Source: Vicinamibacteria bacterium
Lineage (GTDB): Bacteria > Acidobacteriota > Vicinamibacteria > Vicinamibacterales > CAVVIG01
Length of the DNA stretch: 64,000 nt
Reading direction: 5' to 3'
Assembly (NCBI GenBank): GCA_041485905.1
Contig: JBGPKK010000001.1
Span: forward strand, 38,141 to 102,140
Part shown: in pieces, positions 1 to 64,000 of the stretch
Position numbering within the stretch: the stretch's first letter is position 1
Layout: each line of letters starts with the position of its first letter
Made by a program: the position numbers and the translations under genes
The notes under the pieces: model-generated
Told to the model about the DNA's origin: nothing
The model's input: the letters and a program-made list of their open reading frames with translations, nothing else
Databases searched by the model: none

Positions 1-275
1 TCGGCCTCTGCGAGCTTGGCGTCGATCGCTTCCAGCCGAGCGTCCACCGCAACTTGCGCGGCACGAGCCGTCTCTCGCACGCTGTCCAGCTCCGCGGCCA
101 GCGCGTCGCGCTCGCGGATCGCCTCGGCGGCACGCGCCTCCGCGTCTTTCAGCGCCCGCTCGGCCTCTGCGAGCTTGGCGTCGATCGCTTCCAGCCGAGC
201 GTCCACCGCAACTTGTGCGGCACGGGCCGTCTCTCGCACGCTGTCCAGCTCCGCGGCCAGCGCGTCGCGCTCGCG
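1..275. repeat. Near-identical direct repeat, 1-116 and 160-275, offset 159 bp (53 codons)
   Basis: tcggcctctgcgagcttggcgtcgatcgcttccagccgagcgtccaccgcaactt... occurs twice, with only 2-3 substitutions by eye. Confidence 0.9.
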
Positions 276-1076
276 AGTCACAGCGTCGGTGCGCTCGATC
301 CCCGCTTTCACAGCTTGCTCGAGCTCCACGGATCGACGTTCGAGGCCTTCCACTTTCGACCGGTGGGCTTCGTCTTCCGCGGCGCGCGTGTCGGTCGCGC
401 GCTGGGCGGCGGCCAGCTCGCGCTGAAGCGTCGCCACGGTCTCGGTCAGCTGCGCCCGTGCCTCGCGCTGCTGGGCGAGCTCGGCGTCGAGTGCGGCGCT
501 GTTTGCGCGCTCGATGCGGAGTGAGCTCTGCGCCTCTTCGATGTCGCGGCGGAGCGCGATGACGGCTTCGCGTTCCGTCGCCAGCGCGGCCCGTTCCTGC
601 TCGAGGTCGCGGTCGCGTGCCGCGTGGGCACCACGTTCCTCTTCCCACGCCGACCGGGTGTCGCCAAGCTCCCGACTGAGCCGCGCGCCCGCGTCGCGCT
701 CGCCTTCGACCGCCGCCTGCGCCTGCTCGAGCTCGATCCGCAGCGACGTGGTGCCCGCGCGTTCCGCCTCGAGCGACCGCTGCGCCTCGGCGGTGGCAAC
801 GGTTGCGCGCTCCTGCGCGTGCAGCTGCGCCTCCAGCGTCGCTCGCGCTGCGGCCGCTGCGGCTTCCGCCGTCGCGACACGGGCCAACCCGAGAACCAGA
901 TCCTCCAGAGGCGCATGCTGATCCGGATGCGCGAGGGCGGCTTCGAGGGCAGCCAGGCGAGCATCGAGCGCCGTGCGCAGCGCGTCAAGCTCGCGCTGGG
1001 CGTTCTCAGCAAGATAACGCCTGATGGCTTCAGGCGACGGGTCGGCGGCCGGTGGGGTGACGCGGGGTTTGCTCAT
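1..1076 (-). CDS. Ala/Glu/Arg/Leu-rich coiled-coil protein (3' part lies beyond the window start)
   Basis: Not in the ORF track because no stop lies inside the window. My reverse-strand read from the ATG (plus-strand cat 1074-1076) gives MSKPRVTPPAADPSPEAIRRYLAENAQRELDALRTALDARLAALEAAL... and stays open to position 1. The plus-strand ORFs 16..426, 54..524, 215..562, 514..921 and 624..1154 look like low-complexity shadows of it. Confidence 0.6.
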   Translation of the reverse strand, partial: MSKPRVTPPAADPSPEAIRRYLAENAQRELDALRTALDARLAALEAALAHPDQHAPLEDLVLGLARVATAEAAAAAARATLEAQLHAQERATVATAEAQRSLEAERAGTTSLRIELEQAQAAVEGERDAGARLSRELGDTRSAWEEERGAHAARDRDLEQERAALATEREAVIALRRDIEEAQSSLRIERANSAALDAELAQQREARAQLTETVATLQRELAAAQRATDTRAAEDEAHRSKVEGLERRSVELEQAVKAGIERTDAVTRERDALAAELDSVRETARAAQVAVDARLEAIDAKLAEAERALKDAEARAAEAIRERDALAAELDSVRETARAAQVAVDARLEAIDAKLAEA

Positions 1077-1111
1077 CGCGGTGACGCGGGAAGCGATTAT
1101 AGTTTTAGTCT

Positions 1112-2221
1112 GTGGCCTCGAACGACGGATCGCCGGACCGGCCTGCCAATCTGATCGCAGCCGCGCACACGGCCGCCAGCTGGGCCCGCGCGCGACGCAC
1201 GACGTGGACCGACCCGCCGGTGAGCCCGGTGAACGTTGTCGCGACCGAACCACGGGTAAAGCGAACCTCGCCGGCTGCGATCGTGCCGGCACGCGAGGCC
1301 GCGGCGCCGCCAGTCCCGCCCGCACCTGTCGCGAATCTCCCGCCGCCGCTCGCGAGTGCTCCGCCGGTGCCGGTCGCGATCCGGCGGACCGTTGCGTCGC
1401 TTGCCGCTCGGACCGCGAAGCTGGTGGCCATCGGAGCACCCGTGATGCGATGGCTGCCTCGCGTGGCCGTCGCAGCGGCGCTGCTGGCGGGCGGCGTGGC
1501 GAGCCGGCAGTACGTATGGAACCCATGGAACATGGCGACGACCTCAAAGACCCCCGTCGCGCCGATCGGGCCAGCGCCGGGTAATCCAGCCGCGACCGCG
1601 CACAAAGCGAGAGGCGGATTACGGGTGAAGTCGACGCCCCCTGGCGCGCGCGTGTTCGTCGACGGCAAGATGCGCGGCGTCACGCCGGTAACGCTCGCGG
1701 ATGTGAACGTTGGCCGCCACACGATCGAGCTCAAGAGCGACGCGGGGACGGTGCAGCGGGCCGTCACCGTGGCCGCCGACCAAACGGCGGAGCTCGACGA
1801 GTCGATCTTCTCGGGATGGCTCGCCGTGTATGCGCCGTTCGATCTGGTCGTCACCGAAGGTGGACGCGCGTTCCGTCTCGACGACCGGAACCAGCTCCTG
1901 CTGTCTCCGGGACAACACGAGCTCCATCTGACGAATCGAACGCTCGGATACGACGTCGTGCGCCAAGTGGAGTTGAAACCGGGTGAAACGACGACTCTAT
2001 CGCTGAAACCGCCGCCATCGACGATGACGGTGACGGCGAGTGAAGCGGCGGAGGTCTGGGTGGACCGCGCCCGGGTTGGACAGACGCCGCTGACCGACCA
2101 TCCGGCCGAGCTCGGCTCGCACGAAATCGTCGTCCGACGCGCGGCCGGAGGCGAGCGCCGATCCACCGTCACCGTTACCGTGCGCCCATTCACGTTGAAC
2201 GTCGACTTCTCCAAGCCTTAG
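1112..2221 (+). CDS. PEGA-domain protein (membrane-anchored or secreted)
   Basis: ORF track. Two PEGA-like modules (LRVKSTPPGARVFVDGKMRGVTPVTLADVNVGRHTIELK; VTASEAAEVWVDRARVGQTPLTDHPAELGSHEIVV). A hydrophobic segment MRWLPRVAVAAALLAGGVA suggests the true start may be the internal Met near 1445. Confidence 0.75.
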   Translation: MASNDGSPDRPANLIAAAHTAASWARARRTTWTDPPVSPVNVVATEPRVKRTSPAAIVPAREAAAPPVPPAPVANLPPPLASAPPVPVAIRRTVASLAARTAKLVAIGAPVMRWLPRVAVAAALLAGGVASRQYVWNPWNMATTSKTPVAPIGPAPGNPAATAHKARGGLRVKSTPPGARVFVDGKMRGVTPVTLADVNVGRHTIELKSDAGTVQRAVTVAADQTAELDESIFSGWLAVYAPFDLVVTEGGRAFRLDDRNQLLLSPGQHELHLTNRTLGYDVVRQVELKPGETTTLSLKPPPSTMTVTASEAAEVWVDRARVGQTPLTDHPAELGSHEIVVRRAAGGERRSTVTVTVRPFTLNVDFSKP

Positions 2222-3210
2222 ACGGATTTGTCGCGCCACACGCGCGCGCCTTCCGTGCGGAACGGTCCCCAGTACACCCGGCCGACGCTGCCGTGGGTGC
2301 TCAACACGGCGCGCACGCGCTCGGCGAGATCGAGGCCGGCCGCTTCACCGTCGACGATCCCGTACACCGCCGGACCCCACGAGCTCTGCCCCACTCCCGA
2401 TGCGCCCCACTCTGCCATGCGGCGCACCAGTTCTTCGCTCGGCCCGGGCGCGAACATGCCACCCTGCACCGACTCGAACCAGCGACCGGTAATCGCCTGG
2501 ATCGCGCTCAGCGCGGCGCCGAACGTCGCGAGATCGTCTTCTGCGACCGCCGGGAGCAGCGCCATGAGCACGAGATGCGCGACACGCTCGGCGTCACGTT
2601 CGGGCGGCGGCGGCAACTGCGCGAACGCCTCCGCTTCCGCCGCGCCGCTCATGCCCGGCGGGGAGTCCGGCACGGCAACGACGCATCGCCAGCTGGGCGG
2701 GAACCTCAGCCGCGCGAGCAGTGGAGCGACATCGTTGTGCTCGGGCCGCCGTCCACCTTCGAGCACGAGACCTCCTCCGTCGAACGTCCACGTGCCGATG
2801 GCGGAGCGCTGCGCGCGTCCGACCTCGCGCGCCAGTGCGGGCGCGTCCGTCGCGAGCCCATGGAGCTCCGCCAGCGCACGCGCGACAGCGAGCGCGAGCT
2901 GAGTACCTGAGCCGAGTCCCGCGTGCGACGGCAGCGCGCGGTGCACGGACAGCCGGGCGCCACGTTCCAGGCGGTGATGGGTTAGAAACCGCCGCGCGAA
3001 ATCGGCGGCCCGATCGGCGTCCTCCCCGGTCACCGTCAACCTGTCGGCTGCGCCCGCCGAGACGAGGAGCGTCGGCTCGGGCGCCGCCGCGCCGATGCCG
3101 CCAAACCGGCGGCCGAGCGCGCCGCGAAGGTCGAGCAGCCCGAAATGAAGACGCGCAGGCGCTTCGACGAACACCGCCTGATCGCCCGCGGGCTGAGAAT
3201 GTCCGGTCAT
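2218..3210 (-). CDS. mptG: beta-ribofuranosylaminobenzene 5'-phosphate (beta-RFAP) synthase, GHMP-kinase fold
   Basis: Real start taken as MTGHSQ (Met100 of ORF 2218..3507). APARLHFGLLDL, LPSHAGLGSGTQLALAVA and SSWGPAVYG match the MptG family as I remember it. Its start overlaps the stop of the upstream gene by 4 nt. Confidence 0.85.
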   Translation of the reverse strand: MTGHSQPAGDQAVFVEAPARLHFGLLDLRGALGRRFGGIGAAAPEPTLLVSAGAADRLTVTGEDADRAADFARRFLTHHRLERGARLSVHRALPSHAGLGSGTQLALAVARALAELHGLATDAPALAREVGRAQRSAIGTWTFDGGGLVLEGGRRPEHNDVAPLLARLRFPPSWRCVVAVPDSPPGMSGAAEAEAFAQLPPPPERDAERVAHLVLMALLPAVAEDDLATFGAALSAIQAITGRWFESVQGGMFAPGPSEELVRRMAEWGASGVGQSSWGPAVYGIVDGEAAGLDLAERVRAVLSTHGSVGRVYWGPFRTEGARVWRDKSV

Positions 3211-3830
3211 TCTTGATCGGACGCGACAGGCGCGGAGCGGATGTGGTCGGTGAGCAGTGCCATCGCCTCGAACTCCTGGGCGCCCGCGGTCTTGTCCACG
3301 ATCACCTGCAGCCGGGCCATCTCGCTCTCCACGAAGGCGCGTGGCAGGAAATGGACGCGCGTGGCATAGATGGCCGCCTCGAGCACCGCGTGCCTCGCCC
3401 GGTTGTAACCGATGAACTCGCGGCGCGTCCCATGGTGGACGACCGCCATGTCGATTCGCGAGCGCGGCGGCGTACTGTCGATCGCGCGGATCGTCAGCTC
3501 CCGCCACGAGCAGCAGTCGGCAAGCACAACGCCGCGAACGGCCACCGCCGGCACTGTCGGGTACTGCGGATTCGCGATCGCGGCGCGGGCGAACACCCGC
3601 ACATCGTCAGTGAGGTTGACGACCGCCGCGCCGGTCGCCACCACATTGCGGTATGTCGCCGTCTCGATGAAGGGCTTGAGGACGATGGTGTCGCCGTGAG
3701 TGCCGGGGTCCCACTCGACGCCCATAGGGGCGCAGTTCACCGTGCCGTCTTCGGCCAGGGTCGTGACGATAGTCTCGACGATCACGATCCGATCCGCGTC
3801 TGAGTCACTTGCCACACTCCTGCGCGACAA
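3207..3830 (-). CDS. DUF447-family (flavin-reductase-like split-barrel) protein of H4MPT gene islands
   Basis: ORF track. IVETIVTTL..DGTVNCAPMGV and YRNVVATGAAVVNLTDD resemble the DUF447 proteins encoded next to mptG in methylotroph islands. Assignment is from memory. Confidence 0.7.
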   Translation of the reverse strand: MSRRSVASDSDADRIVIVETIVTTLAEDGTVNCAPMGVEWDPGTHGDTIVLKPFIETATYRNVVATGAAVVNLTDDVRVFARAAIANPQYPTVPAVAVRGVVLADCCSWRELTIRAIDSTPPRSRIDMAVVHHGTRREFIGYNRARHAVLEAAIYATRVHFLPRAFVESEMARLQVIVDKTAGAQEFEAMALLTDHIRSAPVASDQE

Positions 3831-4689
3831 GGGCGGAGTACGCGCCGGCGAGCTTGCGCGTCAAGGCGCCGGGCGTACCTCGATGACGCGTGGAACGCGA
3901 CGTCGGGCCGATCGGATGCGCGTCCACGCGAACGAGCGGCGCGAGCCCGCGCAGCGAGCTGGTAAGGAACGCCTCCCGTGCGTCCACGAGATCGGCCAGC
4001 CCGAATGCGCGCTGCTCGTTCGGGACACCGAGCGAGGTCGCGAGCTCGAGCACTGCCTCCCGCGTAAGACCCGGGAGTGCGCCGCACGAGACTGGCGGCG
4101 TCAGAAGGATGCTCCCGGTCCAGATGAACAAATTGCTCGACGTGGCCTCTGAGCAATGCGATTCGGTGTCGAGAAAAATCGCCTCGTCCGCGCCGGCCCG
4201 GTGCGCCTCGAGCCATGCGGCGACCGCGTCGGTGTAGCCGAGCGTCTTGAGCCCGGCCGTCATCGCCCGCTCATTGCGGAGTCCCGACGCGACGTGCGCC
4301 GTGAGGCCGACGTCGTAGATCGCCGCCGGGAACACGGGCAGTGGGCTTACAGCAACGATCACTGTCGGACGCGCGTCGAGAGACGGCGCGACGCCACCGG
4401 CGCCGAGGCCGCGGGTCACCGTGAGGCGGACAGCCGCGTCAACGCGACCCGCCGAACCCGTCGCATCAAGCACCCACTCGCGCAGCTCGGGAGATTCCGG
4501 GATCTGGAGTGCGGCGAGCGCGGAGACGAGCCGCGCGAGATGGCGGTCGAGCCGAAATACCGCGCCGCTCTCCGCGCGCATCGTCTCGAAGACGCCGTCG
4601 GCGAGCGTGAGGCCGCGGTCGTTCGCCGAGACATGCAGGCCAGAGGACGGCTGCCGCTCGCCGTTGACCCACACCGCCGGCACCGTCAC
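3805..4689 (-). CDS. pabC: aminodeoxychorismate lyase / class IV aminotransferase
   Basis: ORF track. DRGLTLADGVFETMRA, SSNLFIW and the LPGLTR motif. GTG start overlaps the pabA stop (GTGA). Confidence 0.8.
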   Translation of the reverse strand: MTVPAVWVNGERQPSSGLHVSANDRGLTLADGVFETMRAESGAVFRLDRHLARLVSALAALQIPESPELREWVLDATGSAGRVDAAVRLTVTRGLGAGGVAPSLDARPTVIVAVSPLPVFPAAIYDVGLTAHVASGLRNERAMTAGLKTLGYTDAVAAWLEAHRAGADEAIFLDTESHCSEATSSNLFIWTGSILLTPPVSCGALPGLTREAVLELATSLGVPNEQRAFGLADLVDAREAFLTSSLRGLAPLVRVDAHPIGPTSRSTRHRGTPGALTRKLAGAYSALVAQECGK

Positions 4690-5375
4690 CGTACCAGATC
4701 CACCGGCGGCGGGACAAAGGCGTCATGAGCAGACTCCCACGGCAGCGCCGCTTCCGCTGGCGCGTGCATACCGTCAGCCCGGTTCGGAAGCTCGCTCGCG
4801 CGCGAGCGGTCGCCGTGCAGGAAGCGATCGAGCATCGCGTATCCATGCTCGCTGGCGGCCGACTCCGGATGGAACTGGACACCGATAACGGGATGCGTGC
4901 GGTGTTCGACCGCCATAATCTCGCCGTCGTCTTTGGCGGAAGCGATTACGCGCAGCGATTCCGGCAGTGAGGCACGCGCGATCACGAGCGAGTGGTAACG
5001 CGCGACCCGCAGCGGCGACGGCAGCCCGGCAAAGATGCTCGAACCGTCATGGACGACAGGCGAGGTTCTACCGTGCAACGGGCGGCCGGCCCGCACGATA
5101 TCGGCGCCGTACGCGGCGCCGATGCACTGGTGGCCGAGGCACACGCCGAGAACAGGTATCGTCGCGCCGAAGCGCAGGACGACATCGGTCGAGATCCCGG
5201 CTTCGAGCGGCGAACAGGGGCCGGGCGACAGAATGATGTGGCTCGGCGAGAGCGTCTCGATCCCCTCCAGCGTCACCTCGTCGTTCCGGCGCACGACGGC
5301 CTCACCGCCCAGTTCGCGCACGTATCGCGCCAGGTTGTGGACGAAAGAATCGTAGTTGTCGATGAGAAGGATCAT
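4686..5375 (-). CDS. pabA: aminodeoxychorismate synthase, glutamine amidotransferase component
   Basis: Start at MILLIDNYDSFVHNL (Met139 of ORF 4686..5789). GVCLGHQ catalytic Cys and FHPES. ATGA overlap with the pabB stop. Confidence 0.9.
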   Translation of the reverse strand: MILLIDNYDSFVHNLARYVRELGGEAVVRRNDEVTLEGIETLSPSHIILSPGPCSPLEAGISTDVVLRFGATIPVLGVCLGHQCIGAAYGADIVRAGRPLHGRTSPVVHDGSSIFAGLPSPLRVARYHSLVIARASLPESLRVIASAKDDGEIMAVEHRTHPVIGVQFHPESAASEHGYAMLDRFLHGDRSRASELPNRADGMHAPAEAALPWESAHDAFVPPPVDLVR

Positions 5376-6931
5376 GCGGGCACCGCGAGGACGTCGATCA
5401 TACCGCGCGCCTTGTCGAGTGTCTCGCGGTACTCCTGTTCGGGGTCCGAGTCGGCCACGATCCCGCCGCCGGCGCTGAAGTACACCCGGCCGCCGCGTGC
5501 GACGGCGGTGCGGATGGCGATGCTGCTGTCGAGCGGCCCGGTGACGCTCCAGTATCCGATGGCGCCGCAGTACACGCCCCGCGCCGATGGCTCCAGCTCG
5601 GCGATGATCTCCATCGCGCGCACTTTCGGGGCGCCGGTAATGGAGCCACCGGGAAACGCCGCACGCAGCAGATCGGCCCCGTCCGCGCCGGGCGAAAGCT
5701 CCCCGACCACGGTCGAGACCAGGTGGTGGACGGTGGCGTAGCGCTCGAGCGCGAACAGCTCGGGCACGCGGACGGTGCCGGGAGCGCACACGCGGGATAA
5801 GTCGTTTCGCATCAGGTCGACGATCATCAGGTTCTCGGCGCGATCCTTCGCGCTCTCGGTAAGCACCACGCCGAGCGCCGCGTCATGCTCGGGTCCCACG
5901 CCGCGTGGACGGGTCCCCTTGACCGGGCGCGTCTCGACGTGCCCGCCGACGTCCACTTGCAGGAAGCGCTCGGGCGACGCGCTGAGCACGACCGCGTCCG
6001 GAAAATCCAGATAGGCGGCGAAGGGAGCAGGGTTCCGCGTGCGCAGCCGCCGATAGAGCGCCCACGGCGGCTCCTCGAGCGGCGCGTCAAAGCGCTGAGA
6101 CAGGTTGGCCTGAAAAATGTCGCCGGCGAAGATGTATTCACGCACGCGGGCGACCGCATCGAGGTAACCCCTGTGCGTGAACGACGATCGAATCGCAAGG
6201 TGCGGGTCCCACCATCCACCCTCGACCGGATAGGCTGGCGCCGGGGCGTCCCGTGCAGTCGTCAGTCGACGGTCGTCAGTCGACAGTCGATCGACGACCG
6301 ACGACTGTCGACTGTCGACTGTCGACTGTAACCGCGCCCGCACGTCGGCCGCGCGTCGAGCGGCGCGGCGAGCGCGGGCCGCTGGTGATGTTTCCGGTAG
6401 GCCGGTGGAAATCAACCATGCACGGGATGCGTCGTGATCCCATGCCAGCACCCAGTCGTACACGCCGAAGACGAGGTCGGGCAGCACGAGATCATCGTGG
6501 CGTGGCGCCGGAAGGCGCTCGAGCGCGCGGCCCCAGTCATATGCCACGTAGCCGGCGGCGCCTCCCTGAAAGGGCGGCAGCCCAGGCACCGGATCAGCAG
6601 CGTGCGGGGCGAGCCATCCACGAACGGCGGCGAGCGCGTCACCTGCGACGAAGGGCGTGGTGATGGCCGGCAGCCCGCTGCGCATCTCGAGGCAATCGGT
6701 CCGCGTCCCTTTGCTGCGCACGACGGCCACCGGATCGGCGACGAGAAAGGAATAGCGGCCAAGACGCGTTCCCGGCGCTGCGCTGTCGAGAAACAGGCGA
6801 TACGGAAGTCCCTCGAGCCGTTCGCAGCAGCTCGAGGGATCGGGCGGTGGAACCAGTTCCTCGACGAGCGGAACGACGTTCAAGATACCCTCAGCGGTAA
6901 GTGTGAGGTCTGAAGTCTCAAGAGTGCGCAC
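5372..6931 (-). CDS. pabB: aminodeoxychorismate synthase component I, with a repeat-encoded in-frame insert
   Basis: ORF track. YIFAGDIFQANLSQRF, PFAAYLDF, GTRPRG and SITGAPKVRAMEIIAELEPSARGVYCGAIGY are chorismate-utilising-enzyme motifs. Residues about 202-225 (QSTVDSRQSSVVDRLSTDDRRLTT) are encoded by the heptamer array at 6256-6328. Confidence 0.9.
   Translation of the reverse strand: MRTLETSDLTLTAEGILNVVPLVEELVPPPDPSSCCERLEGLPYRLFLDSAAPGTRLGRYSFLVADPVAVVRSKGTRTDCLEMRSGLPAITTPFVAGDALAAVRGWLAPHAADPVPGLPPFQGGAAGYVAYDWGRALERLPAPRHDDLVLPDLVFGVYDWVLAWDHDASRAWLISTGLPETSPAARARRAARRAADVRARLQSTVDSRQSSVVDRLSTDDRRLTTARDAPAPAYPVEGGWWDPHLAIRSSFTHRGYLDAVARVREYIFAGDIFQANLSQRFDAPLEEPPWALYRRLRTRNPAPFAAYLDFPDAVVLSASPERFLQVDVGGHVETRPVKGTRPRGVGPEHDAALGVVLTESAKDRAENLMIVDLMRNDLSRVCAPGTVRVPELFALERYATVHHLVSTVVGELSPGADGADLLRAAFPGGSITGAPKVRAMEIIAELEPSARGVYCGAIGYWSVTGPLDSSIAIRTAVARGGRVYFSAGGGIVADSDPEQEYRETLDKARGMIDVLAVPA
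6256..6328. repeat. Palindromic heptamer array (CAGTCGA-type arm followed by TCGACTG-type arm) inside pabB
   Basis: cagtcgt cagtcga cggtcgt cagtcga cagtcga | tcgacga ccgacga ctgtcga ctgtcga ctgtcga ctg. cagtcgacagtcga and tcgactgtcgactg are perfect reverse complements. Confidence 0.9.
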
Positions 6932-6965
6932 AGTGCAGACTTCAAACTTGAGACGTGAGACACGC

Positions 6966-8414
6966 TTACGGCTCCCGCTCGTTTGGATTCCGCCCGCTCT
7001 GCCGTGCCGTGTTCTGCGTCAGCCGCACGTGCGCGGACTTGTCCTCGTCTGGCGGCGTGAGATATCCCCACGACAACGCCCCTTCCTGGCGATAGGTCTT
7101 GCCAAGCGTCACCGCGAGGCTGGCGCGCGCCAGTTCCTTACCCAGGTAAAAAGCGTGCGTCGGTTCGTTGACGTCGAGCTGCGCGAAGATGGCCTGCAGA
7201 TCCGTGCCGCGGACGAAGCGATCGCTGTTCAGCACGGTGATCGCCTCGTGGTCGGTGAAGATGCGGAAATTGGGATCGGTGATGCCGGACTGCAGCGCGC
7301 GGAGCTCGTCTTCAGTGAAGGTGAGCACGGCCGGATCCTTCACCGTGACGAGGCGGTCGTCCACACCTTTGGGGATCGTGGGTTGTGTGACCGCGTAGTG
7401 CATGAGCCGTCGCGCCACATCCACTTCGCGCACGGCGCCGCGCGCCCATGGGATGACTTCTGTCGTGAGCACCGTGCGCACGCCCAGTTCCTGGCAGACG
7501 GCGATCAGCAGAGCGTTCACGCCGGTCGAGTCGGCCGCGGTGAGCTCGGTGAGGTTGCCGATTCCCATCAGCATCTCCGCATCCGGATACCGTCGCCGCA
7601 CCTCAGCGTAGCGCTCGAGTGACGCCATGAAACCGAAGCCGATCGGCTCCAGGATCGGATCGATCAGGCACGGGACGCCCCACCGCATGAGCTTCTCGAG
7701 ACTGGGGTCCAGCGTGTCCAACGCGGCGCCGAGATCGGGCACCACGACCACGCGTGCGCCGGTGCCGGCGAGGTCGCGCGCGGTCTCGATGTTCGAGCGG
7801 TTCACGCTCAGCACGAGCTCGGCTCCAGCCGCGACCGCCGTGCGGATCTCGTCCGCGTCGAACGTATCGACGCTCACGCGCATCCCGGCCGCGGTGAGCT
7901 CGCCGACGACGTCGCCCAGCGCGGGGAAAGCCAGACCGGGGGTGCACCCGATGTCGATCACGTCGGCGCCAGACAGACGGAAATAATCCGCCGCGGCGCG
8001 CAGGGCCTCGCGCGACAGCCTTGGCGCATTGTTGATCTCGGCCAGGATTTCGATGTCCCAGGCGCCGTATTCGCGTGTCGCCGATGCCCGACCGAAGTGT
8101 TGCGGGATCTCGCGCAGGTCCTTGGGCCCTTTCTCCACCCGCACGCCGAGCTTCTCGCCGATCACCTGCGGGGACCCTTCGCACAGCCCTGGGATCAGCA
8201 CCAGGTCCGTGCCCTCCGGCACGTCCTGCCGATCAAGGTTGCGCGCGATCCAGTCGGTCGTCATGAGCGCCGCGACCGTGATCCGGAGCACGCTGACGTC
8301 GTACGCAAAGGGCGGCGCCATCTCGGCGAGGACGCGGCGGAGCGCCGGCTCGGCGAGTCGGCCGGTGACGAACAGCACGCGGCGCGACTCGGTCAGCGGG
8401 CTGGGGCTCTCCAT
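6966..8414 (-). CDS. dihydropteroate-synthase-like pterin-binding protein (H4MPT biosynthesis type)
   Basis: Start at MESPSPL (Met100 of ORF 6966..8711), ATGA overlap with the upstream stop. GADVIDIGCTPG is a pterin-binding-domain motif. Length and flanking domains fit the long DHPS-like proteins of H4MPT islands. Confidence 0.8.
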   Translation of the reverse strand: MESPSPLTESRRVLFVTGRLAEPALRRVLAEMAPPFAYDVSVLRITVAALMTTDWIARNLDRQDVPEGTDLVLIPGLCEGSPQVIGEKLGVRVEKGPKDLREIPQHFGRASATREYGAWDIEILAEINNAPRLSREALRAAADYFRLSGADVIDIGCTPGLAFPALGDVVGELTAAGMRVSVDTFDADEIRTAVAAGAELVLSVNRSNIETARDLAGTGARVVVVPDLGAALDTLDPSLEKLMRWGVPCLIDPILEPIGFGFMASLERYAEVRRRYPDAEMLMGIGNLTELTAADSTGVNALLIAVCQELGVRTVLTTEVIPWARGAVREVDVARRLMHYAVTQPTIPKGVDDRLVTVKDPAVLTFTEDELRALQSGITDPNFRIFTDHEAITVLNSDRFVRGTDLQAIFAQLDVNEPTHAFYLGKELARASLAVTLGKTYRQEGALSWGYLTPPDEDKSAHVRLTQNTARQSGRNPNEREP

Positions 8415-8776
8415 CAGCGCGGGTCGCCGCTCCGCACGAACTTGTTCGGCGTGCCCGTGAGTGCGCCACCGTCTGCCGGTCGCCAGAGTGCGACGTCCTC
8501 GATGCGGCGAGCCAGCGCGAAATCCTTGTCGGTGATTCCACCGGCGCTGTGCGTCGCCAGCTTGACCGTCACGCGGCCCCACGTCACTGCCAGATCGGGA
8601 TGATGGTAGGCGGCCTCCGCGATGTAGCCGATGGCGTTGACGAGCATGAGCGTCGTCGGCCACCCGTCGGTCTTGTACACACGGCGAATCCACCCGTCCT
8701 CGAAGTACCACCCGGGCAACTCGCTCAGGCGCCGGGCGATCTGCGACTCGTCGTATGTTTTCTCTTTATCTGACAT
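8414..8776 (-). CDS. pterin-4a-carbinolamine dehydratase-like protein
   Basis: ORF track. LPGWYFEDGWIRRVYK...AEAAYHHPDLAVTWGRVTVKLATHSAGGITDKD is the PCD/DCoH signature. Confidence 0.85.
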   Translation of the reverse strand: MSDKEKTYDESQIARRLSELPGWYFEDGWIRRVYKTDGWPTTLMLVNAIGYIAEAAYHHPDLAVTWGRVTVKLATHSAGGITDKDFALARRIEDVALWRPADGGALTGTPNKFVRSGDPR

Positions 8777-8791
8777 GCGAGCGGCCTCCTG

Positions 8792-9574
8792 TTACATGAC
8801 GACGCCGCCACCCACCAGGATCATCTGGCCGGTGAGAAACGCGGCGGCCGGCGAGGCGAGAAAGACGGCGGCGCCGGCGACGTCCTCGGGCGCGCCCCAC
8901 CGTTTAAGGGGCGTCGACTCCGCCACGGCGCGGTGCGTGTCCGCGTCCACGCCTCCGCCGAACGACGTCTCGATCCAACCCGGCGCGAGCACGTTGACGC
9001 GCACGCGCGGCGCGACCGACCTCGCCAGCGATTTGCTGAAGGCGAGCACGCCGCCTTTTACCGCCGCGTACAGCTGCGGGTTGAGGCCAGGCATGCCGGT
9101 GAGCACGTGATCCCAGCTCATATTGATGATGACGCCGCCCTCATCCTGCGCGCCCAGCATTTCCGCCGCCTGCCATGAGGCGAGCATCGTGCCGCGAAGA
9201 TCCACGGTGAGCAGCAGGTCGAGCTTGTCGACTGCCGACAGTGAGGCGCCCTCGCCCGTGAGGATGTCTGCGCCGGCGTTGTTCACCCAGACATCGAGGC
9301 GTCCGAGGGAGTCGCGGGCTGCCGACGCGAGAGTACGGATGGACCCGACGTCGGCGAGGTCGAGGTGGATGACGGCGGCGCGGCGTGCGAGCGACCGGAT
9401 CTCGGTTTCCACTTCGCGCGCGCCACTCTCGTTCGCGCGATAGGTAATCGCCACGTCGGCGCCCGCGCGGGCGGCGGCAAGCGCAATCGCCCGGCCGATT
9501 CCACTCGAGGCGCCGGTCACGAGCACGGCGCGACCGGTGAGCGGCGCAACGGGGTTGGTCATCGAAGACTTCAT
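8792..9574 (-). CDS. short-chain dehydrogenase/reductase (SDR)
   Basis: ORF track. VLVTGASSGIGRAIA Rossmann motif, NNAG, YAAVKGG (YxxxK). Confidence 0.85.
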   Translation of the reverse strand: MKSSMTNPVAPLTGRAVLVTGASSGIGRAIALAAARAGADVAITYRANESGAREVETEIRSLARRAAVIHLDLADVGSIRTLASAARDSLGRLDVWVNNAGADILTGEGASLSAVDKLDLLLTVDLRGTMLASWQAAEMLGAQDEGGVIINMSWDHVLTGMPGLNPQLYAAVKGGVLAFSKSLARSVAPRVRVNVLAPGWIETSFGGGVDADTHRAVAESTPLKRWGAPEDVAGAAVFLASPAAAFLTGQMILVGGGVVM

Positions 9575-9591
9575 CGAGGATCATACTAGAC

Positions 9592-10296
9592 ATGACTGCC
9601 GGGGCTACCGGGGACGGCCACTCCGAGGACGAGCTGCGCGCGATTTACGATCAGAGCTACGTCGATCAGTACGACCCGCATGCGGTCCGGCGGATGCGCC
9701 GCATGCTGCCGTTCTTCGACCTGTCCGGCCAGGAAGTCGTCGCCGACTTCGGGTGCGGGAACGGCGTCCTCCTCGAGCTCGTCGCTCCCCGCGTCCGCGA
9801 GTATGTCGGCATCGATTTCTCCGAGCCCTTCGTGCTGGCGGCCAGGCGCCGCCGAGACGCACGTGGCATCGAGAACGGGACGTTCCACTGCGCCGACATC
9901 GTCGCTTTCTGCGAAGAGCACCCGAACCACTTCGACGCCGCGTTCGCGCTCGACTTCTCGGAGCACGTGTACGACGACCAGTTCCTGCGGATCTTCCGCG
10001 CCATCCACGGCGCGCTAAAGCCAGGATCGTCGTTGTATCTGCACACGCCAAGCGGCGAGTACTTCATGGAGCGGTTCAGGGAGTGGGGCATCCTCACGCA
10101 GATCGAGGGCCATGTCGCGGTCCGGGATGCCCGACGTCATCGGACGCTTCTCGCGCAATGCGGCTTCGCGAACGTCCACGTCCGCTACCTCGCCCACTAC
10201 CTGTACGCGGCCTCGACGCTCCACTGGCTCGGCGCCTTGCCGCTGGTCGGTCGATACTTCCGCGCGCGATTGTTTCTCACATGTCGAAAGGACTAG
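9592..10296 (+). CDS. class I SAM-dependent methyltransferase
   Basis: ORF track. VVADFGCGNGVLL (motif I), later DAAFALDFSEHV. Confidence 0.8.
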   Translation: MTAGATGDGHSEDELRAIYDQSYVDQYDPHAVRRMRRMLPFFDLSGQEVVADFGCGNGVLLELVAPRVREYVGIDFSEPFVLAARRRRDARGIENGTFHCADIVAFCEEHPNHFDAAFALDFSEHVYDDQFLRIFRAIHGALKPGSSLYLHTPSGEYFMERFREWGILTQIEGHVAVRDARRHRTLLAQCGFANVHVRYLAHYLYAASTLHWLGALPLVGRYFRARLFLTCRKD

Positions 10297-10427
10297 TGGA
10301 CACCCACGCTGTGGCGCAGCGCTTGAGCGCTGCGAAAACGTGGCCGACTCGGAGGGCTGAAGCCCTGCGCTACAGCAGTACTGATTCAGCGCGGAGGTTC
10401 AAACCTGATAAAGAATAGGGCTCTCCC

Positions 10428-10454
10428 TCCGTGTCCTCTGTGTCCTCCGTGGTG
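10428..10454. repeat. Short tandem repeat, period 9 (gtgtcctct gtgtcctcc gtggtg)
   Basis: Read directly. Lies just upstream of the likely mfnB start. Confidence 0.7.
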
Positions 10455-10469
10455 GAGAGTGTGATCGGC

Positions 10470-11177
10470 ATGCGATTGCTGGTGAGCGTGATGGACGCGG
10501 CGGAGGCGGGCGCGGCGCTCGAGGGTGGCGCGGACGTGATCGACGCGAAAGATCCGTTTGCCGGCGCGCTCGGCGCGGTGTCGCGCGACGTGCTGCGCGC
10601 CATTCACGCGGCTGTTGGTGGTCAACGCCTTATCACCGCTGCGCTGGGCGACGCGACCGACGAAGCGGCGATTGAGCGAGCCGCCCGCGAATTCACCGCC
10701 GACGCGGCGCTGGTGAAGGTGGGCTTCGCCGGAATCGCCACCACCGGACGTGTGGCGGCGCTCATTGCGGCTGCAGTGCGCGGCGCGAGGGCCGGAAGCC
10801 ACGCGAACGGTGGGGTCGTCGCCGTCGCGTACGCCGATGCGGACCGTGCGGACGGCCTGGCGCCTGCCCTGATCATGGAAGCCGCAGCGGTTGCCGGCGC
10901 CGCGGGTGTGTTGCTCGACACGGCGAACAAGGGCGGACCCGGTCTCTGCGATCTCATCGCACCGGCTGCGCTCGCCGCCTGGGTGTCGCGGGCGCACCAA
11001 GCCGGCTTGCAGGTCGCCCTCGCCGGTCGCTTGACGGCGGATGATCTCCCGCTCGTGCGCGATGCCGGCGCGGACATCGCCGGGGTCCGCGGCGCCGCGT
11101 GCAAGGGCGGCCGTACCGGCCGCGTGTCGGCCGACAAGGTCCGTCTGCTGCGGACGCTACTCCGATTTCAGGGCTGA
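10470..11177 (+). CDS. mfnB: (5-formylfuran-3-yl)methyl phosphate synthase (methanofuran biosynthesis)
   Basis: Start taken at MRLLVSVMD (Met14 of ORF 10431..11177). GGADVIDAKDP, KVGFAG, LLDTANKGG, ALAGRL and IAGVRGAAC line up with archaeal MfnB as I remember it. Confidence 0.8.
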   Translation: MRLLVSVMDAAEAGAALEGGADVIDAKDPFAGALGAVSRDVLRAIHAAVGGQRLITAALGDATDEAAIERAAREFTADAALVKVGFAGIATTGRVAALIAAAVRGARAGSHANGGVVAVAYADADRADGLAPALIMEAAAVAGAAGVLLDTANKGGPGLCDLIAPAALAAWVSRAHQAGLQVALAGRLTADDLPLVRDAGADIAGVRGAACKGGRTGRVSADKVRLLRTLLRFQG

Positions 11178-12809
11178 GCTCAACGCGTCTGCTCGATCGG
11201 CGGCAACAATCACGGTCGTCACAGCCGCTGGCAGCGCGCGATCGAAATAATCATCCACCACGTCGCCACCGGCCGCACCGGGAGGCTTGACGAGAACGAG
11301 TCGGCTCGCACCGACTTCTCCCGCCACCCAGGCGGCGATGCTGTCGCTTGTCACGTCCCACGTGTGTGGAAGCGGATCGGCTTGGCGCAGCCAGCGCGAT
11401 GGCGCAAGTACCGGCAGATGGCCGGCGTCGAGCGCGGCAGCGATCTCTTGGGGCTTGGCGACGAGCACACCGCCGGCCACGCGCTCCACGATGAGGTGCG
11501 CGTACTGATCCATGGCCAGCACCGCCATCCAGTGCGCGGCATCGTCGGACAGATCGAGCCGCTGATCCACCGCACGAACGGCATCGGCGAACGGTCCACC
11601 TCCCGGCACCACAAGCAGCCGACGCTTGCGTGCGGCGGCAGCGATCGCCGCGAGCGCACCATCGAAATGCCCGGCGTCCGCGAGCACGCCGCCGCCAAGT
11701 TTCACGACCGTGTCGACGAAGGCCGTCACGCCCGCCACGGCGGGCCTCGAGGCTTGCACGACATCAACGACCGCTGGGCAAGCCTGCACGACATCACCTT
11801 GTGCCAGCGCCCGCTCGAGCAGTAGGGCGACGGCCGCAGCCGGTGTGCACCGCGCGACCGCGCTGCCGAGCTCCGTCGCCAGCCGCACAATCTGCAGCCC
11901 GGCCGCTCGTGCGGCCGCATCGCCCAGGAAGGCGCCCAGACCGGTGACCACCGCAATGTGCAGCGACGGATGGACGGTGAGCACGCGCCGAATCGCCGCG
12001 GTGATGCGCGCCACCTGCGCCTCCGCCAGCGCCGCGGCGATGGAAGACACCGCCGCTTCGTCCAGCAGCTCGCGATCCGCGCAGACGACGCGCGCGAGTC
12101 GTTCGCCGGCGAATTCGCGCGTGGCGGGACGCCCGTCGGGCGTCGGCGAGGTGTAGTCGGCCGGCGCGAGGTTGCCGCGCCACACGTGCACGTCGCCGGC
12201 AAGCGCGAACCCCTCCGCCGACACGCCGGTCAGCCTGCCGCCGACTGGCACGTGACTGGCCATCGCTTCGGCAGGAGTGCGGACCGCCCCCGTATATACG
12301 AGCTCGCCCGAGGCGAGGCGCTCCGGATCAGTCCGCCCTTCAGCGACCACTGCCCCTCCCACGATGGGAACGATGTCCGTGCTGGTGGTGCCGATGTCGA
12401 CAAGCAGCGCGTCAGGATGTCGGCCGGCGATCACGTGCGCGGTGGCCGCCCAGTTCGCCGCAGCCACGGCGAGCGCGTCCTGGCGAGCCTCGTCGGGCGC
12501 GAGGAAGCGCCCATCGACCGCGAACACTCGCACTACGCGCGACGGGAAAGCCGTCTCCACCGCGTCGAGCACGAACGCGACGCCTTCGCGTTTGGTGCGG
12601 AACATCTGCGACAGCTCGGCGGTCATGGTCACGCCGTGCGGGGCACAGACGTCGGCGCCGACTTCTGACGCGAGCCGACCGAGCAGCGATACGAGCGTGT
12701 CGGGAGCACGCTGCAGTTCAAAGGGCCGTGCGCGTACAGCCTTCACGTCGCCGTCCGCGATGCGCGCGACCTTCGTGGCCACGCCCCCGATGTCCCAGCC
12801 GATCACCAA
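11157..12809 (-). CDS. Fusion protein: hydantoinase-A-like MfnF-type domain plus amino-acid-kinase MfnE-type domain
   Basis: ORF track, 550 aa. The N-terminus MVIGWDIGGVATKVA...LLVDIGTTSTDIVPI is hydantoinase/oxoprolinase-like (H4MPT-island orf21/MfnF type). The C-terminus VKLGGGVL...LLVVPGGGPFAD...DVTSDSIAAWVA...LVLVKP is Asp/Glu/uridylate-kinase-like (orf22/MfnE type). Confidence 0.8.
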   Translation of the reverse strand: MVIGWDIGGVATKVARIADGDVKAVRARPFELQRAPDTLVSLLGRLASEVGADVCAPHGVTMTAELSQMFRTKREGVAFVLDAVETAFPSRVVRVFAVDGRFLAPDEARQDALAVAAANWAATAHVIAGRHPDALLVDIGTTSTDIVPIVGGAVVAEGRTDPERLASGELVYTGAVRTPAEAMASHVPVGGRLTGVSAEGFALAGDVHVWRGNLAPADYTSPTPDGRPATREFAGERLARVVCADRELLDEAAVSSIAAALAEAQVARITAAIRRVLTVHPSLHIAVVTGLGAFLGDAAARAAGLQIVRLATELGSAVARCTPAAAVALLLERALAQGDVVQACPAVVDVVQASRPAVAGVTAFVDTVVKLGGGVLADAGHFDGALAAIAAAARKRRLLVVPGGGPFADAVRAVDQRLDLSDDAAHWMAVLAMDQYAHLIVERVAGGVLVAKPQEIAAALDAGHLPVLAPSRWLRQADPLPHTWDVTSDSIAAWVAGEVGASRLVLVKPPGAAGGDVVDDYFDRALPAAVTTVIVAADRADALSSALKSE

Positions 12810-12883
12810 ATCGATGCCGATTCTAGTCGACTCCGATTCAGCGGGGCGCGGGCGGCTCTGGAAAGTCGCGGTATGATCCGCGC

Positions 12884-15352
12884 GTGAATGCCCTCGCGGC
12901 GGCCAGGCGACCGGGATTCTTCGTCCTGTGCGCAGCCGCGCTGAGCGTCACGGTGCACGCGTGGCTTTCCCGCGGCACATTCGTGCCGATCGCGCAGGGC
13001 GCGCGCATCGAATACGTGTGGGTTGCGGCCACGGTCGGCTCGTTCGTCGCAATCGCGATCGCCACGACCGCGCTGGTGTTCCTCGCGCATGCCCTCGTCA
13101 GGGGTGCCTCGGCGCGGGTAGGAACCCGGCCCCTTGAGCTCTTGTCGTGGGACGACGTGAGGTATGCGCGACCGCTGTTCTGGTTTGCCGCCAGCGCGGT
13201 GCCGCTGCTGAGTCTAGCGCCGGGGGTCGGCCGATGGCTGCCGGTCGCGTCGTATGTGATCGTCGATTTGCGATGGTGGTGGACGGCGTTGGTCGTGCTC
13301 TGGCTCGCGCGCAACATCGACGCACGGGCGCGTGGCGCGTGGCGTCGGTCGATCTCAAGCGTCCCGGTGCCAACCATCGTCCGGCGCTGGGCGCCAGAGG
13401 TGACGCTCGCCGCTATCGCCATCACGTGGGCGGTCGCAGGCACGCCGATCCTCCGATTGCTCGGCGGCACCAACGGGGACGAACCGAAGTACGTCCGGTA
13501 CTGCGAGAACCTGTATCAGGGCCTCGGCTTCGATGTCTCCCAGATCAAGGCGCTGTCGCAATTGCCGGCCGATTTTCGCCCGCGCGTGTTTCACAACCTC
13601 GTGCTGGTTGCCGAGACGCTCCCCGGCGATCTGAGAAACCTCGCCGCCGACGCGGTCGCGTTTCTTGGCAACCCGTCGCGCTCGTTCAATCGTGCGCACT
13701 ACCGCGACGCCGGTTTTCTCGACGGCAAGGACGGCGGGATGTACCAGGTGCACAATCCCGGCCTGTCGTTTCTGATGTTCCCGGCCTACTACGTGGACAG
13801 GCAACTCGCCCAGGTCGAACCCGGATCGCCGGCGCAGTGGCCGATCAGACTCCCCGCGGTCAACACGTTTTTCCTCGCCGTCTACGCGCTCTGGACCGTG
13901 CTGATCTACCGGTTCCTGCAAAAATGTGGCGCCACGAGCGGCGTCGCGTGGGTCGCCAGCCTCACCTCGATGCTGACGCTTCCGGTCGCGGCGTTTCCCT
14001 ATCAGTACTATCCGGAGCTCGCAGCCGGGATCTTCGTGTCAGCGGTGGGTGCTCACATTCTGTTCACCGATCCGCGCGGCCGGGCGGCGTCATTCTTTTA
14101 CGGTCTCCTCGCCGGCTACCTGCTGTGGCTGCATGTCAGATTCGTCGGCGTGACCGCGGCGCTCACGCTTGGGGCGCTCGTCGCCTGGCGGGGCGACAGG
14201 ACGCGGAGTCTCGTGTTCATCGCCGGCGTCACGATTCCGGTCGCGCTCTTTTCGCTCTACGCGTATCGAATCACCGGCAGCGTGTTGCCGTCGGCCCTCT
14301 GGTCCGTCGAAGGGAATGAAAATTTCACGTGGGTGCGGATGTTCAAGAACAGCGTTCCCTATCTGCTGGATCGTGAGTGGGGACTGTTCGCGCACTCGCC
14401 GGTCTTCCTGTTGGCGCTTCCCGGATACGTGTGGATGGCGCGGCGAAAACCGGCAGTCGCGTGGCTGAGCGCGCTGGTCTTCTTCGGGCTGCTGCTGCCC
14501 GCCGCCGGCAAGACGCTCGGCCAGACGACACCGATGCGCCTCATCTGCGCGGTCGTGCCGTTCGCCGCGACGCCGCTCATCGAACTGCTCGCCCGCCGCG
14601 GCAGATGGGCGGTTCAGATTGCCTTTGGACTACTGCTGATCCTCTCGCTGGACAACGCGCTGACCTACAACCTCCACCACTATCGTCACCTGTCCACGCT
14701 TGTCGACTGGAGCTTCAGCGGGTGGAAGGTGAACCTGCTCTTTCCGGTCCAGGCCAGGTCGCCGTGGCACATATCGGCGGCCAACGGAATCCTGCTGATC
14801 GCATGGATCGTCGTCGTGCTTGCGTTATTGGCAGCGCCGGCATTGCTGGGCTGGGCACGCGCACGAGAATGGACGCGACTCCAGATCGCTGCGAATGTTC
14901 GTTCGATGGTCGGTCCGGCGCTGGCGGCGACCGGAGTCTTCGTCGTGCTCAGTACCGCGATTTCTGCGGCGACCGGTTTCTGGACGACCCCCGACTATTT
15001 TATCCCTCCGCAGGAGGCGGCGCAGCAGGCCGCGCTGCTGGTGGACGATTTGGGCCGCTGCGTGCTGTGCGTCTCGTCGACCCACGGGCGGCTGTCTGCG
15101 CGCCGAATCGTGGCGAATCTGGAAGCCGTCGACCCTTCGGTGATCGCTCGCCAGCATCGAGAGGCGGAGGAACGAGCCTACAAAGACTGGCTCGCGATGC
15201 CCGGACAGATTCGTGCGTGGTACATCGAAGCCAACGGTCACGAGCCCGCCAACGAGGACCTCGGACACTACCTGTACCAGTGGCGCGAGGAGCACGTCGC
15301 GCGCGTGGAGATCCGGCGACGGATTTTCGAAGCCGTGAAAAAGGAACCCTAG
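12884..15352 (+). CDS. Large polytopic membrane protein, possibly a GT-C-fold (ArnT/PMT-like) glycosyltransferase
   Basis: ORF track, 822 aa with many hydrophobic segments. A GDEPKYVRY loop motif after the first TM helices resembles the DE-x-Y loop of GT-C enzymes. The function call is weak. Confidence 0.6.
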   Translation: MNALAAARRPGFFVLCAAALSVTVHAWLSRGTFVPIAQGARIEYVWVAATVGSFVAIAIATTALVFLAHALVRGASARVGTRPLELLSWDDVRYARPLFWFAASAVPLLSLAPGVGRWLPVASYVIVDLRWWWTALVVLWLARNIDARARGAWRRSISSVPVPTIVRRWAPEVTLAAIAITWAVAGTPILRLLGGTNGDEPKYVRYCENLYQGLGFDVSQIKALSQLPADFRPRVFHNLVLVAETLPGDLRNLAADAVAFLGNPSRSFNRAHYRDAGFLDGKDGGMYQVHNPGLSFLMFPAYYVDRQLAQVEPGSPAQWPIRLPAVNTFFLAVYALWTVLIYRFLQKCGATSGVAWVASLTSMLTLPVAAFPYQYYPELAAGIFVSAVGAHILFTDPRGRAASFFYGLLAGYLLWLHVRFVGVTAALTLGALVAWRGDRTRSLVFIAGVTIPVALFSLYAYRITGSVLPSALWSVEGNENFTWVRMFKNSVPYLLDREWGLFAHSPVFLLALPGYVWMARRKPAVAWLSALVFFGLLLPAAGKTLGQTTPMRLICAVVPFAATPLIELLARRGRWAVQIAFGLLLILSLDNALTYNLHHYRHLSTLVDWSFSGWKVNLLFPVQARSPWHISAANGILLIAWIVVVLALLAAPALLGWARAREWTRLQIAANVRSMVGPALAATGVFVVLSTAISAATGFWTTPDYFIPPQEAAQQAALLVDDLGRCVLCVSSTHGRLSARRIVANLEAVDPSVIARQHREAEERAYKDWLAMPGQIRAWYIEANGHEPANEDLGHYLYQWREEHVARVEIRRRIFEAVKKEP

Positions 15353-15353
15353 G

Positions 15354-16100
15354 CTATATCCCGCCGGTCACGTCGATGAAGGCGCCGGTCGTGAACGACG
15401 CTTCATCCGACAACAGCCAGAGAATGGCGTGGGCCACTTCGTCGACCGTCCCGCCGCGTTTCATCGGCACAAACGCTTTGACCCGGTCAACGCGGTTCGG
15501 CTCCCCGCCGCTGGCATGCAGCTCCGTGTAGATATGCCCGGCGCGAACGGCGTTCACACGGATGCGTTCTTCGGCCACTTCGCGCGCCAGGCCGATGGTC
15601 AGCGTATCGACCGCACCTTTGGACGCCGCGTAATCGACGTATTCGCCAGGCGATCCCAGACGTGCGGCACCAGAAGACACGTTCACGATGGCTCCGCCTG
15701 TTCCGCCGTGTTTGGTAGACATGCGGCGCACGGCCTCGCGGGCGCACAGAAAGGGACCGACGATGTTGGTCGTGAAGATGCGGTGCAGACGCGCCGCGTC
15801 CATCGCGTCGACGCGCATCTGCGTCTCAAGGATCCCGGCATTGTTGACGAGGGCCGCCGGACACCCAAGTGTCGCGTCGCAGGTTTCAAATAACCGCACC
15901 ACGTCGGCCTCGACGCCCACGTCGGCCGCTACAGCCGTGGCCTTGCCACCGCCGGATTCGATCGCCTGAACGACCTGGTTCGCGGCCTCGCGGTTGCGCC
16001 GATAATTGACGCACACCGCGTAGCCGCGCCGGGCGGCGAGGCGCGCCGTCGCCGCGCCGATGCCGCGGCCAGCGCCCGTGATCAGGATCACTTTGTCCAT
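15354..16100 (-). CDS. short-chain dehydrogenase/reductase (SDR)
   Basis: ORF track. ILITGAGRGIGAATA, NNAG, YAASKGA. Confidence 0.85.
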   Translation of the reverse strand: MDKVILITGAGRGIGAATARLAARRGYAVCVNYRRNREAANQVVQAIESGGGKATAVAADVGVEADVVRLFETCDATLGCPAALVNNAGILETQMRVDAMDAARLHRIFTTNIVGPFLCAREAVRRMSTKHGGTGGAIVNVSSGAARLGSPGEYVDYAASKGAVDTLTIGLAREVAEERIRVNAVRAGHIYTELHASGGEPNRVDRVKAFVPMKRGGTVDEVAHAILWLLSDEASFTTGAFIDVTGGI

Positions 16101-16150
16101 GGAGCAGTGGTTGGAGTCTAGAACCTATCTCATAGGCGCGGCATTTTTTG

Positions 16151-16174
16151 TTTCGTGTTTTCGTGTTTTCGTGG
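16151..16174. repeat. Tandem repeat, period 8 (tttcgtgt x3)
   Basis: tttcgtgttttcgtgttttcgtgg, in the divergent intergenic region between the SDR and HisA/F-like genes. Confidence 0.8.
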
Positions 16175-16195
16175 CAGATCGCTGCTTCGGTGCCC

Positions 16196-16963
16196 ATGCG
16201 AATCGTCGGCGTCGTTGACCTGCGCGGCGGCTGCGCCGTGCACGCGCGTGCCGGCGTGCGCGAGAACTACGCACCGGTCCGCGCGGTCGCCGGCGCGGTC
16301 ATCCAACCCGGCGACGCGCTCGCGCTGGCGCGCACGTACACGGACCGCCTCGGCGTCCGGGAGCTGTACGTCGCCGACCTCGATGCGATCGTTGGCCGCC
16401 ATGGCATCCAGGACGCGGTTGTCGCCGACCTGGCGGCGCTCGGCGCACCGCTCTGGCTGGACGCCGGCGCGTCATCCATCGATCAGGCGCGCCACGCGCT
16501 CGACCTGGGCAGCGCACACGTCGTCGTGGGGATCGAGACGCTCTCGTCGTACGACGCGCTTGCCGAGATCTGCGACGCGGTGGGCGGCGACCGCGTTGCC
16601 GTCAGCCTCGACCTGCGCAATGGTGCACCAGTGGTGAGCGGCATTCCGCCAGGCGAGCCGGCGCACGTGATAGCCGGGCGCGCGGCGAAGGCAGGAGCGA
16701 GCGCCGTGATCGTGATCGACCTGGCGCGCGTCGGCACCAGTCGCGGGCTCGATCTCGATCTGATCGCCCGGGTGCGCGAGGTCGCGGCGAACGTCACGCT
16801 GCTGGCCGGCGGCGGCGTTCGTGGGCTGCAGGACCTCGCACAACTCGCCGATGCCGGATGCGACGGCGCTCTGGTCGCGACGACGCTGCACGATGGCCGG
16901 ATCGGCGCCGCCGAGGTGGCGGCCGCGCGAGGATGGCATCGTTACGGGAGCCCGACGCGGTAA
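16196..16963 (+). CDS. HisA/HisF-family (beta/alpha)8-barrel protein
   Basis: Start at MRIVGVVDL (Met17 of ORF 16148..16963). VADLDAI, VVVGIETL, IVIDLARVGT and LAGGGVRGLQDL fit the HisA/HisF fold family. Confidence 0.75.
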   Translation: MRIVGVVDLRGGCAVHARAGVRENYAPVRAVAGAVIQPGDALALARTYTDRLGVRELYVADLDAIVGRHGIQDAVVADLAALGAPLWLDAGASSIDQARHALDLGSAHVVVGIETLSSYDALAEICDAVGGDRVAVSLDLRNGAPVVSGIPPGEPAHVIAGRAAKAGASAVIVIDLARVGTSRGLDLDLIARVREVAANVTLLAGGGVRGLQDLAQLADAGCDGALVATTLHDGRIGAAEVAAARGWHRYGSPTR

Positions 16964-17442
16964 ACGGCGGACTGCCCGAAGTTCTCCTCGATTTCCATCT
17001 CGATGGCCGTCAACCCGCGCGCGCCCACTGTCTCGAGCTCGGCGCGCAAGCGGCCCGCGAGGAGCTCGGCGAGCATCTCCACCGTCGTGTTCGGAACAGG
17101 GAGCAGCGAGCAGTCGCCGCGCGGGAAGAGATAGCGCGGTTTCCCTTCGTAGGCGACCGTCACTGACTCTCCGTCCTGACCGATCTGGATCTTCGGATTC
17201 TCCAGCGGGAGCAGGACTTTGTGGTCGATCTCGTCGCACAGCCGGCGCATGATCTTCTTGAGCACCACGAAGTCGAAGACGAACCAGCTGTCCTCATCGA
17301 GCTTTCCCTCGATCGTCACGCGCGCGCGGTAGTTGTGGCCGTGCAGTCCTTCGCAGCGGTGCCCGGCAAATGTGATGAAATGCGCGGAGGCGAAGACAAG
17401 GTAATCCTTCGAGACCGACACGCGGAACTCACCGCGTTGCAT
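16942..17442 (-). CDS. 6-pyruvoyl-tetrahydropterin synthase / QueD-family protein
   Basis: Start at MQRGEF (Met12 of ORF 16942..17475). FASAHFITFAGHRCEGLHGHNY is the PTPS/QueD zinc and active-site motif. Confidence 0.8.
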   Translation of the reverse strand: MQRGEFRVSVSKDYLVFASAHFITFAGHRCEGLHGHNYRARVTIEGKLDEDSWFVFDFVVLKKIMRRLCDEIDHKVLLPLENPKIQIGQDGESVTVAYEGKPRYLFPRGDCSLLPVPNTTVEMLAELLAGRLRAELETVGARGLTAIEMEIEENFGQSAVYRVGLP

Positions 17443-17495
17443 GGCAGCCTCCCGACGATACGTCCGCACGTCCAATCGCTTTCACGCTGCGCATT

Positions 17496-18353
17496 CTACG
17501 CGTTCCAGCCGCCGGCGAGCAGGACGACAAAGATCGCCGCGGCTGTGAGATCAGCGGTGGTGCCCGGGTTGGCGATGTTGCGCGGGTCGCGCAGCGCGCG
17601 GTCCATCTGGTCGATCGCATCCCGTCCGGCCGCCGAGCGGATGCCGCCCGCGGCGAGTGCGGTGCGCGCCCGCTGCGAGACGTCCTCCGCTCGGGCCGCC
17701 CCACCGCGCCGGACCACGTGCGTGTCCGGACCTGCGGCGAGCAGTGTCAGAAACGTTTCGACGACCGCTTCGTCCCAGGAGACCCCATCGCGGCGCGCCC
17801 GGTCGAGCGCGGGGACGGCGGTCTCGAACGTCACCTCGAACGCTGTGGCGTACTCGCGCGCAACGAGGTCCCGGCCCGCCGCAAGCCGCATCGCTTCGAG
17901 CAGCGTGACGTCTGGCTCGTCCGCGACGTCCTCGGTCTCCACTTTCCCAAGTCCGCCGGGCGCCGCCAGGCGAATCGCCGCGTACACGTCGCGGGCATCG
18001 TCGACAGTGGTCGCCTCCAGAACATCGCGCAGCGCGAAGCGGAGGTCCCCTTTTTCAGCCAGCAGCGCGGCACGCGCGAGCGGCGCCAGGAGCAGCACGA
18101 TACCGAGATTCGTGTTCGAGCGCGTCCAGCGCGCGGTCGCCTCGACGGCAAGGTACACGGTTGCGCCGAGGGGACGCGTGGCGGCGCCCCCCAGCGGACC
18201 GCCAATCGCGGCCGCGCTGGCCAGGAAATCCTCGTAGCGTGCGTCGGCGAAATGGCGTCCCGGTGAAACATTGCCCGGCTTCGGTGCGCTGGCCTCGAGC
18301 AGGCACGCCAGCTGTGCGGCGACCGTCACGTCCGCTGCGCTGAGAGTCGTCAC
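17496..18353 (-). CDS. triphosphoribosyl-dephospho-CoA synthase (CitG/MdcB) homologue of H4MPT islands
   Basis: GTG start (Val100 of ORF 17496..18650), 14 nt after the upstream stop. LLEASAPKPGNVSP, TNLGIVLLLAPL and PDTHVVRRGG fit the CitG family. Confidence 0.75.
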   Translation of the reverse strand: MTTLSAADVTVAAQLACLLEASAPKPGNVSPGRHFADARYEDFLASAAAIGGPLGGAATRPLGATVYLAVEATARWTRSNTNLGIVLLLAPLARAALLAEKGDLRFALRDVLEATTVDDARDVYAAIRLAAPGGLGKVETEDVADEPDVTLLEAMRLAAGRDLVAREYATAFEVTFETAVPALDRARRDGVSWDEAVVETFLTLLAAGPDTHVVRRGGAARAEDVSQRARTALAAGGIRSAAGRDAIDQMDRALRDPRNIANPGTTADLTAAAIFVVLLAGGWNA

Positions 18354-18367
18354 CCAACCGCCGCTCG

Positions 18368-19303
18368 TCACACCTGGACCTGCTCGGCAGGCCTCGGCGC
18401 GTCGACGCGATCGACGAGGTGGTCCACGATCGCTCCCGCGACGTCGAGTCCCGTGGCGTGCTGCAGCCCCTGCCATCCGGGGATCGCGTTTACCTCCAAC
18501 ACGAAGACCGGACCCTCGCGAGATGGCAGCAGGTCCACGCCGGCATAGTCCGCGCCGACGGCTGCCGCCGCGCGCACGGCGAGCTGCCCGAATGCGGGCG
18601 GGAGGTCGAAGGGCCGCGCGGATCCGCCACGCGATACATTGGTGCGCCACTCGCCTGGGGGCGCCCGGCGCTCGATCGCGCCAAGGACCCGGCCGCCGAC
18701 GACGAAGACGCGCACGTCGCGTCCACCATGATCGACCGCGCGCTGCACGTAGAACACGGTCCGCAGCTGCTCGAGCGATCGCAGCACGCGGAAGGCGACG
18801 TCGGGGTCGCTCACCCGCACAAGACCGTGTCCCATCGACCCGAAGATCGGTTTGATGATCACGTCGCCGCCGCCTTCGCCAGCGCTACGGCGCCCAAGCA
18901 TCGCGCGGATGGCGGCCATCGCGTCATCCGTTCTCTCGCAGACGACCGTCTCGGGGGTCGGCAGGCCCGCCTCCTGCAGCAGCGCTGTCGTGTAGAACTT
19001 GTCGACGGAGCGCTCGATCGCGCGCGGCGAGTTCATCACGGGCACGCCGCGCGTCTCGATCCAATGCAGCGCGTCCACGCGGTAGATGATTTGGTCGAGC
19101 GACCCGTTAGGGATGATTCGCGCCAGAACAGCGTCGGCGTCGAGAATGGCCACGCTCTCGCTCGAGAGCGCACCGGTGGCCCCGAATCGCGCGACCAATC
19201 CCTCGTACGGCCGGACACGACTGGAATGCTGGCGCTCGGCGAGGGCGCGGCACAGCTCGTCGGTATGCCAACCGGTGCGTGCACTGAGAATGACGATGTT
19301 CAT
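18368..19303 (-). CDS. RimK-type ATP-grasp ligase (MptN/CofF-like glutamate ligase)
   Basis: ORF track. DKFYTTALLQEAGLPTPETV, IIKPIFGSMGHGL, RVFVVGGRVLGAIERR..GEWRTNVSRGG, LEVNAIPGW. Confidence 0.8.
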   Translation of the reverse strand: MNIVILSARTGWHTDELCRALAERQHSSRVRPYEGLVARFGATGALSSESVAILDADAVLARIIPNGSLDQIIYRVDALHWIETRGVPVMNSPRAIERSVDKFYTTALLQEAGLPTPETVVCERTDDAMAAIRAMLGRRSAGEGGGDVIIKPIFGSMGHGLVRVSDPDVAFRVLRSLEQLRTVFYVQRAVDHGGRDVRVFVVGGRVLGAIERRAPPGEWRTNVSRGGSARPFDLPPAFGQLAVRAAAAVGADYAGVDLLPSREGPVFVLEVNAIPGWQGLQHATGLDVAGAIVDHLVDRVDAPRPAEQVQV

Positions 19304-19324
19304 CGAAGCTCAGATCGCTATATC

Positions 19325-21589
19325 TCATATCAACTTTTGCCGCGACAACGGCAGCTCGCGCACACGCTTGCCCGTGGCCGCGAAGATCGCGTTCCCGAGC
19401 GACGCGAGGACGGTCGGGACGCCCGGCTCGCCGACGCCGGTCGGCGGATTGTCGCTTTCCACGAAGTGCACGTTGGTCTGATACGGCGCGTCGTTCATGC
19501 GCGCCACCTGGAAGTCGTTGAAGTTGCTCTGCCGGATCCGCCCGTTGGCTGCGGTGATCTCCCCGGTTCTCGCGAGGCCGGCGGCCATGACCGCGGCGCC
19601 TTCGAGTTGCGCTCTGACCCGATCGGGATTGACGATCGTTCCGGCATCGACGATCTGATCGACACGCGGGATACGGAGCTGTCCCCGAGCGTCCACCTCG
19701 ACCTCGACGACCGACGCGACATAGGTGTTGAAGCTGCGATGTGCCGCGATCCCAAGGCCCCAGCCGTTGCCCGACTTGCGCTTGCCCCAGCCCGATCGTT
19801 CGCCGGCCACTTCCAGCACGCGCCGCAGCCGGCGCGTGTCGATTGGGTACTTGTCGTACGGCGCGCCGTAGTTGGAGTACTCCACGCCCTGTGCTTTCAA
19901 ATCGAGCACCTTGCCTGGTCCGAGCAGATCGAGGAGGAACTCGAGGGGATCGCGCCCGGCCGCGTGCGCCATTTCGTCCGCGAAGCTGTGGGCCGCGAAC
20001 GCATGGTAGTTGTTGGCGACCGCACGGAACCAGCCGATCCGAACGTGCGCCTCGGCCGCGCCGTTCTCCGCGCGGATGTTCGGGACGTCGAACGGCAGAT
20101 CGGACAGGCCCATGTCGAGCTCGATGCTCAGGCCGTGCCGCGCCTTCGGGTCGAACATCGCGGCGATCGGCGGAAACACCGATCGCTGGAGCCACGCCGT
20201 CGGGCGGCCGCGGCCGTCCACCGCCGCCTTGTGGTACACCGCCGCCGTCGTGTGGTAGTAATCGAAGCGGATGTCGTCTTCACGAGTCCACACGACCTTG
20301 ACCGGTTTCCCGAGCTTCTTCGAGAGCACCGCCGCTTCCGCCGCGTAGTCGGGCTTCGACTTGCGGCCGAAGCCGCCGCCGAGGAGCGTGACGTGGCAGG
20401 TGACGTCTTTCTTGTCGACGCCGACCGCAGCAGCCACCGTGTCCTGCACGGCCTGCGGATTCTGCGTGGGCGCCCAGACCGTGACCTTGCCGTCGCGATA
20501 CTCGGCGAGCGCCGCCGGCGGCTCCATGGCCGCGTGCGCCGCCATCGGCGTGTAGTACACGGCCTCGAGAATTTTGCCGCCCTTCGTGAATTCGGCGTCC
20601 ACGTTCCCGACGTTGCGCGCCACCTGACCCGGCTGCCGCACGGTCTGAAGCATTTGCTGCTTGAACGCCTCGGACTCGAAGCTCGCGTGCGCGCCATCCT
20701 CCCAATCGATCTTGAGGCGCTTTCGGCCCTGAAACGCCGCCCATGTGTTGTCGGCAATCACGGCGACGCCGCCGAGCGGCTTGAATTGGTAGGGCGGCTC
20801 GAACGGGTCGATGGGCACCGTTTGTTTCACGCCGCGCACGGCCAGCGCCGCCTTGTCGTCGTACCCGCGCACCTTGCCACCCAAGACCGGTGGGTGCTCG
20901 ATGGACGCGTACACCATCCCCTCGCGGAACACGTCCATGCCGAACTGCGCCTTGCCGGTGATGATGTCGGACTGATCGTAGATTGCGGTCTCTTTACCCA
21001 CGAGTCGCCACGCGGTCTTCGGCTTGAACTGCAACGTTTCCGGCCTCGGCACCGCGAGACGCGCGGCCGCCGGCACCAGCGCGCCATATCCGAGCCTGCG
21101 CCCGCTCCCCTGATGCACGATCTCGTGATTCTGCGCGACACATTCGGCCGCCGGCACGTTCCACTGCGCCGCCGCCGCGCCGACCAGCATCGTCCGCGCC
21201 GACGCGCCGGCACGCCGAAACGCTTCGTAGAAGTCGCGGATCGATCGCGAGCCGTCCGTGTTTTGATCGCCGTACCGCGCATCGCCGATGCCCTGCTCGA
21301 TCGTGACGCGGCTCCAATCGGCGTCGAGCTCGTCGGCCGCGACCATCGGCAGCGACGTTCTGATGCCGGTGCCCATTTCAGATCGGTGTGTGACGATGAA
21401 GACCGTGCCGTCCGGCTGGATGCCGAGGTAGATGCTCGGGCTGAGCGCGGCCGACTCCGCGCGGGTGCGGAACCCCGCCTCCTGCGCCCACACCGACTCC
21501 GGCAGGACGCGCGCGGCGAGGACGAAGGCGCCCGTCGTGAAGGCGCCTCCGAGAAACTGGCGTCGGCTGACGTTGTCGATGGCGCTCAT
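19325..21589 (-). CDS. Molybdopterin-binding large subunit of an IorB/aldehyde-oxidoreductase-type hydroxylase, Tat-exported
   Basis: Start at [17 protein letters not shown] (Met57 of ORF 19325..21757; twin-arginine motif). ATGA overlap with the small-subunit stop. LLGGGFGRK is a xanthine-dehydrogenase-family motif. Confidence 0.85.
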
Positions 21590-22041
21590 GCCTGCTCCTT
21601 TGCCGCCATCTTGATCGCGGCGCGAATCCGCTGGTAGGTGCCGCAGCGGCAGATGTTGCCCGCCATCGCGCGGTCGATGTCCTGGTCGCTCGGATTCGGC
21701 GTCCGCTGCAGCAGCGACGCCGCCTGCATGATCTGCCCCACCTGGCAGTAGCCGCACTGCGCGACGTTGAGGCTGGCCCAGGCCCGTTGGACCGGGTGCC
21801 GGCCGTCGGCGCTGAGGCCTTCAATCGTAATGACGCGCCTGTTCTGGATCGTGCGCATCGGCGTCTGGCACGACCTGACCGCCTGCCCGTCCAGATGCAC
21901 GGTGCACGCGCCGCACAATCCCGCGCCGCACCCGAACCGGGTTCCCGTCAATCGCGCTTCGTCGCGGAGATACCAGAGCAAAGGCATGTCCGGATCGCCG
22001 TCGAACGATCGGTCGGTTCCGTTGACTTTAAAATTCACCAT
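21586..22041 (-). CDS. [2Fe-2S]-binding small subunit of the Mo hydroxylase (IorA type)
   Basis: Start at MVNFKVNG (Met95 of ORF 21586..22323). [12 protein letters not shown] and [10 protein letters not shown]...NICRCGTY are the two 2Fe-2S motifs. Confidence 0.9.
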
Positions 22042-22066
22042 CGGTGGGGTCCTCGCTAGGCGCAGA

Positions 22067-23050
22067 TTATCGCATGAGCTTGTGCGTTCCACTCTCGAAG
22101 AGCGACGCGCGCAGCACGTCGGGATTGAGCCGCCCGGCGTGGAACGTCCGTCCGGTCGTCGCGCTGGTGAGCCACACCTCGGCGGGGCTGAACAGCATCG
22201 GGTCGATCTTATAGAAGTCGTTGTCGTAGCGCTTGAAGATGTCGTAGAACGGCGTCCCGTAATCAGCGGACGCGGACGCGGGCAGGCGTTCCGCAAGCTC
22301 GGCCAGCTCATCGTCCTGCGCACGAACCGTGTAGCGCGCCTGACCGCCGTACAAAATGCAGTCGTTCGTGCGGCCGATCGCGCGCACGTCGCTCCGCGCG
22401 GTCGGCGCGAGCGGCGCGGTGCCCATCGCGCTCACCACGCGGCGCACGTCGAAGCCGAGGGTATCCATCTTGTGCAGTCCCGTCTCGAGCACCCGCGCCA
22501 CGATCTGGACGCCGCCGGCCAGACTGGCGGTGGGAGCGACGGCGATGGTGAGCGCTCCGGACGCGACGCCCGCCTTTGCCGCCACCCACGCGGCGACTTC
22601 CTCGGTGGGCAACGTTCGCGCTTCCAGCACGAGCACTCCGTGGCTGGCATCCTCGGCGTATCCCAGTTTGCCAAACAGCTCTTTCTCGACTCGCGCTTTC
22701 GCGCGCAGCGGGCCCGAGCCCATCGCGAAGAACCCCTGGGGGTCAATCGCCCATCCGGCATACTGCGACGCCATGCACGATTCGGCCGGATGATCGGTCC
22801 ACACGTGCACACCGGGCCACGTCTCGCCGCCGATGGCGAGCGACCCAAACGCGACGTGCCCGAGACCGCCCATGCACAGCTCGGCCAGCCGACGCCCTGC
22901 GGCGAAGCCGCCGGGCACGTTAACGCCGGCGTCGATGACGCGCGCGCCGCTCGCGAGCGTGTGTACGGCGAGGCGCAGCTCGGTCGACTGCTCGATGCAG
23001 CGATCGGCCAACGCCCACGCGCGATGGTTCATCCCGAGATCGGTCGGCAT
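22067..23050 (-). CDS. mch: methenyl-tetrahydromethanopterin cyclohydrolase
   Basis: Start at [12 protein letters not shown] (Met88 of ORF 22067..23311), 327 aa. [15 protein letters not shown] and the overall length fit Mch as I remember it. Confidence 0.8.
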
Positions 23051-23152
23051 GTCATCTATTGTCAGGCGCCTGATTCTAACCTTCAACGAGCCATCTTCTC
23101 TTTGACATGCTCGTGCGCCTCGGCTAAAAGAAGGACCATAAGGAGCTCCCGC

Positions 23153-25084
23153 GTGAAAACGAAACTCATTCTTGTGGCCGCCGTCGCGTGCGGCTCGCTC
23201 AGTATTCTGACGACAGTCGGCACGGTGTATCCAGAGGCTGGAGCGCAGGCGGCCGCGAATCCACAAGCGCCCGCAGCGGGACAGCAACCTCCTCCGCCAG
23301 CCGGAGGGCAACGCGGAGGTGTGCCGGGCACCGAAAGCGGGTGGGCCACGTTTCAGACTCGCTGTTCAATCTGTCACGGCAATCCGACGGTCGAGCGCGC
23401 CCAATCGCCCGCAGCCATTCGTGACATGCCGCCGGAGCGAACCTACGACGCGCTCGTGTCCGGCTCGATGCAGGTGCAGAGTCAGGGTCTGAGCGATCAA
23501 CAGAAGCGTGCCGTGGCCGAGTTCATGAGCGGACGCCCGCTCGGGAGCGCGAAACAGGGCGACGCGCGGAACATGCCGAACAAGTGCGCCAGCAATCCGA
23601 CGCTGTCGGATCCCGCTCGAGGCGCCGCATGGAACGGGTGGGGCGCCGATCTGTCGAATACAAGGTTCCAGCCGGCGACGGCCGCGGGCCTGACAGCCGC
23701 CCAGGTCCCTCAGTTGAAGCTGAAGTGGGCCTTCGGCTATCCGACCGGCGTCTCTGCCAACGGCCAACCGACGATTGCGTCCGGACGCGTGTTTGTCGGC
23801 AGCGACAACGGGTTCGTCTATTCGCTGGACGCTGCGACCGGCTGTGTCTACTGGTCGTTCGAAAACGGATCGATCGTGCGGGGCGCTGTCACGATTGGAC
23901 CGGTCAGAGGTCGGGGCACCGCGCGGTATGCCGTGTACTTCGGCGACGGGAAGGCCAACATCTTCGCACTGGACGCACAAAACGGCAGACTGCTCTGGAA
24001 GACCAAAGCAGATCCCCACTTCATCGCGCGTATTACGGCGGGCACCAAACTGTATAACGGCAAGTTGTTCGTGCCTGTTTCCTCATCCGAGGAGTTCAGC
24101 AGCGGCACTCCCGACTATCCGTGCTGCACGTCCCGAGGCAGCGTCGTCGCGCTTGACGCGAACACCGGCAAGCAGGTGTGGAAAGCCTGGGTCGTTCCCG
24201 AGGAACCGCAGCCTTATAAGACGCAGCCCAACGGCGTGACCTTGTACAAGCCGGCCGGTGGAGCGGTCTGGAACACGCCCACCGTCGATCCGGTTCGACA
24301 GGCGATCTACTTCGGCACCGGCGACGCGACGACTGCGCCGTCTCCGAGAACGACCGACGCCATCATGGCGGTCGACATCAACACCGGAAGGCTGCTGTGG
24401 TCGTATCAGGCGACCGAAAGCGACGTCTTCATGGGTGGGTGCAACGGCGCGGTGCGCAGCGAGGCGTGCCCGAATCCGATGGGGCCCGATATGGACATCG
24501 GAAACTCTCCGATCCTGAAGACGTTGCCGAACGGCAAACGGGTGCTGCTCGCCGGAACCAAGAGCGCAGACGTGTTCGCCCTCGATCCCGACAATAACGG
24601 CGCGCTGCTGTATCGAATCAACGCGGCAGGAGCCGCGGTCGGGGCCGGGCGCGGCGGCCGGGGCTCGATCGTCTGGGGCGGCGCCGCCGACGATCAGCTC
24701 GCGTACTACGGACTTGGCGGGGCGGGGCTCGCGGCGGTCAGGCCCGCCACCGGAGAGCGCGTCTGGGTCTTTACTCCTCCAGCGCCGGCCGGCGGCGGCC
24801 GGGGCGCCTCGCTCGGCGCCGCGCCGACGGTCATCCCCGGCGTCGTCCTCCAGGGATCGTCCGATGGTAAGCTCTACGCGCTATCGGCGACTGACGGGAA
24901 GCTGCTCTGGGAATTCAACACCGCTCAGAATTTCGAGACGGTCAACAAGGTCCCAGCCCATGGCGGCGCGATCAGCACCTCGGGCGCCGTGGTGGCCGGA
25001 CGCATGGTGTTCGTCGGTTCCGGGTACGCGGTCGGCAGCGGCGCCTCGGGAGGCAACGTGCTGCTCGCGTTCGGGATCGAGTAG
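23153..25084 (+). CDS. Quinohemoprotein: N-terminal cytochrome c plus PQQ-dependent beta-propeller dehydrogenase (polyvinyl-alcohol-dehydrogenase-like architecture)
   Basis: In-frame GTG preceded by aaggag within ORF 21767..25084, whose upstream part is antisense to mch. Signal peptide VKTKLILVAAVACGS; heme motif CSICHG; WNGWGADLSNTRFQP...LKLKWAF and repeated beta-propeller W/G motifs. Confidence 0.8.
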   Translation: MKTKLILVAAVACGSLSILTTVGTVYPEAGAQAAANPQAPAAGQQPPPPAGGQRGGVPGTESGWATFQTRCSICHGNPTVERAQSPAAIRDMPPERTYDALVSGSMQVQSQGLSDQQKRAVAEFMSGRPLGSAKQGDARNMPNKCASNPTLSDPARGAAWNGWGADLSNTRFQPATAAGLTAAQVPQLKLKWAFGYPTGVSANGQPTIASGRVFVGSDNGFVYSLDAATGCVYWSFENGSIVRGAVTIGPVRGRGTARYAVYFGDGKANIFALDAQNGRLLWKTKADPHFIARITAGTKLYNGKLFVPVSSSEEFSSGTPDYPCCTSRGSVVALDANTGKQVWKAWVVPEEPQPYKTQPNGVTLYKPAGGAVWNTPTVDPVRQAIYFGTGDATTAPSPRTTDAIMAVDINTGRLLWSYQATESDVFMGGCNGAVRSEACPNPMGPDMDIGNSPILKTLPNGKRVLLAGTKSADVFALDPDNNGALLYRINAAGAAVGAGRGGRGSIVWGGAADDQLAYYGLGGAGLAAVRPATGERVWVFTPPAPAGGGRGASLGAAPTVIPGVVLQGSSDGKLYALSATDGKLLWEFNTAQNFETVNKVPAHGGAISTSGAVVAGRMVFVGSGYAVGSGASGGNVLLAFGIE

Positions 25085-25090
25085 AGGGAG

Positions 25091-25822
25091 CTACGGCTGG
25101 AGGCTGAAGTCGACCGTCACGATCATGCTGACCTCGACCGGAACGCAGTCGAGACGCGGCGGCGTCCATAGCCATTGATTCAGGGCGGCCATCGAGGCGT
25201 CGGCCAGTTCGCGATGGGCCGCTGTCACGACTCTCAAGTCGTGCAGCCGGCCATCGGTCGACACACGGCCGGCGAGGACGACTGACCCTTTGATTCCGGC
25301 GTCTCTCAGATGTCGAGGATACTCAGGCCGCGGGTCTCGAATCTTCATCGGCGGCCGCAGGTCCCCGCCAACCGCCGACAGCTCGCACTTCTCTGCGTCC
25401 CCCGAATCTCGACGCTCGCCGAGAAGATCCGCGGCGCGCGGAACATCCGTGTCCGCCACGGTGATGCGTTCCTCGAGCGATCCGATCTGCAGCGTGATGT
25501 CGTGCTGCAGATGCTCCCCCGCGTCCAGCTTCAGGCTGTCCTGAAGCGTGGCAAACCCCGACCGCTCCGCTTCGAGCAGGTAATCACCGGGCGTCAGCGC
25601 TTCGATCTCGAAGTGACCCAACTGATCGGTTCGAGCCTCGCGGTGCGCCATGCTCGTGCGGTTCGTGAGCACGACACTGACATACGGCAGGAGGCCGCCG
25701 ACCTGATCCGTTAAGTTCCCCGACACCTTCGCGGACGGAGTCTGCCCGAGCTCGTGGACGCCAGCGAAGGGAACCGCCCCGATGAACAAAGCCAACAGCG
25801 CGACGAACTTCATGACGTTCAT
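25091..25822 (-). CDS. TonB-family protein with a carboxypeptidase-regulatory-like domain
   Basis: ORF track. Signal/anchor MKFVALLALFIGA; YVSVVLTNRTS..TDQLGHFEIEALTPGDYLL (CarboxypepD_reg-like); C-terminal PEYPRHLRDAGIKGSVVLAGRVSTDGRL (TonB C-terminal domain). Confidence 0.75.
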   Translation of the reverse strand: MNVMKFVALLALFIGAVPFAGVHELGQTPSAKVSGNLTDQVGGLLPYVSVVLTNRTSMAHREARTDQLGHFEIEALTPGDYLLEAERSGFATLQDSLKLDAGEHLQHDITLQIGSLEERITVADTDVPRAADLLGERRDSGDAEKCELSAVGGDLRPPMKIRDPRPEYPRHLRDAGIKGSVVLAGRVSTDGRLHDLRVVTAAHRELADASMAALNQWLWTPPRLDCVPVEVSMIVTVDFSLQP

Positions 25823-25914
25823 GGAGCCAACCTACGATAGCAGATGGTGACTTGACTGTATCTGGCCATTGCTATAAAAGCGTGGCCATCTACTCACCAG
25901 TCAACGGAGGAAAC

Positions 25915-28900
25915 ATGCATCGGGCGTTCACGTCCTGTCGACATTCGGTCGTGGCTGTGGCCGTCATGCTGCTGTCGGCCACAGCGGCGCAGGCTCAGTT
26001 CGATTCGGCACAGGTTTCAGGCGTCGCCCAGGACGCGACCGGAGCGGTTCTTCCGGGCGTGGACGTGACGTTGACCAACGCCGGCACCGGTCAGGAACGC
26101 CGGACCGTCACCAACGACACCGGACTGTATACCTTCCCGAACGTCCCGGTCGGCACCTACACCGTGAACGCCGCGCTTTCAGGCTTCAAGGGATTCACGA
26201 AGACCGGCGTGCCGGTGGATGCAGGCGTCAATATTCGTGTGGACGTCCAGCTGCAGGTCGGCGCGGTCAGCGAAACCGTTCTCGTGCAGGCGTCGGCCAC
26301 CGTGATCGATACCGCCGTCATCGCGCGAACCGTGACCGCCGAGCAGATCGCCGCCACTCCGCTGAGTGGCCGCCGGGCCTCTCAAGTCGCCCAACTGACG
26401 GCCGGCGTCGTGGGCGGAAACATGGGCACCTTCGGCGGATCCGCGCTGAACTCGTTCGCCACCGGCGTGACCTCGATCAACGGCGGCCGCGCCGACGAGT
26501 TCATCACGACCGTTGACGGCGCCCCCTCGATCCGCGTGCGCGCCGCAGGCGGCTTCATGATGGGCGCGCAGAACATCGACACCGTGGAGGAAGTGCAGGT
26601 CCTGACGACGAACTATCAGGCCGAGTTGGGCCGGGCGTCGGCGGGACAACTGCGGCTGGTGACCAAGAGCGGCAGTCGCGACTTCCGCGGCAACATGTTC
26701 TGGAACTTCCAGAACGACAAGCTGGACGCCAATAGCTGGACTCGCAACCGCAGCGGGCTCGACAAAACCCTGCACGAGTTCAACGCGTCCGGGTTCACGC
26801 TCGGCGGACCGATCTACATCCCGGGAAAATTCAACACGAACAGGCAGAACCTCTTTTTCTTCTGGGGCGAGGAATGGACGCGGGACCGCTCCGAGGACAG
26901 CCAGACGGCCACGGTGCCGAGCCTGGCGATGCGCAACGGCGACTTCAGCGAGCTGCTGAACCCGGCGAACCCGTTCTTCAACCGGGCGCGCATCATCCGC
27001 GATCCGCTAACCGGACAGCCGTTTCCCAACAACGTCATCCCGGCGTTCCGCCTCAGTCCAAACGGCAAGGCGTTGCTCAACGCCTACCCGGCGCCGATTC
27101 CTGGTTTTCAACAGGGGGCGTCGAACTGGATTGGCACGCTGCCTGTTTTCAATCACCAGCGGAAAGACAGCATCAAGGTCGACTGGGTCCTCAACAACAC
27201 CCACCGCCTCGCGATCCGTCACACCTGGGCGCCGAACATCTGGAACATTCCCGAGGCCATGGGCCTCTACTCGAGCGTCTGGGACTATCCCGGTCGGACG
27301 ATGGCCGCGACCTTTACCAGCACGATCCGACCCACGCTGCTGAATGAGCTCACGTTCTCCTGGGGATCGACCAAACCCGCGCGGTTCCTCGGTCAGCGGA
27401 CCTGCGACTACTGCCCCGGAGGCGCAGACGCGTTCCTGTATCCGCTCGCGTCGCAATTGGGCATCAATTATCGCCAGCTCTTTCCGGGCACGAAGATGGA
27501 TCCGGACAAGCTGCCGAACCTCTCGATGTCAGGGTTCACGTCGATTAACAACAACGCGTATCCGGGCGTCTGGAACGACTTCGTGTTCCTGTGGGCGGAC
27601 AACGTGACGAAGATCAGCGGAAATCACACCTTCAAGGCGGGTGTGAGCGTCGAGCGTTCCGGGATGAACGACCAGATCCAGCTGACGTTCGCGCAGTCGC
27701 CGGCGACGGTCAACCAGAACGGTTCGTTCCGATTCACCGATACCACGCGGACCGATGGAACCAACTTGTCGGCGGCCAATGTGATTCTGGGACTGTTCGA
27801 CGACTACACCGAATTCGGCGTCAAGCCGAACACCCGTTGGGTGTCGATGGGCTACGACGCGTTCCTCCAGGACAGCTGGAAGCCCGTGCGCGATCTGACA
27901 CTCGAGCTCGGCCTCCGCTACTCGTTGTGGGAGCCCTGGGGCGCTCAGGACAACGAGCTGGCATCGTTCAACCCTCTGTTCTACGACCCCTCGAAAGCGG
28001 CGGTCATCAATCCCAGTCTCACCGGCGGATTCATCGTCAGCGGCGACCGCTTCAACGGAATCGTGCTGCCTGGTGACGGCCCCACGGCCCAGGCGCTTAT
28101 CGACTTCCCGCAGCTCGCCGACCTTCAGCGTCTCTATCACGGCGTGCCGCGCGGTTTCGCCCAGACGATGAAGGATGGGCTCCAGCCGCGACTCGGGTTG
28201 GCCTATGCGATCAACGACAAGACCACGTTTCGAACCGGCGTCGGCAAGTTTCTGAACCGGGTCCAAATCAACACGACGGCGGCCTACGGGTTCAATCCGC
28301 CGCTGTCCGAAATGCAGACCGTCATCAACGGAAACGTCGACCTGCCCGGCGGCGCCCAGACGCGCAACTTCCCGCTGGTGATGGCCATGCAGGATCCGAA
28401 CTTCACGAATCCGATCTCCTGGGCGTGGAACGCCACCGTGGACCGCGAGCTGCCCGGCACGATCCGCGCGCAGGTCTCCTACGTGGGTCGCGCGGCCTCG
28501 AATCTGGAACGCGCGCGGAATATCAATCAGCTCCAGCCGGGCACGATCCAGGCGAACCCGACGATCAACGTGAACGCGCTGCGGCCCTACAAGGGGTTTG
28601 GCCCCATCACGCTCTACGAGACGACGGGACGATCGCGGTACGACGCGATGCAGATTCAGGTCGAGCGGCGTGCTTCGCGCGCCGGATTCACAGCCGCGTA
28701 CACGTTCTCGCGGACCAAAGACGATTCCAGCGGCCGTGGGGACATCCTGCCGAACGCGTACGACGATACCGGTTACTACGGGATCTCCGATCTGGATCGG
28801 CCGCACGTCTTCGTGAGTCAGGCCCGGTACCGGTTCCCAATGCTCGACTCGGCTCCCGCGGCGGTGAGGGGCGTGTTTGGCAACTGGGACATCTCCGGGA

Positions 28901-29334
28901 TCTTCCAGGCGCAGTCAGGCGTGCCGTTCGACGTGCGAAGCCCGACGAACGATTTCGCCGGCGTCGGAGCCGGCAGCGGCCAGCAGTTTTTAGGCCTGGT
29001 CGGCGACCCCAACACCGGGCTCACGGATTTCGACGGCACGCGGGCGATCTGGTTCAACAAGAGCGCCTTCCAGAATCCCGCCGCGGGAACGTTCGGCAAT
29101 CAGGGTCAGAATCCGCTGCGTCAGCCCGGTTTCTGGGATCTCAATATGTCGCTTCGAAAGAGCGTCAGGTTGGACAGCGATCACCGGATCGAATTGCGCT
29201 GGGAAGCCTTCAACGTGCTGAATCACCCGCGATTGGATAACGCCGTGATCAACCCGAACTCGGGAGACTTCGGATCGATCATCGGGAAGACCGGGAGCCG
29301 GACGATGCAAGTAGGGCTTCAGTTCATCTTCTGA
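25915..29334 (+). CDS. TonB-dependent outer-membrane receptor with an N-terminal carboxypeptidase-regulatory-like domain
   Basis: Start at MHRAF (Met22 of ORF 25852..29334), preceded by ggagga. Signal peptide ...SATAAQAQ; GVDVTLTNAGTGQERRTVTNDTGLYTFPNVPVGTYTV; terminal ...MQVGLQFIF with a C-terminal Phe typical of OM barrels. Confidence 0.85.
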   Translation: MHRAFTSCRHSVVAVAVMLLSATAAQAQFDSAQVSGVAQDATGAVLPGVDVTLTNAGTGQERRTVTNDTGLYTFPNVPVGTYTVNAALSGFKGFTKTGVPVDAGVNIRVDVQLQVGAVSETVLVQASATVIDTAVIARTVTAEQIAATPLSGRRASQVAQLTAGVVGGNMGTFGGSALNSFATGVTSINGGRADEFITTVDGAPSIRVRAAGGFMMGAQNIDTVEEVQVLTTNYQAELGRASAGQLRLVTKSGSRDFRGNMFWNFQNDKLDANSWTRNRSGLDKTLHEFNASGFTLGGPIYIPGKFNTNRQNLFFFWGEEWTRDRSEDSQTATVPSLAMRNGDFSELLNPANPFFNRARIIRDPLTGQPFPNNVIPAFRLSPNGKALLNAYPAPIPGFQQGASNWIGTLPVFNHQRKDSIKVDWVLNNTHRLAIRHTWAPNIWNIPEAMGLYSSVWDYPGRTMAATFTSTIRPTLLNELTFSWGSTKPARFLGQRTCDYCPGGADAFLYPLASQLGINYRQLFPGTKMDPDKLPNLSMSGFTSINNNAYPGVWNDFVFLWADNVTKISGNHTFKAGVSVERSGMNDQIQLTFAQSPATVNQNGSFRFTDTTRTDGTNLSAANVILGLFDDYTEFGVKPNTRWVSMGYDAFLQDSWKPVRDLTLELGLRYSLWEPWGAQDNELASFNPLFYDPSKAAVINPSLTGGFIVSGDRFNGIVLPGDGPTAQALIDFPQLADLQRLYHGVPRGFAQTMKDGLQPRLGLAYAINDKTTFRTGVGKFLNRVQINTTAAYGFNPPLSEMQTVINGNVDLPGGAQTRNFPLVMAMQDPNFTNPISWAWNATVDRELPGTIRAQVSYVGRAASNLERARNINQLQPGTIQANPTINVNALRPYKGFGPITLYETTGRSRYDAMQIQVERRASRAGFTAAYTFSRTKDDSSGRGDILPNAYDDTGYYGISDLDRPHVFVSQARYRFPMLDSAPAAVRGVFGNWDISGIFQAQSGVPFDVRSPTNDFAGVGAGSGQQFLGLVGDPNTGLTDFDGTRAIWFNKSAFQNPAAGTFGNQGQNPLRQPGFWDLNMSLRKSVRLDSDHRIELRWEAFNVLNHPRLDNAVINPNSGDFGSIIGKTGSRTMQVGLQFIF

Positions 29335-29344
29335 AAGTTCGGAT

Positions 29345-29833
29345 CTATTTCATGGGCGAGTAGTCCGTCGCGCTCATGAAGATGTTGTCGACCTGCACGT
29401 TGACCTGCATCTCTGTTCGCGTCTTGACCCAGTCTGGATCGGCCCCGAACGCCGCCCATGCGGCGTCTCTGGCTGCGCCGTCTTTGTACGCGAGCAGGTA
29501 GATCAGCGTGTTGGGCTTGGTGACCGGCTGCCAGTACCCGATGATGGTCATGCCGTGCTTCTTGAAGAGCGGGGTCGTGCGCTCGCGAAATCGTGTGTGC
29601 AGGAGATCGATCGAGCTGCCCTCGCGCACCGTGTAGGTCCTCAGCTCGAAGCAGCGGGAATCCTTCGTCACGTTCTTGACGTCGGCGGGTAGATTCGGGC
29701 CGCATGGCGGCGTGGGCGCCGGCGGCGCACCTCGGCCCGCTTGTCCGGCGGGAGCCTGCGCCCCTGCGGCTGCAATGGCCAACCCGACGAACACGGCGAT
29801 CAGGCCGGCGAACCCGGCAAGGCGTTTTGTCAT
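29345..29833 (-). CDS. NIPSNAP-family protein, secreted
   Basis: Start at MTKRLAGFAGLIAVFVGLA (Met12). ELRTYTVREGS...LFKKHGMTIIGYW fits NIPSNAP. Confidence 0.65.
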   Translation of the reverse strand: MTKRLAGFAGLIAVFVGLAIAAAGAQAPAGQAGRGAPPAPTPPCGPNLPADVKNVTKDSRCFELRTYTVREGSSIDLLHTRFRERTTPLFKKHGMTIIGYWQPVTKPNTLIYLLAYKDGAARDAAWAAFGADPDWVKTRTEMQVNVQVDNIFMSATDYSPMK

Positions 29834-29961
29834 GGCTCCTCCTTTGTCTCTACCGCCCAGCGACACACGTCATCGAGGAACACATCATATCCGCGTCCCA
29901 CATTCGAGGCGCACCAGTTCTTCGATCAGATCCTGCGCGCCAGACTTGCAAAATACGAGGC

Positions 29962-30288
29962 TCATTTTGCCGCGGCAATCGAGTCCACCTGGATCGTCTT
30001 GGTCTTGGCGTCCAGCGTGCCGATGACCCTCACTTTCTGTGCCGCGAACTTTTCCGGCGTCTGCTGGTCGCTCAGCGTGTAGACGTCCTTGCCGTCATAC
30101 AGAACGTACGTGGCGCCATGGGCACTGATGCAGGCAATGGTGCACTCGGCGTCCGTCGGCCCCATTCGCATTTGGGAATGACCGGCTTTGGCGCACATGT
30201 TGTCCGTAATGGTGCCGGTGAACGTCTGTTTGCCGGGGGCTGCGGACAGCGCTGCAACTGCGAAAAGGCTCAAGATCAGATGCTTCAT
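29962..30288 (-). CDS. small secreted Cys-containing protein, unknown function
   Basis: ORF track, with signal peptide MKHLILSLFAVAALSA. Confidence 0.6.
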   Translation of the reverse strand: MKHLILSLFAVAALSAAPGKQTFTGTITDNMCAKAGHSQMRMGPTDAECTIACISAHGATYVLYDGKDVYTLSDQQTPEKFAAQKVRVIGTLDAKTKTIQVDSIAAAK

Positions 30289-30509
30289 AACCTCTCGTTC
30301 ACCTAATCTCTACGATGTCCAGTTAAGATCGATTTTGGCAGGCAGCCCGAGCTACGACCGTGCTGAAGCGCGGGTGGCTTGCGACGCCGCCCGTCAGTAT
30401 TGGGAGCGGTGCCGGGATCGACGGATCCCGGCCCTCTCATTGACTGTTTCGACGTGACGCAGAGGGTCCCAGGCTCGAAACAGCGACGTGCGCGGCCGAT
30501 GGACGCCTT

Positions 30510-31106
30510 CTATTCGCCCGGTATCATGAAGTGGGCGGTTGTCGTGCCCGCATTCATGATCCACACGCCACCCCCCCTGCCGTTGTCGGGCAGTCCGAGG
30601 GACTGCGTCGTGGCGCCCGGCACGGCGATGGTCATGTGCGTGCGAGCGGTCGCCCGGTCGGCGCCCATCAGGTGGTACCACACCGACCCGAACTCGGGCT
30701 TCACACGGGTTCCGTCCTTTTCCGCCGCATCGAGCGTTGCCTGTTTCTTGTCGCCCATCGCCTCGAACTTTAGATTCTGAGCGGCCCGGTTCAGGTTGCC
30801 GAGGCTGGTGCACTCAATCGAGAACGGCTGCTGTCCAGGAAAGCCCGACCGGTCGTAGCAGACCAGACGGTTCGTGCCCTTCCTCAACGTGTCGTACGTC
30901 TGGTCGGGTTTCCACTTGATGACCGTCGCCTGGGCCCCCAAATTGCCCGGGGCGGCAAGCAAGGCTTTGTCGACGTCGGCCTGCGACGCTCCCGGCTCGA
31001 GCGACGGTGGCGGCGGCGCCGGCGCGCCACGGCCTCCCTGCGCCTGCATCAACGCGCTGGCCGAGACCGCCATGACACTGAGGACACACAGAACAATGCG
31101 TTTCAT
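30510..31106 (-). CDS. secreted protein, unknown function
   Basis: Start at MKRIVLCVLSVMAVSASA (Met10 of ORF 30510..31133). Confidence 0.6.
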   Translation of the reverse strand: MKRIVLCVLSVMAVSASALMQAQGGRGAPAPPPPSLEPGASQADVDKALLAAPGNLGAQATVIKWKPDQTYDTLRKGTNRLVCYDRSGFPGQQPFSIECTSLGNLNRAAQNLKFEAMGDKKQATLDAAEKDGTRVKPEFGSVWYHLMGADRATARTHMTIAVPGATTQSLGLPDNGRGGGVWIMNAGTTTAHFMIPGE

Positions 31107-31191
31107 ACGAACCTCCAATTGACATCCGCGCAAATTTACGCGTCGAGATCGGCATCAGGATAGCACAGGAGGATCTGAAACCCTGTCGGTC

Positions 31192-31424
31192 ATGCGCTTC
31201 CTGCACGAATCGACCGTCATCCATGCCGGGGAGACCGTGAAGTGGACTAATCTGGACCATCAGACACTGCGCACTCGGGGTTCATCGTTTCGGCACCGCA
31301 AGAACGGACGGGGCTCGCTCAGGCACCGCTTGGCGTTACGCGATTCAGGGTCACGTTTCCGCATGCAGGAGTCTTTTCGTACATCTGTGCACTTCATGAC
31401 GATCTGGGCATGAAGGAAGAGTAA
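31192..31424 (+). pseudogene. Frameshifted, N-terminally truncated cupredoxin (plastocyanin/amicyanin-like) remnant
   Basis: Frame A reads ...STVIHAGETVKWTNLD. About 31258-31265 the sense continues in another frame: SDTAHSGFIVS...VTFPHAGVFSYICALHDDLGMKEE*, with C-x2-H-x4-M copper-ligand spacing. No signal peptide. Confidence 0.4.
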
Positions 31425-31826
31425 CTGTTGTCCCCTGAGATCGGTTGCGGACCTGAGGTTGCAGGACAGCAGGCTGAAAACTGCGTTGAGAAGAAGCCGT
31501 TGACAGCACGACTCTGGACGAGAGTTGGAACGAGCAGCGAAGACACGGCGTGCCGCAGCCCGGATCGGCTACCGGCCACTGGCGGGGCGCTGTGGTGCTC
31601 GGGGGGCTGCGCCTCGTCCCACTTCGAGCGCTGTGCAAGGTACCTGGTGGTCGAGATAAAACATTGAGCTGAGTATCCTCCCCGAGAAGTTCGAGGATCT
31701 CGCCGTTACCGATCCCGTTAGGCTGTCAGAAAGATCACTTCCGCTTGGTGCGGTGTTTTCGAATCCATTCTGCCAGTTCCTCGTCTGTGACCTCCGACGT
31801 GAACGCCGGGGCTCACACTCACCAAC

Positions 31827-32759
31827 TCACGAATTCACCAATTCGTGCAGGCGGAAGTGGTGTTTTCCGAGCTGGCCGCCGTAGTTGCCCGCCGAGATCT
31901 CGACGACACCAGGACGGCAGGCGGCCTCGATGCCGACGCGCAGCGCGCGCTCGATTGCCGGACGATCCAGGCCGTCCACGACGATCTCGAGCACGGCGTT
32001 GGCGTCCTCGGGCAGCTCGCTCGCGACGCCGGACCGTCCGCGCAGCGTCGGACAGTACGCGTCGTTGGTGGAGGCAATCATCTTCTTGTAGTGCTTCGCA
32101 CCGATCTTGCTCCCGGCGCGCACGATCCCGCCGGGAAACGGCAGCACGACGCCGCGCAGCCGGCGCATGGCCTCGACCGCCGATTCCGCCGCGGTGAGCG
32201 CGGCGGCCTGGTTCCTGGCCAGAATCAGGAAGTTGCCGCCGCCGATGGCTTCCTGGATCCCGAACCGTTCCTGCACCAGGAACTCGCCTTCCATCACCGG
32301 GATCCGCCAGTAACGCTGCCCGTCCAGGAATTTGCTCGATTGAAACCGGTCGCCGAAATGGCGCAGCTGTCCGCCGACGACGACGCGATCGGCCGCCTGA
32401 GGCAAACCGTCGAAGCAGGCCGTGGTCGGACAGGTGAGCACCGTCTGGCCCACTCTGTCGACCAGCCGGCCGCCGAGTCCCTCGAGGTCGAAGCCAAACA
32501 CCAGCACGCTGACGCCAGGCCGCCCGTCGGGCGTTTCCTGAGGACCCAGATCGGCCTCGATGCCCGCTTCGACTTTGCAGCCGATGACCGACGTGGCAAA
32601 GCCGGTCATGGACTGCGCCGCCGTCCGCGCCCACACCGGCGATTGGGCTGTGATCACGACGCGCGCGGCGCGCATGTCGAACGCTTCGGCAAAGGTGTCG
32701 ACGATCCGCACACCGCGGCGTTCGATGGTGACCGGGGTCACCGGTGCTTCGCCCGTCAT
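31827..32759 (-). CDS. fhcD: formylmethanofuran:H4MPT formyltransferase
   Basis: Start at MTGEAPV (Met75 of ORF 31827..32981), 310 aa. IVDTFAEAF, VVITA, LVFGF and GNFLI segments resemble Ftr/FhcD. Confidence 0.8.
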   Translation of the reverse strand: MTGEAPVTPVTIERRGVRIVDTFAEAFDMRAARVVITAQSPVWARTAAQSMTGFATSVIGCKVEAGIEADLGPQETPDGRPGVSVLVFGFDLEGLGGRLVDRVGQTVLTCPTTACFDGLPQAADRVVVGGQLRHFGDRFQSSKFLDGQRYWRIPVMEGEFLVQERFGIQEAIGGGNFLILARNQAAALTAAESAVEAMRRLRGVVLPFPGGIVRAGSKIGAKHYKKMIASTNDAYCPTLRGRSGVASELPEDANAVLEIVVDGLDRPAIERALRVGIEAACRPGVVEISAGNYGGQLGKHHFRLHELVNS

Positions 32760-33413
32760 GTTGAAGAGGAAGTGTACAGCAGACTGCGAGAACAACCGGG
32801 TGTGATACCGGTCAAGTGGTGGGTCAGTTTCGCGTGGCCGGCCGAGGGACCTCGGGCCGCGCCGCCCGAACGTCGCGCGGAAAACGCGTCCTCCCGGCCA
32901 ACGCTGTCGCACCCCGCGTCGCGTCAGCTTCCTCCCACGCCTCGGCCATGAACAGGGACCGACCGTGGTAACACGTCGCATCCGGGCGTCAATCCGGCGC
33001 GACCCGGTCGGGCCGCCTCCCGGACGCGTTTTCCACCGATCGCCCGACGCGCGAGTTCGATGCGTCGCCGCCCGAGGCCCCTCGGCCGGCTGTCCTCACG
33101 AGCCCTGCCGTGGCCTCGGTGATCGCCGACGTGGAGGCGTGCCGCGCACGATCGCATGACAGCGCGGCCGGAGCGTCTCATCGCGGCGGTCACGACGTGC
33201 AATGAACCTGGCCGTGACGTCCGCATCACCTCCACGGCGAACCCGCGCAGGTGCCGGACCGTCGATGAACCCCTTGACCGCCGCGTGAGCGGCCGAGTAC
33301 GACGCGCAGGACGCGCTGTCCGGCACGCCGACCCGGAGGCGATTACCGAGGCCAGGGCGGGGCGTCACAAACGAGACGCGACGCCGAAACTCAAACTGAC
33401 CCAGTACGCGGTT

Positions 33414-34229
33414 TCAAGACGCCCGGGGCTTCCAGACCAGAATCTCGCCTTTGCCCGGAACGGCCGCGTCGCCAGTGTAACGTTCGTAGGACCCATCTTG
33501 TTCTTCAAACGGGATGGCGAATTCGAGCGATTCCAGGTGCCTCGCGTACAGACGCAGGAACGTCGGGTTGTACGCGGACGCGTACGTGAACGTCGGCAGG
33601 AGCTGGAGGGGCGTCAACGTGATAATCGTGCCGCGAAGCATCCAGGCACCAGTCCGCAGCTCGGCTCCCTTGCGGAGGATCAGGGTACCGCCTTTCATCT
33701 GCAAGCCGGCGAAGTCTCTCACTGCGCCGCCGATCGCGATGATGCCTCGCTTCATCCGCATGCCGACTTCGAGGCCGGCCGTGCCGTCGACGACGATCGT
33801 CCCGTCCGTCATCCCCGAGAGGCTTCCGCGGTAGGCCGCCCCCACTTGTCCACCGGCGTTGCCGCGAACGCGGATGAGTCCCCCCGACATCTCTGCGCCG
33901 AGCCAGTCCGAAACGTCGCCGGAGACTTCGATCGTGCCTCCCTTCATGTACGCCCCGAGATGCATGCCGGCGTTGCCGGCGATGGTGATGCGGCCCCGAG
34001 TCATGCCGCGGCCGATCCATTTGACCTTCGCCAGGTCGCCGCGGATCTCCACCTCGTCGCTCGCTCGGCCCTCGACGTCGAAAAAGTCCTCCACGCGGCG
34101 CTGCCGCTTTCCCAGATAAACCGGCAGGGCGCGGATCTCGTCGTTTGTCAGCGCCGCCATCACGTCCGGCGAGATCATCTCCGCTTCGAGCGGAACGTTG
34201 GGTGGCTCTTTGAGGGTGAGTGTGATCAT
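33414..34229 (-). CDS. fwdC: formylmethanofuran dehydrogenase subunit C homologue
   Basis: ORF track. Gly-rich beta-helix repeats (ITIAGNAGMHLGAYMKGGTIEVSGDVSDWLGAEMSGGLIRVRGNAGGQVGA...) typical of FwdC/FhcC. Confidence 0.85.
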   Translation of the reverse strand: MITLTLKEPPNVPLEAEMISPDVMAALTNDEIRALPVYLGKRQRRVEDFFDVEGRASDEVEIRGDLAKVKWIGRGMTRGRITIAGNAGMHLGAYMKGGTIEVSGDVSDWLGAEMSGGLIRVRGNAGGQVGAAYRGSLSGMTDGTIVVDGTAGLEVGMRMKRGIIAIGGAVRDFAGLQMKGGTLILRKGAELRTGAWMLRGTIITLTPLQLLPTFTYASAYNPTFLRLYARHLESLEFAIPFEEQDGSYERYTGDAAVPGKGEILVWKPRAS

Positions 34230-34290
34230 GCTCGGACTTGTTTGGGCGGCCCTGAAGGGCCTCCCCTGCAGCGTACGCAGCGGACGGCCT

Positions 34291-35916
34291 TTAGACCGTC
34301 CCGATGACCTCCGGTCGCCGGATCCGTTCCATCTCCACCGGATAGTTGTCGAAGGACATCGTGTAGACCTTCTGGAACACCGGACGCAAATACTCCGTGA
34401 TGTGCTCGTCGAACGGGGGCTGAACCAGGAACTGCCGTCCGTTGCTGACCGAGCGGATCTCGCCGTCCTCGACCACGACTTCCCCGCTCTTGATCACGTA
34501 GCGCGGATACTCGAACATCAGGCTCGGATCCGGGTTCGCGTGATACAGCGCCACATCCGCGTCCGCGCCCACACCCAGGTGACCTTTCTGGGTGAGGCCC
34601 AGCGCGCGCGCCGGGCCCGCGGACGTGATGATGGCGATGTCGGACAGCGTGTACTTTCGATCCAGATCCGCCAGAACGATCCGCTTCTGCGCCTCCTCCG
34701 GCAGCCTGTTCACGCACTCGCGCCGGTACTCCACGTCCATCAAAAGACGGATCAGCTCCGGGTATCGCCAGAAACACGCCCCGTTGGGATGATCCGTCGT
34801 CAGGAAGATCCGCCAGGGATCGGTGATGAGGAGCAGCAGTTCCAATCCGACTGCCCACTGGATGGCGTTGACCAGCTTGTGCTCTTTGTACACGTAGGGA
34901 ACGATCCCGCATCCGGTCTCATTCTCCACGTCGAGGTTGCCCCACTTGTGGCCGGTGAGCTGATAGAGGACGTGCTGCCACGGGCCGTCGGCGGTGATCG
35001 TCACGGTGTTGCCGAACAGGATCGCCCCCGCGTCGGTCGTGAAGTTCGTATGCGTGTTGAAGTACTCGGCGACAGTGGCCGCTTCCGAGCGCATCGAGCC
35101 CCAGTCGTCTCCACCGTAGGAGTGGAATTGCAGGTGCGCGAGATGCGCCCGACGCCCCTCCAGGACCTTCATCGTCTCGATCGTCGTCGTGAAGTTGCCC
35201 GGAGCGCCGAGGTTGTTGCAGTGGATGTGGAGCGGGTGCGGCAGACCCAGATCGTCGATGATGGTCGCGAGGTCCGAGATGATCCTGGCCGGCGTCACTT
35301 TGCTGTACCCGTCAATCGATTCGAACAGCTTCTTGGCGTCGTGCCCGTACTTCCAGTTCACGACGCCCCCGGGATTGACTGCCTTGACGCCGTACGCCTT
35401 GGCCGCGCCGATCAGCCACGCCACGACGTGCCTGGCGCGTTCCAGTTCGCCCGCCTCCAGCAGGTCCAGCACGATTTCGTTGTTGGCCATCAACACGAGC
35501 GTGGACTTGTCGACGATGGGCGTGTCGTGCAGCTCTTCGTGCGTGTGTCTCGCAGAGAGCACCGGCATGGCGGCCTCGTTCACCGTCGTCCAGCCCATGC
35601 CCGCGTACAAGTACCCGGTGGCGAAGGTCGTGGGGGTGATGCCGCCGAGACCGGCACGGAACTCGGGCGTGTGCACGAACGGCAGCCCACGCCGCATGTG
35701 CTCGGGCGTCAGGCCGCGCGCGAAATTCAGCGCGGCTCCGGCCACGTGGGTGTGGACGTCGACGCCGCCGGGGAATACGACCAGGCCGGTGGCATCGATC
35801 GAGCGGCCGCCTTCGACCTGAGACACGATGCGGCCGTCGGAGATGCAGACGTCCTTGACGACGCCGTCGATCCCGTTGGCCGGATCGTAAACCTTCCCGC
35901 CTGTTATGCGCAGCAT
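34291..35916 (-). CDS. fwdA: formylmethanofuran dehydrogenase subunit A homologue (amidohydrolase)
   Basis: ORF track. MLRITGGKVYDP...GLVVFPGGVDVHTHVAG (HxH metal site). Confidence 0.9.
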   Translation of the reverse strand: MLRITGGKVYDPANGIDGVVKDVCISDGRIVSQVEGGRSIDATGLVVFPGGVDVHTHVAGAALNFARGLTPEHMRRGLPFVHTPEFRAGLGGITPTTFATGYLYAGMGWTTVNEAAMPVLSARHTHEELHDTPIVDKSTLVLMANNEIVLDLLEAGELERARHVVAWLIGAAKAYGVKAVNPGGVVNWKYGHDAKKLFESIDGYSKVTPARIISDLATIIDDLGLPHPLHIHCNNLGAPGNFTTTIETMKVLEGRRAHLAHLQFHSYGGDDWGSMRSEAATVAEYFNTHTNFTTDAGAILFGNTVTITADGPWQHVLYQLTGHKWGNLDVENETGCGIVPYVYKEHKLVNAIQWAVGLELLLLITDPWRIFLTTDHPNGACFWRYPELIRLLMDVEYRRECVNRLPEEAQKRIVLADLDRKYTLSDIAIITSAGPARALGLTQKGHLGVGADADVALYHANPDPSLMFEYPRYVIKSGEVVVEDGEIRSVSNGRQFLVQPPFDEHITEYLRPVFQKVYTMSFDNYPVEMERIRRPEVIGTV

Positions 35917-36000
35917 TGGGGAAATTGGGAATTAAGAATTAGGAATTCAGAATTCAGAATTCGAGCCACGAATTCCTAATTTCGAATTCTGAATTCATAA
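35917..36000. repeat. A+T-rich palindromic heptamer array filling the whole fwdB-fwdA intergenic space
   Basis: gaattaa gaattag gaattca gaattca gaattcg agcc acgaatt cctaatt tcgaatt ctgaatt cataatt. gaattcagaattcga and tcgaattctgaattc are perfect inverted repeats. Contains several GAATTC cores. Confidence 0.9.
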
Positions 36001-37344
36001 TTACGCGATTGCCGCGCGGACGTGCGTCTCGGGCGACCAGGCAGGCTTCGCGGCCACCGCCTCGCGGATGCGCCGGACGACCTCTTCGTCGGTCGGATAC
36101 GGCGACTTGAGCGCCGGCCGAAGCGGCAGGGGTATTTCGTCCATGCGATACGCAGTCCCCGGCGCGCTGATACCTGTGACCGCCGTGGTGATGTGCACGC
36201 GGGACAGGCGGCTCGTGTGAGTCACCTTGGGATCCAGCACGATCGTGGGAATGCGAGCCAGGTGATCGATGCCCGGCTGCGGCATCGTCGCTCCCGGATC
36301 CGCGCCGAGGATGAGCGCGGCGTCGTTGTCGCCGCGGACGATCAGGTCCACGGTCGAGAACTCCCCCGGATTGAAACGGGGGTAGCCCCGACTCAAGCTC
36401 ACACCGAACGGGTAGCCGGTCGACCAGCGCAGGACCATGTCCGATCCGGTGACGTTGCCGTGCCCTCGCATCGGCATGCACACGAACTTGGTGAACGCGT
36501 TCAGCTCCGCGGCCAGCGAGAGCACGCCCGCCGAGTTCATGTGCTTTCCACGGGTCATCGAGAGCCCCATGCCGAAGAAGATCACGCCGAATTTTGCGCG
36601 CTTCATTCGGTTGACGAGGTCCTGGAGTTGATCGACCGAGAGTCCGGTTTCCGCCACGCTCTCGGCATTGACCCTCTGGTTCTTGACAAGCGCGCGCAAG
36701 GTGGTGAGAACCTCGAAGTCCTTGCCCGGCCGAATCTGCAGGAAGAGGTCCGCAGCCTTCACGCTGGGCGTTTCGCGGATGTCCACCAGGACCATGAAGC
36801 GTCCCTTGCGCCCTTCCGGCACGAACCTGCCCTTCTGGGTCAGCGTGTATTTGGTGAAGTGCCGCGGGTGGCATTCCGCCGGGTTGCCGCCCCAGTAGAT
36901 GATGAAGTCGGCCCGATTCTTCACTTCGCCGAGCGTGCATGTAATCTTGCCACCCAACTGGGCGGCTATCTCAGTGGGGCCGTGTCAAAGCGAGGTGTGG
37001 CTGTCGACCACACCCCCGATCAACTCAGCCAGTGCCACGGCTTCCCGCTGGGCCTCGCACGTGATGTTGCTGAGTCCGTACACCAGTGGCATGTTGGCGG
37101 CATACAGGTAGTCGGCCGCGGCTGCGACGGCCGCGTCGAGAGTGGCCGGCTTCCCGTCGATCAGCGCGTCTGGAAACAGACGCTCCGCCGTGTGGTGTTT
37201 GAACCACGACTCGCCGAGACTGCAGGCGTTCTTGGCCTTGACGATGCGATCGCCTTCGGTGTGCAACTCGATGTCGTCACAGACGCATCCGCAGAACGTG
37301 CACGTGGCGTTGGGCACGACGTTGCTCGCAACGTTGAGGGTCAT
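36001..37344 (-). CDS. fwdB: formylmethanofuran dehydrogenase subunit B with an in-frame TGA (probable selenocysteine) at 36985-36987
   Basis: ORFs 36985..37482 (from MTLNV, Met47) and 36001..36957 are in the same frame, separated only by TGA plus 9 sense codons: ...GGVVDSHTSL-TGA-HGPTEIAAQLGGKITC.... The N-terminus has CTFCGCVCDD...C (Fe-S-like). The TGA is codon 120 and is followed by His. Confidence 0.75.
36953..36978 (-). promoter_or_regulatory. Candidate bacterial SECIS-like hairpin downstream of the fwdB UGA
   Basis: mRNA reads UGA CACGGC CCCACUG AGAUAGCCGCC CAGUUGGG: a 7-bp stem with one bulged U and an 11-nt loop, starting 7 nt after UGA. Folded by eye only. Confidence 0.3.
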
Positions 37345-37362
37345 CGAATCTCCCACATCATT

Positions 37363-37386
37363 TCTTGGTCTCGCTCTTGGTCTCGC
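37363..37386. repeat. Tandem repeat, period 12 (tcttggtctcgc x2), upstream of the fwdB start
   Basis: Read directly. Lies 19-42 nt upstream of the fwdB ATG on the coding strand. Confidence 0.75.
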
Positions 37387-37417
37387 CCCGACCCTGACCG
37401 GGCGGGATGACGAACGT

Positions 37418-37576
37418 TCATCCAAGCTCCCGACCGGGAAAGCTGCCACGAATGCGGCGCGGCATGTACCGCCCGGCCTCAATCATCTCCCAGGCCGGGA
37501 CATGTTCCTGGGGCGCGGCTTCAGACACTTCCCGCAGGATCCAGGTTTTCTTCTGGTCGAGAAGAATGTCGTTCAC
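37418..37576 (-). CDS. Hypothetical 52-aa ORF translationally coupled to fwdD
   Basis: GTG overlaps the fwdD TGA (GTGA). Product VNDILLDQKKTWILREVSEAAPQEHVPAWEMIEAGRYMPRRIRGSFPGRELG. I recognise no family. Confidence 0.3.
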   Translation of the reverse strand: MNDILLDQKKTWILREVSEAAPQEHVPAWEMIEAGRYMPRRIRGSFPGRELG

Positions 37577-37911
37577 GCGATCGCCTCGACTTCCACTTCC
37601 CAGCCCTTGGAGGTGGGCATTCCGGTGCCATCGGTATATCGGCCCATGAGATGGCACGTGGGCGGTCCATAAGGGATGAAGATCATTCCCAAGGGCACCT
37701 TCCCTTCCACGCACTTGAACGTAACCTCACCGTACTCGGACCGAACCATGGCGCTGCCACCGGACTGAATTCCCACCGCCTTCATATCATCGGGATGCAT
37801 CGTCATGGTGCTCACGATGGCTTGATACTCGGGTGAATCCTTCCCGATATTGATCTGCTGGCCCTGCTTGGTCGTGCGGCCGGCGTTCATGATAAAGCGC
37901 TTGTTTCCCAT
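37573..37911 (-). CDS. fwdD: formylmethanofuran dehydrogenase subunit D (molybdopterin-dinucleotide-binding beta-barrel domain)
   Basis: Start at MGNKRFIMNAGRTTKQGQ (Met18 of ORF 37573..37962). ...MHPDDMKAVGIQSGGSAMVRSEYGEVTFKC fits the FwdD / MopB C-terminal domain. Confidence 0.8.
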   Translation of the reverse strand: MGNKRFIMNAGRTTKQGQQINIGKDSPEYQAIVSTMTMHPDDMKAVGIQSGGSAMVRSEYGEVTFKCVEGKVPLGMIFIPYGPPTCHLMGRYTDGTGMPTSKGWEVEVEAIA

Positions 37912-38079
37912 TGGATAACGGTCTGGAACTGTCAGATTTACGAAAGAAAACCATTGTAGCACGCAGCGCGCAGGCGGTTAATGGCGTCGCCGTGACGTCC
38001 ACACGGCCTGCGGTCGGCCAGAACGTCACTCTGCGCCATCGCCGGACGAGAAACGTGTATATTGCGCCCGGGGAACTGG

Positions 38080-38631
38080 ATGAAACGGACTGTCGGCGAC
38101 CGGACGATCTCCCACGTGGCCCGGTCGATCGTGATCGCCGCGGTGCTTGGCGTCAGCGCCGTATCGGCGCACCTTGCGCGCGCTCAGGATCAGCGGAGCG
38201 GCGACGCGCTCGAGGTGCTTCAGGTGCAGCCGAACTTTTACATGATCGGTCGCGCGGGCGGCAACATCGCCGTCCAAATCGGGCCCGATGGGGTCGTCCT
38301 CGTGGACTCGGGTTCGAGGGAGATGGCGGACGCGGTCGTGGCGGCGATAAAGAAGCTGACCGATCAGCCGATTCGCTACATCATCAACACCAATCCGGAT
38401 GCCGACCCCAGTGGAGGCTGTGCTCGGCGGCGCGGACACCATGTATCCGGAGTATCGAAAGAAACTGAAGGCGACCTACGTCGCGCCCGAGAAATGCGTC
38501 CGTTATTGCTGTGGATGGGGAGGAGGCGGGGGAAACCCCGCGCCGGGCCTGACGGGTTGCATCAGCGGCGGCGGGCCCCCATAAACAGGGTCCGCCCCCG
38601 CCAGTGCGTTTCTAGTCTCTCTTCAGCTTGA
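38080..38631 (+). pseudogene. MBL-fold hydrolase N-terminal fragment (degenerate, probably inactive)
   Basis: Signal peptide, then LQVQPNFYMIGRAGGNIAVQIGPDGVVLVDSG...IRYIINTNPDADPSGG. The expected THxHxDHxGG metal motif has lost its His residues, and the remaining about 70 codons are low-complexity. Confidence 0.45.
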
Positions 38632-39013
38632 AATCGGCCTTCGTCGATCCGTGGTTCCAGGTGCCGGTCAGCGTGCGGTTGTACGAGCCGATGTCCGCCA
38701 GCTTCCCGTCGGCGACGATCTTCACCAGTGCGCCTGATTTGTCCTTGGCATCGGCCTCGAGATGAAGCATCCATTTCGTGGAGTCGAGCGTCGCGACCTT
38801 GATGGCGACGGCATCGGGCCCTGGGTCGATCGTCCCGGTGATATTCTTGCCGTCCCAGTACATGACCACCGTGATCTGCGTGCGCTGCGTCGGCGTCGCG
38901 CCCCAGTCGCCGTACCACGTGCCGACCAGCGGGTGACCTTCCTGGGCCAGTGCCGACACTGAAAGCGCGACGACGGCCAACGCGCACGATAACCAGGCAG
39001 CTTTTCGTCTCAT
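38612..39013 (-). CDS. small secreted protein, unknown function
   Basis: Start at MRRKAAWLSCALAVVALSVSALA (Met12 of ORF 38612..39046). Confidence 0.6.
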   Translation of the reverse strand: MRRKAAWLSCALAVVALSVSALAQEGHPLVGTWYGDWGATPTQRTQITVVMYWDGKNITGTIDPGPDAVAIKVATLDSTKWMLHLEADAKDKSGALVKIVADGKLADIGSYNRTLTGTWNHGSTKADFKLKRD

Positions 39014-39035
39014 CGTTATCTCCAGGCCCCGAGCG

Positions 39036-39962
39036 CTAGGGAACAATCCGGCTGGTGCGATCGACCGATTTCTCGGAACCGATCATGAGCACCGGTGCGA
39101 AGTTATTGTCCTGGCAGACGTATTCAAACAGTTCCTGTCCTGGACTCCAGCGAAGCGTGAAGCCGGTATTCCAGGTCGCTGTGTACGCGCCGGGATCGTC
39201 GATGGTGATTTCGTATTTGATCACGTTCATGTTCAGGCGGGTGAATCGCTCGATGTAGTGCAGCTTCTCGGTGTGCGGCGATCCCTGGCGATCCATCCAG
39301 AACCGTTCGTTGAACCCGAAGTTGTCCACGACCAGCGTGTCCCCCTCCCAGTGGCCGATCGAGTGTCCGTAATAGCTCGGCACCAGATCCTTGGGATGCT
39401 CCCGTCCATCCATATAGATGATCCGGTAGGTGTGCGGGCCGCCGATGTCCATGATGTACATGCGCTTGAGCTCCGGCATGTCCACGAACTCGACGCCGTA
39501 CGGCGTGAGGAACTGGCGTGAGCCGCCGGAAGGCTTGCAGCGCGTATGCGGCTCGAACTGCGTGCCCTGCCGGTAGGCGTAAAGCGCGCGGGCCCACGGC
39601 TGGAACGGCACTTCGCTCAACTTCGGTTTCGGAGGTGCGCCGGGCGCTGCGGGACCGCCCGCAATCGCGGCGCGGCTCGGTGTGTCGGGATCGGCGAACG
39701 TGCCGCCGCCAGGCAACCAGACCCCGAGCTCGCCAGGAAGCGGACCGAAGATCGGTTTGCCGTCCGCCCCGCGCGGCGCCGGCAGAGCCGGAGCGGCCGG
39801 ACCGCCGCGGCCGCCGCCGCGCCCCGCCCCCTGTCCGCGAGCCGGAGCGGGAGCGGCGGGAGCCTGTGCCTGCGGCGCTGCCTGCGAAAATGACGAAGCA
39901 GCCGGCAGCGTGACAAGCGCCAGCCCCAGGCCCACAGACGCGACGATGAGACGCTTACGCAT
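39036..39962 (-). CDS. secreted protein, unknown function (domain X)
   Basis: ORF track. Signal peptide, Pro/Gly/Ala-rich linker, then CKPSGGSRQF...YRIIYMDGREHP...WEGDTLVVDNFGFNERFWMD..GSPHTEKLHYIERFTR...YEITIDDPGAYT. Paralogous to the C-terminal half of 40448..41563. Confidence 0.7.
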   Translation of the reverse strand: MRKRLIVASVGLGLALVTLPAASSFSQAAPQAQAPAAPAPARGQGAGRGGGRGGPAAPALPAPRGADGKPIFGPLPGELGVWLPGGGTFADPDTPSRAAIAGGPAAPGAPPKPKLSEVPFQPWARALYAYRQGTQFEPHTRCKPSGGSRQFLTPYGVEFVDMPELKRMYIMDIGGPHTYRIIYMDGREHPKDLVPSYYGHSIGHWEGDTLVVDNFGFNERFWMDRQGSPHTEKLHYIERFTRLNMNVIKYEITIDDPGAYTATWNTGFTLRWSPGQELFEYVCQDNNFAPVLMIGSEKSVDRTSRIVP

Positions 39963-40004
39963 ATCCTGACCTCAGTATGGAAATCTGCACGTCGGTCGCG
40001 GATG

Positions 40005-40409
40005 TTAGGGTGTCTCGGTTTCGCTGGAGGCCGCGCCCATCCGCTGTCCCGTGGACGCCATGGTTACGGTCCTGGCGTTGCCGCGGTTGCTCAGGTTCCT
40101 AGCGGCCGTGCCCTCCACGATCACTTCGTCGCCCAGCTTCATCGTCGTGCGCGTCCATCCCCTGGTCTGGAGTCCGTGCGGCGGCCCCATCTCGAAGCCC
40201 CAGTTGGTGACGGTGCCGTCGTCGTTCTTGACGTTGAGATAGAACCACACGTGGGGATTGGTCCATTCGACCTTCGTCACATATCCCTGTTTCTTGACCA
40301 CCTTGGTATTGTCGAATTCCGCCGCAAAGGAGTGGTGTGCTTTGACCGGTTTGGCCGACAGCATCACACCCAAAGCGAGGGCCAGAAGACCAACCGTGCG
40401 TAATCTCAT
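40005..40409 (-). CDS. DUF6152-like secreted protein
   Basis: Start at MRLRTVGLLALALG (Met99 of ORF 40005..40703), preceded by ggagga. AHHSFAAEFD...VTKVEWTNPHVWFYL. Paralogous to the N-terminal third of 40448..41563. Confidence 0.7.
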   Translation of the reverse strand: MRLRTVGLLALALGVMLSAKPVKAHHSFAAEFDNTKVVKKQGYVTKVEWTNPHVWFYLNVKNDDGTVTNWGFEMGPPHGLQTRGWTRTTMKLGDEVIVEGTAARNLSNRGNARTVTMASTGQRMGAASSETETP

Positions 40410-40447
40410 TGGAAATCCTCCTCTTAACCGTGAACGAGAACGATACA

Positions 40448-41563
40448 TTATGGTCTGTTGTCCTGGCAAAAATACAGCGGAAGCTCTTCGCCGGCCATCC
40501 ACTGCAGGTTCCACCCGGTGGACCAGGTTCGCGTGTAGGCGCCGGGATCGTCGATGGTGACTTCGTACTTCAAGGTATTGGCATCGGTGCGCGTGAGCCG
40601 CTCGATCAGGTGCAGCTTCTCGGAGTGCGGCAGGCCGCCATTGGTAAACCAGAACTTTTCGTTGAAGCTGTTGGTGTCGACGACCAGCGTATCTTTCTCC
40701 CATTTGGCCACGGCGCGCCCGTAATACAGCGGGTTGTCTGCATCGCCCCGCAACTGGCCTTGTTGCTTGCGGCCGTCCGTATAGATGATGCGGTAGTTAT
40801 GATCGCCGCCTCCGACGAAGACGAAAATCCGCTTGCGATTCTGGTCCTCGACAAACTGCAGGCCCTCGGGCATCTGGAACTGGCGCGGGCCACCCGCAGG
40901 CTTGCAGAACAGGAACATCGGGTCGTCCTTCAGAAAATTGCGCTGCCGCAATTCGTAGAGGTCTCGAGCCCAGCGCTGAAAGGGTGCGACCTTGTCCACA
41001 TCCGTGATGTTGCGCAGGAGGCCGTAGGCGTCCATCGGAATTTTCGCGGCGTTCTCCACCATCACCGTGGAGCTCGGGTTCGCCCAATATCCTGTCTCGC
41101 CTGGCGCGGGACCGAGTCGCGGCTGGCCGTCCGGCCACCGAGGCGTGGGCCGAGCGGCACGTGACGCAGAAGACGCAGCGGCCGGCACGGTCAACAAGCT
41201 CTTGCCGGTCGTGGTCATCACCACGGACTTCGCCCACGCCTGGCGGCTTCCGTCTCTGGCGGCAATGCCGCGAACGGTGAGCGCGTCGCCAATCTTCAGC
41301 GAGTCGCGCGTCCAGCCGCCTTTGCGAAGCTCCACCGGACTTTCGAGCTCAATGGCCCAAATCGCAACGCCGCTGCCATCGGGGACGCCGATGAATAAGT
41401 GGGCGTGCGGATTGAGCCAATCGATCTTGCTGACAACCCCCTTCAGGGTCACCGCTTTGTTGTCGTCGAACTTGGCCGCAATCTCGTGGTGGGCGATCAC
41501 CGGCGCGGACGCCAGAAACAGGCCCAAACCGAGGGCCAAAAGGCCGCAGACACGATGCCTCAT
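40448..41563 (-). CDS. Fusion of a DUF6152-like domain and domain X, secreted
   Basis: Start at MRHRVCGLLALGLG (Met21). The N-terminus AHHEIAAKFD...VSKIDWLNPHAHLFI and the C-terminus CKPAGGPRQF...YRIIYTDGRKQQ...WEKDTLVVDTNSFNEKFWF..GLPHSEKLHLIERLTR...YEVTIDDPGAYT. Confidence 0.75.
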   Translation of the reverse strand: MRHRVCGLLALGLGLFLASAPVIAHHEIAAKFDDNKAVTLKGVVSKIDWLNPHAHLFIGVPDGSGVAIWAIELESPVELRKGGWTRDSLKIGDALTVRGIAARDGSRQAWAKSVVMTTTGKSLLTVPAAASSASRAARPTPRWPDGQPRLGPAPGETGYWANPSSTVMVENAAKIPMDAYGLLRNITDVDKVAPFQRWARDLYELRQRNFLKDDPMFLFCKPAGGPRQFQMPEGLQFVEDQNRKRIFVFVGGGDHNYRIIYTDGRKQQGQLRGDADNPLYYGRAVAKWEKDTLVVDTNSFNEKFWFTNGGLPHSEKLHLIERLTRTDANTLKYEVTIDDPGAYTRTWSTGWNLQWMAGEELPLYFCQDNRP

Positions 41564-41740
41564 CGATATTTCTCCCGTCGCGACTGGAAGGCGGCCCAGG
41601 ATCACCGCTGAAGAATACAACAAACCGGGGGCAAAAGTTTATCTTTGCGCGGCAAGGCGGTCCTGCAGCGCCCGCACCAGCGGCCCGGTGGCGGGCGGTC
41701 CGGCCGCCCACGGATCCGGGTACGTAGGATCCGCGGTCGG

Positions 41741-42985
41741 TCACGCGACCTGCCGCTCCCACGCGGCGAGGTCCGCGTATACGCGCTCGGCGCGCCCGAC
41801 GAGCGCCGCGTAGCAGGACGCCTCGTCGACGCCGGAGGCGTACACGGTGCAGACCGGCCGGCCCGCCGCCATGCGGTCGCCCGGACGGGGCACGTCGCCG
41901 ACGCCCCCGGCTTCGTCGGCACCCCTTCCCACGAGCCACGCGGTCGTGTCGCCGACGGTCACGTTGCGCCGCGCGAACACCACCGCCTTGCCCACCGCGT
42001 CAATCCCTCCAGGGCCGCCAGGGCCGCACCGCACCTGCGCGAGATCGAACGCAGGCAGCGTGCCGCCGACGCACGCTGCAACGTGCGCGCCGAACACAGA
42101 CAGCCCGCATGCGCGTTCCACAAGATCCATCGACGAGGACCACCGCGGGTTCACTTCGATCGCGTACGGAACGCCGCCTCGGGCGATGAAGTCGACGCCA
42201 TTGACGCCGACAAGGTCGAAGTCCTCGGCCACTGCGCGGGCGAGCGCGCACGCTCGATCCACCAGCTCGACATCGCCGGTCGCGAGGATGTTCCCGCAGT
42301 ACCGGTATCCTGCTGCGCCGAAGGCGTGGTCGCCGACGATCTGTCGAGACACGGCGAGCGGGACCGCGCGTCCGCCGGCCGCGACGAACACCACCGAGCC
42401 GGGCGTTCCCTCGACGAGCTCCTGCAGATAACAGCCGCGAGGGATGAGCGTGCCGCGGCGCCAGGCTCGCACGCGGTGTCCTCCTCCCGACTTCAACGGC
42501 TTCACGAGCCAGCGATGTCGATGTAGGTCGGACCTTATTAGGTCCGCCGCCTCAATGAGGTCCGCCGACTCAGGCGCCACATGCACGATGGGCGCGGCAA
42601 TCCCCCGCCGACCGAGCGCTTCTGCCACGAGCAGCGGATCGCGTACGCGCCACAGCACCGCCGGCGCGTTTCCCCACAGCGCGCGTCCGGCAGCGAGCGC
42701 GGTCACGGCGTTGGGATGATTCTCGAAGCTCGAAAGGTACGCGACCGCGTCGCACTCGATGCCGCGGCCGGCCCGCGCCGCAGCGTGCGCGGTGAAGCGG
42801 CGCCCAAGCGAGCGGTTACGGACCGACGGGTGCTGATCGAGATCGCCGAACGCGTCGATCGCCGTCACCGTGAAGCCGGCCCGCGCCGCCGATGTCGCGG
42901 CCGCGCGCGTCGAGACCCCTGCGATGAGGACGCGTGCAGCCGGCGACGTGGCAGCGCCCGGCCTCTCCACCTCACGCCATCCCAA
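41741..42985 (-). CDS. ATP-grasp enzyme of H4MPT/MFR islands
   Basis: ORF track. WLVKPLKSGGGHRV, YLQELVEGTPGSVVF, GVNGVDFI..GGVPYAIEVNPR. Overlaps the upstream DUF1464 gene by 14 nt. Confidence 0.75.
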   Translation of the reverse strand: MGWREVERPGAATSPAARVLIAGVSTRAAATSAARAGFTVTAIDAFGDLDQHPSVRNRSLGRRFTAHAAARAGRGIECDAVAYLSSFENHPNAVTALAAGRALWGNAPAVLWRVRDPLLVAEALGRRGIAAPIVHVAPESADLIEAADLIRSDLHRHRWLVKPLKSGGGHRVRAWRRGTLIPRGCYLQELVEGTPGSVVFVAAGGRAVPLAVSRQIVGDHAFGAAGYRYCGNILATGDVELVDRACALARAVAEDFDLVGVNGVDFIARGGVPYAIEVNPRWSSSMDLVERACGLSVFGAHVAACVGGTLPAFDLAQVRCGPGGPGGIDAVGKAVVFARRNVTVGDTTAWLVGRGADEAGGVGDVPRPGDRMAAGRPVCTVYASGVDEASCYAALVGRAERVYADLAAWERQVA

Positions 42986-44069
42986 CGCGCAATCGCGCCG
43001 CAGCCGGCGAGATCACGTGCAGATGATCGAGCACCGTGCCGGACGCCTCGCGGATGCGCAGCGCATCGACGATCGGCGCCGACCGACCGCCCGCAAGCCC
43101 GTCGGCGATCAACGCGGCGCCTTGGGCCGCCTGACTGGCTGTCGGGGCGAAGCCGGTGAGGACGTGCACCGAGGCATCGGCTCTCACGCCGGCGAGGCGC
43201 CGCGCGAACTCCTCCGGGACGCCGGCGACGCGAGCCACCCGTCCGGACAGAATCACCTCACGTGATTGCGGCACCGCCACTGCGAGCGCCGCCACGGCTT
43301 TCACAGCACTCTCGACGTAGGCGTCCCACGCCAGGTGGCCGCGTGGCGTGCTCGGCGCCGCGAGCGACTCGGCCGTCGCCGCGGGCGCTCCAGCGATCGT
43401 CGCGGCGCCGCCCCCGAAGAGCAGGTCCTTCGAAACGGAGCCTGCGAGGAACGCGACCTCGCCGTCGAGCGCGCCGGCGGCGCGCGCGCCGAGCGGTCCG
43501 GACGACCCGCCAACGCCGTCGACGATGGCACCGCGATCGACGGCGATCGCCGCCGTGAACGCGCCGCCCAATTCGAGCAGGATGAACGAGACGTCTTGCA
43601 CGGCGCACGCGCGTCGTTCGGTCTGCTCGCGCACAGCCAGCGCGGCCGCGCACACCTTGTCCGCGGTGCCCATATCGACGCGGTTCACTTTCCGGTGCGC
43701 GGGTACCGACGGAAGGTGCACGACGCCGGGCGTGAAGACCACCGGCATCGAGGAGCGCGCCAGGACCCGCATCAGCGACCGGAGTCCTTCGATCCCTCCG
43801 GACTCTCCCTCGGCCGCCAGGCAGGCGAGCCGAAGGTCATCGTCTGTGAGGTCGCGGGCCATCGTGAGCGGCAGGCCGTAACCGGATGGTCCCGCGACGA
43901 GATCCAGCGGAGCGGCGCGATGAGCCGCGTCGAGCAATCCCGCGAGCACCGACGGATCGATGAGCGCCTCGGACGTCGGAAGCGATCGGTCGAGGAAGAC
44001 ATGCCCATCGTCGAGTCCACAGACGTCGATGCTCACTGTGCCGGGGTCGATCCCGATCACGCGCGGCAT
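42972..44069 (-). CDS. DUF1464-like ASKHA (actin/sugar-kinase fold) protein
   Basis: ORF track. MPRVIGIDPGTVSIDVCGLDDG... and VDMGTADKV fit ASKHA phosphate motifs. The family name is from memory. Confidence 0.6.
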   Translation of the reverse strand: MPRVIGIDPGTVSIDVCGLDDGHVFLDRSLPTSEALIDPSVLAGLLDAAHRAAPLDLVAGPSGYGLPLTMARDLTDDDLRLACLAAEGESGGIEGLRSLMRVLARSSMPVVFTPGVVHLPSVPAHRKVNRVDMGTADKVCAAALAVREQTERRACAVQDVSFILLELGGAFTAAIAVDRGAIVDGVGGSSGPLGARAAGALDGEVAFLAGSVSKDLLFGGGAATIAGAPAATAESLAAPSTPRGHLAWDAYVESAVKAVAALAVAVPQSREVILSGRVARVAGVPEEFARRLAGVRADASVHVLTGFAPTASQAAQGAALIADGLAGGRSAPIVDALRIREASGTVLDHLHVISPAAARLRVGMA

Positions 44070-44087
44070 GGGAAAAGTCCTTGGTCC

Positions 44088-44960
44088 CTAAGTACCGGTG
44101 CGAGCGATTTCAGCGATCGTCTCGGCATCGAGCACGAGATCGTTTTTTTCGAACAGGCGGAAGATGCACGCGTTGTGGATCTTCATCTTCAGACTACCGA
44201 CGCCCAAGGCCCCGAACACCGTCACACCCTCACGCTCCACGCCATCGTCGGTGACGTCAATGCCTTCCACGCCGAGCGGCGGGACAGCGTTGACGTCGGC
44301 CACGCCGCGCAGTCCGGCGCGTCCGGCCCAGGCGTCGCGCGGGATCAGACAGACGCCGGCCGGACCCGCGTTGAGGAGCAGCTCGGCTCCCTCGCCGGCA
44401 CCGATGACGGCGGCCGCCTGCGAGCGGTCGGCCAGCGTCGCCGCGCGCACGGTGCCGCCGAAACGCTGCCGGATCCGCTCGACAACCTGCGCGCCTGGCT
44501 CGGGCCGGCGGGAGGTGATGGTGACGTCGGCGCCAGCCTGCGCAAGAAGGCCGGCCGCTCGCATGCCGACAGGACCCGTACCGGCCGTCACCACAGCGCG
44601 ACGTCCCTGAAGACTGCCGCCGGCGGCCTGCTGCAGCTTCGCAACCGCGGCGGACGCCGTCGTGTTCGATCCGTTCGAGTCGAGCATCACCGACACGCGC
44701 AGCGGGCCGAAGAACGTCTTCCGCACGGCCGCGAGGAGCTTCTCGCCCACGGCCATGTCGGTCCCGCCGATGAAGATCGCAGAGTGGCGGAGATCCTTGG
44801 GGCCTCGCGTGAACATCGCGCCGTACACGAGATCGCGGACCGCCTCCTCCGTCACGCTGCCGTAGCTCAGGACTTCGTCAGCACCAGCGTCAAAGGCGAC
44901 GATGCGATCGAAGACGCTCGGGTGCGGAGAGCTGTCGAGGTGGAGGAGCAGGTTCTTCAT
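44088..44960 (-). CDS. mtdB: NAD(P)-dependent methylene-H4MPT dehydrogenase (MtdA/MtdB family)
   Basis: Start at MKNLLLHLD (Met24 of ORF 44088..45029). FDAGAD, IFIGG, VVTAGTGPVGMRAAGLLAQAGADV Rossmann. I cannot separate MtdA from MtdB by eye. Confidence 0.75.
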   Translation of the reverse strand: MKNLLLHLDSSPHPSVFDRIVAFDAGADEVLSYGSVTEEAVRDLVYGAMFTRGPKDLRHSAIFIGGTDMAVGEKLLAAVRKTFFGPLRVSVMLDSNGSNTTASAAVAKLQQAAGGSLQGRRAVVTAGTGPVGMRAAGLLAQAGADVTITSRRPEPGAQVVERIRQRFGGTVRAATLADRSQAAAVIGAGEGAELLLNAGPAGVCLIPRDAWAGRAGLRGVADVNAVPPLGVEGIDVTDDGVEREGVTVFGALGVGSLKMKIHNACIFRLFEKNDLVLDAETIAEIARTGT

Positions 44961-45057
44961 AATCCCAAGGCAGGATGGAGGGACAAGGCGAGCGGGAACC
45001 GCGCCGGGAGAGACGCACGAGGGCGACAACCGCGCGTCGCCCTCGCGCTGAGGGTTT

Positions 45058-45570
45058 CTAGCCTTCGGCGCCGCCCGCGAACGGGTGCTTCGCCGTCTTC
45101 GATTTCGTGATGACCTCGTCGGCCTTCGGGATCCCCTTCAGGGCGCGGCTGATCGATTCCTTGGTTGCCTTGTAGTTGAAGTCGAAGATCTTCTTGTCGT
45201 CTTTCGCATCCCAGTGGATGAACACGCCGACAAGCACGCAGTAGTCGTCCACTTTGTCTTTCGGGATGGTGCCATCGGCCACCGAGTCGACGACCGCCCG
45301 CGCCACCGCCGCCTGCGCCGGCCCGAACATCTGCACCGCCTGCGTGGCGCCCTTGATCGTGACCTTGTTGAAGAGGATCGTGTCGGGCTTGGCCGCCAGG
45401 TTCGGCGTCACGACCGCGAGGAGGGTGCTGAAGCCGTCCTTCTGATTCGAGAGGGCATGAACGAAGGCAGACCCCGCAGGTCCCGATTTCGATCCGATGA
45501 TCAGATCGATGTGCGCGATCTCATTCCCGTCGCCGACCAGCGATTCACCGATGAAAAAGTCCGTTGCCAT
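45058..45570 (-). CDS. fae: formaldehyde-activating enzyme
   Basis: ORF track. [53 protein letters not shown] and KHPFA closely track Methylobacterium Fae as I remember it. A gaaaggag RBS precedes it. Confidence 0.9.
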
Positions 45571-45738
45571 GTGGAACCACTCCTTTCAAAACAAATTAGG
45601 TAAAGTCTTGCTGAGAGCTGGCCGTGCATGGTCGCGACGCGACGGAGTGGCACGCCAAGCGCGGGAGTATATCATCACGAGCGCTGGACGCGACCGGCGG
45701 CCTACAATACCCGAAATTCGTGCAGCGGAGGTGACATC

Positions 45739-46218
45739 GTGAAAGTGCCCGTCGGCATCACCGTCAACGGCCGTCGCTATCAACGCGACGTCGAACCGCG
45801 TCAGCTCCTGGTGCATTTCATCCGCGACCTCGGTGGCGTCACGGGTACCAAGATCGGGTGCGACACCAGTCAGTGCGGTGCGTGCACGGTGCTGCTCGAC
45901 GGCGTGGCGATCAGGTCATGTACCTGTCTGGCCGTGCAGGTGGACGGTAGCGCCGTCACGACTATCGAAGGACTCGCACCCCCCGGCAAGCTGCACCCGC
46001 TCCAGGAGGCGTTCTGGAACAAGCACGGGTTACAGTGCGGCTTCTGCACGCCGGGCATGATCCTGGCGTCCCACGAGCTGCTTCGCCAGAATCCAACGCC
46101 GAGCGACGCGGAGATTCGGCACGGCCTGGAAGGCAACATGTGCCGGTGCACCGGCTACCAGAACATCGTGCGCGCGGTTCGAGAAGCCTCGATCACGATG
46201 GGAGGGAAACAGCCATGA
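45739..46218 (+). CDS. coxS: [2Fe-2S] small subunit of a CoxSLM-type molybdo-flavoenzyme
   Basis: GTG (Val38 of ORF 45628..46218) preceded by ggagg. CDTSQCGACTV and CGFCTPGMI...NMCRCTGY. Confidence 0.9.
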   Translation: MKVPVGITVNGRRYQRDVEPRQLLVHFIRDLGGVTGTKIGCDTSQCGACTVLLDGVAIRSCTCLAVQVDGSAVTTIEGLAPPGKLHPLQEAFWNKHGLQCGFCTPGMILASHELLRQNPTPSDAEIRHGLEGNMCRCTGYQNIVRAVREASITMGGKQP

Positions 46219-48590
46219 GCTCCCGAATTTTTGGCTCAGGCATCCGGCGGCGGGAAGATCCGCGGCTGATTACCGGGACCGCGTTGTACACCGACGATCT
46301 GACGCTGCCGGCGATGGTCCACGCGGCCATGCTGCGCAGCCCGCACGCCTACGCGCGCATCACGAGGATTGACGTCAGCCGCGCGAAAGCGGCGCCGGGC
46401 GTGCTGGCCGCCTACACGGCCGCGGACATCGACGCGCTGAAGCCGGTGCCGTGCGCGTGGCTGCTGCCGAACGCGAACCTCAAGATCGCCGGCTACCCGT
46501 GCATGGCCAGGGACACCGTCCGCTACGTCGGCGACATCGTGGCGGTCGTCGTCGCCGAGACCGCGTATCAGGCGTACGACGCGCTCGATCTCCTCGAGGT
46601 GGACTACGACGCGTTGCCCGCAGTCACCGATCCAAAGGCAGCGGCCCAGCCCGGCGCGCCGCAGCTGCACGCCGACATACCAAACAACGAGGCGTTTCAC
46701 TGGGTGGTGGCTGGCGGCGATATCGACGCCGCCTTCAAGAACGCTGAAGTCATCGTCAAGGAGCGCATCGTTCAGCAACGGCTCATTCCCAACGCGATGG
46801 AGCCACGGGCCGCGCTCGCGCAGTGGAGCGGCGCGTCGGGAGAGCTGACGCTCTGGAACACGACCCAGAACCCCCACATCCTCCGCTACCTCACCTCGGT
46901 CGTCACCGGCGTGCCGGAAGACAAGCTGCGTGTGGTCGCCCCTGAAGTCGGCGGCGGGTTTGGCAGCAAGATCGCGGCGTATCCGGCGGACTTCATCACC
47001 TGTTTCTGCGCGATGACCTTGAATCGGCCGGTCAAGTGGAACGAAACGCGCAGCGAGAACTATCAGGCGACAACGCACGGCCGCGATCACATCCAGGAGG
47101 TCGAGCTCGCCGCGAAGAAGGACGGGACGATCCTCGGACTGCGCGCCGAGATCTGGGCGGGCATGGGCGCGTATCTGTCGACGGCGGCGCCCGGCATCCC
47201 GACGATTCTGCACGGCCTGATGCTGTCGGGCGTGTACAACCTGCCCGCCGTCAAGGAACACGTCCACGGCGTATATACCAACGCCACGCCGGTCGAGGCG
47301 TATCGCGGCGCCGGACGACCCGAAGCGACGTTCATGATCGAACGCATGATGGACAAGCTGGCGAGCACGATCGGGATGGATCCGGTTGACCTGCGGTTGA
47401 AGAACATGATCCCGCGCTTCGAGAACGGGCACACGGTCATCACCGGGCTCACCTACGACAGCGGCGACTACCCGGCGGGATTGAAGAAGATCCTGGATCA
47501 CGTGAAGTACAAGGAGCTGCGCAAGGAGCAGGCGGACGCGCGCAAGAAGGGACGCTACATCGGCATCGGCGTGGCGTCCTACGTCGAGATCTGCGGACTC
47601 GGGCCGTCACAGGTCGCCGGCGCGATCGGCTTCCAGGGAGGTCTGTGGGAAAGCGCCATCGTGCGCGTCCATCCCACAGGGAAGGTTCACGTCTTCATCG
47701 GCGCGTCGCCGCACGGTCAAGGCGAAGAGACGACGTTCGCCCAGCTCGTCGCCAGCGAGATCGGCGTCGATACCAACGACGTCAAGGTGTTTCACGGCGA
47801 CACCGACGTCACCCCGATGGGATGGGGCACCTACGGCAGCCGGACGACCGCGGTCGGCGGTGCGGCCCTGATCCTCGCGACGCGCAAGGTCAAGGAGAAG
47901 GCCAAGGTCATTGCCGCGCACCTGCTCGAAGCCTCGGTCGAGGACATGGACTACGCCGACGGCAGGTTCTTCGTGAAGGGATCGCCCGACAAGGCGAAGA
48001 CGATTCAGGAGGTCGCGCTGATGGCGCACCTGTCGTGGAACATGCCGAAGGACGTCGAGTCGGGACTCGAGGCGTCGATGTTCTACGACCCGCCCAACTT
48101 TACGTATCCGTTCGGATCGCACGTCGCGGTGGTCGAAGTCGATCCGGAGACGGGACAGATCGATCTCAAGCGGTACGTCGCGCTCGACGACTGCGGCCCG
48201 CAGATCAATCCGGTCATCGTCGAAGGCCAGGTGCACGGCGGCGTCGTGCAGGGTCTGGGTCAGGCGCTCTGGGAAGAAGCGGTGTACGACGAGAACGGGC
48301 AGCTGGTCACGGGGTCGATGCTCGACTACGCCCTGCCCCGCGCCGACACGCTCTGCGACATCGAGGTGATTTCGACGGTCACGCCGTCGCCGCATCATCC
48401 GCTTGGACTCAAAGGCGTTGGCGAAGCCGGCACGATCGCGTCGACCGTGACGATGTACAGCGCCGTGATGGACGGGCTCGCGCCCCTGGGCGTCCAGCCG
48501 CTTCGGATGCCGATGACGGCCGAACGCGTGTGGCGGGCCATTCAAGAGGGCAAAGCGCAAAGGGCAGAGGGCAAAGCGCAGAAGGCATAG
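46215..48590 (+). CDS. coxL: Molybdopterin large subunit, form-II CoxL-like (AYRGAGR active-site loop)
   Basis: Start at MSSRIFGSGIRRRED (Met61 of ORF 46035..48590), ATGA overlap with coxS. EVGGGFGSK; VEAYRGAGRPEA rather than the AYRCSFR of form I. The last about 14 residues are encoded by the heptamer array. Confidence 0.85.
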   Translation: MSSRIFGSGIRRREDPRLITGTALYTDDLTLPAMVHAAMLRSPHAYARITRIDVSRAKAAPGVLAAYTAADIDALKPVPCAWLLPNANLKIAGYPCMARDTVRYVGDIVAVVVAETAYQAYDALDLLEVDYDALPAVTDPKAAAQPGAPQLHADIPNNEAFHWVVAGGDIDAAFKNAEVIVKERIVQQRLIPNAMEPRAALAQWSGASGELTLWNTTQNPHILRYLTSVVTGVPEDKLRVVAPEVGGGFGSKIAAYPADFITCFCAMTLNRPVKWNETRSENYQATTHGRDHIQEVELAAKKDGTILGLRAEIWAGMGAYLSTAAPGIPTILHGLMLSGVYNLPAVKEHVHGVYTNATPVEAYRGAGRPEATFMIERMMDKLASTIGMDPVDLRLKNMIPRFENGHTVITGLTYDSGDYPAGLKKILDHVKYKELRKEQADARKKGRYIGIGVASYVEICGLGPSQVAGAIGFQGGLWESAIVRVHPTGKVHVFIGASPHGQGEETTFAQLVASEIGVDTNDVKVFHGDTDVTPMGWGTYGSRTTAVGGAALILATRKVKEKAKVIAAHLLEASVEDMDYADGRFFVKGSPDKAKTIQEVALMAHLSWNMPKDVESGLEASMFYDPPNFTYPFGSHVAVVEVDPETGQIDLKRYVALDDCGPQINPVIVEGQVHGGVVQGLGQALWEEAVYDENGQLVTGSMLDYALPRADTLCDIEVISTVTPSPHHPLGLKGVGEAGTIASTVTMYSAVMDGLAPLGVQPLRMPMTAERVWRAIQEGKAQRAEGKAQKA

Positions 48591-48650
48591 GGCAAAGCGC
48601 AGAGGGCATAGGGCAAAGGGGTTTTTGCCCTTTGCCTTTTGCCTTTTGCA
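48548..48650. repeat. Heptamer array pair: about 10 x GGGCAAA-type units, then 3-4 x TTGCCCT-type units (hairpin)
   Basis: gggcaaa gcgcaaa gggcaga gggcaaa gcgcaga aggcata gggcaaa gcgcaga gggcata gggcaaa ggggttt ttgccct ttgcctt ttgcctt ttgcact. Confidence 0.9.
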
Positions 48651-48666
48651 CTACGAGGTTCTTCTT

Positions 48667-49533
48667 ATGTATGCATCAGAGTTCGACTACTACCGCGCCG
48701 GCACCGTGGCGGAAGCCGGCGAGCTTCTGCGGAAATATCCTGGCGCCAAACTCCTGGCCGGCGGCCACAGCCTGATTCCGCTGCTGAAACTGCGTCTCGC
48801 CGCGCCACCCGCGCTCATCGACATCGGCCGCATCGTGGAGCTCAAAGGCGTGACGGTCACAGGGGGAACCGTCCGCATCGGCGCGCTCACCACGCATGCC
48901 GATCTGGCGGCCTCCAACGCGCTAGGCGAGAGTTGCCCTGCGCTCGCCGAGGCGGCGCAACAGGTGGGCGATCCGGCGGTGCGAAACCGGGGGACCATCG
49001 GCGGCAACGTCGCTCACGCCGATCCGGCGTCGGACCTGCCGACGGTGCTCACCGCGCTCGGCGCACGGTTCACCATCGCCGGGCCGCGCGGAACGAGGAC
49101 CGTCGACGCCGGCGGTTTTTTCACCGGCATGATGACCACCGCGCTCGACGATCAGGATCTGCTCACGGCGATCGAAATTCCCGCGAAGCAGAAGGGCCAG
49201 GGCATGGCGTACGTGAAATTCTCGCATCCGGCGTCGCGCTACGCCGTCATCGGCGTCGCCGCGAGCGTCACGGTGACCGGCGGTACGTGTACTGCCGCAG
49301 GCGTGGCGATCGGCGGGCTCGTCCCCACGGCCACGCGCGCCCGGTCGGTTGAGAAGGCGCTCGTCGGTCAGCCGCTGTCGGCCGACGCCATTGCGAAGGC
49401 GGCCCATCAGATCGCGCAGGACTTGGGAGCCGACATCCTCGGCGATCTCTACGCATCGGCCGATTACCGCAAGGCGGTCGCGCCGGTGTGGGTGAAGCGA
49501 GCGCTCACCGCGGCGGCGGATCGCGCACGATAA
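48667..49533 (+). CDS. coxM: FAD-binding medium subunit
   Basis: Start at MYASEFDYYRAG (Met15 of ORF 48625..49533). LLAGGHSLIP and RNRGTIGGN. Confidence 0.9.
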   Translation: MYASEFDYYRAGTVAEAGELLRKYPGAKLLAGGHSLIPLLKLRLAAPPALIDIGRIVELKGVTVTGGTVRIGALTTHADLAASNALGESCPALAEAAQQVGDPAVRNRGTIGGNVAHADPASDLPTVLTALGARFTIAGPRGTRTVDAGGFFTGMMTTALDDQDLLTAIEIPAKQKGQGMAYVKFSHPASRYAVIGVAASVTVTGGTCTAAGVAIGGLVPTATRARSVEKALVGQPLSADAIAKAAHQIAQDLGADILGDLYASADYRKAVAPVWVKRALTAAADRAR

Positions 49534-49536
49534 AAG

Positions 49537-50436
49537 GTGGTTCCCGCATCCATCGACGAGCTGCAGGCGCTTCTCGAGCGACAGCTCTACATCGCCGATC
49601 GCGGCCTCGCGACCTCCATCTATCTCGCGCTGAAGCTGCAGCGTCCGCTGCTGCTCGAGGGCGAGGCCGGTGTCGGCAAGACCGAAGTCGCCAAAGTGCT
49701 GGCTGCTGCCTTCGACACCGACCTGATCCGCCTCCAATGTTACGAAGGCCTCGACATCAGCCATGCGGTGTACGAATGGAACTACGCGCGGCAGTTGCTG
49801 GAGATCCGGTTGATGGAAGCATCCGGCGCAGTGGATCGCCAGAAGGCTGCGAGCGAGCTGTTCGGCGAAGAATTTCTCATCAGGCGGCCGCTGCTTCAGG
49901 CGCTGTCGAACCGCGGGACGCGGCCGGTTCTCCTGATCGACGAGCTGGATCGCGCTGACGAAGAGTTCGAGGGCTATTTGCTCGAGCTGCTCAGCGACTT
50001 TCAAATCACGATTCCCGAGATTGGCACGATCCGCGCCGGCACTCCGCCGATTGTCATCATCACGTCGAACCGGACCCGCGAGCTGCACGACGCGCTGAAG
50101 CGGCGCTGCCTGTATTTCTGGATCGATTACCCGGACGCTCAGAAAGAGCTTCGCATCGTCACGACGAAACTGCCGGGCGCGCCCGCGCGGCTGGCTGAGC
50201 AGGTGACCGCATTCGTCCAGGAGCTCCGCGCGATGGATCTTTACAAAGCCGCCGGCGTCTCCGAGACACTGGACTGGGTCGCCGCGCTCGTCGCGCTCGA
50301 TCGCCAGGAGCTCGACGCCGACGCGATCGAGCAGACGCTCGGCATCCTGCTCAAGAACCAGGAAGACATTCAGGCGATGCGCGGCGGGCGGATCTCGGAG
50401 CTGCTCAATCGCACTCGATCTGCTTCGCTCGGATAA
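49537..50436 (+). CDS. coxD: MoxR-family AAA+ ATPase (CoxD-like)
   Basis: ORF track. LLLEGEAGVGKT Walker A, VLLIDELDRA Walker B. Confidence 0.85.
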   Translation: MVPASIDELQALLERQLYIADRGLATSIYLALKLQRPLLLEGEAGVGKTEVAKVLAAAFDTDLIRLQCYEGLDISHAVYEWNYARQLLEIRLMEASGAVDRQKAASELFGEEFLIRRPLLQALSNRGTRPVLLIDELDRADEEFEGYLLELLSDFQITIPEIGTIRAGTPPIVIITSNRTRELHDALKRRCLYFWIDYPDAQKELRIVTTKLPGAPARLAEQVTAFVQELRAMDLYKAAGVSETLDWVAALVALDRQELDADAIEQTLGILLKNQEDIQAMRGGRISELLNRTRSASLG

Positions 50437-50626
50437 AGATCATCGGGTCTTTGCACACCAGCGTTTCGTTGTCCTTCGTCACCTCCCATCCTTTCAGGAT
50501 TCCGTTGCGAAGGACAAGGGCCGGCTCGTCAGCCAACAAAAATACACTTCCCATTCCGAGCGCGACACCTACCACGATTCCGACACACAGAACCCGAATT
50601 GACGGCATGCGTCGGAACAACTGCAA
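50405..50626 (-). CDS. Hypothetical small single-TM protein
   Basis: ORF track. Hydrophobic VLCVGIVVGVALGMGSVFLL. A+T-richer than its surroundings. Overlaps the coxD 3' end by 32 nt, so uncertain. Confidence 0.4.
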   Translation of the reverse strand: MQLFRRMPSIRVLCVGIVVGVALGMGSVFLLADEPALVLRNGILKGWEVTKDNETLVCKDPMIFIRAKQIECD

Positions 50627-50732
50627 ATGACGCGCCGGTTGAGATTGTTGGGGTTTTGAAAGCCAGCAGCCTGGAAGGGGGCAATTCTTGTCCCGGTGCC
50701 GATGGCGTCTAATGGCAGATTCTGCGTCTCTG

Positions 50733-51461
50733 TCATGGGGCCGGCGGCTTACAGATCGCGCATGGTCCGTGTTTCTTGATCGCTTCGGCTAACGCCATCG
50801 GAGTCGCGTGGCTGCGGGCCAGGAGTGGGCAATCAGCACGATGATATTTCGTTCCAGTTCTTGTGACATAAACGGTCACCTGTTGTGAAGTGGATTGTGA
50901 GCGATTGTTGGACCGGGCGGCCGGCGGAACCGTTTTCTTGTCTGGGGCCCAGAGTCCAAGGTTCCTTTCGCGAGCCTCACGTTCGAGCTTCCTGAACTGC
51001 TCCAGGTATTTGAACGGATACCTGGTGTAAGCGAACCCGTAACCCTGTCGAATGATCTCGGCGTTTACGAACGTGCCGTCCAATAGATAGATGTACGCCA
51101 ACGTTCGGTTGTACTTGTCTCTTCGATTCCAGTCGTATTCAACTCGCACGCGCTTGCCGTCGACAAGCCGGTGCATGAAGGCGCTCGCTTCCCGACCGAA
51201 TCGCTGGATCGGACGTCGCGGATCAACCGTTTCAGGTGTGTCGATGCCAATCAGGCGGACCTTGCCAATCCGTTCAAGCACAATCGTGTCGCCATCAACG
51301 ACTCGAGTCACACGGTACGATTCCGAGGTGGTCTGGGAAGACGCGACCAGCGTCGAGAAGATCAGTGCAAAGACCGTGTACAGCGGGACCAGCACTTTGG
51401 CCGCAGGCCGGCGCGGAGCCGAGCCCTCAGAGGTCAGCGCGAGAGTCAACGGTTTGTCCAT
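50733..51461 (-). CDS. Secreted/membrane-anchored thermonuclease (SNase)-family nuclease with a C-terminal Cys/His-rich tail
   Basis: Start at MDKPLTL (Met12 of ORF 50733..51494). TM/signal VLVPLYTVFALIFSTLVA; VVDGDTIVL...VRLIGIDTPE...GREA...DKYNRTLAYIYL...NAEIIRQGYG...E..AR....GLW is the SNase core. The tail is YHRADCP...HGPCAICKP. Confidence 0.8.
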   Translation of the reverse strand: MDKPLTLALTSEGSAPRRPAAKVLVPLYTVFALIFSTLVASSQTTSESYRVTRVVDGDTIVLERIGKVRLIGIDTPETVDPRRPIQRFGREASAFMHRLVDGKRVRVEYDWNRRDKYNRTLAYIYLLDGTFVNAEIIRQGYGFAYTRYPFKYLEQFRKLEREARERNLGLWAPDKKTVPPAARSNNRSQSTSQQVTVYVTRTGTKYHRADCPLLARSHATPMALAEAIKKHGPCAICKPPAP

Positions 51462-51583
51462 CGTCAGAATGAGCGCAGGCGAGCCGTGGCGCAATGGAAA
51501 AATTCTTCAGGCGCCCCCGCTTTAAATCGATCATTGCTTGAGTCCGGGACTCTGTACGGACCGTCTCTCTAGGCAAGCCATGC

Positions 51584-51618
51584 ATTCCTGATTCATAATT
51601 CCTAATTGTAAATTGCCC
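51584..51618. repeat. A+T-rich heptamer half-array (attcctg attcata attccta attgtaa attgccc) running into the coxE start codon
   Basis: Read directly. Same flavour as the arm next to the fwdA start. Confidence 0.85.
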
Positions 51619-52773
51619 TTTCTCTTCCACAACATCGTCCACTTCGGCCGGCTCCTGCACGCGCTTGGCCTGGACGTGCATGCCGGACGCATGCTCGATG
51701 TGGCCGGGGCGCTGGAGCACATCGACATCGGACGCCGCTCGGACTTTTGCGTCGCGCTGCAATCTCTTCTCATTCACCGCCCGCAGGATCTGCCGATCTT
51801 TGACGAGGCGTTCCGCGTGTTCTGGAAGCCGCCGCCAGGTGAATGGGCATCGACCGATCTGCGGGCCATGGGTGAACAGCGCCGCTCCGGAGCGCCCCAA
51901 GTCGATGTACCAGCGGCACAACCCGATTCACTGGACGATCCCTCGCTTCCCCTGCTCGCTGAGACCGTCCAGCGCATCGCGCCGAGAGGTTACAGCTCGC
52001 AGGAGGTATCGCGCGTCAAGGACTTCGAGCAGTTCACGGAGGCCGAGCTCGAAGCCGCGAAGGCGATGATCGCAGAGCTGACGTGGGACCTTGGGACGCG
52101 ACAGACTCGCCGCTGGAAGTCCGGCGACGGCAGGGTACTGGATTTCAGGAAGGTCATGCGCCGCAACCTTCGCTACGGCGGCGAACCGCTCGCGCTGCCG
52201 ACACGCGAGCGAGCGTCACGGCGCCGGCCGCTCGTGCTGCTCTGCGACGTCAGCGGATCGATGGAGCGGTACGCGCGCATGCTGCTGCATTTCATGCATA
52301 GTCTGGCCGCCGGCCTCGAACACGTCGAGGCGTTCGTGTTCGCGACGCGGTTGACCCGGATCACACGCGATCTCTCCGCGCGCGGCGGCCGCGAATCGCT
52401 GCCCACGATCCCGCGGCGCGTGCCCGACTGGGCCGGGGGCACGCGCATCGGAGACGCGGTGCGGACGTTCAACGTGCAGTGGGCGCGCCGCGTCATGGGA
52501 CATGGACCAGTCGTGCTGTTGATCTCTGACGGGTGGGATCGCGGGGAACCCGAGGTGCTCGCCCGCGAGATGAGCCGCCTCCAGCGAAGCTGTCATCGTC
52601 TCATCTGGCTCAACCCGCTGCTCGGATCGGCGGACTATCAGCCGCTGACGCGCGGGATGCAGGCGGCGCTACCGTTCGTCGACGATTTCCTGCCGGTGCA
52701 CAATCTGGCCAGCCTGGAAGCGCTTGCGCGGCACCTCAACAAACTGCCGGCGCGCCGCGCGGTCAGGGCATAG
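51613..52773 (+). CDS. coxE: VWA-domain protein (CoxE-like)
   Basis: ORF track (TTG start). LVLLCDVSGSM MIDAS motif and VVLLISDGWD. Confidence 0.85.
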   Translation: MPFLFHNIVHFGRLLHALGLDVHAGRMLDVAGALEHIDIGRRSDFCVALQSLLIHRPQDLPIFDEAFRVFWKPPPGEWASTDLRAMGEQRRSGAPQVDVPAAQPDSLDDPSLPLLAETVQRIAPRGYSSQEVSRVKDFEQFTEAELEAAKAMIAELTWDLGTRQTRRWKSGDGRVLDFRKVMRRNLRYGGEPLALPTRERASRRRPLVLLCDVSGSMERYARMLLHFMHSLAAGLEHVEAFVFATRLTRITRDLSARGGRESLPTIPRRVPDWAGGTRIGDAVRTFNVQWARRVMGHGPVVLLISDGWDRGEPEVLAREMSRLQRSCHRLIWLNPLLGSADYQPLTRGMQAALPFVDDFLPVHNLASLEALARHLNKLPARRAVRA

Positions 52774-52835
52774 GGCATAGGGCAAAGGGCAAAGGGCAGA
52801 GGGCAGAGGGCAAAGGGCAGAGGGCAGAGGGCAAA
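52766..52835. repeat. Heptamer array, 10 x GGGCAxA (left arm of the four-helix-bundle cassette)
   Basis: gggcata gggcata gggcaaa gggcaaa gggcaga gggcaga gggcaaa gggcaga gggcaga gggcaaa. Contains the coxE stop codon. Confidence 0.95.
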
Positions 52836-52839
52836 AGAC

Positions 52840-53217
52840 TCACACTGATGGGGATCCGCGGTACGGTGAGGCACGAGCCGTTCTGATGGCGCTGATGACC
52901 ATCGCTCGAAGTTGGTTCGCTTCGCCGAGTTCCCATTCGGCTTCATCCTTCGTCACGACCGCAATCTTCAGAGCGACGCGAAGCCACCAGATGGTCTCGC
53001 GCGCCTCCTTTCGGGAAATACTCAGCTTTGCAATGAAATCCGGCTTCGACTGGCCTTCTTGCGCTTCTTCTGCGTTGGAGCCGATCGAGGTGCCGCAACG
53101 CATTAGCTGTGACGCCACGTGTCGAGCCGCTGGCCCGCGCGACCAGATCTTCTCCGACAGCTTCAAGATGCAGCAGGCAAATTCGAACGCTCGCTCGCAG
53201 ATGATGGAGTGGGTCAT
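52840..53217 (-). CDS. four-helix-bundle protein (23S rRNA intervening-sequence protein family)
   Basis: Start at MTHSIICERAFEF (Met9 of ORF 52840..53241). SIGSNAEEAQEGQSKPDFIAKLSISRKEARETIWWL matches that family's hallmark as I remember it. Confidence 0.75.
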   Translation of the reverse strand: MTHSIICERAFEFACCILKLSEKIWSRGPAARHVASQLMRCGTSIGSNAEEAQEGQSKPDFIAKLSISRKEARETIWWLRVALKIAVVTKDEAEWELGEANQLRAMVISAIRTARASPYRGSPSV

Positions 53218-53346
53218 GACGCGCTGGAGTTCAAGGTTCACGCCACCGGAAATGTCACGAAAGGCTGGTAAAAACAGATGCCGGCATTGGCGGTTTGAAA
53301 TTCATACATCCCCCCGCGCACCGCGGAGATCTCTTTTTGTGCGATC

Positions 53347-53381
53347 TGCCCTTTGCCCTTTGCCCTTAGCCCTTAGCCCTT
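53347..53381. repeat. Heptamer array, 5 x TGCCCTT/AGCCCTT (right arm, inverted relative to 52766-52835)
   Basis: tgccctt tgccctt tgccctt agccctt agccctt. Contains the coxG stop codon. Confidence 0.95.
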
Positions 53382-53803
53382 TCCTGAAGGCACCCGAAGA
53401 ACCGGTCCATCATCATCTTCGAGACCGTGCCGAGCAGACGCTGACCAACCCGCGCCATGAGACCGCCGACCTGCCCCTGACCTTTTACGTTCACGATCGT
53501 CGTGTCGTTCTGTTCCACGAGCTCGACCGTCGCCTCGCCCTTGACAAAGCCGGCCTTGCCGGTGCCTTCGACAACCAGTCGATAGGAGTGCGGCGGCCGT
53601 TTGTCGAGAATCGCGACCGTCCCCGTGTACTGACCGCTGACCGCCGCGACGGCCAAGGTCAACGACGCTCGATATTGATCCTCGCCAATCGGCTCCAACC
53701 GATCGCAACCCGGCAGACATTCCGCAACGACGATGGGATCGATGAGCAGATTCCAGACCGCGGTGGGAGGGGCGGCGAAGGTGTAAGAAGCGGCAAGATC
53801 CAT
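53366..53803 (-). CDS. coxG: SRPBCC-fold CoxG-like protein
   Basis: ORF track. VWNLLIDPIVVAECLPGCDRLEPIGEDQYRA...VSGQYTGTV...GGLMARVGQRLL fits CoxG. Confidence 0.8.
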   Translation of the reverse strand: MDLAASYTFAAPPTAVWNLLIDPIVVAECLPGCDRLEPIGEDQYRASLTLAVAAVSGQYTGTVAILDKRPPHSYRLVVEGTGKAGFVKGEATVELVEQNDTTIVNVKGQGQVGGLMARVGQRLLGTVSKMMMDRFFGCLQERAKG

Positions 53804-53812
53804 GACGGGGAT

Positions 53813-54610
53813 CTACGGCTTCGTCACGGTGTACTCTGCCGGAATCTTGAATACCTCGTCCGCAATCGGCGCCAGGGAAACTTCGGTGACCTTGCTGGTC
53901 AGCTTCATCGGCAGCTTGAACGCGTCAACGAGCGGCGAACCCCCTTCGAGGGAGACCTCGAAGTCGGTGAGGCACGTGATGCCTTCAGCGCGGGCGAATA
54001 GCTGGTTCAGATCGACGCTGCCCGAAGACTGCGCCGTGCCGGGAAGGTTCGCCGCGATGGCGCGCTTCTGAAACGCGACATACTCCGCAGCACCAGGCGC
54101 GTTGTTCGACACCCACACGACGCCGTTGGACGTCAGCCGGGCGTCCTTGAACGTTTCGGCTGCTTCCTTGGACATCTGCCGCTGTGCCATGTCGACCGAC
54201 ATCGATACTTTGAACTCGTCGCATCGCTGGCCGAAGAATGTCTGCGACCGTCCCGTTGGCTCGAGAGTGAGGTCGACGTTCGGCATCGTTTCCCGCGCCT
54301 CAGCGGTCGGCGCATCGGACACCTGCGCGATTTTCTGCGGGCCGATCAGATGGATCACCCGACCCGTCGTCAGGTCGACAATGGTCGAAATCGTCGCGCC
54401 CTGGGACTCGGAATCCGTACGCGACTTCGTACCCTTGATGCGCGTGATCGCACGCGCTGTGCTGATGTTCGGCGCGCCTTCCATCGTGAGGGTCGTTGTC
54501 ATGGTAATCGTGACGTCGGCGCGAAGCACGGTCGAGCACATCGCGATCAGGGCAAGCGCTATCCATGACGACTGTCGACTGACGACGGTCGACTGTCGAC
54601 TGCTGATCAT
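53813..54610 (-). CDS. secreted protein or lipoprotein, unknown function
   Basis: ORF track. N-terminus MISSRQSTVVSRQSSWIALALIAMCSTVLRA. The charged n-region is encoded by the heptamer half-array. Confidence 0.65.
   Translation of the reverse strand: MISSRQSTVVSRQSSWIALALIAMCSTVLRADVTITMTTTLTMEGAPNISTARAITRIKGTKSRTDSESQGATISTIVDLTTGRVIHLIGPQKIAQVSDAPTAEARETMPNVDLTLEPTGRSQTFFGQRCDEFKVSMSVDMAQRQMSKEAAETFKDARLTSNGVVWVSNNAPGAAEYVAFQKRAIAANLPGTAQSSGSVDLNQLFARAEGITCLTDFEVSLEGGSPLVDAFKLPMKLTSKVTEVSLAPIADEVFKIPAEYTVTKP
54567..54602. repeat. Heptamer half-array (cgactgt cgactga cgacggt cgactgt cgactgc), same flavour as the pabB insert
   Basis: Read directly. Lies at the junction of the CHRD gene stop and the downstream gene start. 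Confidence 0.9.
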
Positions 54611-55047
54611 CTTGATGCTGCGTCGGGTAACAACCAGCCCCAGAGGTTTCCCTCGGGCGCCTTCTCGCTGTGTATCTGTATGTAGAAGCGGCTGCTCTTG
54701 ACAGCCTGAACCAGTTCCGGCGTCAGCATGAACGTGCCGGCGATCGTCCCGCTCGTGGCCTTCGTGACGGTGAGATCGAAAATCACCGGTCCGCGCACCC
54801 CACGCGGGCCGAGATGAATCTGCGCAATCGTCGCGGCGCTCTTCATCCCGTCGAACGTGCCGCGAACCGACAGGCTGCGCCCGGTCAGCGTCGCGGTAAC
54901 CGAACCTGATCCGGTGATCCCATCCCGCGTGCTCGCCACCGGCACCGGCGAGAGGCGCGCCTTGTACGTCTCGCTCTGAGCCGAGGTTATCGGCCCGAAC
55001 AACAGAGTCGTCGTCACGATCAGGACCGCAATACGACGTCGCTGCAT
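54607..55047 (-). CDS. CHRD-domain protein, secreted
   Basis: ORF track. Signal peptide; AQIHLGPRGVRGPVIFDL and FYIQIHS....GNLWG are CHRD-like. Confidence 0.65.
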   Translation of the reverse strand: MQRRRIAVLIVTTTLLFGPITSAQSETYKARLSPVPVASTRDGITGSGSVTATLTGRSLSVRGTFDGMKSAATIAQIHLGPRGVRGPVIFDLTVTKATSGTIAGTFMLTPELVQAVKSSRFYIQIHSEKAPEGNLWGWLLPDAASR

Positions 55048-55081
55048 CGTGCCTCCGCTTGGATTGTACAGGGGTCTGGCG

Positions 55082-55170
55082 GGGCAGGTGGGTCAGGTGC
55101 GCCGGGTAGGTAACCCACCCGACCTACACGACCTACCCCGACTCACCCGACCTACCTGCCCTACCCGACC
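55082..55170. repeat. G+C-rich inverted repeat array (GTAGGTC/GACCTAC flavour) just downstream of the amidase stop
   Basis: gggcaggtgggtcaggtgcgccgggtaggtaa / cccacccgacctacacgacctaccccgactcacccgacctacctgccc. The outer 8 nt gggcaggt and acctgccc are perfect complements. Confidence 0.8.
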
Positions 55171-56651
55171 AGCTTGGGTTTCCGCGTATGCCAGTCGGTC
55201 GCCTGCTCGTAGGCGTGCGCCAGCGCGAGCACGGTCGACTCGGCAAAGGGCGCGCCGCTGATTTGAAGACCGATCGGCAGCCCCGACGCCGAGAAGCCGC
55301 ACGGAATCGAGATCGTCGGCAGACCGAGGATGTCGAAGACCGCGTTGTTGTTCCCGCCGCCACCGGCCGCGCCCGGTGCGCCCAATTTCGGCGGCGGCGT
55401 CTTCATCGTCGGCGTGATGAGGAGATCGACGTTGACGAACACACTCTTGATTTCGCGCCGGAGTGTTTCCACCTGACGCCGCGCCCGCACGTAGTCGGCC
55501 GCCTTGGCCTGCATCGATCCCTCGAGCGATCGTCGGGTGCCCGGCTGGTACTTCTCGGGCGACTCCGTAATCCACTTGGTGTGATAAACGAGCGCTTCGG
55601 GGCCCCAAATGGTCGCCGGATTCGGGGTCGCCGGCAATTGGAGGTCGGTCGGCGTTCCCGCCGTGAGCCGGCGCAGCACGTCGATCGCCTGGTCCACAGC
55701 TTTGGCGACCTCGGGATCGAGGTTGTCGTAGAACGGCTTGCGCGGAACGGCAAGCCTTAACCTCCCTGTTGGAGCCTTGAGCGCGCGCGTGTAATCGGGC
55801 ACGGCGACCTCAAAGGTCGTGGGATCGAGGTCGTCGTACCCGGCAATGATATTCATCATCACGGCGACGTCCTCAACGGTTTTACACATCGGCCCGACGT
55901 GGTCCAGCGTCCACGACAGCGTCATCACGCCGCGCGTGCTGACGCGGCCGTAGGTGGGCTTCAATCCCACGATGCCGCAATGCGCGGCGGGCATCCGGAC
56001 CGAACCTGCCGTATCGGTGCCGAGCGCCGCGAAACAGAGATCGGCGGCGACCGCGACGCCTGGGCCCCCCGACGATCCGCCGGTCACGTACTCGAGGCCC
56101 CACGGATTGTGCATCGTGCCGTACGCCGTCACCGTCGATGATCCGCCGTATGCGAACTCGTGAAGATTCAGTTTGCCCAGGAGAATCGCGCCGGCGTTCT
56201 TCAACCGTCGCGCGACTTCCGCATCCTCCGTCGGAATGCGATCCTTGAATAGATCGCTTGCGCCGGTGGTGCGCACGCCCGCGGTGTCCATGTTGTCCTT
56301 GAGCGCGATCGGGACGCCGTGGAGCGGCCCTCGCCATTTCCCCCGCTGCTGTTCCGCCTCCATCTCGCGCGCCGCGGCGAGCGCCTGATCGGGCACGACG
56401 GTGATGAACGCGTTGAGCGCGGCGTTGTATTTCTGGATCCGATCGAGGCACGCGCGTGTGAGATCGACGGGCGAGGCGTCCTTGCTGCGAATCAGGTCGA
56501 CGGCCTTCTTCAGGCTGAGCGACGCGAGGTCCGCCGCGGGAGCCGCAGCAGCAATCCGGCTTAAGCCGTACGACGACTCTGCGAGTGACGGCGCAAACGC
56601 GAAAGAGCCGACCGCGGCCGCACCCGACGCGAGAAATTCTCTTCGTTTCAT
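55161..56651 (-). CDS. amidase-signature-family amidase, Tat-exported
   Basis: ORF track. MKRREFLASGAAAVG twin-arginine signal; GGSSGGPGVAVAA; KDNMDTAGVRTT. Confidence 0.85.
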   Translation of the reverse strand: MKRREFLASGAAAVGSFAFAPSLAESSYGLSRIAAAAPAADLASLSLKKAVDLIRSKDASPVDLTRACLDRIQKYNAALNAFITVVPDQALAAAREMEAEQQRGKWRGPLHGVPIALKDNMDTAGVRTTGASDLFKDRIPTEDAEVARRLKNAGAILLGKLNLHEFAYGGSSTVTAYGTMHNPWGLEYVTGGSSGGPGVAVAADLCFAALGTDTAGSVRMPAAHCGIVGLKPTYGRVSTRGVMTLSWTLDHVGPMCKTVEDVAVMMNIIAGYDDLDPTTFEVAVPDYTRALKAPTGRLRLAVPRKPFYDNLDPEVAKAVDQAIDVLRRLTAGTPTDLQLPATPNPATIWGPEALVYHTKWITESPEKYQPGTRRSLEGSMQAKAADYVRARRQVETLRREIKSVFVNVDLLITPTMKTPPPKLGAPGAAGGGGNNNAVFDILGLPTISIPCGFSASGLPIGLQISGAPFAESTVLALAHAYEQATDWHTRKPKLVG

Positions 56652-56661
56652 GGCGTGTTTA

Positions 56662-57729
56662 TCACCGGCATTTCTTCACTTCGGCCATCATGTTTCCGAG
56701 GCTCGAGACAAATCCGACCCCGAATCCCCTTCCGCGTCCGGACGAAGAACGGATGAATGTGCTGGAGGCGTCGAGCGGCAGCGTCGCCACGTTCCGGCAG
56801 AAGTCGGTCCACTTTTCTTTCTGACCCAGCTCGAACAGCGACGCTCCCGGCCTGCGCGGATACAGATACTGCTCGACGTTGGACAGGTAGAACGCGGTCA
56901 CCGTGGCATCGTGCGCCTTGAGATAGGCCGCAACCGCGCGGATCGCCTTCGGGCCGGCGAAGTCTCCGACGATCGGCACGACGAGGTTATTCGATTCGAG
57001 TTCTTTTAGAAACGCGAAGCCGGCCTCCGCGGCCAGGTAGCTGCGAGTGACGCCTTCATCGTCGGTTTCCGTCATGAGATCGACGTAGGTCGGCGAGTCA
57101 CGGACCGCGAAGCCCCGCGAGCGAAACGCGCGATACACGTACTCGATCCCTTCGAGATCGCTCGGCGAGAGCGGAAGCGCGTGGGTCCCGGTCAGGCGAC
57201 TCTCGATCGCCTGCAGATTCCGCTCCGACAGCGCCGTGTCTGCCGGTGAGTCATCAAAGGCTGAAAACAGATCGTCGGCTGTCGAACCGGCGCCCAGGCC
57301 GGGCGGCCGCGGCTTCGAGAACAGCATCGCGACGAAGTCGGCGCGATCCGCCGCGAGCTCGAACAGCGCTTTGTACATGAGCTGTGCGAGCAGATTGCCG
57401 CGGCGGATGTCAAAGATGATGGCCATCGACGGCCGCAGAGCGGCCATGTACGTGAAGTTTTGCTCCGGCCCCACCCCAAGGTACACGCCGCCGGGACGGG
57501 TTCGGTTGACGAGATCTGGTATGACGTGCTGGAACCAGAGCTCGTTCGAGGTGAGGTTGTCCGACCGGAAGTACCCGTTCGGCTCCGAGGAGTTGGTGAC
57601 GAGCTTCCAGAACTCCCGATCGCTCAGGCGGCCCGGCAGCTCGGTGGCGTGAGCCTCGGGACGCGGCGCGCACGCGATCGCGCTGAGGCCGAGTGCCAGC
57701 GCGAGAAGGACCCTGCTGCCTACTGACAT
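56662..57729 (-). CDS. secreted protein, unknown function (tandem paralogue A)
   Basis: ORF track. Signal peptide. FWKLVTNSSEPNGYFRSDNLTSNE...GVYLGVGPEQNFTYMAA...FDIRRGN is shared with the neighbour. Confidence 0.7.
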   Translation of the reverse strand: MSVGSRVLLALALGLSAIACAPRPEAHATELPGRLSDREFWKLVTNSSEPNGYFRSDNLTSNELWFQHVIPDLVNRTRPGGVYLGVGPEQNFTYMAALRPSMAIIFDIRRGNLLAQLMYKALFELAADRADFVAMLFSKPRPPGLGAGSTADDLFSAFDDSPADTALSERNLQAIESRLTGTHALPLSPSDLEGIEYVYRAFRSRGFAVRDSPTYVDLMTETDDEGVTRSYLAAEAGFAFLKELESNNLVVPIVGDFAGPKAIRAVAAYLKAHDATVTAFYLSNVEQYLYPRRPGASLFELGQKEKWTDFCRNVATLPLDASSTFIRSSSGRGRGFGVGFVSSLGNMMAEVKKCR

Positions 57730-58745
57730 TCCCTGATCTCGGAGGCCATCGACCCGAGGCTCGAGACAAATCCGACGCCAAAGCCCAGGCCGCGGCCCGA
57801 GGCCGATCGAATGAACGTGCTCGATTGATCGAGTGGCAGCGCCGCGACGTTCTTACAGAACGCGTCCCATTTTCCGTCCCGATCCAGATACTGCTCGACG
57901 TTCGACAGATAGAACGCAGTCACCGTCGCGTCGTGCGCCTTCAGATACGTGCCGATCGCGCGAAGCGCCTTCGGTCCCGCGAAATCGCCGACGACCGGGA
58001 CGACGAGGTTCTTCGACTCGAGCTCCTTGAGAAACATGAAGCCCGCTTCGCTCGCGAGATAGCTGCGGGAGACGCCGTCGTTGTCGGTTTGCGTCATGAG
58101 ATCGGCGTAGGTCGGCGTGGAGCGGACCGCAAACCCTCTCGAGTAGAACGCGTGGTAGGCGTATTCGATGCCTTCCAGATCTTCAGTCGCGAGCGGAAAC
58201 CTGCGCAGACGATCGTCAATCGCCTTGAGGTTTCGCTCGTACACCGAGAGGTCTGCCGGCAGGGCGCCCACCGCCGAAAACAGGTCGGCCGCGGTCGAGT
58301 CGGGCCTGACGCCTCGCGGCCGCTGCCGCGAAAACAACATCGACACGAATTCGGCGCGGTCCCTGGCAAGCTCGAAGAGCGCCTTGTACATCAGCTGCAC
58401 GAGCATGTTGCCGCGGCGAATGTCGAAGATGACGGCGAAGGCTGGGCGCACCGCCGCCATGTAGGTGAAGTTCTGCTCCGGGCCGACGCCGAGATACACC
58501 GCGCCGGCCCGCGTCCGGCTGACGAGCGCCGGAATCACGCGCTGGTACAAGAGCTCGTTCGACGTCAGGTTGTCGGATTGGAAGTACCCATTGGCTTCGG
58601 ACGAATCGACCACGAGCCGCCAGAAATCGCGGTCGTTCAGACCTGGCGGCAGCTCGGCTGCGCCCGCGGCGGACCGCTGAGGGGCGAGGCCGAGGCCGAG
58701 GCCCAGCGCAAGGCCGAACCAGATGAGCCGCCGCCGCGTGATCAC
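57720..58745 (-). CDS. secreted protein, unknown function (tandem paralogue B)
   Basis: ORF track. FWRLVVDSSEANGYFQSDNLTSNE...AVYLGVGPEQNFTYMAA...FDIRRGN. Confidence 0.7.
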   Translation of the reverse strand: MITRRRLIWFGLALGLGLGLAPQRSAAGAAELPPGLNDRDFWRLVVDSSEANGYFQSDNLTSNELLYQRVIPALVSRTRAGAVYLGVGPEQNFTYMAAVRPAFAVIFDIRRGNMLVQLMYKALFELARDRAEFVSMLFSRQRPRGVRPDSTAADLFSAVGALPADLSVYERNLKAIDDRLRRFPLATEDLEGIEYAYHAFYSRGFAVRSTPTYADLMTQTDNDGVSRSYLASEAGFMFLKELESKNLVVPVVGDFAGPKALRAIGTYLKAHDATVTAFYLSNVEQYLDRDGKWDAFCKNVAALPLDQSSTFIRSASGRGLGFGVGFVSSLGSMASEIRECQ

Positions 58746-60079
58746 GCGAAGACCACAACCGATGCGACCGTCGTGCGGTCGGCCGCCGCCTGATACGCCT
58801 CCCGCGTCCGATCGAGCGGAAACAGGGCCGTCGCCAGCGACTTGGCATCGAACAGGCCGGCTTCAATGAGCTTCACGAAACGCGGCAGATCGCGCATCGA
58901 ATGTGCGCCCGCAAGGTTGCCGGGATGATGGTTCTTGCTCGCGTTCGCCCACTGGTTTGCCGGGAATGACACCATCGTGCCCGGCGGATGACCGATGCTG
59001 GTCGTGACGACGTGCCCGGTCGGCGAACACAGTTGCCAGGCCTGCTGCAGCGAGAGGACGCCGGTCGGATCCGGACCGACCTCCGCCTTCGGCGGAAACA
59101 GATCGCCGCCGACGGCTTCGATGACGAAGTCGGGTCCGGGATTGCCGCCGCCAGCCAACCGTCGATCGGTGGGCCGATTGCACAGCTGTTGGATCTTCTG
59201 CACGAGCATCGTGCCCTCGACATTCGGATCGAGCACCTTGGTCGCGCCGACCTTGAGCGCGAGCTCGCGGCGGTACCGAATCGGCTCGACCGCGATGATC
59301 CGCGCCGCGCCCTTGATGCGCGCGCCCTGCACCGCGCTCAAACCGAGCGGACCGCACCCGAGCACGACCACGTCTGAGCCCGGCTCCACCGGCGCCACGG
59401 TCATCGTCGCCGCCAGGCCGACCATCCCGACGTCGTGGAGCATCGCCAGCTCGATCGACGACACTCTCGTGAACACGGGGACGCACGAGTCCTCGAACGT
59501 GACCATCAGCTCGGAGCAGCCGCCTCTGAATCCGGCGACCCTGGTCCCGTCGCGCATCTCGGCGATCGGCTGGTTGGGGCCGCCGCCGCCGTTCCCCATC
59601 AGACAGCGGTCTGCGCGTCCGTGCAGGCAGTGGTAGCACTGGCCGCACTCGGTTCCGCCCGCGACGATCACGCGGTCGCCGACCTGGACACGCGCGACCA
59701 TCGGTCCCACTTCGATCACGGTTCCAACACCGCCGTGACCCGGAATGAGCGCCTGCGTCACGGCGGAGGTCCCGAGCCCCTGAGCGGTGGTCGTGTAACA
59801 GATCTGGGCCGCCTCAGTCTTGACAACCACCTGCCGCGGCGAAATCGGGAGCAGCTTCAGCTCCTGCACCGACGCGCCGGTGCCGAATCTCACGAACGCG
59901 CGAAATCGCTGACCGGCGGCGCTCGGCGTCTGCGCAGCGGGAGCCGTGCCCGCCTGCCCCGCGTTGGCGGCGCCACCGCCCAGCAGGGTCGCCGCGCCTC
60001 CGCCCACTGCGGCGGCGGTCTTCTTGAGCATGCTGCGGCGCGACACGGACTCGGCGTGCGGTGAGGACTTGCGAGGCAT
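58742..60079 (-). CDS. Zn-dependent MDR-family alcohol/aldehyde dehydrogenase with a Tat signal peptide
   Basis: Start at MPRKSSPHAESVSRRSMLKKTAAAVGG (Met103 of ORF 58742..60385), preceded by ggagga. ICYTT, PGHGGVGTVIEVG, CGQCYHCLHGRADRC (structural Zn), VVVLGCGPLGL (Rossmann). Confidence 0.8.
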   Translation of the reverse strand: MPRKSSPHAESVSRRSMLKKTAAAVGGGAATLLGGGAANAGQAGTAPAAQTPSAAGQRFRAFVRFGTGASVQELKLLPISPRQVVVKTEAAQICYTTTAQGLGTSAVTQALIPGHGGVGTVIEVGPMVARVQVGDRVIVAGGTECGQCYHCLHGRADRCLMGNGGGGPNQPIAEMRDGTRVAGFRGGCSELMVTFEDSCVPVFTRVSSIELAMLHDVGMVGLAATMTVAPVEPGSDVVVLGCGPLGLSAVQGARIKGAARIIAVEPIRYRRELALKVGATKVLDPNVEGTMLVQKIQQLCNRPTDRRLAGGGNPGPDFVIEAVGGDLFPPKAEVGPDPTGVLSLQQAWQLCSPTGHVVTTSIGHPPGTMVSFPANQWANASKNHHPGNLAGAHSMRDLPRFVKLIEAGLFDAKSLATALFPLDRTREAYQAAADRTTVASVVVFA

Positions 60080-60136
60080 CTGAATTCCTCCCGTCAAAAT
60101 GGGACCGCGGGGAAGCAGACTATATAGTAACTCCCC

Positions 60137-61312
60137 ATGATCAACGCGACGAAAGCGCTGCAGTTGCCGACGACCATCACCGGATCGCTGCCCAGGCCCG
60201 TGTGGTACACCGAAAACCTCGGCATGCGGCCGTTCCGCGACGCGCTGGCCGACGCGCGTTTTCGCGAGCAGTACACCGATGCGGTCGGCACCTACATCCG
60301 CGACCAGGAGCGCGCGGGTCTCGACATCGTCACCGACGGAGACGCGCGGTTCGACACCGACGTCGGCGGCATGAGCTGGTTTCAATATCCCGCCCGGCGA
60401 TTCAAAGGACTCGCTGGCGGCGATTACTACCGCACCCGAAAGGGATACGGCGGGACCGCCAAGGGCGACATCATCTTCGAGGTGATGGAAAGCCGCGTGA
60501 TGCCTCGCTGTGTCGACAAGATCGAGCGCGGGCCGCTGCAGTACGCGTCTCTGTGGAAAGTTGCCCAGGGAATGACGGGGCGGCCGGTCAAATTCGGAAC
60601 CATCACGCCAGAGCTGATCGGCACCTCAGTCGGCAATGTTTACTACGCGACCCAGGAGCAGCTGCTGCGCGACATCAGCGCGGCGATGCGCGACGAGCTC
60701 CACGAGCTGGCCGGCGCCGGCTGCGCGATCGTTCAGATGGAAGAACCGAACATCCATCTGGTCGGTGTGCAACGAGGCGGCGGCGCACAGCTGGGCGTCG
60801 AGTTTTTTGTCGAGATCTTCAACAACACGGTGAAAGGATTGCGAGACCTCACCGAAGTCTGGTGTCACACCTGTTGGGGCAATCCGGCGCAACAGCGCCT
60901 GTTCGCGACCAATCAGTCGTACAAAGACGCGCTCCCCCATTTGAACAAGCTGGACGTCGACGTGCTGACGTTCGAGTGTGCCACCAGCGACGGCATGGAT
61001 CTCGAGGTGATCGGCAGGACGATCACCGACAAGAAAATCGCCATCGGCGTCGTCGATCACAGAAATCTCCAGGTCGAACGCCCCGAGCAGGTCGCCGATC
61101 TGATCCGGCGGGCGCTCAAATACATCCCGGCCGACCGCCTGATCCTGTCGAGCGACTGCGGTTTCGGCCGCGAGGGTATGAGTCGCCGTATCGCGTTCTA
61201 CAAGATGGTGGCGATCGTGCGCGGCACGAACATCGTGCGCAAGGAGCTCGGCCTGCCGGAAGCGCGATGCCTCGCCGCGGATCCACGCTACGCGCTGGCA
61301 GACGAGATGTAG
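60137..61312 (+). CDS. cobalamin-independent methionine-synthase-like (MetE C-terminal / UROD-fold) protein
   Basis: ORF track. TTITGSLPRP, DIVTDGD, IVQMEEP, HTCWGN and SSDCGFG fit the MetE-II family. Confidence 0.7.
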   Translation: MINATKALQLPTTITGSLPRPVWYTENLGMRPFRDALADARFREQYTDAVGTYIRDQERAGLDIVTDGDARFDTDVGGMSWFQYPARRFKGLAGGDYYRTRKGYGGTAKGDIIFEVMESRVMPRCVDKIERGPLQYASLWKVAQGMTGRPVKFGTITPELIGTSVGNVYYATQEQLLRDISAAMRDELHELAGAGCAIVQMEEPNIHLVGVQRGGGAQLGVEFFVEIFNNTVKGLRDLTEVWCHTCWGNPAQQRLFATNQSYKDALPHLNKLDVDVLTFECATSDGMDLEVIGRTITDKKIAIGVVDHRNLQVERPEQVADLIRRALKYIPADRLILSSDCGFGREGMSRRIAFYKMVAIVRGTNIVRKELGLPEARCLAADPRYALADEM

Positions 61313-61316
61313 GGGT

Positions 61317-62333
61317 TCAGCCGGACCGGCGCGGCAATTCGAACGCGTCGGCAAGCAGCTCGTACGATCGACGACGGGCGGCATGATCGTGAGTGATCGT
61401 TACGATCATGACCTCTTCGGCGCCGTATTCTTCCGCAAGCGCCTCGATCCCGGCGCGAACCGTTGCCGGCGACCCGACGATGCTCCGCCGCCGGCGGCCG
61501 AGCGCTTGAACACTCCCAGGATGTCCGGCCAGAAACTCCACCGCCGTCTCAACGGGCGGCACCGGAATGAGCGTGCCTTGCAGGAACAACGTGAAGGCCA
61601 TGCGGCTGCTCGACGCCAGCCGTTGCGCATCATCGTCGGTGTCGGCGCACAGCGCCGATGCGGCTGCAATCACCCGCGGCGCGCCATTCACGCCAGACGC
61701 CTCGAAGTGCTGCCGATAGTGGGCCGCGATGGCCGCTCCGGCTGGATTGATGAAGTCCGCGAAGGCATACGGCAGTCCCAATTCCGCCGCCCAGGCGCCG
61801 CTTTGCGGAGACGACCCAAGGAGCCAGACCTCAGGTCGCTCAGGGAGACCAGGCAGCGCGGCGAGCCGCGCGAACCGATGCTCAGGAGGCATTCGGTCCC
61901 AGACATACGCGAGGAGCTCGGCCAGCTGCTGCGGGAAATCGTCCGGCGCCGTGTGCCGGCGATCGCGCTGAAGCGCAAACGCCGTCAGCGGATCGCTGCC
62001 CGGCGCGCGGCCGACGGCGAGATCGATGCGGTCCGCGTAGAGCGCGCTCAACATGCTGAACGTCTCGGCGACCTTGAGCGGGCTGTAATGCGGGAGCATG
62101 ACGCCGCCGCTCCCGACGCGAATACGTCCGGTCGCCGCAGAAATCGCGGCGATGAGCACTTCAGGACTGGCACACGCCAGCATCGGCGTGGCGTGATGCT
62201 CGGCGACCCAGTACCGGTGATAGCCCACCTGCTCGGCCAGCTGCGCGAGGTCGATGGAGTTTTTCAGCGCCGCAGCGCCGGTTGAACCTTCCGCGATCGG
62301 CGATTGATCCAGGATGCTCAGTCGAAGAGACAT
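61317..62333 (-). CDS. LLM-class (luciferase-like) flavin-dependent oxidoreductase
   Basis: Start at MSLRLSILDQSP (Met30 of ORF 61317..62420). GYHRYWVAEHH, GSGGVMLPHYSPLKVAE. Confidence 0.8.
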   Translation of the reverse strand: MSLRLSILDQSPIAEGSTGAAALKNSIDLAQLAEQVGYHRYWVAEHHATPMLACASPEVLIAAISAATGRIRVGSGGVMLPHYSPLKVAETFSMLSALYADRIDLAVGRAPGSDPLTAFALQRDRRHTAPDDFPQQLAELLAYVWDRMPPEHRFARLAALPGLPERPEVWLLGSSPQSGAWAAELGLPYAFADFINPAGAAIAAHYRQHFEASGVNGAPRVIAAASALCADTDDDAQRLASSSRMAFTLFLQGTLIPVPPVETAVEFLAGHPGSVQALGRRRRSIVGSPATVRAGIEALAEEYGAEEVMIVTITHDHAARRRSYELLADAFELPRRSG

Positions 62334-62430
62334 CTTCACCGAGCGTACATCACCGACGCGCGGTTGATGCACAGCGAGTGCAACCCATTCGGGTGATGCG
62401 GGCGCTACGCGTGTCGGCAAGAATCAGCGG

Positions 62431-63315
62431 ATGCTGACTGAACTTTCGACACAAATGGCGGACGCGGTCGCGGCCATCGCGCCGTCTGTCGTGCAGGTAC
62501 ACGGCCGCCGCCGTCCCGCCAGCGGACTCGTCTACGGAGACGCCGTCGTCGTCACCACGATTCACGCATTGGGCCGCGAGGACGGCCTGCGGGTGCGCCG
62601 GCACGACGGTCAGGCGCTCGACGCAGAGCTGTCCGGATGGGATCCGACGACGAACCTCGCCGTCCTGCGCGTGGCGGGCCTCGACACCGCTCCGATCGCG
62701 GCGGCGACCGCCGCCGCCCGCGTCGGTCACCTGGCGCTCGCGGTCGCGCGCTCGTGGAGCAATGCAGTCACCGCCAGCGCCGGCATCGTGTCGGTCATCG
62801 GAGGTCCGCTGCCGACCGGCCGTCACCGCGCCATCGATCAGGTCATTCGCACGACCGCGCCGATGCACGAGGGATTCGCCGGAGGCGCGTTCGTCGACAC
62901 GGCGGGCGGATTACTCGGCATCGCCACGGCTGCCACGATTCGCGGTCTGGGCGTCATCATTCCCACGGCGATTGCGTGGAAGACCGTGGCGACGGTGCTC
63001 GAGCACGGCCGGATGAAACGCGGATACCTGGGCATCGCGGGGCAGCCTGTGACGCTGCCCGAGAGTCAACGTGTCCACGGGCGCGCGGACGCGCTGCTTG
63101 TCGTCGGCGTGACGGACGGCAGTCCAGCGGCCTCGGCCGGCCTGCTTGTCGGCGACGTGCTCGTCGCGCTCGACGGACAGCCACTCGAATCGCCGCAGGA
63201 TCTGATGGACCGATTGCTCGGCGCTCACATCGGCCGCCCAGTTTCGCTGCAGGTACTTCGCGGTGGTACGGCAATCGACGCCGCGGTGACGGTTGGGGAA
63301 CGGCCGACTCCATAG
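62431..63315 (+). CDS. HtrA/DegP-like trypsin-fold plus PDZ protein, apparently lacking the catalytic Ser and Asp
   Basis: ORF track. His region VVTTIHAL is present. NLAVLRV sits where DLAVL is expected, and GFAGGAF where GNSGGPL is expected. The PDZ is VVGVTDGSPAASAGLLVGDVLVALDGQPL. Confidence 0.75.
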   Translation: MLTELSTQMADAVAAIAPSVVQVHGRRRPASGLVYGDAVVVTTIHALGREDGLRVRRHDGQALDAELSGWDPTTNLAVLRVAGLDTAPIAAATAAARVGHLALAVARSWSNAVTASAGIVSVIGGPLPTGRHRAIDQVIRTTAPMHEGFAGGAFVDTAGGLLGIATAATIRGLGVIIPTAIAWKTVATVLEHGRMKRGYLGIAGQPVTLPESQRVHGRADALLVVGVTDGSPAASAGLLVGDVLVALDGQPLESPQDLMDRLLGAHIGRPVSLQVLRGGTAIDAAVTVGERPTP

Positions 63316-63336
63316 CGGACGTGGTATGTAGGTTCA

Positions 63337-63741
63337 ATGCGTGCGATCCTCGCTGGCTCTCCCCGCGACCGTGCACGGCTGCGATCTCAACTGGAGGGCA
63401 CGTTTATCGAGATCGTCGGCGAGGTCCTGTCTGCCGCCGACCGACGCCGATCGGACACGTCCTTCGACGTCATCATCATAGCGAGAGACCGATCGGGCGA
63501 CCGAGGCCCGAGTGAGGTCGTAGACGAGGATGAGCCGCCCGCCGAACCGTTGACGGCGCGCGAAACACAGGTGCTCGAGCTGATGGCCGAAGGGTTGCCG
63601 AATAAAGCGATCGCCGACGCGCTCGGGATCAGCGATCAGACCGTCAAGTTTCACGTGGCGTCGATCGCGGGAAAGCTGGGCGCCGCCAATCGGACCGATG
63701 CGGTCAGGCGGGCCGTGCGGCGTGGGCTAATTGCTCTGTAA
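63337..63741 (+). CDS. LuxR/FixJ-type HTH transcriptional regulator with a degenerate N-terminal domain
   Basis: ORF track. LTARETQVLELMAEGLPNKAIADALGISDQTVKFHVASI. Confidence 0.8.
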   Translation: MRAILAGSPRDRARLRSQLEGTFIEIVGEVLSAADRRRSDTSFDVIIIARDRSGDRGPSEVVDEDEPPAEPLTARETQVLELMAEGLPNKAIADALGISDQTVKFHVASIAGKLGAANRTDAVRRAVRRGLIAL

Positions 63742-64000
63742 TTCCGCGGGCAACACGGTCAGCCGTCGGCGCTGACCGGCGCGCAGGATCGTCAGCCCGC
63801 ACGGGACGTCGATGCGATCGGCCGTCAGGAAGCGGTGAAGATCGTCGACACCTGACACCGGATCATCGCCGAGCGCCAGGATCACGTCGCCTTCCCGCAC
63901 GCCGCCCGTCGCGGCGGGGCTGTCCCGTTCCACCGAGACGACGACCACGCCGGACGCGATCGCGAGCTGGTGCGCCCGCGCGAGCGCGCCAGGAATCAGC
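63727..64000 (-). CDS. C-terminal PDZ part of a protease-like protein (5' part beyond the window end)
   Basis: ORF 63727..63948 plus my upstream read to 64000 (...LIPGALARAHQLAIASGVVVVSVERDSPAATGGVREGDVILALGDDPV...). Open to the window edge. Confidence 0.6.
   Translation of the reverse strand, partial: LIPGALARAHQLAIASGVVVVSVERDSPAATGGVREGDVILALGDDPVSGVDDLHRFLTADRIDVPCGLTILRAGQRRRLTVLPAELQSN

Follow-up and report, generated by a model that had tools for sequence, protein, structure and literature searches.

An in-frame UGA in a bacterial fwdB gene, almost certainly read as selenocysteine in an archaeal-type formylmethanofuran dehydrogenase

Bacterial H4MPT pathways are usually drawn with the non-redox Fhc complex at their end, where formate is released. 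In the FhcB subunit of this complex a serine replaces Cys118, while His119, Arg288, the [4Fe-4S] domain and FwdD are absent, and no pterin is bound (PMC6926001). The archaeal formylmethanofuran dehydrogenase, Fwd, can run in either direction, the reductive one being physiological (PMC6926001, PMC13518236), and the features that divide its redox-active FwdB from the scaffold FhcB were set out by Hemmann et al. 2019 (PMC6926001). Recent reviews take a methanogen sequence to illustrate the selenocysteine (Sec) form of FwdB, which they discuss solely in methanogenic archaea. In bacteria, Kim et al. 2016 (PLoS One 11:e0151883, PMC4807772) predicted a Sec-containing fmdB in an fmdD-B-A-C operon of Rhodopirellula sp. 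P2, and made the same prediction for two unclassified bacteria, with a Lake Washington fosmid among their sequences; they worked from a handful of sequences, in which bSECISearch gave no SECIS element (S9 Table). The original prediction followed up here had taken a bacterial Sec-FwdB to be undescribed, and on this point the 2016 work anticipates it. No biochemical study of any bacterial Fwd was found in the literature searched.

The gene considered here lies in a 64-kb stretch of bacterial DNA, the whole of which was analysed and is called the window below; its features are listed in Table 1. Two listed ORFs, 36985..37482 and 36001..36957, had been proposed to form one frame in which codon 120 is a TGA followed by His. 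Translation of 37344..36001 bears this out: the ORFs share a frame, the gap between them consists of the TGA and nine sense codons, and from the ATG at 37344 to the stop at 36001, counting from MTLNV, the TGA at 36987-36985 is the sole interruption, no other lesion being present. The TGA follows VVDSHTSL and precedes HGPTEIAAQLGGKITC; with U in its place, the corresponding stretch of the predicted full-length FwdB reads SL-U-HGPTEIAAQLGGK, the motif after U being HGPTEIAAQ. The TTG at which the downstream ORF supposedly starts encodes Leu130 of the full-length protein. The reading we favour, with a probability of about 0.88, is that fwdB is one intact gene in which UGA120 specifies Sec, and that it encodes the catalytic subunit of an archaeal-type FwdDBAC with a likely oxidative role. 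That the stop codon is decoded as Sec is almost certain.

Table 1. Coordinates of the fwd operon, the recoded codon and hairpin, and associated C1 genes in the window
Feature	Position	Strand	Description
fwdB	36001..37344	minus	447 codons, UGA120 read as Sec (predicted); Mo/W-bis-pterin, [4Fe-4S] catalytic subunit B of formylmethanofuran dehydrogenase
In-frame UGA, codon 120	36985..36987	minus	predicted selenocysteine ligand of Mo/W; catalytic His121 next
Predicted bacterial SECIS hairpin	36949..36966	minus	GCCGCCC-AGUU-GGGUGGC, 7 bp; loop 36959-36956; codons 127-132 (AAQLGG)
Small ORF	37418..37576	minus	52 codons; between fwdD and fwdB; GTG start overlaps fwdD stop (GTGA)
fwdD	37573..37962	minus	molybdopterin-dinucleotide-binding 'fourth domain' cap subunit; PF01568 47 bits
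fwdA	34291..35916	minus	amidohydrolase subunit making or hydrolysing formyl-methanofuran; TIGR03121 683.7 bits (cutoff 392.75); Pfam Amidohydro_3
fwdC	33414..34229	minus	GXGXG beta-helix subunit; TIGR03122 267.4 bits; Pfam GXGXG
ftr (fhcD-type)	31827..32981	minus	formylmethanofuran:H4MPT formyltransferase; Pfam FTR, FTR_C; TIGR03119 427 bits
fae	45570-45058	minus	Pfam Fae 231.9 bits
Methylene-H4MPT dehydrogenase (mtd)	45029-44088	minus	Pfam Mpt_N 112.6 bits
mfnB (4-HFC-P synthase)	10431..11177	plus	methanofuran biosynthesis; Pfam 4HFCP_synth 193 bits

The predicted protein scores 493.7 bits against TIGR03129 (cutoff 327.8; residues 12-430 on profile positions 1-421), a model that covers both FwdB and FhcB and cannot tell them apart. 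With the archaeal FwdB structures it shares full-length homology (355-376 bits, E from 2e-111 to 3e-105), and this match to solved chains, with E about 1e-105, already fixes the predicted correspondence of residues. UGA120-His121 falls in register with Cys118-His119 of M. wolfeii FwdB (5t5i_B) and also with the X-His of M. maripaludis FwdB (9sfi_Q), where X is a non-standard residue; the TGA is thus placed, as had been claimed, at the catalytic Cys/Sec ligand position. By the count of residues on the alignment, R293 in the PMRGH motif pairs with Arg288 in the PMRGH of 5t5i_B, and C15-x2-C18-x3-C22...C41 corresponds to the [4Fe-4S] cysteines CPFCGTLCDD...NAC of the same chain. All the FwdB features of Hemmann et al. 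(PMC6926001) are therefore present, namely the Sec/Cys-His pair, the Arg288 equivalent, the N-terminal four-cysteine [4Fe-4S] motif and a separate fwdD. The similarity to FhcB (6s6y_B) amounts to 54 bits only (E 8e-14, residues 61-156). Judged from its sequence, the predicted protein is not an FhcB, since it retains every sequence feature that FhcB has lost.

For comparison, 81 related loci were read as DNA; they are 79-93% identical to the window gene and come mostly from soil and freshwater, from metagenome-assembled genomes (MAGs) of several phyla, mostly Acidobacteriota and Planctomycetota. The cap subunit gene fwdD (NF042908 FwdD, E 1.4e-23; 5t5i_D, E 3.5e-20) was found in 75 of them. The small ORF that precedes fwdB is found by tblastn in the same position in every one of the 81; its product ends in the motif WExIExGRYMPRRIRGSFPGRELG, has no significant match in Pfam, NCBIfam or PDB, and is possibly an extra subunit. 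A conserved ferredoxin or FwdF/FwdG-type polyferredoxin was not found near the operon when ORFs with CxxCxxCxxxCP were sought by regular expression within 8 kb in the 81 loci, such an ORF being present only in two Rokubacteria loci, about 5 kb away. The surrounding island holds fae and the methylene-H4MPT dehydrogenase gene (44088..45570), whose products act earlier in H4MPT-dependent formaldehyde oxidation, a PQQ dehydrogenase, and mfnB amid genes for H4MPT and methanofuran cofactor synthesis, at about 3-19 kb.

In the enzyme that we propose, Sec120 would ligate the metal, presumably Mo or W, in a bis-pterin cofactor capped by FwdD, and His121 and Arg293 would complete the formate/CO2 site. 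FwdA would hydrolyse formyl-methanofuran to formate and FwdBD would oxidise the formate to CO2, whereas the methylotroph Fhc complex releases it; the N-terminal [4Fe-4S] cluster of FwdB would be the exit for electrons, towards a presumed acceptor. Because the operon stands in an island with Fae, methylene-H4MPT dehydrogenase, Ftr and methanofuran/H4MPT biosynthesis, the likeliest role would be the final step of H4MPT-linked formaldehyde oxidation, and this context points to formyl-methanofuran oxidation to CO2 as the catalytic direction. The same Sec enzyme could instead run from CO2 to formyl-methanofuran, as in methanogens, and feed C1 assimilation; the archaeal enzyme is, after all, reversible and reductive in its physiology, and every catalytic feature is conserved here. 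We regard this as improbable, because the island contains fae, typical of the oxidative route, together with the PQQ dehydrogenase, because the operon in the 81 loci has no linked polyferredoxin, Hdr or hydrogenase module as a source of electrons of very low potential, and because most of the relatives are Acidobacteriota and Planctomycetota of soil and freshwater.

Decoding of UGA120 by bacterial SelB and tRNA-Sec would be directed by the predicted hairpin, which begins 18 nt past the UGA. A bacterial SECIS near the TGA had been suggested as a check on the original prediction, and the hairpin at 36966-36949 answers it, in that it fits the published bacterial criteria and lies where synonymous constraint on the gene is strongest. 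Those criteria (PMC13188914) are a loop of 3-9 nt with a G within its first two positions, then G or U, a stem of 4-16 bp, 16-37 nt from the UGA to the loop, and a minimum free energy of -7.5 kcal/mol or lower; the fwdB element, with its AGUU loop, 7 bp, 25 nt and -13.1 kcal/mol, lies within all four ranges. The RNAalifold consensus of 20 sequences gives the identical hairpin. Folding of the 60 nt past the UGA, in the single sequence, is no better than that of shuffled sequences (z = -0.13); thermodynamic significance was therefore given up as evidence and comparative evidence was used instead. Codons 127-132 have the lowest synonymous entropy among 85 conserved six-codon windows (0.24, the median being 0.65). 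Across 82 sequences, all seven pairs can form in 71 and six of the seven in the other 11, whereas seven would be expected in 8% from the gene's own codon usage. Leu is encoded by TTG in 82 of 82 cases within the hairpin, against a TTG share of 13% among the gene's other Leu codons, and GCG is used for Ala in 0 of 164, against 43% among its other Ala codons. Changes in the 5' arm are of the C-to-U kind opposite G and of no other kind. RNAalifold found no double compensatory changes; only wobble changes are possible, since the amino-acid sequence leaves no other room. The structural support for this putative element is thus the synonymous-site constraint together with the wobble-compatible changes among related sequences.

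The machinery that would read such an element is encoded beside the operon in some of the relatives. Directly upstream of it stand selB, selA, a tRNA-Sec gene and selD in three loci (L003, L026 and L045, selD of L003 being partial at the end of the locus), and selA and selD in a fourth (L008); of the nine tRNA genes in the 81 loci, four are tRNA-Sec. The window itself contains no selA, selB, selD or tRNA-Sec detectable by ARAGORN, Rfam or tblastn (the tblastn probes were SelA and SelB of relatives and an approximate E. coli SelD sequence that served as a probe only), and for this reason the Sec competence of the organism is deduced from its relatives. The absence says little, since most relatives likewise have no sel genes within 10 kb of the operon. 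It could be read as a sign that Sec is used in the relatives but that in this genome the decoding of Sec has been lost, or the UGA is read as Cys or Trp by low-level near-cognate read-through, so that the enzyme is made poorly or not at all, and a switch from Sec to Cys does occur within the clade. Such a loss is nevertheless very improbable: the TGA, its flanking codons and the hairpin in the window are the commonest state of the sel-carrying relatives, L003 among them, and one would expect a UGA that cannot be read to decay fast, whereas the gene bears no second lesion. The proposal of a Sec-dependent, redox-competent subunit B is accordingly supported by the ligand position, the features that set FwdB apart from FhcB, the conserved TGA, the hairpin and the sel genes next to the relatives' operons, and selenium insertion at UGA120 is presumed.

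The relatives speak against a truly split or decayed gene, the contrary case raised at the outset: the equivalent of codon 120 is TGA in 80 of the 81 and TGC in the remaining one (L016, the Sec-to-Cys switch just mentioned), and never TAA or TAG. The more distant P0002, P0007 and P0069 also have Cys at this position. Nearly all the variation in the nine codons past the TGA (HGPTEIAAQ) is synonymous; the first six of them, codons 121-126 (HGPTEI), each occur in two to four synonymous forms, while their amino acids are invariant except for Leu126 in two sequences, which means that translation runs through the stretch from the TGA to the supposed restart. At 79-93% identity, purifying selection on both halves of the gene is strong. 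Among the 120 best database matches, 103 are fragments of 306-321 aa that start just past the TGA position, and these same-position fragments, together with the TGA in 80 of 81 loci, argue that the TGA is neither a chance event nor a sequencing error. That the TGA is a true stop, in a split or decaying gene that yields either no functional product or two pieces, an Fe-S fragment of 119 aa and one of 318 aa with a start of its own, is scarcely credible: public gene callers do deliver those short products, one locus (L001) has separate calls of 115 aa and 318 aa, and the Sec machinery is absent from the 64-kb window, but the codon is retained as TGA, with Cys as its sole replacement, across several phyla, the codons leading to the alleged TTG restart and both halves of the gene are conserved as protein, neither fragment by itself has the Sec/Cys-His catalytic pair, and sel genes adjoin the operon in relatives.

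An alternative genetic code was also considered and rejected, as TGA terminates 22 of the 52 predicted genes of the window, fwdD included. When the window was searched for other pairs of ORFs joined by a TGA and showing coding signal, antisense shadows alone came up, and no further candidate selenoprotein gene.

FwdB is thus almost certainly a widespread and mis-annotated selenoprotein, a further case of the bacterial Sec-FmdB predicted in 2016. Public gene calls split it or, in one instance (P0001), splice the TGA out, so that the catalytic subunit, although intact, is missing from the metabolic reconstructions of many Acidobacteriota and Planctomycetota MAGs. A redox-competent Sec-Fwd would carry formyl-methanofuran directly to CO2 and yield low-potential electrons, and would link the C1 oxidation of common soil bacteria to the supply of selenium and of Mo or W. 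The conserved hairpin, missed by the earlier bSECISearch (PMC4807772), offers a testable bacterial SECIS for the Sec-FwdB family. A broader reading, possible but doubtful, is that these loci represent a distinct bacterial type of Fwd that is Sec-dependent, works without a polyferredoxin and possesses, in the small conserved protein with the WExIExGRYMPRRIRGSFPGRELG motif, a previously unnoticed extra subunit or assembly factor; this type would have spread across phyla that are abundant in soil and freshwater (Acidobacteriota, Planctomycetota, Rokubacteria and others), in some cases along with a selD-selB-selA-selC cluster. If this were true, these bacteria would have a hidden need for selenium and Mo/W in their C1 (formaldehyde) oxidation, and their Sec trait would be maintained by FwdB.

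The archaeal forms of FwdB with which the window protein was compared are the Cys form of M. wolfeii (5T5I chain B) and the Sec forms of M. kandleri (FwuB) and M. maripaludis (9SFI chain Q). It resembles them in the Sec/Cys-His dyad in the same column, the Arg288 equivalent, the [4Fe-4S] cysteines, the FwdD cap and the presence of FwdA and FwdC alongside. It differs from them in its bacterial host, where Sec would require a bacterial in-frame SECIS immediately past the UGA, archaeal SECIS elements being mostly in the 3'-UTR (PMC9312934, PMC13188914). The operon also lacks a linked FwdF/FwdG polyferredoxin, a difference that does not define subunit B, has the conserved extra ORF of 30-50 aa between fwdD and fwdB, and stands in an oxidative context (fae, methylene-H4MPT dehydrogenase, ftr).

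With FhcB of Methylorubrum extorquens (6S6Y chain B) the window protein shares the superfamily, both falling under TIGR03129, and the setting of a bacterial H4MPT pathway, beside FhcA/FwdA, FhcC/FwdC and FhcD/Ftr. With FdhF of E. coli and other bacterial Sec formate dehydrogenases it has in common the U-H-G-P context, a predicted Mo/W-bisPGD and [4Fe-4S] architecture and, probably, SelB-type decoding through a hairpin just past the UGA with G-U in its apical loop (PMC13188914 criteria). Unlike FdhF, to which it is only distantly homologous (TIGR01591, 62 bits), the window enzyme has its fourth domain as a separate polypeptide, FwdD, and its formate would come from FwdA and not from solution. 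Compared with the fdhF element, the window hairpin, which consists of a simple stem of 7 bp and a loop of 4 nt, sits about 7 nt further from the UGA.

The window gene also resembles the fmdB genes of Rhodopirellula sp. P2 and of the fosmid which, by their published description, belong to a bacterial fmdD-fmdB-fmdA-fmdC operon, have an in-frame UGA at the Cys/Sec position and are annotated in IMG as two genes. It comes from a host of a different lineage, probably Acidobacteriota, and adds to the findings of Kim et al. 2016 a conserved SECIS-type hairpin, a UGA kept in 80 of 81 relatives and, in some of these, sel genes linked to the operon.

The fwdB gene, on the minus strand, forms one reading frame of 447 sense codons that opens with the ATG at 37344, behind a GGGAG, and closes with the stop at 36001. 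The sole break is a TGA at 36987-36985, codon 120 counted from MTLNV, in the context ...DSHTSL-TGA-HGPTEIAAQLGGK... The two ORFs of the original prediction, correctly placed and described, are the halves of this single frame, the "TTG start" of the downstream one being Leu130 of FwdB. In a database search, 103 of the 120 best protein matches were fragments of 306-321 aa beginning just past the TGA. That such fragments share one start point was interpreted as meaning that gene callers halt at the same TGA. The NCBI protein P0001 (417 aa) omits about 30 residues around the TGA, an annotation artefact. On comparative grounds, fwdB is very probably a genuine, unbroken selenoprotein gene, which annotation in public databases divides into two.

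With Cys put in place of the TGA codon, the product matches TIGR03129 (formylmethanofuran dehydrogenase subunit B) end to end (493.7 bits, cutoff 327.8). Its top solved-structure matches are the archaeal FwdB chains 9sfi_Q, 8rja_B and 5t5i_B (E 2e-111 to 3e-105). The TGA had been proposed to occupy the metal-ligand position of FwdB, followed by His; alignment with archaeal FwdB places it on Cys118 of Methanothermobacter wolfeii FwdB, and on a non-standard residue X in 9sfi_Q, from M. maripaludis, whose complex is described in PMC13518236. Window His121 and R293 fall in the His119 and Arg288 columns, and C15, C18, C22 and C41 in those of the [4Fe-4S] cysteines. In bacterial homologues further removed, the ligand position is Cys, Ser or Thr; among full-length ones, P0003 and P0004 have Ser, P0006 and P0017 Thr, and His-Gly-Pro or His-Gly-Ala is kept.

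A one-genome-per-species scan yielded 80 loci with FwdB 79-93% identical which, with locus L001, make 81 relatives. The majority are MAGs that bear the labels Acidobacteriota (Vicinamibacteria, gp6), Planctomycetota (Gemmataceae, Pirellulales) or Rokubacteria; a few have other labels. Codon 120 is TGA in 80 of them, TGC in one (L016) and TAA or TAG in none. The next six codons (121-126, HGPTEI) specify invariant amino acids, save Leu at 126 in two sequences, despite using two to four synonymous codons each, which indicates that the stretch from the TGA to the supposed restart is translated and under purifying selection. TGA terminates 22 of the 52 predicted window genes, including fwdD; the standard code applies in this genome, so that codon 120 needs specific recoding. 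The case for readthrough is a comparative one. Further bin labels among L002-L081 are Gemmatimonadota and Binatia, with single Actinomycetota, Alcaligenaceae and Deltaproteobacteria. Such identity across phyla suggests that the operon has moved horizontally, that some bins are wrongly assigned, or both.

A hairpin, GCCGCCC-AGUU-GGGUGGC, is predicted at 36966-36949, 18 nt past the UGA. Bacterial SECIS elements are expected to have a loop of 3-9 nt, a stem of 4-16 bp, an MFE of -7.5 kcal/mol or lower, a G among the first two loop nucleotides with G or U after it, and a UGA-loop distance of 16-37 nt (PMC13188914). The predicted element agrees throughout, with its AGUU loop, 7 bp, 25 nt and -13.1 kcal/mol, and the RNAalifold consensus of 20 diverse sequences is the identical hairpin. 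It is encoded by codons 127-132 (AAQLGG), whose synonymous entropy is the lowest of 85 conserved six-codon windows in fwdB (0.24; median 0.65). Leu130 is TTG in 82 of 82 sequences, a codon that serves 13% of Leu positions in the rest of fwdB; with CTG the loop GU would become GC. GCG, which supplies 43% of Ala codons in the rest of fwdB, is absent from codons 127 and 128 in all 82 sequences; there it would set G against G in the stem. The 5' arm varies only by C-to-U substitutions facing a G. All seven pairs are kept in 71 of 82 sequences and six in the other 11, whereas choosing synonymous codons at random according to fwdB codon usage would yield 7/7 in only 8%; these counts come from related sequences, in which, however, flanking synonymous sites are well mixed. 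RNAalifold found no double compensatory change among the 20 sequences, and the single-sequence folding z-score (-0.13) is not significant.

The 64-kb window contains no tRNA whatever and no selA, selB or selD. Of only nine tRNA genes in the 81 related loci, four are tRNA-Sec by ARAGORN and Rfam: two in L003 and one each in L026 and L045, all upstream of fwdB and no more than 10 kb from it. SelB and SelA adjoin tRNA-Sec in these three loci (Pfam), and tblastn detects SelD in them and in L008, which also has SelA. The FwdB of L003, an Acidobacteriota MAG, shares 91% identity with that of the window, and the UGA-to-hairpin sequences of the two are identical. Together, the TGA conservation, the constrained hairpin and the sel genes beside relatives' operons argue that the Sec-type FwdB biology originally predicted is right. 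The L003 tRNA-Sec genes (3795-3888 and 8466-8561, plus strand; ARAGORN and RF01852) are on a single contig, separated by 4.7 kb, with selA/selB to one side and the fwd operon to the other. The selD genes of L003 (8-346, minus) and L008 (6718-7677, minus) have an in-frame TGA at the E. coli Cys17 position (AAG*A[AS]KLGP), so that these SelD are probably selenoproteins too; in L026 and L045, both Planctomycetota, the residue is Cys. Downstream of the L003/L008 TGA, CUGUUGCA-GGUGC-UGCACAG resembles by eye the E. coli fdhF SECIS; RNAfold favours another fold.

Genes of the fwd operon, in order around fwdB, and of the surrounding island
Feature	Coordinates	Strand	Remark
fwdD	37962-37573	-	operon gene
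small ORF	37576-37418	-	52 codons, between fwdD and fwdB
fwdA	35916-34291	-	operon gene, 3' of fwdB
fwdC	34229-33414	-	operon gene
ftr	32981-31827	-	operon gene
fae + methylene-H4MPT dehydrogenase	45570-44088		
mfnB + pterin/pABA-related biosynthesis genes	about 3-19 kb		
PQQ dehydrogenase-cytochrome c domain fusion	21767-25084		1105 aa

The operon (fwdD, small ORF, fwdB, fwdA, fwdC, ftr) belongs to a wider H4MPT/methanofuran island. The GTG start of the small ORF overlaps the fwdD stop (GTGA). Its C-terminal motif, WExIExGRYMPRRIRGSFPGRELG, occupies the same place in 81 of 81 related loci, the N-terminal part being variable; Pfam, NCBIfam and PDB gave no match. Its product may serve bacterial Fwd as an additional subunit or in assembly.

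The fwdB-fwdA spacer (35917-36000) is AT-rich (31% GC; window 66%) and built of GAATTCW heptamer repeats in an inverted-repeat layout. All six window matches to GAATTCTGAATTC, with one mismatch allowed, lie inside it (0.03 expected). Other Acidobacteriota loci carry differing 7-8-nt periodic repeat hairpins at this site (units GGTAATY in L007, CACGAAGG in L041, GGTGCTYG in L008 and CCGTGTCCT in L001). Adjoining the island is a CoxL/CoxM-type molybdenum hydroxylase cluster (46035-52773, plus) with the accessory genes CoxD (AAA) and CoxE (VWA); a second MoCoBD protein is encoded at 19325-21757 (minus). Two neighbouring DUF6152 genes (within 40005-41623, minus) and several ORFs without family match (38026-39962) separate fwdD from the cofactor-synthesis genes and are poorly conserved in related loci.

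In the proposed mechanism, SelB with Sec-tRNA(Sec) would bind the hairpin and insert Sec at UGA120, where it would ligate Mo or W. Ftr would transfer the formyl group from formyl-H4MPT to methanofuran, FwdA would hydrolyse formyl-methanofuran to formate, and FwdBD would oxidise formate to CO2, electrons leaving for their acceptor via the FwdB [4Fe-4S] cluster. Operation of Fwd in the reductive direction is less likely: it fits poorly with an island that carries fae and lacks a module to supply low-potential electrons.

The phenomenon had seemed undescribed for bacterial H4MPT islands. In fact, for Rhodopirellula sp. P2 and two unclassified bacteria, Kim et al. (2016; PMC4807772) had described an fmdB "encoded as a selenoprotein"; it lies in an fmdD-fmdB-fmdA-fmdC operon, and IMG splits it into two genes. 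Their table states "SECIS present: no". Wells et al. (2020) still wrote that bacterial representatives were absent; in 2023 the group (PMC10100899) counted 149 FwdB homologues in bacteria, for which they inferred an archaeal origin by transfer. Selenoproteome reviews of 2022 and 2026 represent FwdB by a methanogen sequence and treat it in the context of methanogens. The present analysis adds breadth (TGA in 80 of the 81 relatives, most of which carry Acidobacteriota or Planctomycetota labels), a defined, constrained SECIS-type hairpin, the linkage of sel genes to the operon in relatives and an explicit FwdB-versus-FhcB feature test. Its significance would grow if the bacterial complex, micro-protein and electron acceptor differ functionally from the archaeal enzyme.

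Whereas archaeal FwdF/G-containing complexes include a polyferredoxin, no conserved ferredoxin or polyferredoxin gene was found near the fwd operon in the 81 loci. Methylotroph FhcB (6s6y_B) matches window FwdB over a short stretch only (E 8e-14). According to Hemmann et al. (2019, PMC6926001), the non-redox FhcB has Ser for Cys118 and has lost His119 and Arg288 as well as the Fe-S domain and FwdD. In contrast, the window system keeps every one of these features, the Cys118 position included, so that the predicted redox-type FwdB, rather than FhcB, is upheld at the sequence level.

Follow-up and report, generated by a model that had tools for sequence, protein, structure and literature searches.

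A gene of the 23S rRNA intervening-sequence (IVS) protein family lies between coxE and coxG of a Vicinamibacteria bacterium, bracketed by inverted arrays of a heptanucleotide repeat, and we asked whether gene and arrays form one element and whether that element acts as DNA or as RNA. ORF-bearing 23S IVSs have, to our knowledge, been known since the early 1990s without a function or an origin being assigned to the ORF. Likewise, we know of no explanation for the excess of heptanucleotide tandem repeats that has repeatedly been reported in many bacterial genomes. The analysis covered a stretch of 64,000 nucleotides (hereafter the window) together with homologous loci from other genomes, and it followed up an earlier interpretation made from the letters of the window alone (the sequence-only reading).

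A Lone Four-Helix-Bundle Gene between Inverted Heptamer Arrays

Tandem Repeats Finder reported a period-7 array of 9.9 copies with 93% matches at 52765-52833 and an inverted array of 5.1 copies (93%) at 53347-53382, corresponding to ten GGGCAxA units and five inverted units that bracket a segment of 511 bp (52836-53346) holding one PF05635/TIGR02436 ORF on the minus strand (Table 1). The pattern GGGCANAGGGCANAGGGCA, with up to two mismatches, matched 22 times in the window, always within the cassette arrays or the hairpin at 48548-48650, compared with 0.03 matches in shuffled sequences. Repeat finding, pattern scanning, ORF calling and profile searches thus confirmed the arrays and the 511-bp segment with its lone gene between convergent coxE and coxG, as described in the sequence-only reading. 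The cassette arms are 83-86% complementary across 41-46 nt, with 500-534 nt between them, and folding the two arms together, a check suggested in the same reading, paired them in both the MFE and the centroid folds of either strand (z -3.2 and -3.6). The locus thereby shows the layout of an IVS, a PF05635 ORF enclosed by terminal inverted repeats capable of forming a long stem. An Rfam scan of 48000-54000 found no rRNA, only sub-threshold miRNA noise on the hairpin; PADLOC gave no match, and no relatives were found in the viral contigs searched.

Table 1. Features of the locus and other array hairpins in the window (positions of the window; arms named in the sense of the four-helix-bundle gene)
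Feature	Position	Strand	Remarks
coxE (left flank)	51613..52773	+	VWA_CoxE profile
3' arm	52766..52835	-	ten T(C/T/A)TGCCC heptamers; + strand reading GGGCAxA
Four-helix-bundle gene (23S rRNA IVS protein / S23p / Avd-like family)	52840..53217 from ATG, or to 53241 from GTG	-	125 aa
Leader	53218..53346	-	129 nt, 5' arm to ATG; sequence poorly conserved except for the TGGC-N7-TTGA motif (21 close-clade leaders aligned)
TGGC-N7-TTGA motif	53231..53245	-	sigma-54-like -24/-12 spacing; ends 13 nt ahead of ATG
Small GC hairpin, then T-rich tail	53314..53326	+ (coxE-sense)	within leader; terminator-like by consensus scan only, weak
5' arm	53347..53381	-	five AAGGGC(T/A) heptamers
coxG (right flank)	53366..53803	-	COXG profile; same strand as four-helix-bundle gene
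Gene-less hairpin	48548..48650		unit family of the cassette; between coxL and coxM; dG -54.8
Array hairpin	6256-6329		unit CAGTCGA
Array hairpin	6899-6961		other unit
Array hairpin	35923-36002		unit GGAATTx
Array hairpin	54566-54602		unit CGACTGT
Array hairpin	55072-55170		9-mers

The encoded protein matches PF05635 (E 1.7e-18; 67.3 bits against a curated cut-off of 33.8) and TIGR02436 (E 2.2e-22; 79.3 bits against 24), and its gene is the sole PF05635 gene of the window. Profile searches of the 125-aa protein returned this family match alone and no nuclease, recombinase or transposase domain, while an exact-sequence look-up found neither the ATG nor the GTG version on record. An AF2 model (pLDDT 93) predicts four helices, at residues 5-27, 29-52, 58-84 and 90-116, arranged as an up-down bundle that in Foldseek resembles 2RLD, 2GSC (XCC0516) and bAvd (4DWL). 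Against 2RLD the model gave TM-scores of 0.77-0.92, depending on chain and normalisation, with an rmsd of 1.3-2.3, and the profile match to the same entry reached E 4e-25. Against bAvd and the ribonucleoprotein structures of diversity-generating retroelements (DGRs), the TM-scores were 0.68-0.83, again by chain and by query- or target-length normalisation. Avd is a nucleic-acid-binding oligomer that serves as an accessory protein of DGRs. Judged by dN/dS values of 0.03-0.14 among orthologues, the four-helix-bundle gene is under strong purifying selection.

Ahead of the start codon, the TGGC-N7-TTGA motif has invariant GG, T and G positions among 21 aligned close-clade loci, with C and A conserved in at least 90%, and the combined pattern of motif and start codon matched twice in the window compared with 0.02 matches expected. 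Its spacing agrees exactly with the sigma-54 consensus TGGCAC-N5-TTGC (GG and GC 12 nt apart), but GA takes the place of GC at -12. We infer a promoter function for this motif. As the putative promoter stands 13 nt from the ATG, it would give rise to a leaderless or near-leaderless mRNA, and the gene's own transcript may therefore lack the 5' arm. A sigma-70 reading of the TTGAA motif was rejected, since its -10 element would land in the conserved N-terminus.

The stop codons of both flanking genes lie within the arrays. That of coxE (TAG, 52771-52773) falls in the outermost units of the 3' arm, and the first two heptamers of the 5' arm are the last coxG codons and stop (..RAKG*). The CoxE C-terminus is shorter than, and different from, that of a cassette-free relative.

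Arms of the same unit family also occur between coxL and coxM, where 10.6 degenerate GGGCAAA/GCGCAGA units (48547-48620; 76% matches) are separated by GGGGTTTTTG alone from 3.9 inverted units (48623-48649). The first of these units code for a 10-aa CoxL tail, and a consensus scan found the hairpin terminator-like. The sequence-only reading had likened it to an unoccupied site. The abutting same-unit arms are present as described, but the hairpin is missing from the relative L083, which makes it a derived insertion too and not a plain empty site; either a landing pad or a derivative that lacks the gene is conceivable. Gene-less heptamer hairpins were also observed directly after coxG in the relatives L101 and L104, and further ones at other loci.

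Gain, Loss and Inversion among Relatives

The coxG site is empty in the close relatives L083 and L084, which have neither gene nor arrays and in which only 4 nt separate the stop codons of coxG and coxE; CoxG of the cassette-free relative is 91% identical to that of the window. Arrays older than the gene would speak against the element that the sequence-only reading proposed. Since gene and arrays are absent together from a close relative, the arrays are not an older feature that existed apart from the gene. Relative to the empty site, about 51 nt of ancestral spacer have been replaced by the cassette, and this comparison revealed no target-site duplication. The ancestral site had two heptamer-like units only, the last coxG codons, which suggests that entry was guided by homology.

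Orientation varies as well. At one common site the cassettes of L015 and L016 point the opposite way from those of L009, L014, L018 and L019, in flanks with amino-acid identities of up to 98%, and at the coxG site the contig P0001 carries the cassette in the orientation opposite to the window, as judged by gene calls only. In the near-identical strain L081 the 5' arm has four units compared with five in the window, and at one orthologous site AGGGCAG has changed to ATGGCAG in both arms; two variable unit positions are often mismatched between the arms. As far as sequence comparison goes, three observations speak for movement or rearrangement of the DNA: the presence/absence pattern, the opposite orientations at two independent sites and the varying number of units. 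The earlier proposal of an IVS-like, hairpin-bounded mobile or processable element thus holds for a discrete hairpin-bounded cassette that appears to move or rearrange as DNA.

Movement is rare, as orthologous sites retain the cassette at dS > 1, and the module may be domesticated rather than mobile. An exact-pattern metagenome scan for the coxG 3' end gave no matches, and none of 80 coxG-guided metagenome loci carried the cassette, so that the insertion at the coxG site is confined to a narrow strain cluster. Three CoxG look-ups (P0141, P0133, P0125) led to non-syntenic contexts. The contig of the relative L082 ends within the array.

Heptamer Arrays Accompany the Gene Family across Phyla

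The sequence-only reading would also be weakened by family members that lack flanking arrays. We sampled 75 homologous loci from about 15 phyla (25 close, 50 distant) and counted an array if it lay within 300 nt of the gene. A period-7 array was present at 70 of the 75 loci compared with 9 of 276 control segments, an outcome in favour of that reading. All 25 close loci had one (on both sides in 20; controls 1/98), as did 45 of the 50 distant loci (both sides in 37; controls 8/178). Other periods were not enriched near the gene, with 0-2 matches at lags 5, 6, 8 and 9, and array density was 2.11 per kb near the gene, 0.104 far from it and 0.038 in unrelated coxG loci. The arms of a locus are always mutual reverse complements, with a complementarity far above that of cross-locus controls, and their polarity is nearly constant, the purine-rich arm lying upstream at 60 of 63 loci and the pyrimidine-rich arm downstream at 59 of 62.

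Protein identity in cross-phylum pairs averaged 54.7% where the unit was shared and 42.8% where units differed (p 2e-29, from pairs that are not independent), and some pairs with a shared unit reached 86%; mis-binned metagenome-assembled genomes may underlie some of this cross-phylum similarity. On these comparisons, the unit sequence tracks the protein subfamily across phyla. This tracking was the reason for rejecting, as a general rule, an origin of the arrays purely from the local target.

Cultured carriers of the same arrangement include Nostoc, Anabaena, Planktothrix and Treponema plasmids. Cassettes lie at gene 3' ends and within operons, between drmD and pglX and between cas2 and cas1, the latter in one copy of Anabaena cylindrica. 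At about 14 different sites the gene is on its own, with no neighbour conserved among them, additional heptamer pairs in the flanks enclose further divergent PF05635-family members, and none of 20 distant loci checked for rRNA lay within it.

Relation to Known Elements

The closest counterpart is the 23S rRNA IVS of Leptospira and Coxiella burnetii, which shares the protein family and the position of the ORF in the loop of a long terminal stem, as well as a sporadic presence/absence that suggests horizontal acquisition. The Coxiella IVS has tandem GACAGAT heptamers at its 5' boundary, is cut by RNase III at the first of them and varies in heptamer number between strains (PMC4990558), much as the boundary array varies here between the window and L081. 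In contrast, IVSs are found in helix 9, 25 or 45 of 23S rRNA whereas the cassette sits between coxE and coxG, its arms are long heptamer arrays on both sides, and its gene is under strong purifying selection whereas the Coxiella ORF is reported to be decaying.

Period-7 arrays between genes, many of them G-rich, are familiar as heptanucleotide repeats (cyanobacterial STRR; Xanthomonas GGGAATC, PMC4692102; TAACTGA, MacGregor 2015, PMC4679880), and the same kinds of genomes carry PF05635 genes. The Xanthomonas GGGAATC repeats form 70-75 convergent inverted pairs, and the supplementary table of the same study places XCC0516 next to one array, repeat #15 (Rehm 2015, PMC4692102). Both papers discuss the arrays in terms of G-quadruplexes or translation; their text does not mention four-helix or intervening-sequence genes and ties the arrays to no gene family (PMC4692102, PMC4679880). 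Our literature search found no paper linking heptamer arrays to the PF05635 family, apart from the one Coxiella observation. G-quadruplex formation was rejected as a general explanation: GGGCAxA fits the motif, but A/T-rich units such as GAATTAA and AATTACG (Bacteroidota and others) cannot.

Other comparisons concern mobile or invertible DNA. As in REP/REPIN elements with their RAYT genes, inverted copies of a short repeat surround the gene and also occur dispersed in gene-less hairpins (here the one between coxL and coxM), each gene subfamily has its cognate repeat type, and inheritance is mostly vertical under purifying selection. RAYT chemistry is known, the enzyme being an HUH (Y1) tyrosine transposase, whereas the present protein is a 125-aa helical bundle in which no catalytic motif was recognised, and tandem heptamer arrays stand here in place of single palindromes. 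Like an inverton, the segment between inverted repeats is found in both orientations in close relatives; however, no site-specific invertase is associated with it, and variable tandem arrays take the place of fixed recombinase sites as its arms. From insertion sequences and MITEs the cassette differs by having no transposase domain and no target-site duplication, and by the replaced spacer. Avd shares fold and superfamily with the protein, but the gene described here is alone in a repeat hairpin flanked by coxE and coxG.

Inverted Arrays as Putative Recombining Ends

Altogether, the comparisons show a gene that comes and goes with its arms, both at gene 3' ends and elsewhere between genes, a segment between the arms that occurs in either orientation, and unit sequences that change in step in the two arms. 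We therefore lean, with modest confidence, towards an IVS-type hairpin cassette outside rRNA, in which a PF05635 Avd-like gene is combined with cognate inverted heptanucleotide arrays as the ends at which the module would recombine. The cassette would flip by exchange between its inverted arms, or by leaving the site and entering it again, and flipping together with slippage would homogenise the two arms. Entry at a new site might be guided by short homology between unit and target; both array sites of the window start at a native '..AKG-stop' that resembles the unit. Gene-less hairpins of the same unit would be landing pads or derivatives without cargo. By analogy with Avd, which binds RNA in DGRs, the repeat nucleic acid is the most likely ligand of the protein. 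During read-through transcription by the host, the arms would pair into a long stem; RNase III may cleave it, as it does the 23S IVS stem, and thereby insulate the neighbouring genes. Several points count against this reading: the opposite orientations could come from ordinary homologous recombination between any inverted repeats, the cassette encodes no movement enzyme, its protein being a 125-aa helical bundle, no target-site duplication was seen, movement is rare, wobble pairs lend no support to pairing of the arms as RNA, and the promoter-like motif by the ATG suggests a transcript of the gene that lacks the 5' arm.

The most serious competitor, in our view unlikely, is an element that works only as RNA, whose arms form a transcript stem (an RNase III site, terminator or stabiliser) by which the four-helix-bundle mRNA would be released or shielded and coxE and coxG insulated, with the DNA polymorphisms as side effects. 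It would account for the pairing of the arms in the folds of both strands, is consistent with the RNase III cut at the first heptamer of the Coxiella IVS stem, and suits both the position of cassettes at gene 3' ends and inside operons (cas2/cas1; drmD/pglX) and the terminator-like gene-less hairpin. However, G-U pairs were not favoured on either strand among the mismatches between the arms (50 versus 47, with 147 others), the two variable unit positions often go unmatched, and a promoter just before the ATG would leave the 5' arm out of the gene's mRNA; the constant period of 7 and the tracking of unit by subfamily are left unexplained.

We regard it as improbable that the heptamers are operator arrays, that is, repeated sites at which the encoded protein or a host factor binds to control the sigma-54-like promoter, for example by DNA looping, with an inverted symmetry that reflects site geometry and not mobility. 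The upstream array of the close clade lies 125-165 nt before the start, the usual enhancer distance for -24/-12 promoters, yet this distance shrinks to only 10-70 nt in distant phyla. Unit type tracking protein subfamily and the 21-nt super-period of the arrays, equal to two DNA turns, are compatible with operators, whereas hairpins whose arms abut with no gene between them offer nothing to regulate, joint gain/loss and opposite orientations go unexplained, and the -12 element is GA where the canonical one is GC.

A chance placement of the small gene between two slippage-prone heptamer repeats, which would pile up at gene 3' ends of this genome, finds some backing in the at least five other array hairpins of the window, with other units and no such gene, and in the gene-less hairpins after coxG in L101 and L104; it is strongly disfavoured, and in our estimate very improbable, given the 20- to 55-fold, period-7-specific enrichment beside the gene family in about 15 phyla, the invariable mutual complementarity and fixed polarity of the arms, and the joint absence of gene and arrays from L083. 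Hardly any credence can be given to a degenerate DGR that has lost its reverse transcriptase and its template and variable repeats and kept an orphan avd gene: the fold does match bAvd and DGR ribonucleoprotein structures, but the flanking genes are coxE and coxG with no reverse transcriptase, a scan of 52700-53450 for inverted repeats found the heptamer arms and short chance pairs, the gene is alone at each of its many sites, and strong purifying selection argues against a remnant.

Implications for the Gene Family

A wider and more tentative proposal may also be considered. PF05635 proteins and heptanucleotide arrays would form a widespread two-part system comparable to RAYT/REPIN, in which each subfamily recognises its own 7-nt unit and seeds, spreads or maintains hairpin arrays genome-wide, including in rRNA helices as IVSs; we consider this possible and, on present evidence, doubtful.

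For the genomes concerned, the cassettes add or take away C-terminal residues of neighbouring proteins (CoxL, CoxE), and they break short-read assemblies. They may also account for the reported associations of the PF05635 family with CRISPR loci, as exemplified by the cas2/cas1 copy of Anabaena cylindrica. More generally, in many phyla and mostly outside rRNA, the IVS gene family appears here, almost as a rule, as the cargo of hairpins built from inverted heptamer arrays, a link between the rRNA IVS gene and the unexplained excess of 7-base repeats in which gene and repeat type are cognate. If true, the two-part system would explain where ORF-bearing rRNA intervening sequences come from, what stand-alone Avd-like proteins do, and why heptameric repeats are in excess in bacteria (cyanobacterial STRR, Xanthomonas GGGAATC).

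Structure of the Cassette

Heptamer arrays bracketing a four-helix-bundle gene between convergent coxE (+) and coxG (-) had been described from the sequence alone, and both Tandem Repeats Finder and pattern counts confirmed this arrangement. A three-unit pattern with two mismatches allowed gave 22 matches in the 64 kb against 0.03 in shuffles, and all of them fell at the cassette site or at 48548-48644. The two cassette arms are 83-86% complementary across 41-46 nt and enclose 511 bp with a single gene on the minus strand, the only PF05635 member in the whole window, while the stop codons of coxE and coxG both fall within the arrays. The G+C content of the genome is 65.8%. The arrays at 52766-52835 and 48545-48618 carry a 21-nt (three-unit) super-period with 92-93% matches, which suggests growth by three-unit steps; a step of 21 bp spans two B-DNA turns and leaves the reading frame intact.

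An AlphaFold model of the cassette protein (27 homologues, pLDDT 93) consists of four long helices, and its top structural matches were BT_0352 (2RLD), XCC0516 (2GSC) and Avd of the Bordetella phage retroelement (4DWL, 8UBE). Twelve comparisons, some of them between orthologues with dS > 1, gave dN/dS values of 0.03-0.14, which indicate that the gene is maintained rather than decaying.

Features of the window and of compared loci (L-numbers)
Feature	Position	Strand	Remarks
Array, GGGCAxA-type, period 7	52765-52833		9.9 copies, 93% matches (Tandem Repeats Finder)
Inverted array, period 7	53347-53382		5.1 copies, 93% matches (Tandem Repeats Finder)
Four-helix-bundle gene	52840-53217	-	125 aa from ATG; PF05635 and TIGR02436 "four helix bundle protein" matches
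Gene-less hairpin, GGGCAxA-type units	48548-48650		between coxL and coxM; ~10.6 degenerate units, then directly 3.9 inverted
Other array hairpins	6256-6329, 6899-6961, 35923-36002, 54566-54602, 55072-55170		intergenic; units across the five: CAGTCGA/TCGACTG, AGTCTGA-like, GGAATTx, CGACTGT, 9-mers GGGTCAGGT/ACCTACCCG
Second TGGC-N7-TTGA-N13-RTG match	10312-10342	+	
265-aa ORF	53813-54610	-	between CHRD and coxG; no Pfam or NCBIfam match
Staphylococcal-nuclease-like gene (PF00565)	50733-51494	-	splits cox cluster between coxD and coxE, opposite strand
159-bp tandem repeat	1-352		window start; ~2 copies, 82-90% matches
Triplicated upstream arms	L004 260-385, L019 2700-2862		higher-order repeats
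ORF within cassette	L011 3873-4409		resembles IS630-type DDE transposase by eye
Displaced downstream arm	L011 4439-4581		
REP-like palindromes	L083 4345-4400		directly after coxG

Association of Arrays with the Gene Family

A profile built from close homologues, run against a single genome of each species, matched 80 loci, 25 of them close (Vicinamibacterales and other Acidobacteriota, the probable lineage of the window) and 55 distant (Bacteroidota, Verrucomicrobiota, Ignavibacteriota, Lentisphaerota, candidate phyla radiation, Proteobacteria and others). An array was scored wherever 28 consecutive nt, no more than 300 nt from the gene, showed a self-identity of 75% or more at lag 7. Such arrays were present on at least one side in 25/25 close and 45/50 distant loci, hence other family members do have inverted flanking arrays (70 of 75 loci), and on both sides in 20/25 and 37/50, respectively. 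Control segments 1.2-2.2 kb away contained a lag-7 array in 1/98 (close) and 8/178 (distant) cases, and lags of 5, 6, 8 and 9 gave 0-2 matches. Array density was 2.11 per kb near the gene versus 0.104 per kb beyond 600 nt, where several array pairs surround further, more divergent family members missed by the profile search, and 0.038 per kb in unrelated coxG loci (262 kb).

Unit sequences vary greatly among loci (AGGGCAG, ATGGCAG, AGGGGTA, AAGGCAA, GAATTAA, AATTACG, AGTTAAG and others). Upstream and downstream arms are always reverse complements of each other, and alignments of arms within their own locus score far higher than cross-locus controls. Purines dominate the 5' arm in 60/63 loci and pyrimidines the 3' arm in 59/62; since an inverted pair reads alike from either strand, the polarity belongs to the hairpin as such. 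For cross-phylum locus pairs, mean protein identity was 54.7% with a common unit (at most one mismatch) versus 42.8% with differing units (p = 2e-29, pairs not independent), and single pairs reached 81-86%. Such a tie between unit and subfamily is what a cognate binding pair would be expected to show. In the triplicated upstream arms of two loci each copy comprises about four heptamers and a fixed 8-20-nt spacer, e.g., GACACAGCT or GAGTGAGCCTGTCA, suggesting that arm ends were serially duplicated or inserted in nested fashion. At locus L011, the transposase-like ORF lies between the four-helix-bundle gene and the downstream arm, which is thereby set 1.1 kb away.

The gene-plus-arms arrangement also occurs in annotated genomes of cultured organisms, namely Nostoc punctiforme pNPUN01 (arms AGTCGGA/GGTCGGA), Treponema saccharophilum, Anabaena cylindrica pANACY.01, where the heptamer-armed family member separates cas2 from cas1, and Planktothrix agardhii p1, where it separates drmD from pglX. 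These two placements may be the reason why a large clustering study lists "23S rRNA IVP" as CRISPR-associated (PMC10910872). Repeat #15 of the Xanthomonas GGGAATC survey adjoins the start of XCC0516, the 2GSC protein (PMC4692102), and in the Coxiella 23S rRNA intervening sequence (IVS) two to three GACAGAT heptamers, whose count differs among strains, precede the S23p ORF, with RNase III cleaving at the first heptamer (PMC4990558). The heptamer-gene link is thus present, though unstated, in both data sets. Except for the single-species Coxiella note, the openly searchable papers contained no link between this array class and the PF05635 family, and in them the general association appears to be unreported.

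Comparison with an Empty Site

Locus L083 (GCA_023265175.1), whose CoxG is 91% identical to that of the window (L084 likewise), has the same gene order of amidase, CHRD, 275-aa ORF, coxG, coxE, coxD, coxM and coxL. In L083 and L084 the coxG and coxE stops lie 4 nt apart, with neither cassette gene nor arrays; gene and arrays are missing together in this close relative, so that the arrays are not an older, independent feature. The cassette gene was found in 0/80 further coxG loci. Empty-site coxG ends in ...GAA AGG GCC AAG GGC TAA, which already provides two units (AAGGGCC AAGGGCT), and empty-site coxL in ...GCA AAA GGC TAG; because these ends read so, both array sites of the window start at a native, unit-like "..AKG-stop". 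At the coxE end, the insertion has taken the place of about 51 nt of spacer sequence present in the ancestor and of the CoxE tail, and no target-site duplication was found at the cassette against the empty site. Window CoxL ends in ..IQEGKAQRAEGKAQKA*, with 10 residues from the array (48548-48590), where L083 has ..IQQAKG*, and window CoxE ends in ..ARRAVRA* (array 52766-52773), where L083 has a different tail, 19 residues longer. Both neighbouring proteins are altered by the arrays.

REP-like palindromes (e.g., GGCCAAAGCCGGACACTA and GTCCGCCTTCAGGCGGAC) stand directly after coxG in relatives (L083, L087, L110, L113), and the convergent spacer after coxG gathers differing hairpin repeats by lineage. 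The 265-aa ORF is present in L081-L083, with only a faint DUF4412 match for its L083 homologue, and missing by gene calls on the contig of another relative, P0001 (CHRD-coxG gap 45 nt). L083 also lacks the PF00565 gene at this position, the coxD-coxE gap there being 100 nt.

Orientation and Unit Turnover

Loci L009, L014, L018 and L019 and loci L015 and L016 have common flanks (up to 98% amino-acid identity), with an NtrC-type regulator gene on one side and aroB on the other, and cassette proteins that are 96-97% identical. The cassette is in opposite orientations at this orthologous site, because the upstream and downstream flanks of L015 and L016 are swapped and reversed relative to the other four. 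As the contigs of those genomes measure hundreds of kb to Mb, an assembly artefact appears unlikely. At the window's own site, on the P0001 contig and by gene calls only, the cassette protein is 94% and CoxG 96% identical, and the gene is convergent rather than co-directional with coxG. L081, from a near-identical strain, differs from the window solely in having four units versus five in the 5' arm; the L082 contig stops within the array. At the common site the units change in concert, AGGGCAG occupying both arms in L009 and ATGGCAG both arms in L014 and L018, and L019 has AGGGCAG as the outermost unit on either side with ATGGCAG inside. Repeated inverted-arm exchange together with slippage would yield exactly such a symmetric turnover.

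Transcript Level and Promoter-like Motif

Read-through transcripts of coxG or coxE would span both arms, and their predicted folds pair the arms (z -3.2 and -3.6). By analogy with Coxiella, RNase III could cut this stem and so part the cassette from its neighbours. The arm mismatches speak against a purely RNA-level account of the arms, as neither strand has an excess of G-U among them (50 versus 47, and 147 others). A TGGC-N7-TTGA motif ends 12-14 nt 5' of the start codon; all 21 aligned close-clade leaders have its GG, T and G, and its C and A are at least 90% conserved. When extended to TGGC-N7-TTGA-N13-RTG, it has 2 matches in the window versus 0.02 expected. In spacing the motif matches a sigma-54 -24/-12 promoter, yet GA replaces the consensus GC. 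If the motif is a promoter, the mRNA would be leaderless and devoid of the 5' arm.

Gene-less Hairpins

The hairpin between coxL and coxM has a predicted fold energy of -54.8 kcal/mol. At least five other intergenic array hairpins in the window have units unrelated to GGGCAxA and fold energies down to -67 kcal/mol; a PF05635 gene lies inside 0/5 of them, and gene-less copies of their unit families also occur in other Vicinamibacterales loci (L010, L101, L104, L105). The sequence-only reading likened the coxL-coxM hairpin to an unoccupied site. Compared with L083, where the coxL-coxM spacer is 26 nt and has no hairpin, it is a derived feature too. Such hairpins, made of the cassette unit, may be sites that resemble the unit and are open to cassette entry, or they may instead be derivatives without cargo.

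Interpretation

Taken at the level of sequence comparison, these results show a discrete insertion that has persisted long at its site under selection, and inverted arrays that recombine or otherwise exchange. We propose that the arrays would be active ends, with homology guiding entry where sites resemble the unit; because the cassette protein is Avd-like, its most likely ligand is the nucleic acid of the repeats. An insertion sequence or MITE in the usual sense is ruled out by the lack of transposase and duplication, and a diversity-generating retroelement is improbable for lack of reverse transcriptase and template/variable repeats at the cassette (neighbours coxE and coxG; inverted-repeat scan of 52700-53450). 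As in REP/RAYT systems, the gene is flanked by a repeat that is dispersed as hairpins, but there is no HUH enzyme. The arrays belong to the class of the cyanobacterial heptanucleotide repeats (STRR) and the Xanthomonas GGGAATC repeats. Of the initial proposal of an IVS-like, hairpin-bounded mobile or processable element, the structure and the DNA-level behaviour (presence/absence, orientation, unit number) are supported, RNA excision being a putative property. Gene family, terminal stem and boundary heptamers are all common to the cassette and the 23S IVS, whereas the cassette lies outside rRNA, the location that defines an IVS. We read the cassette as a variant IVS-type element sited outside rRNA.
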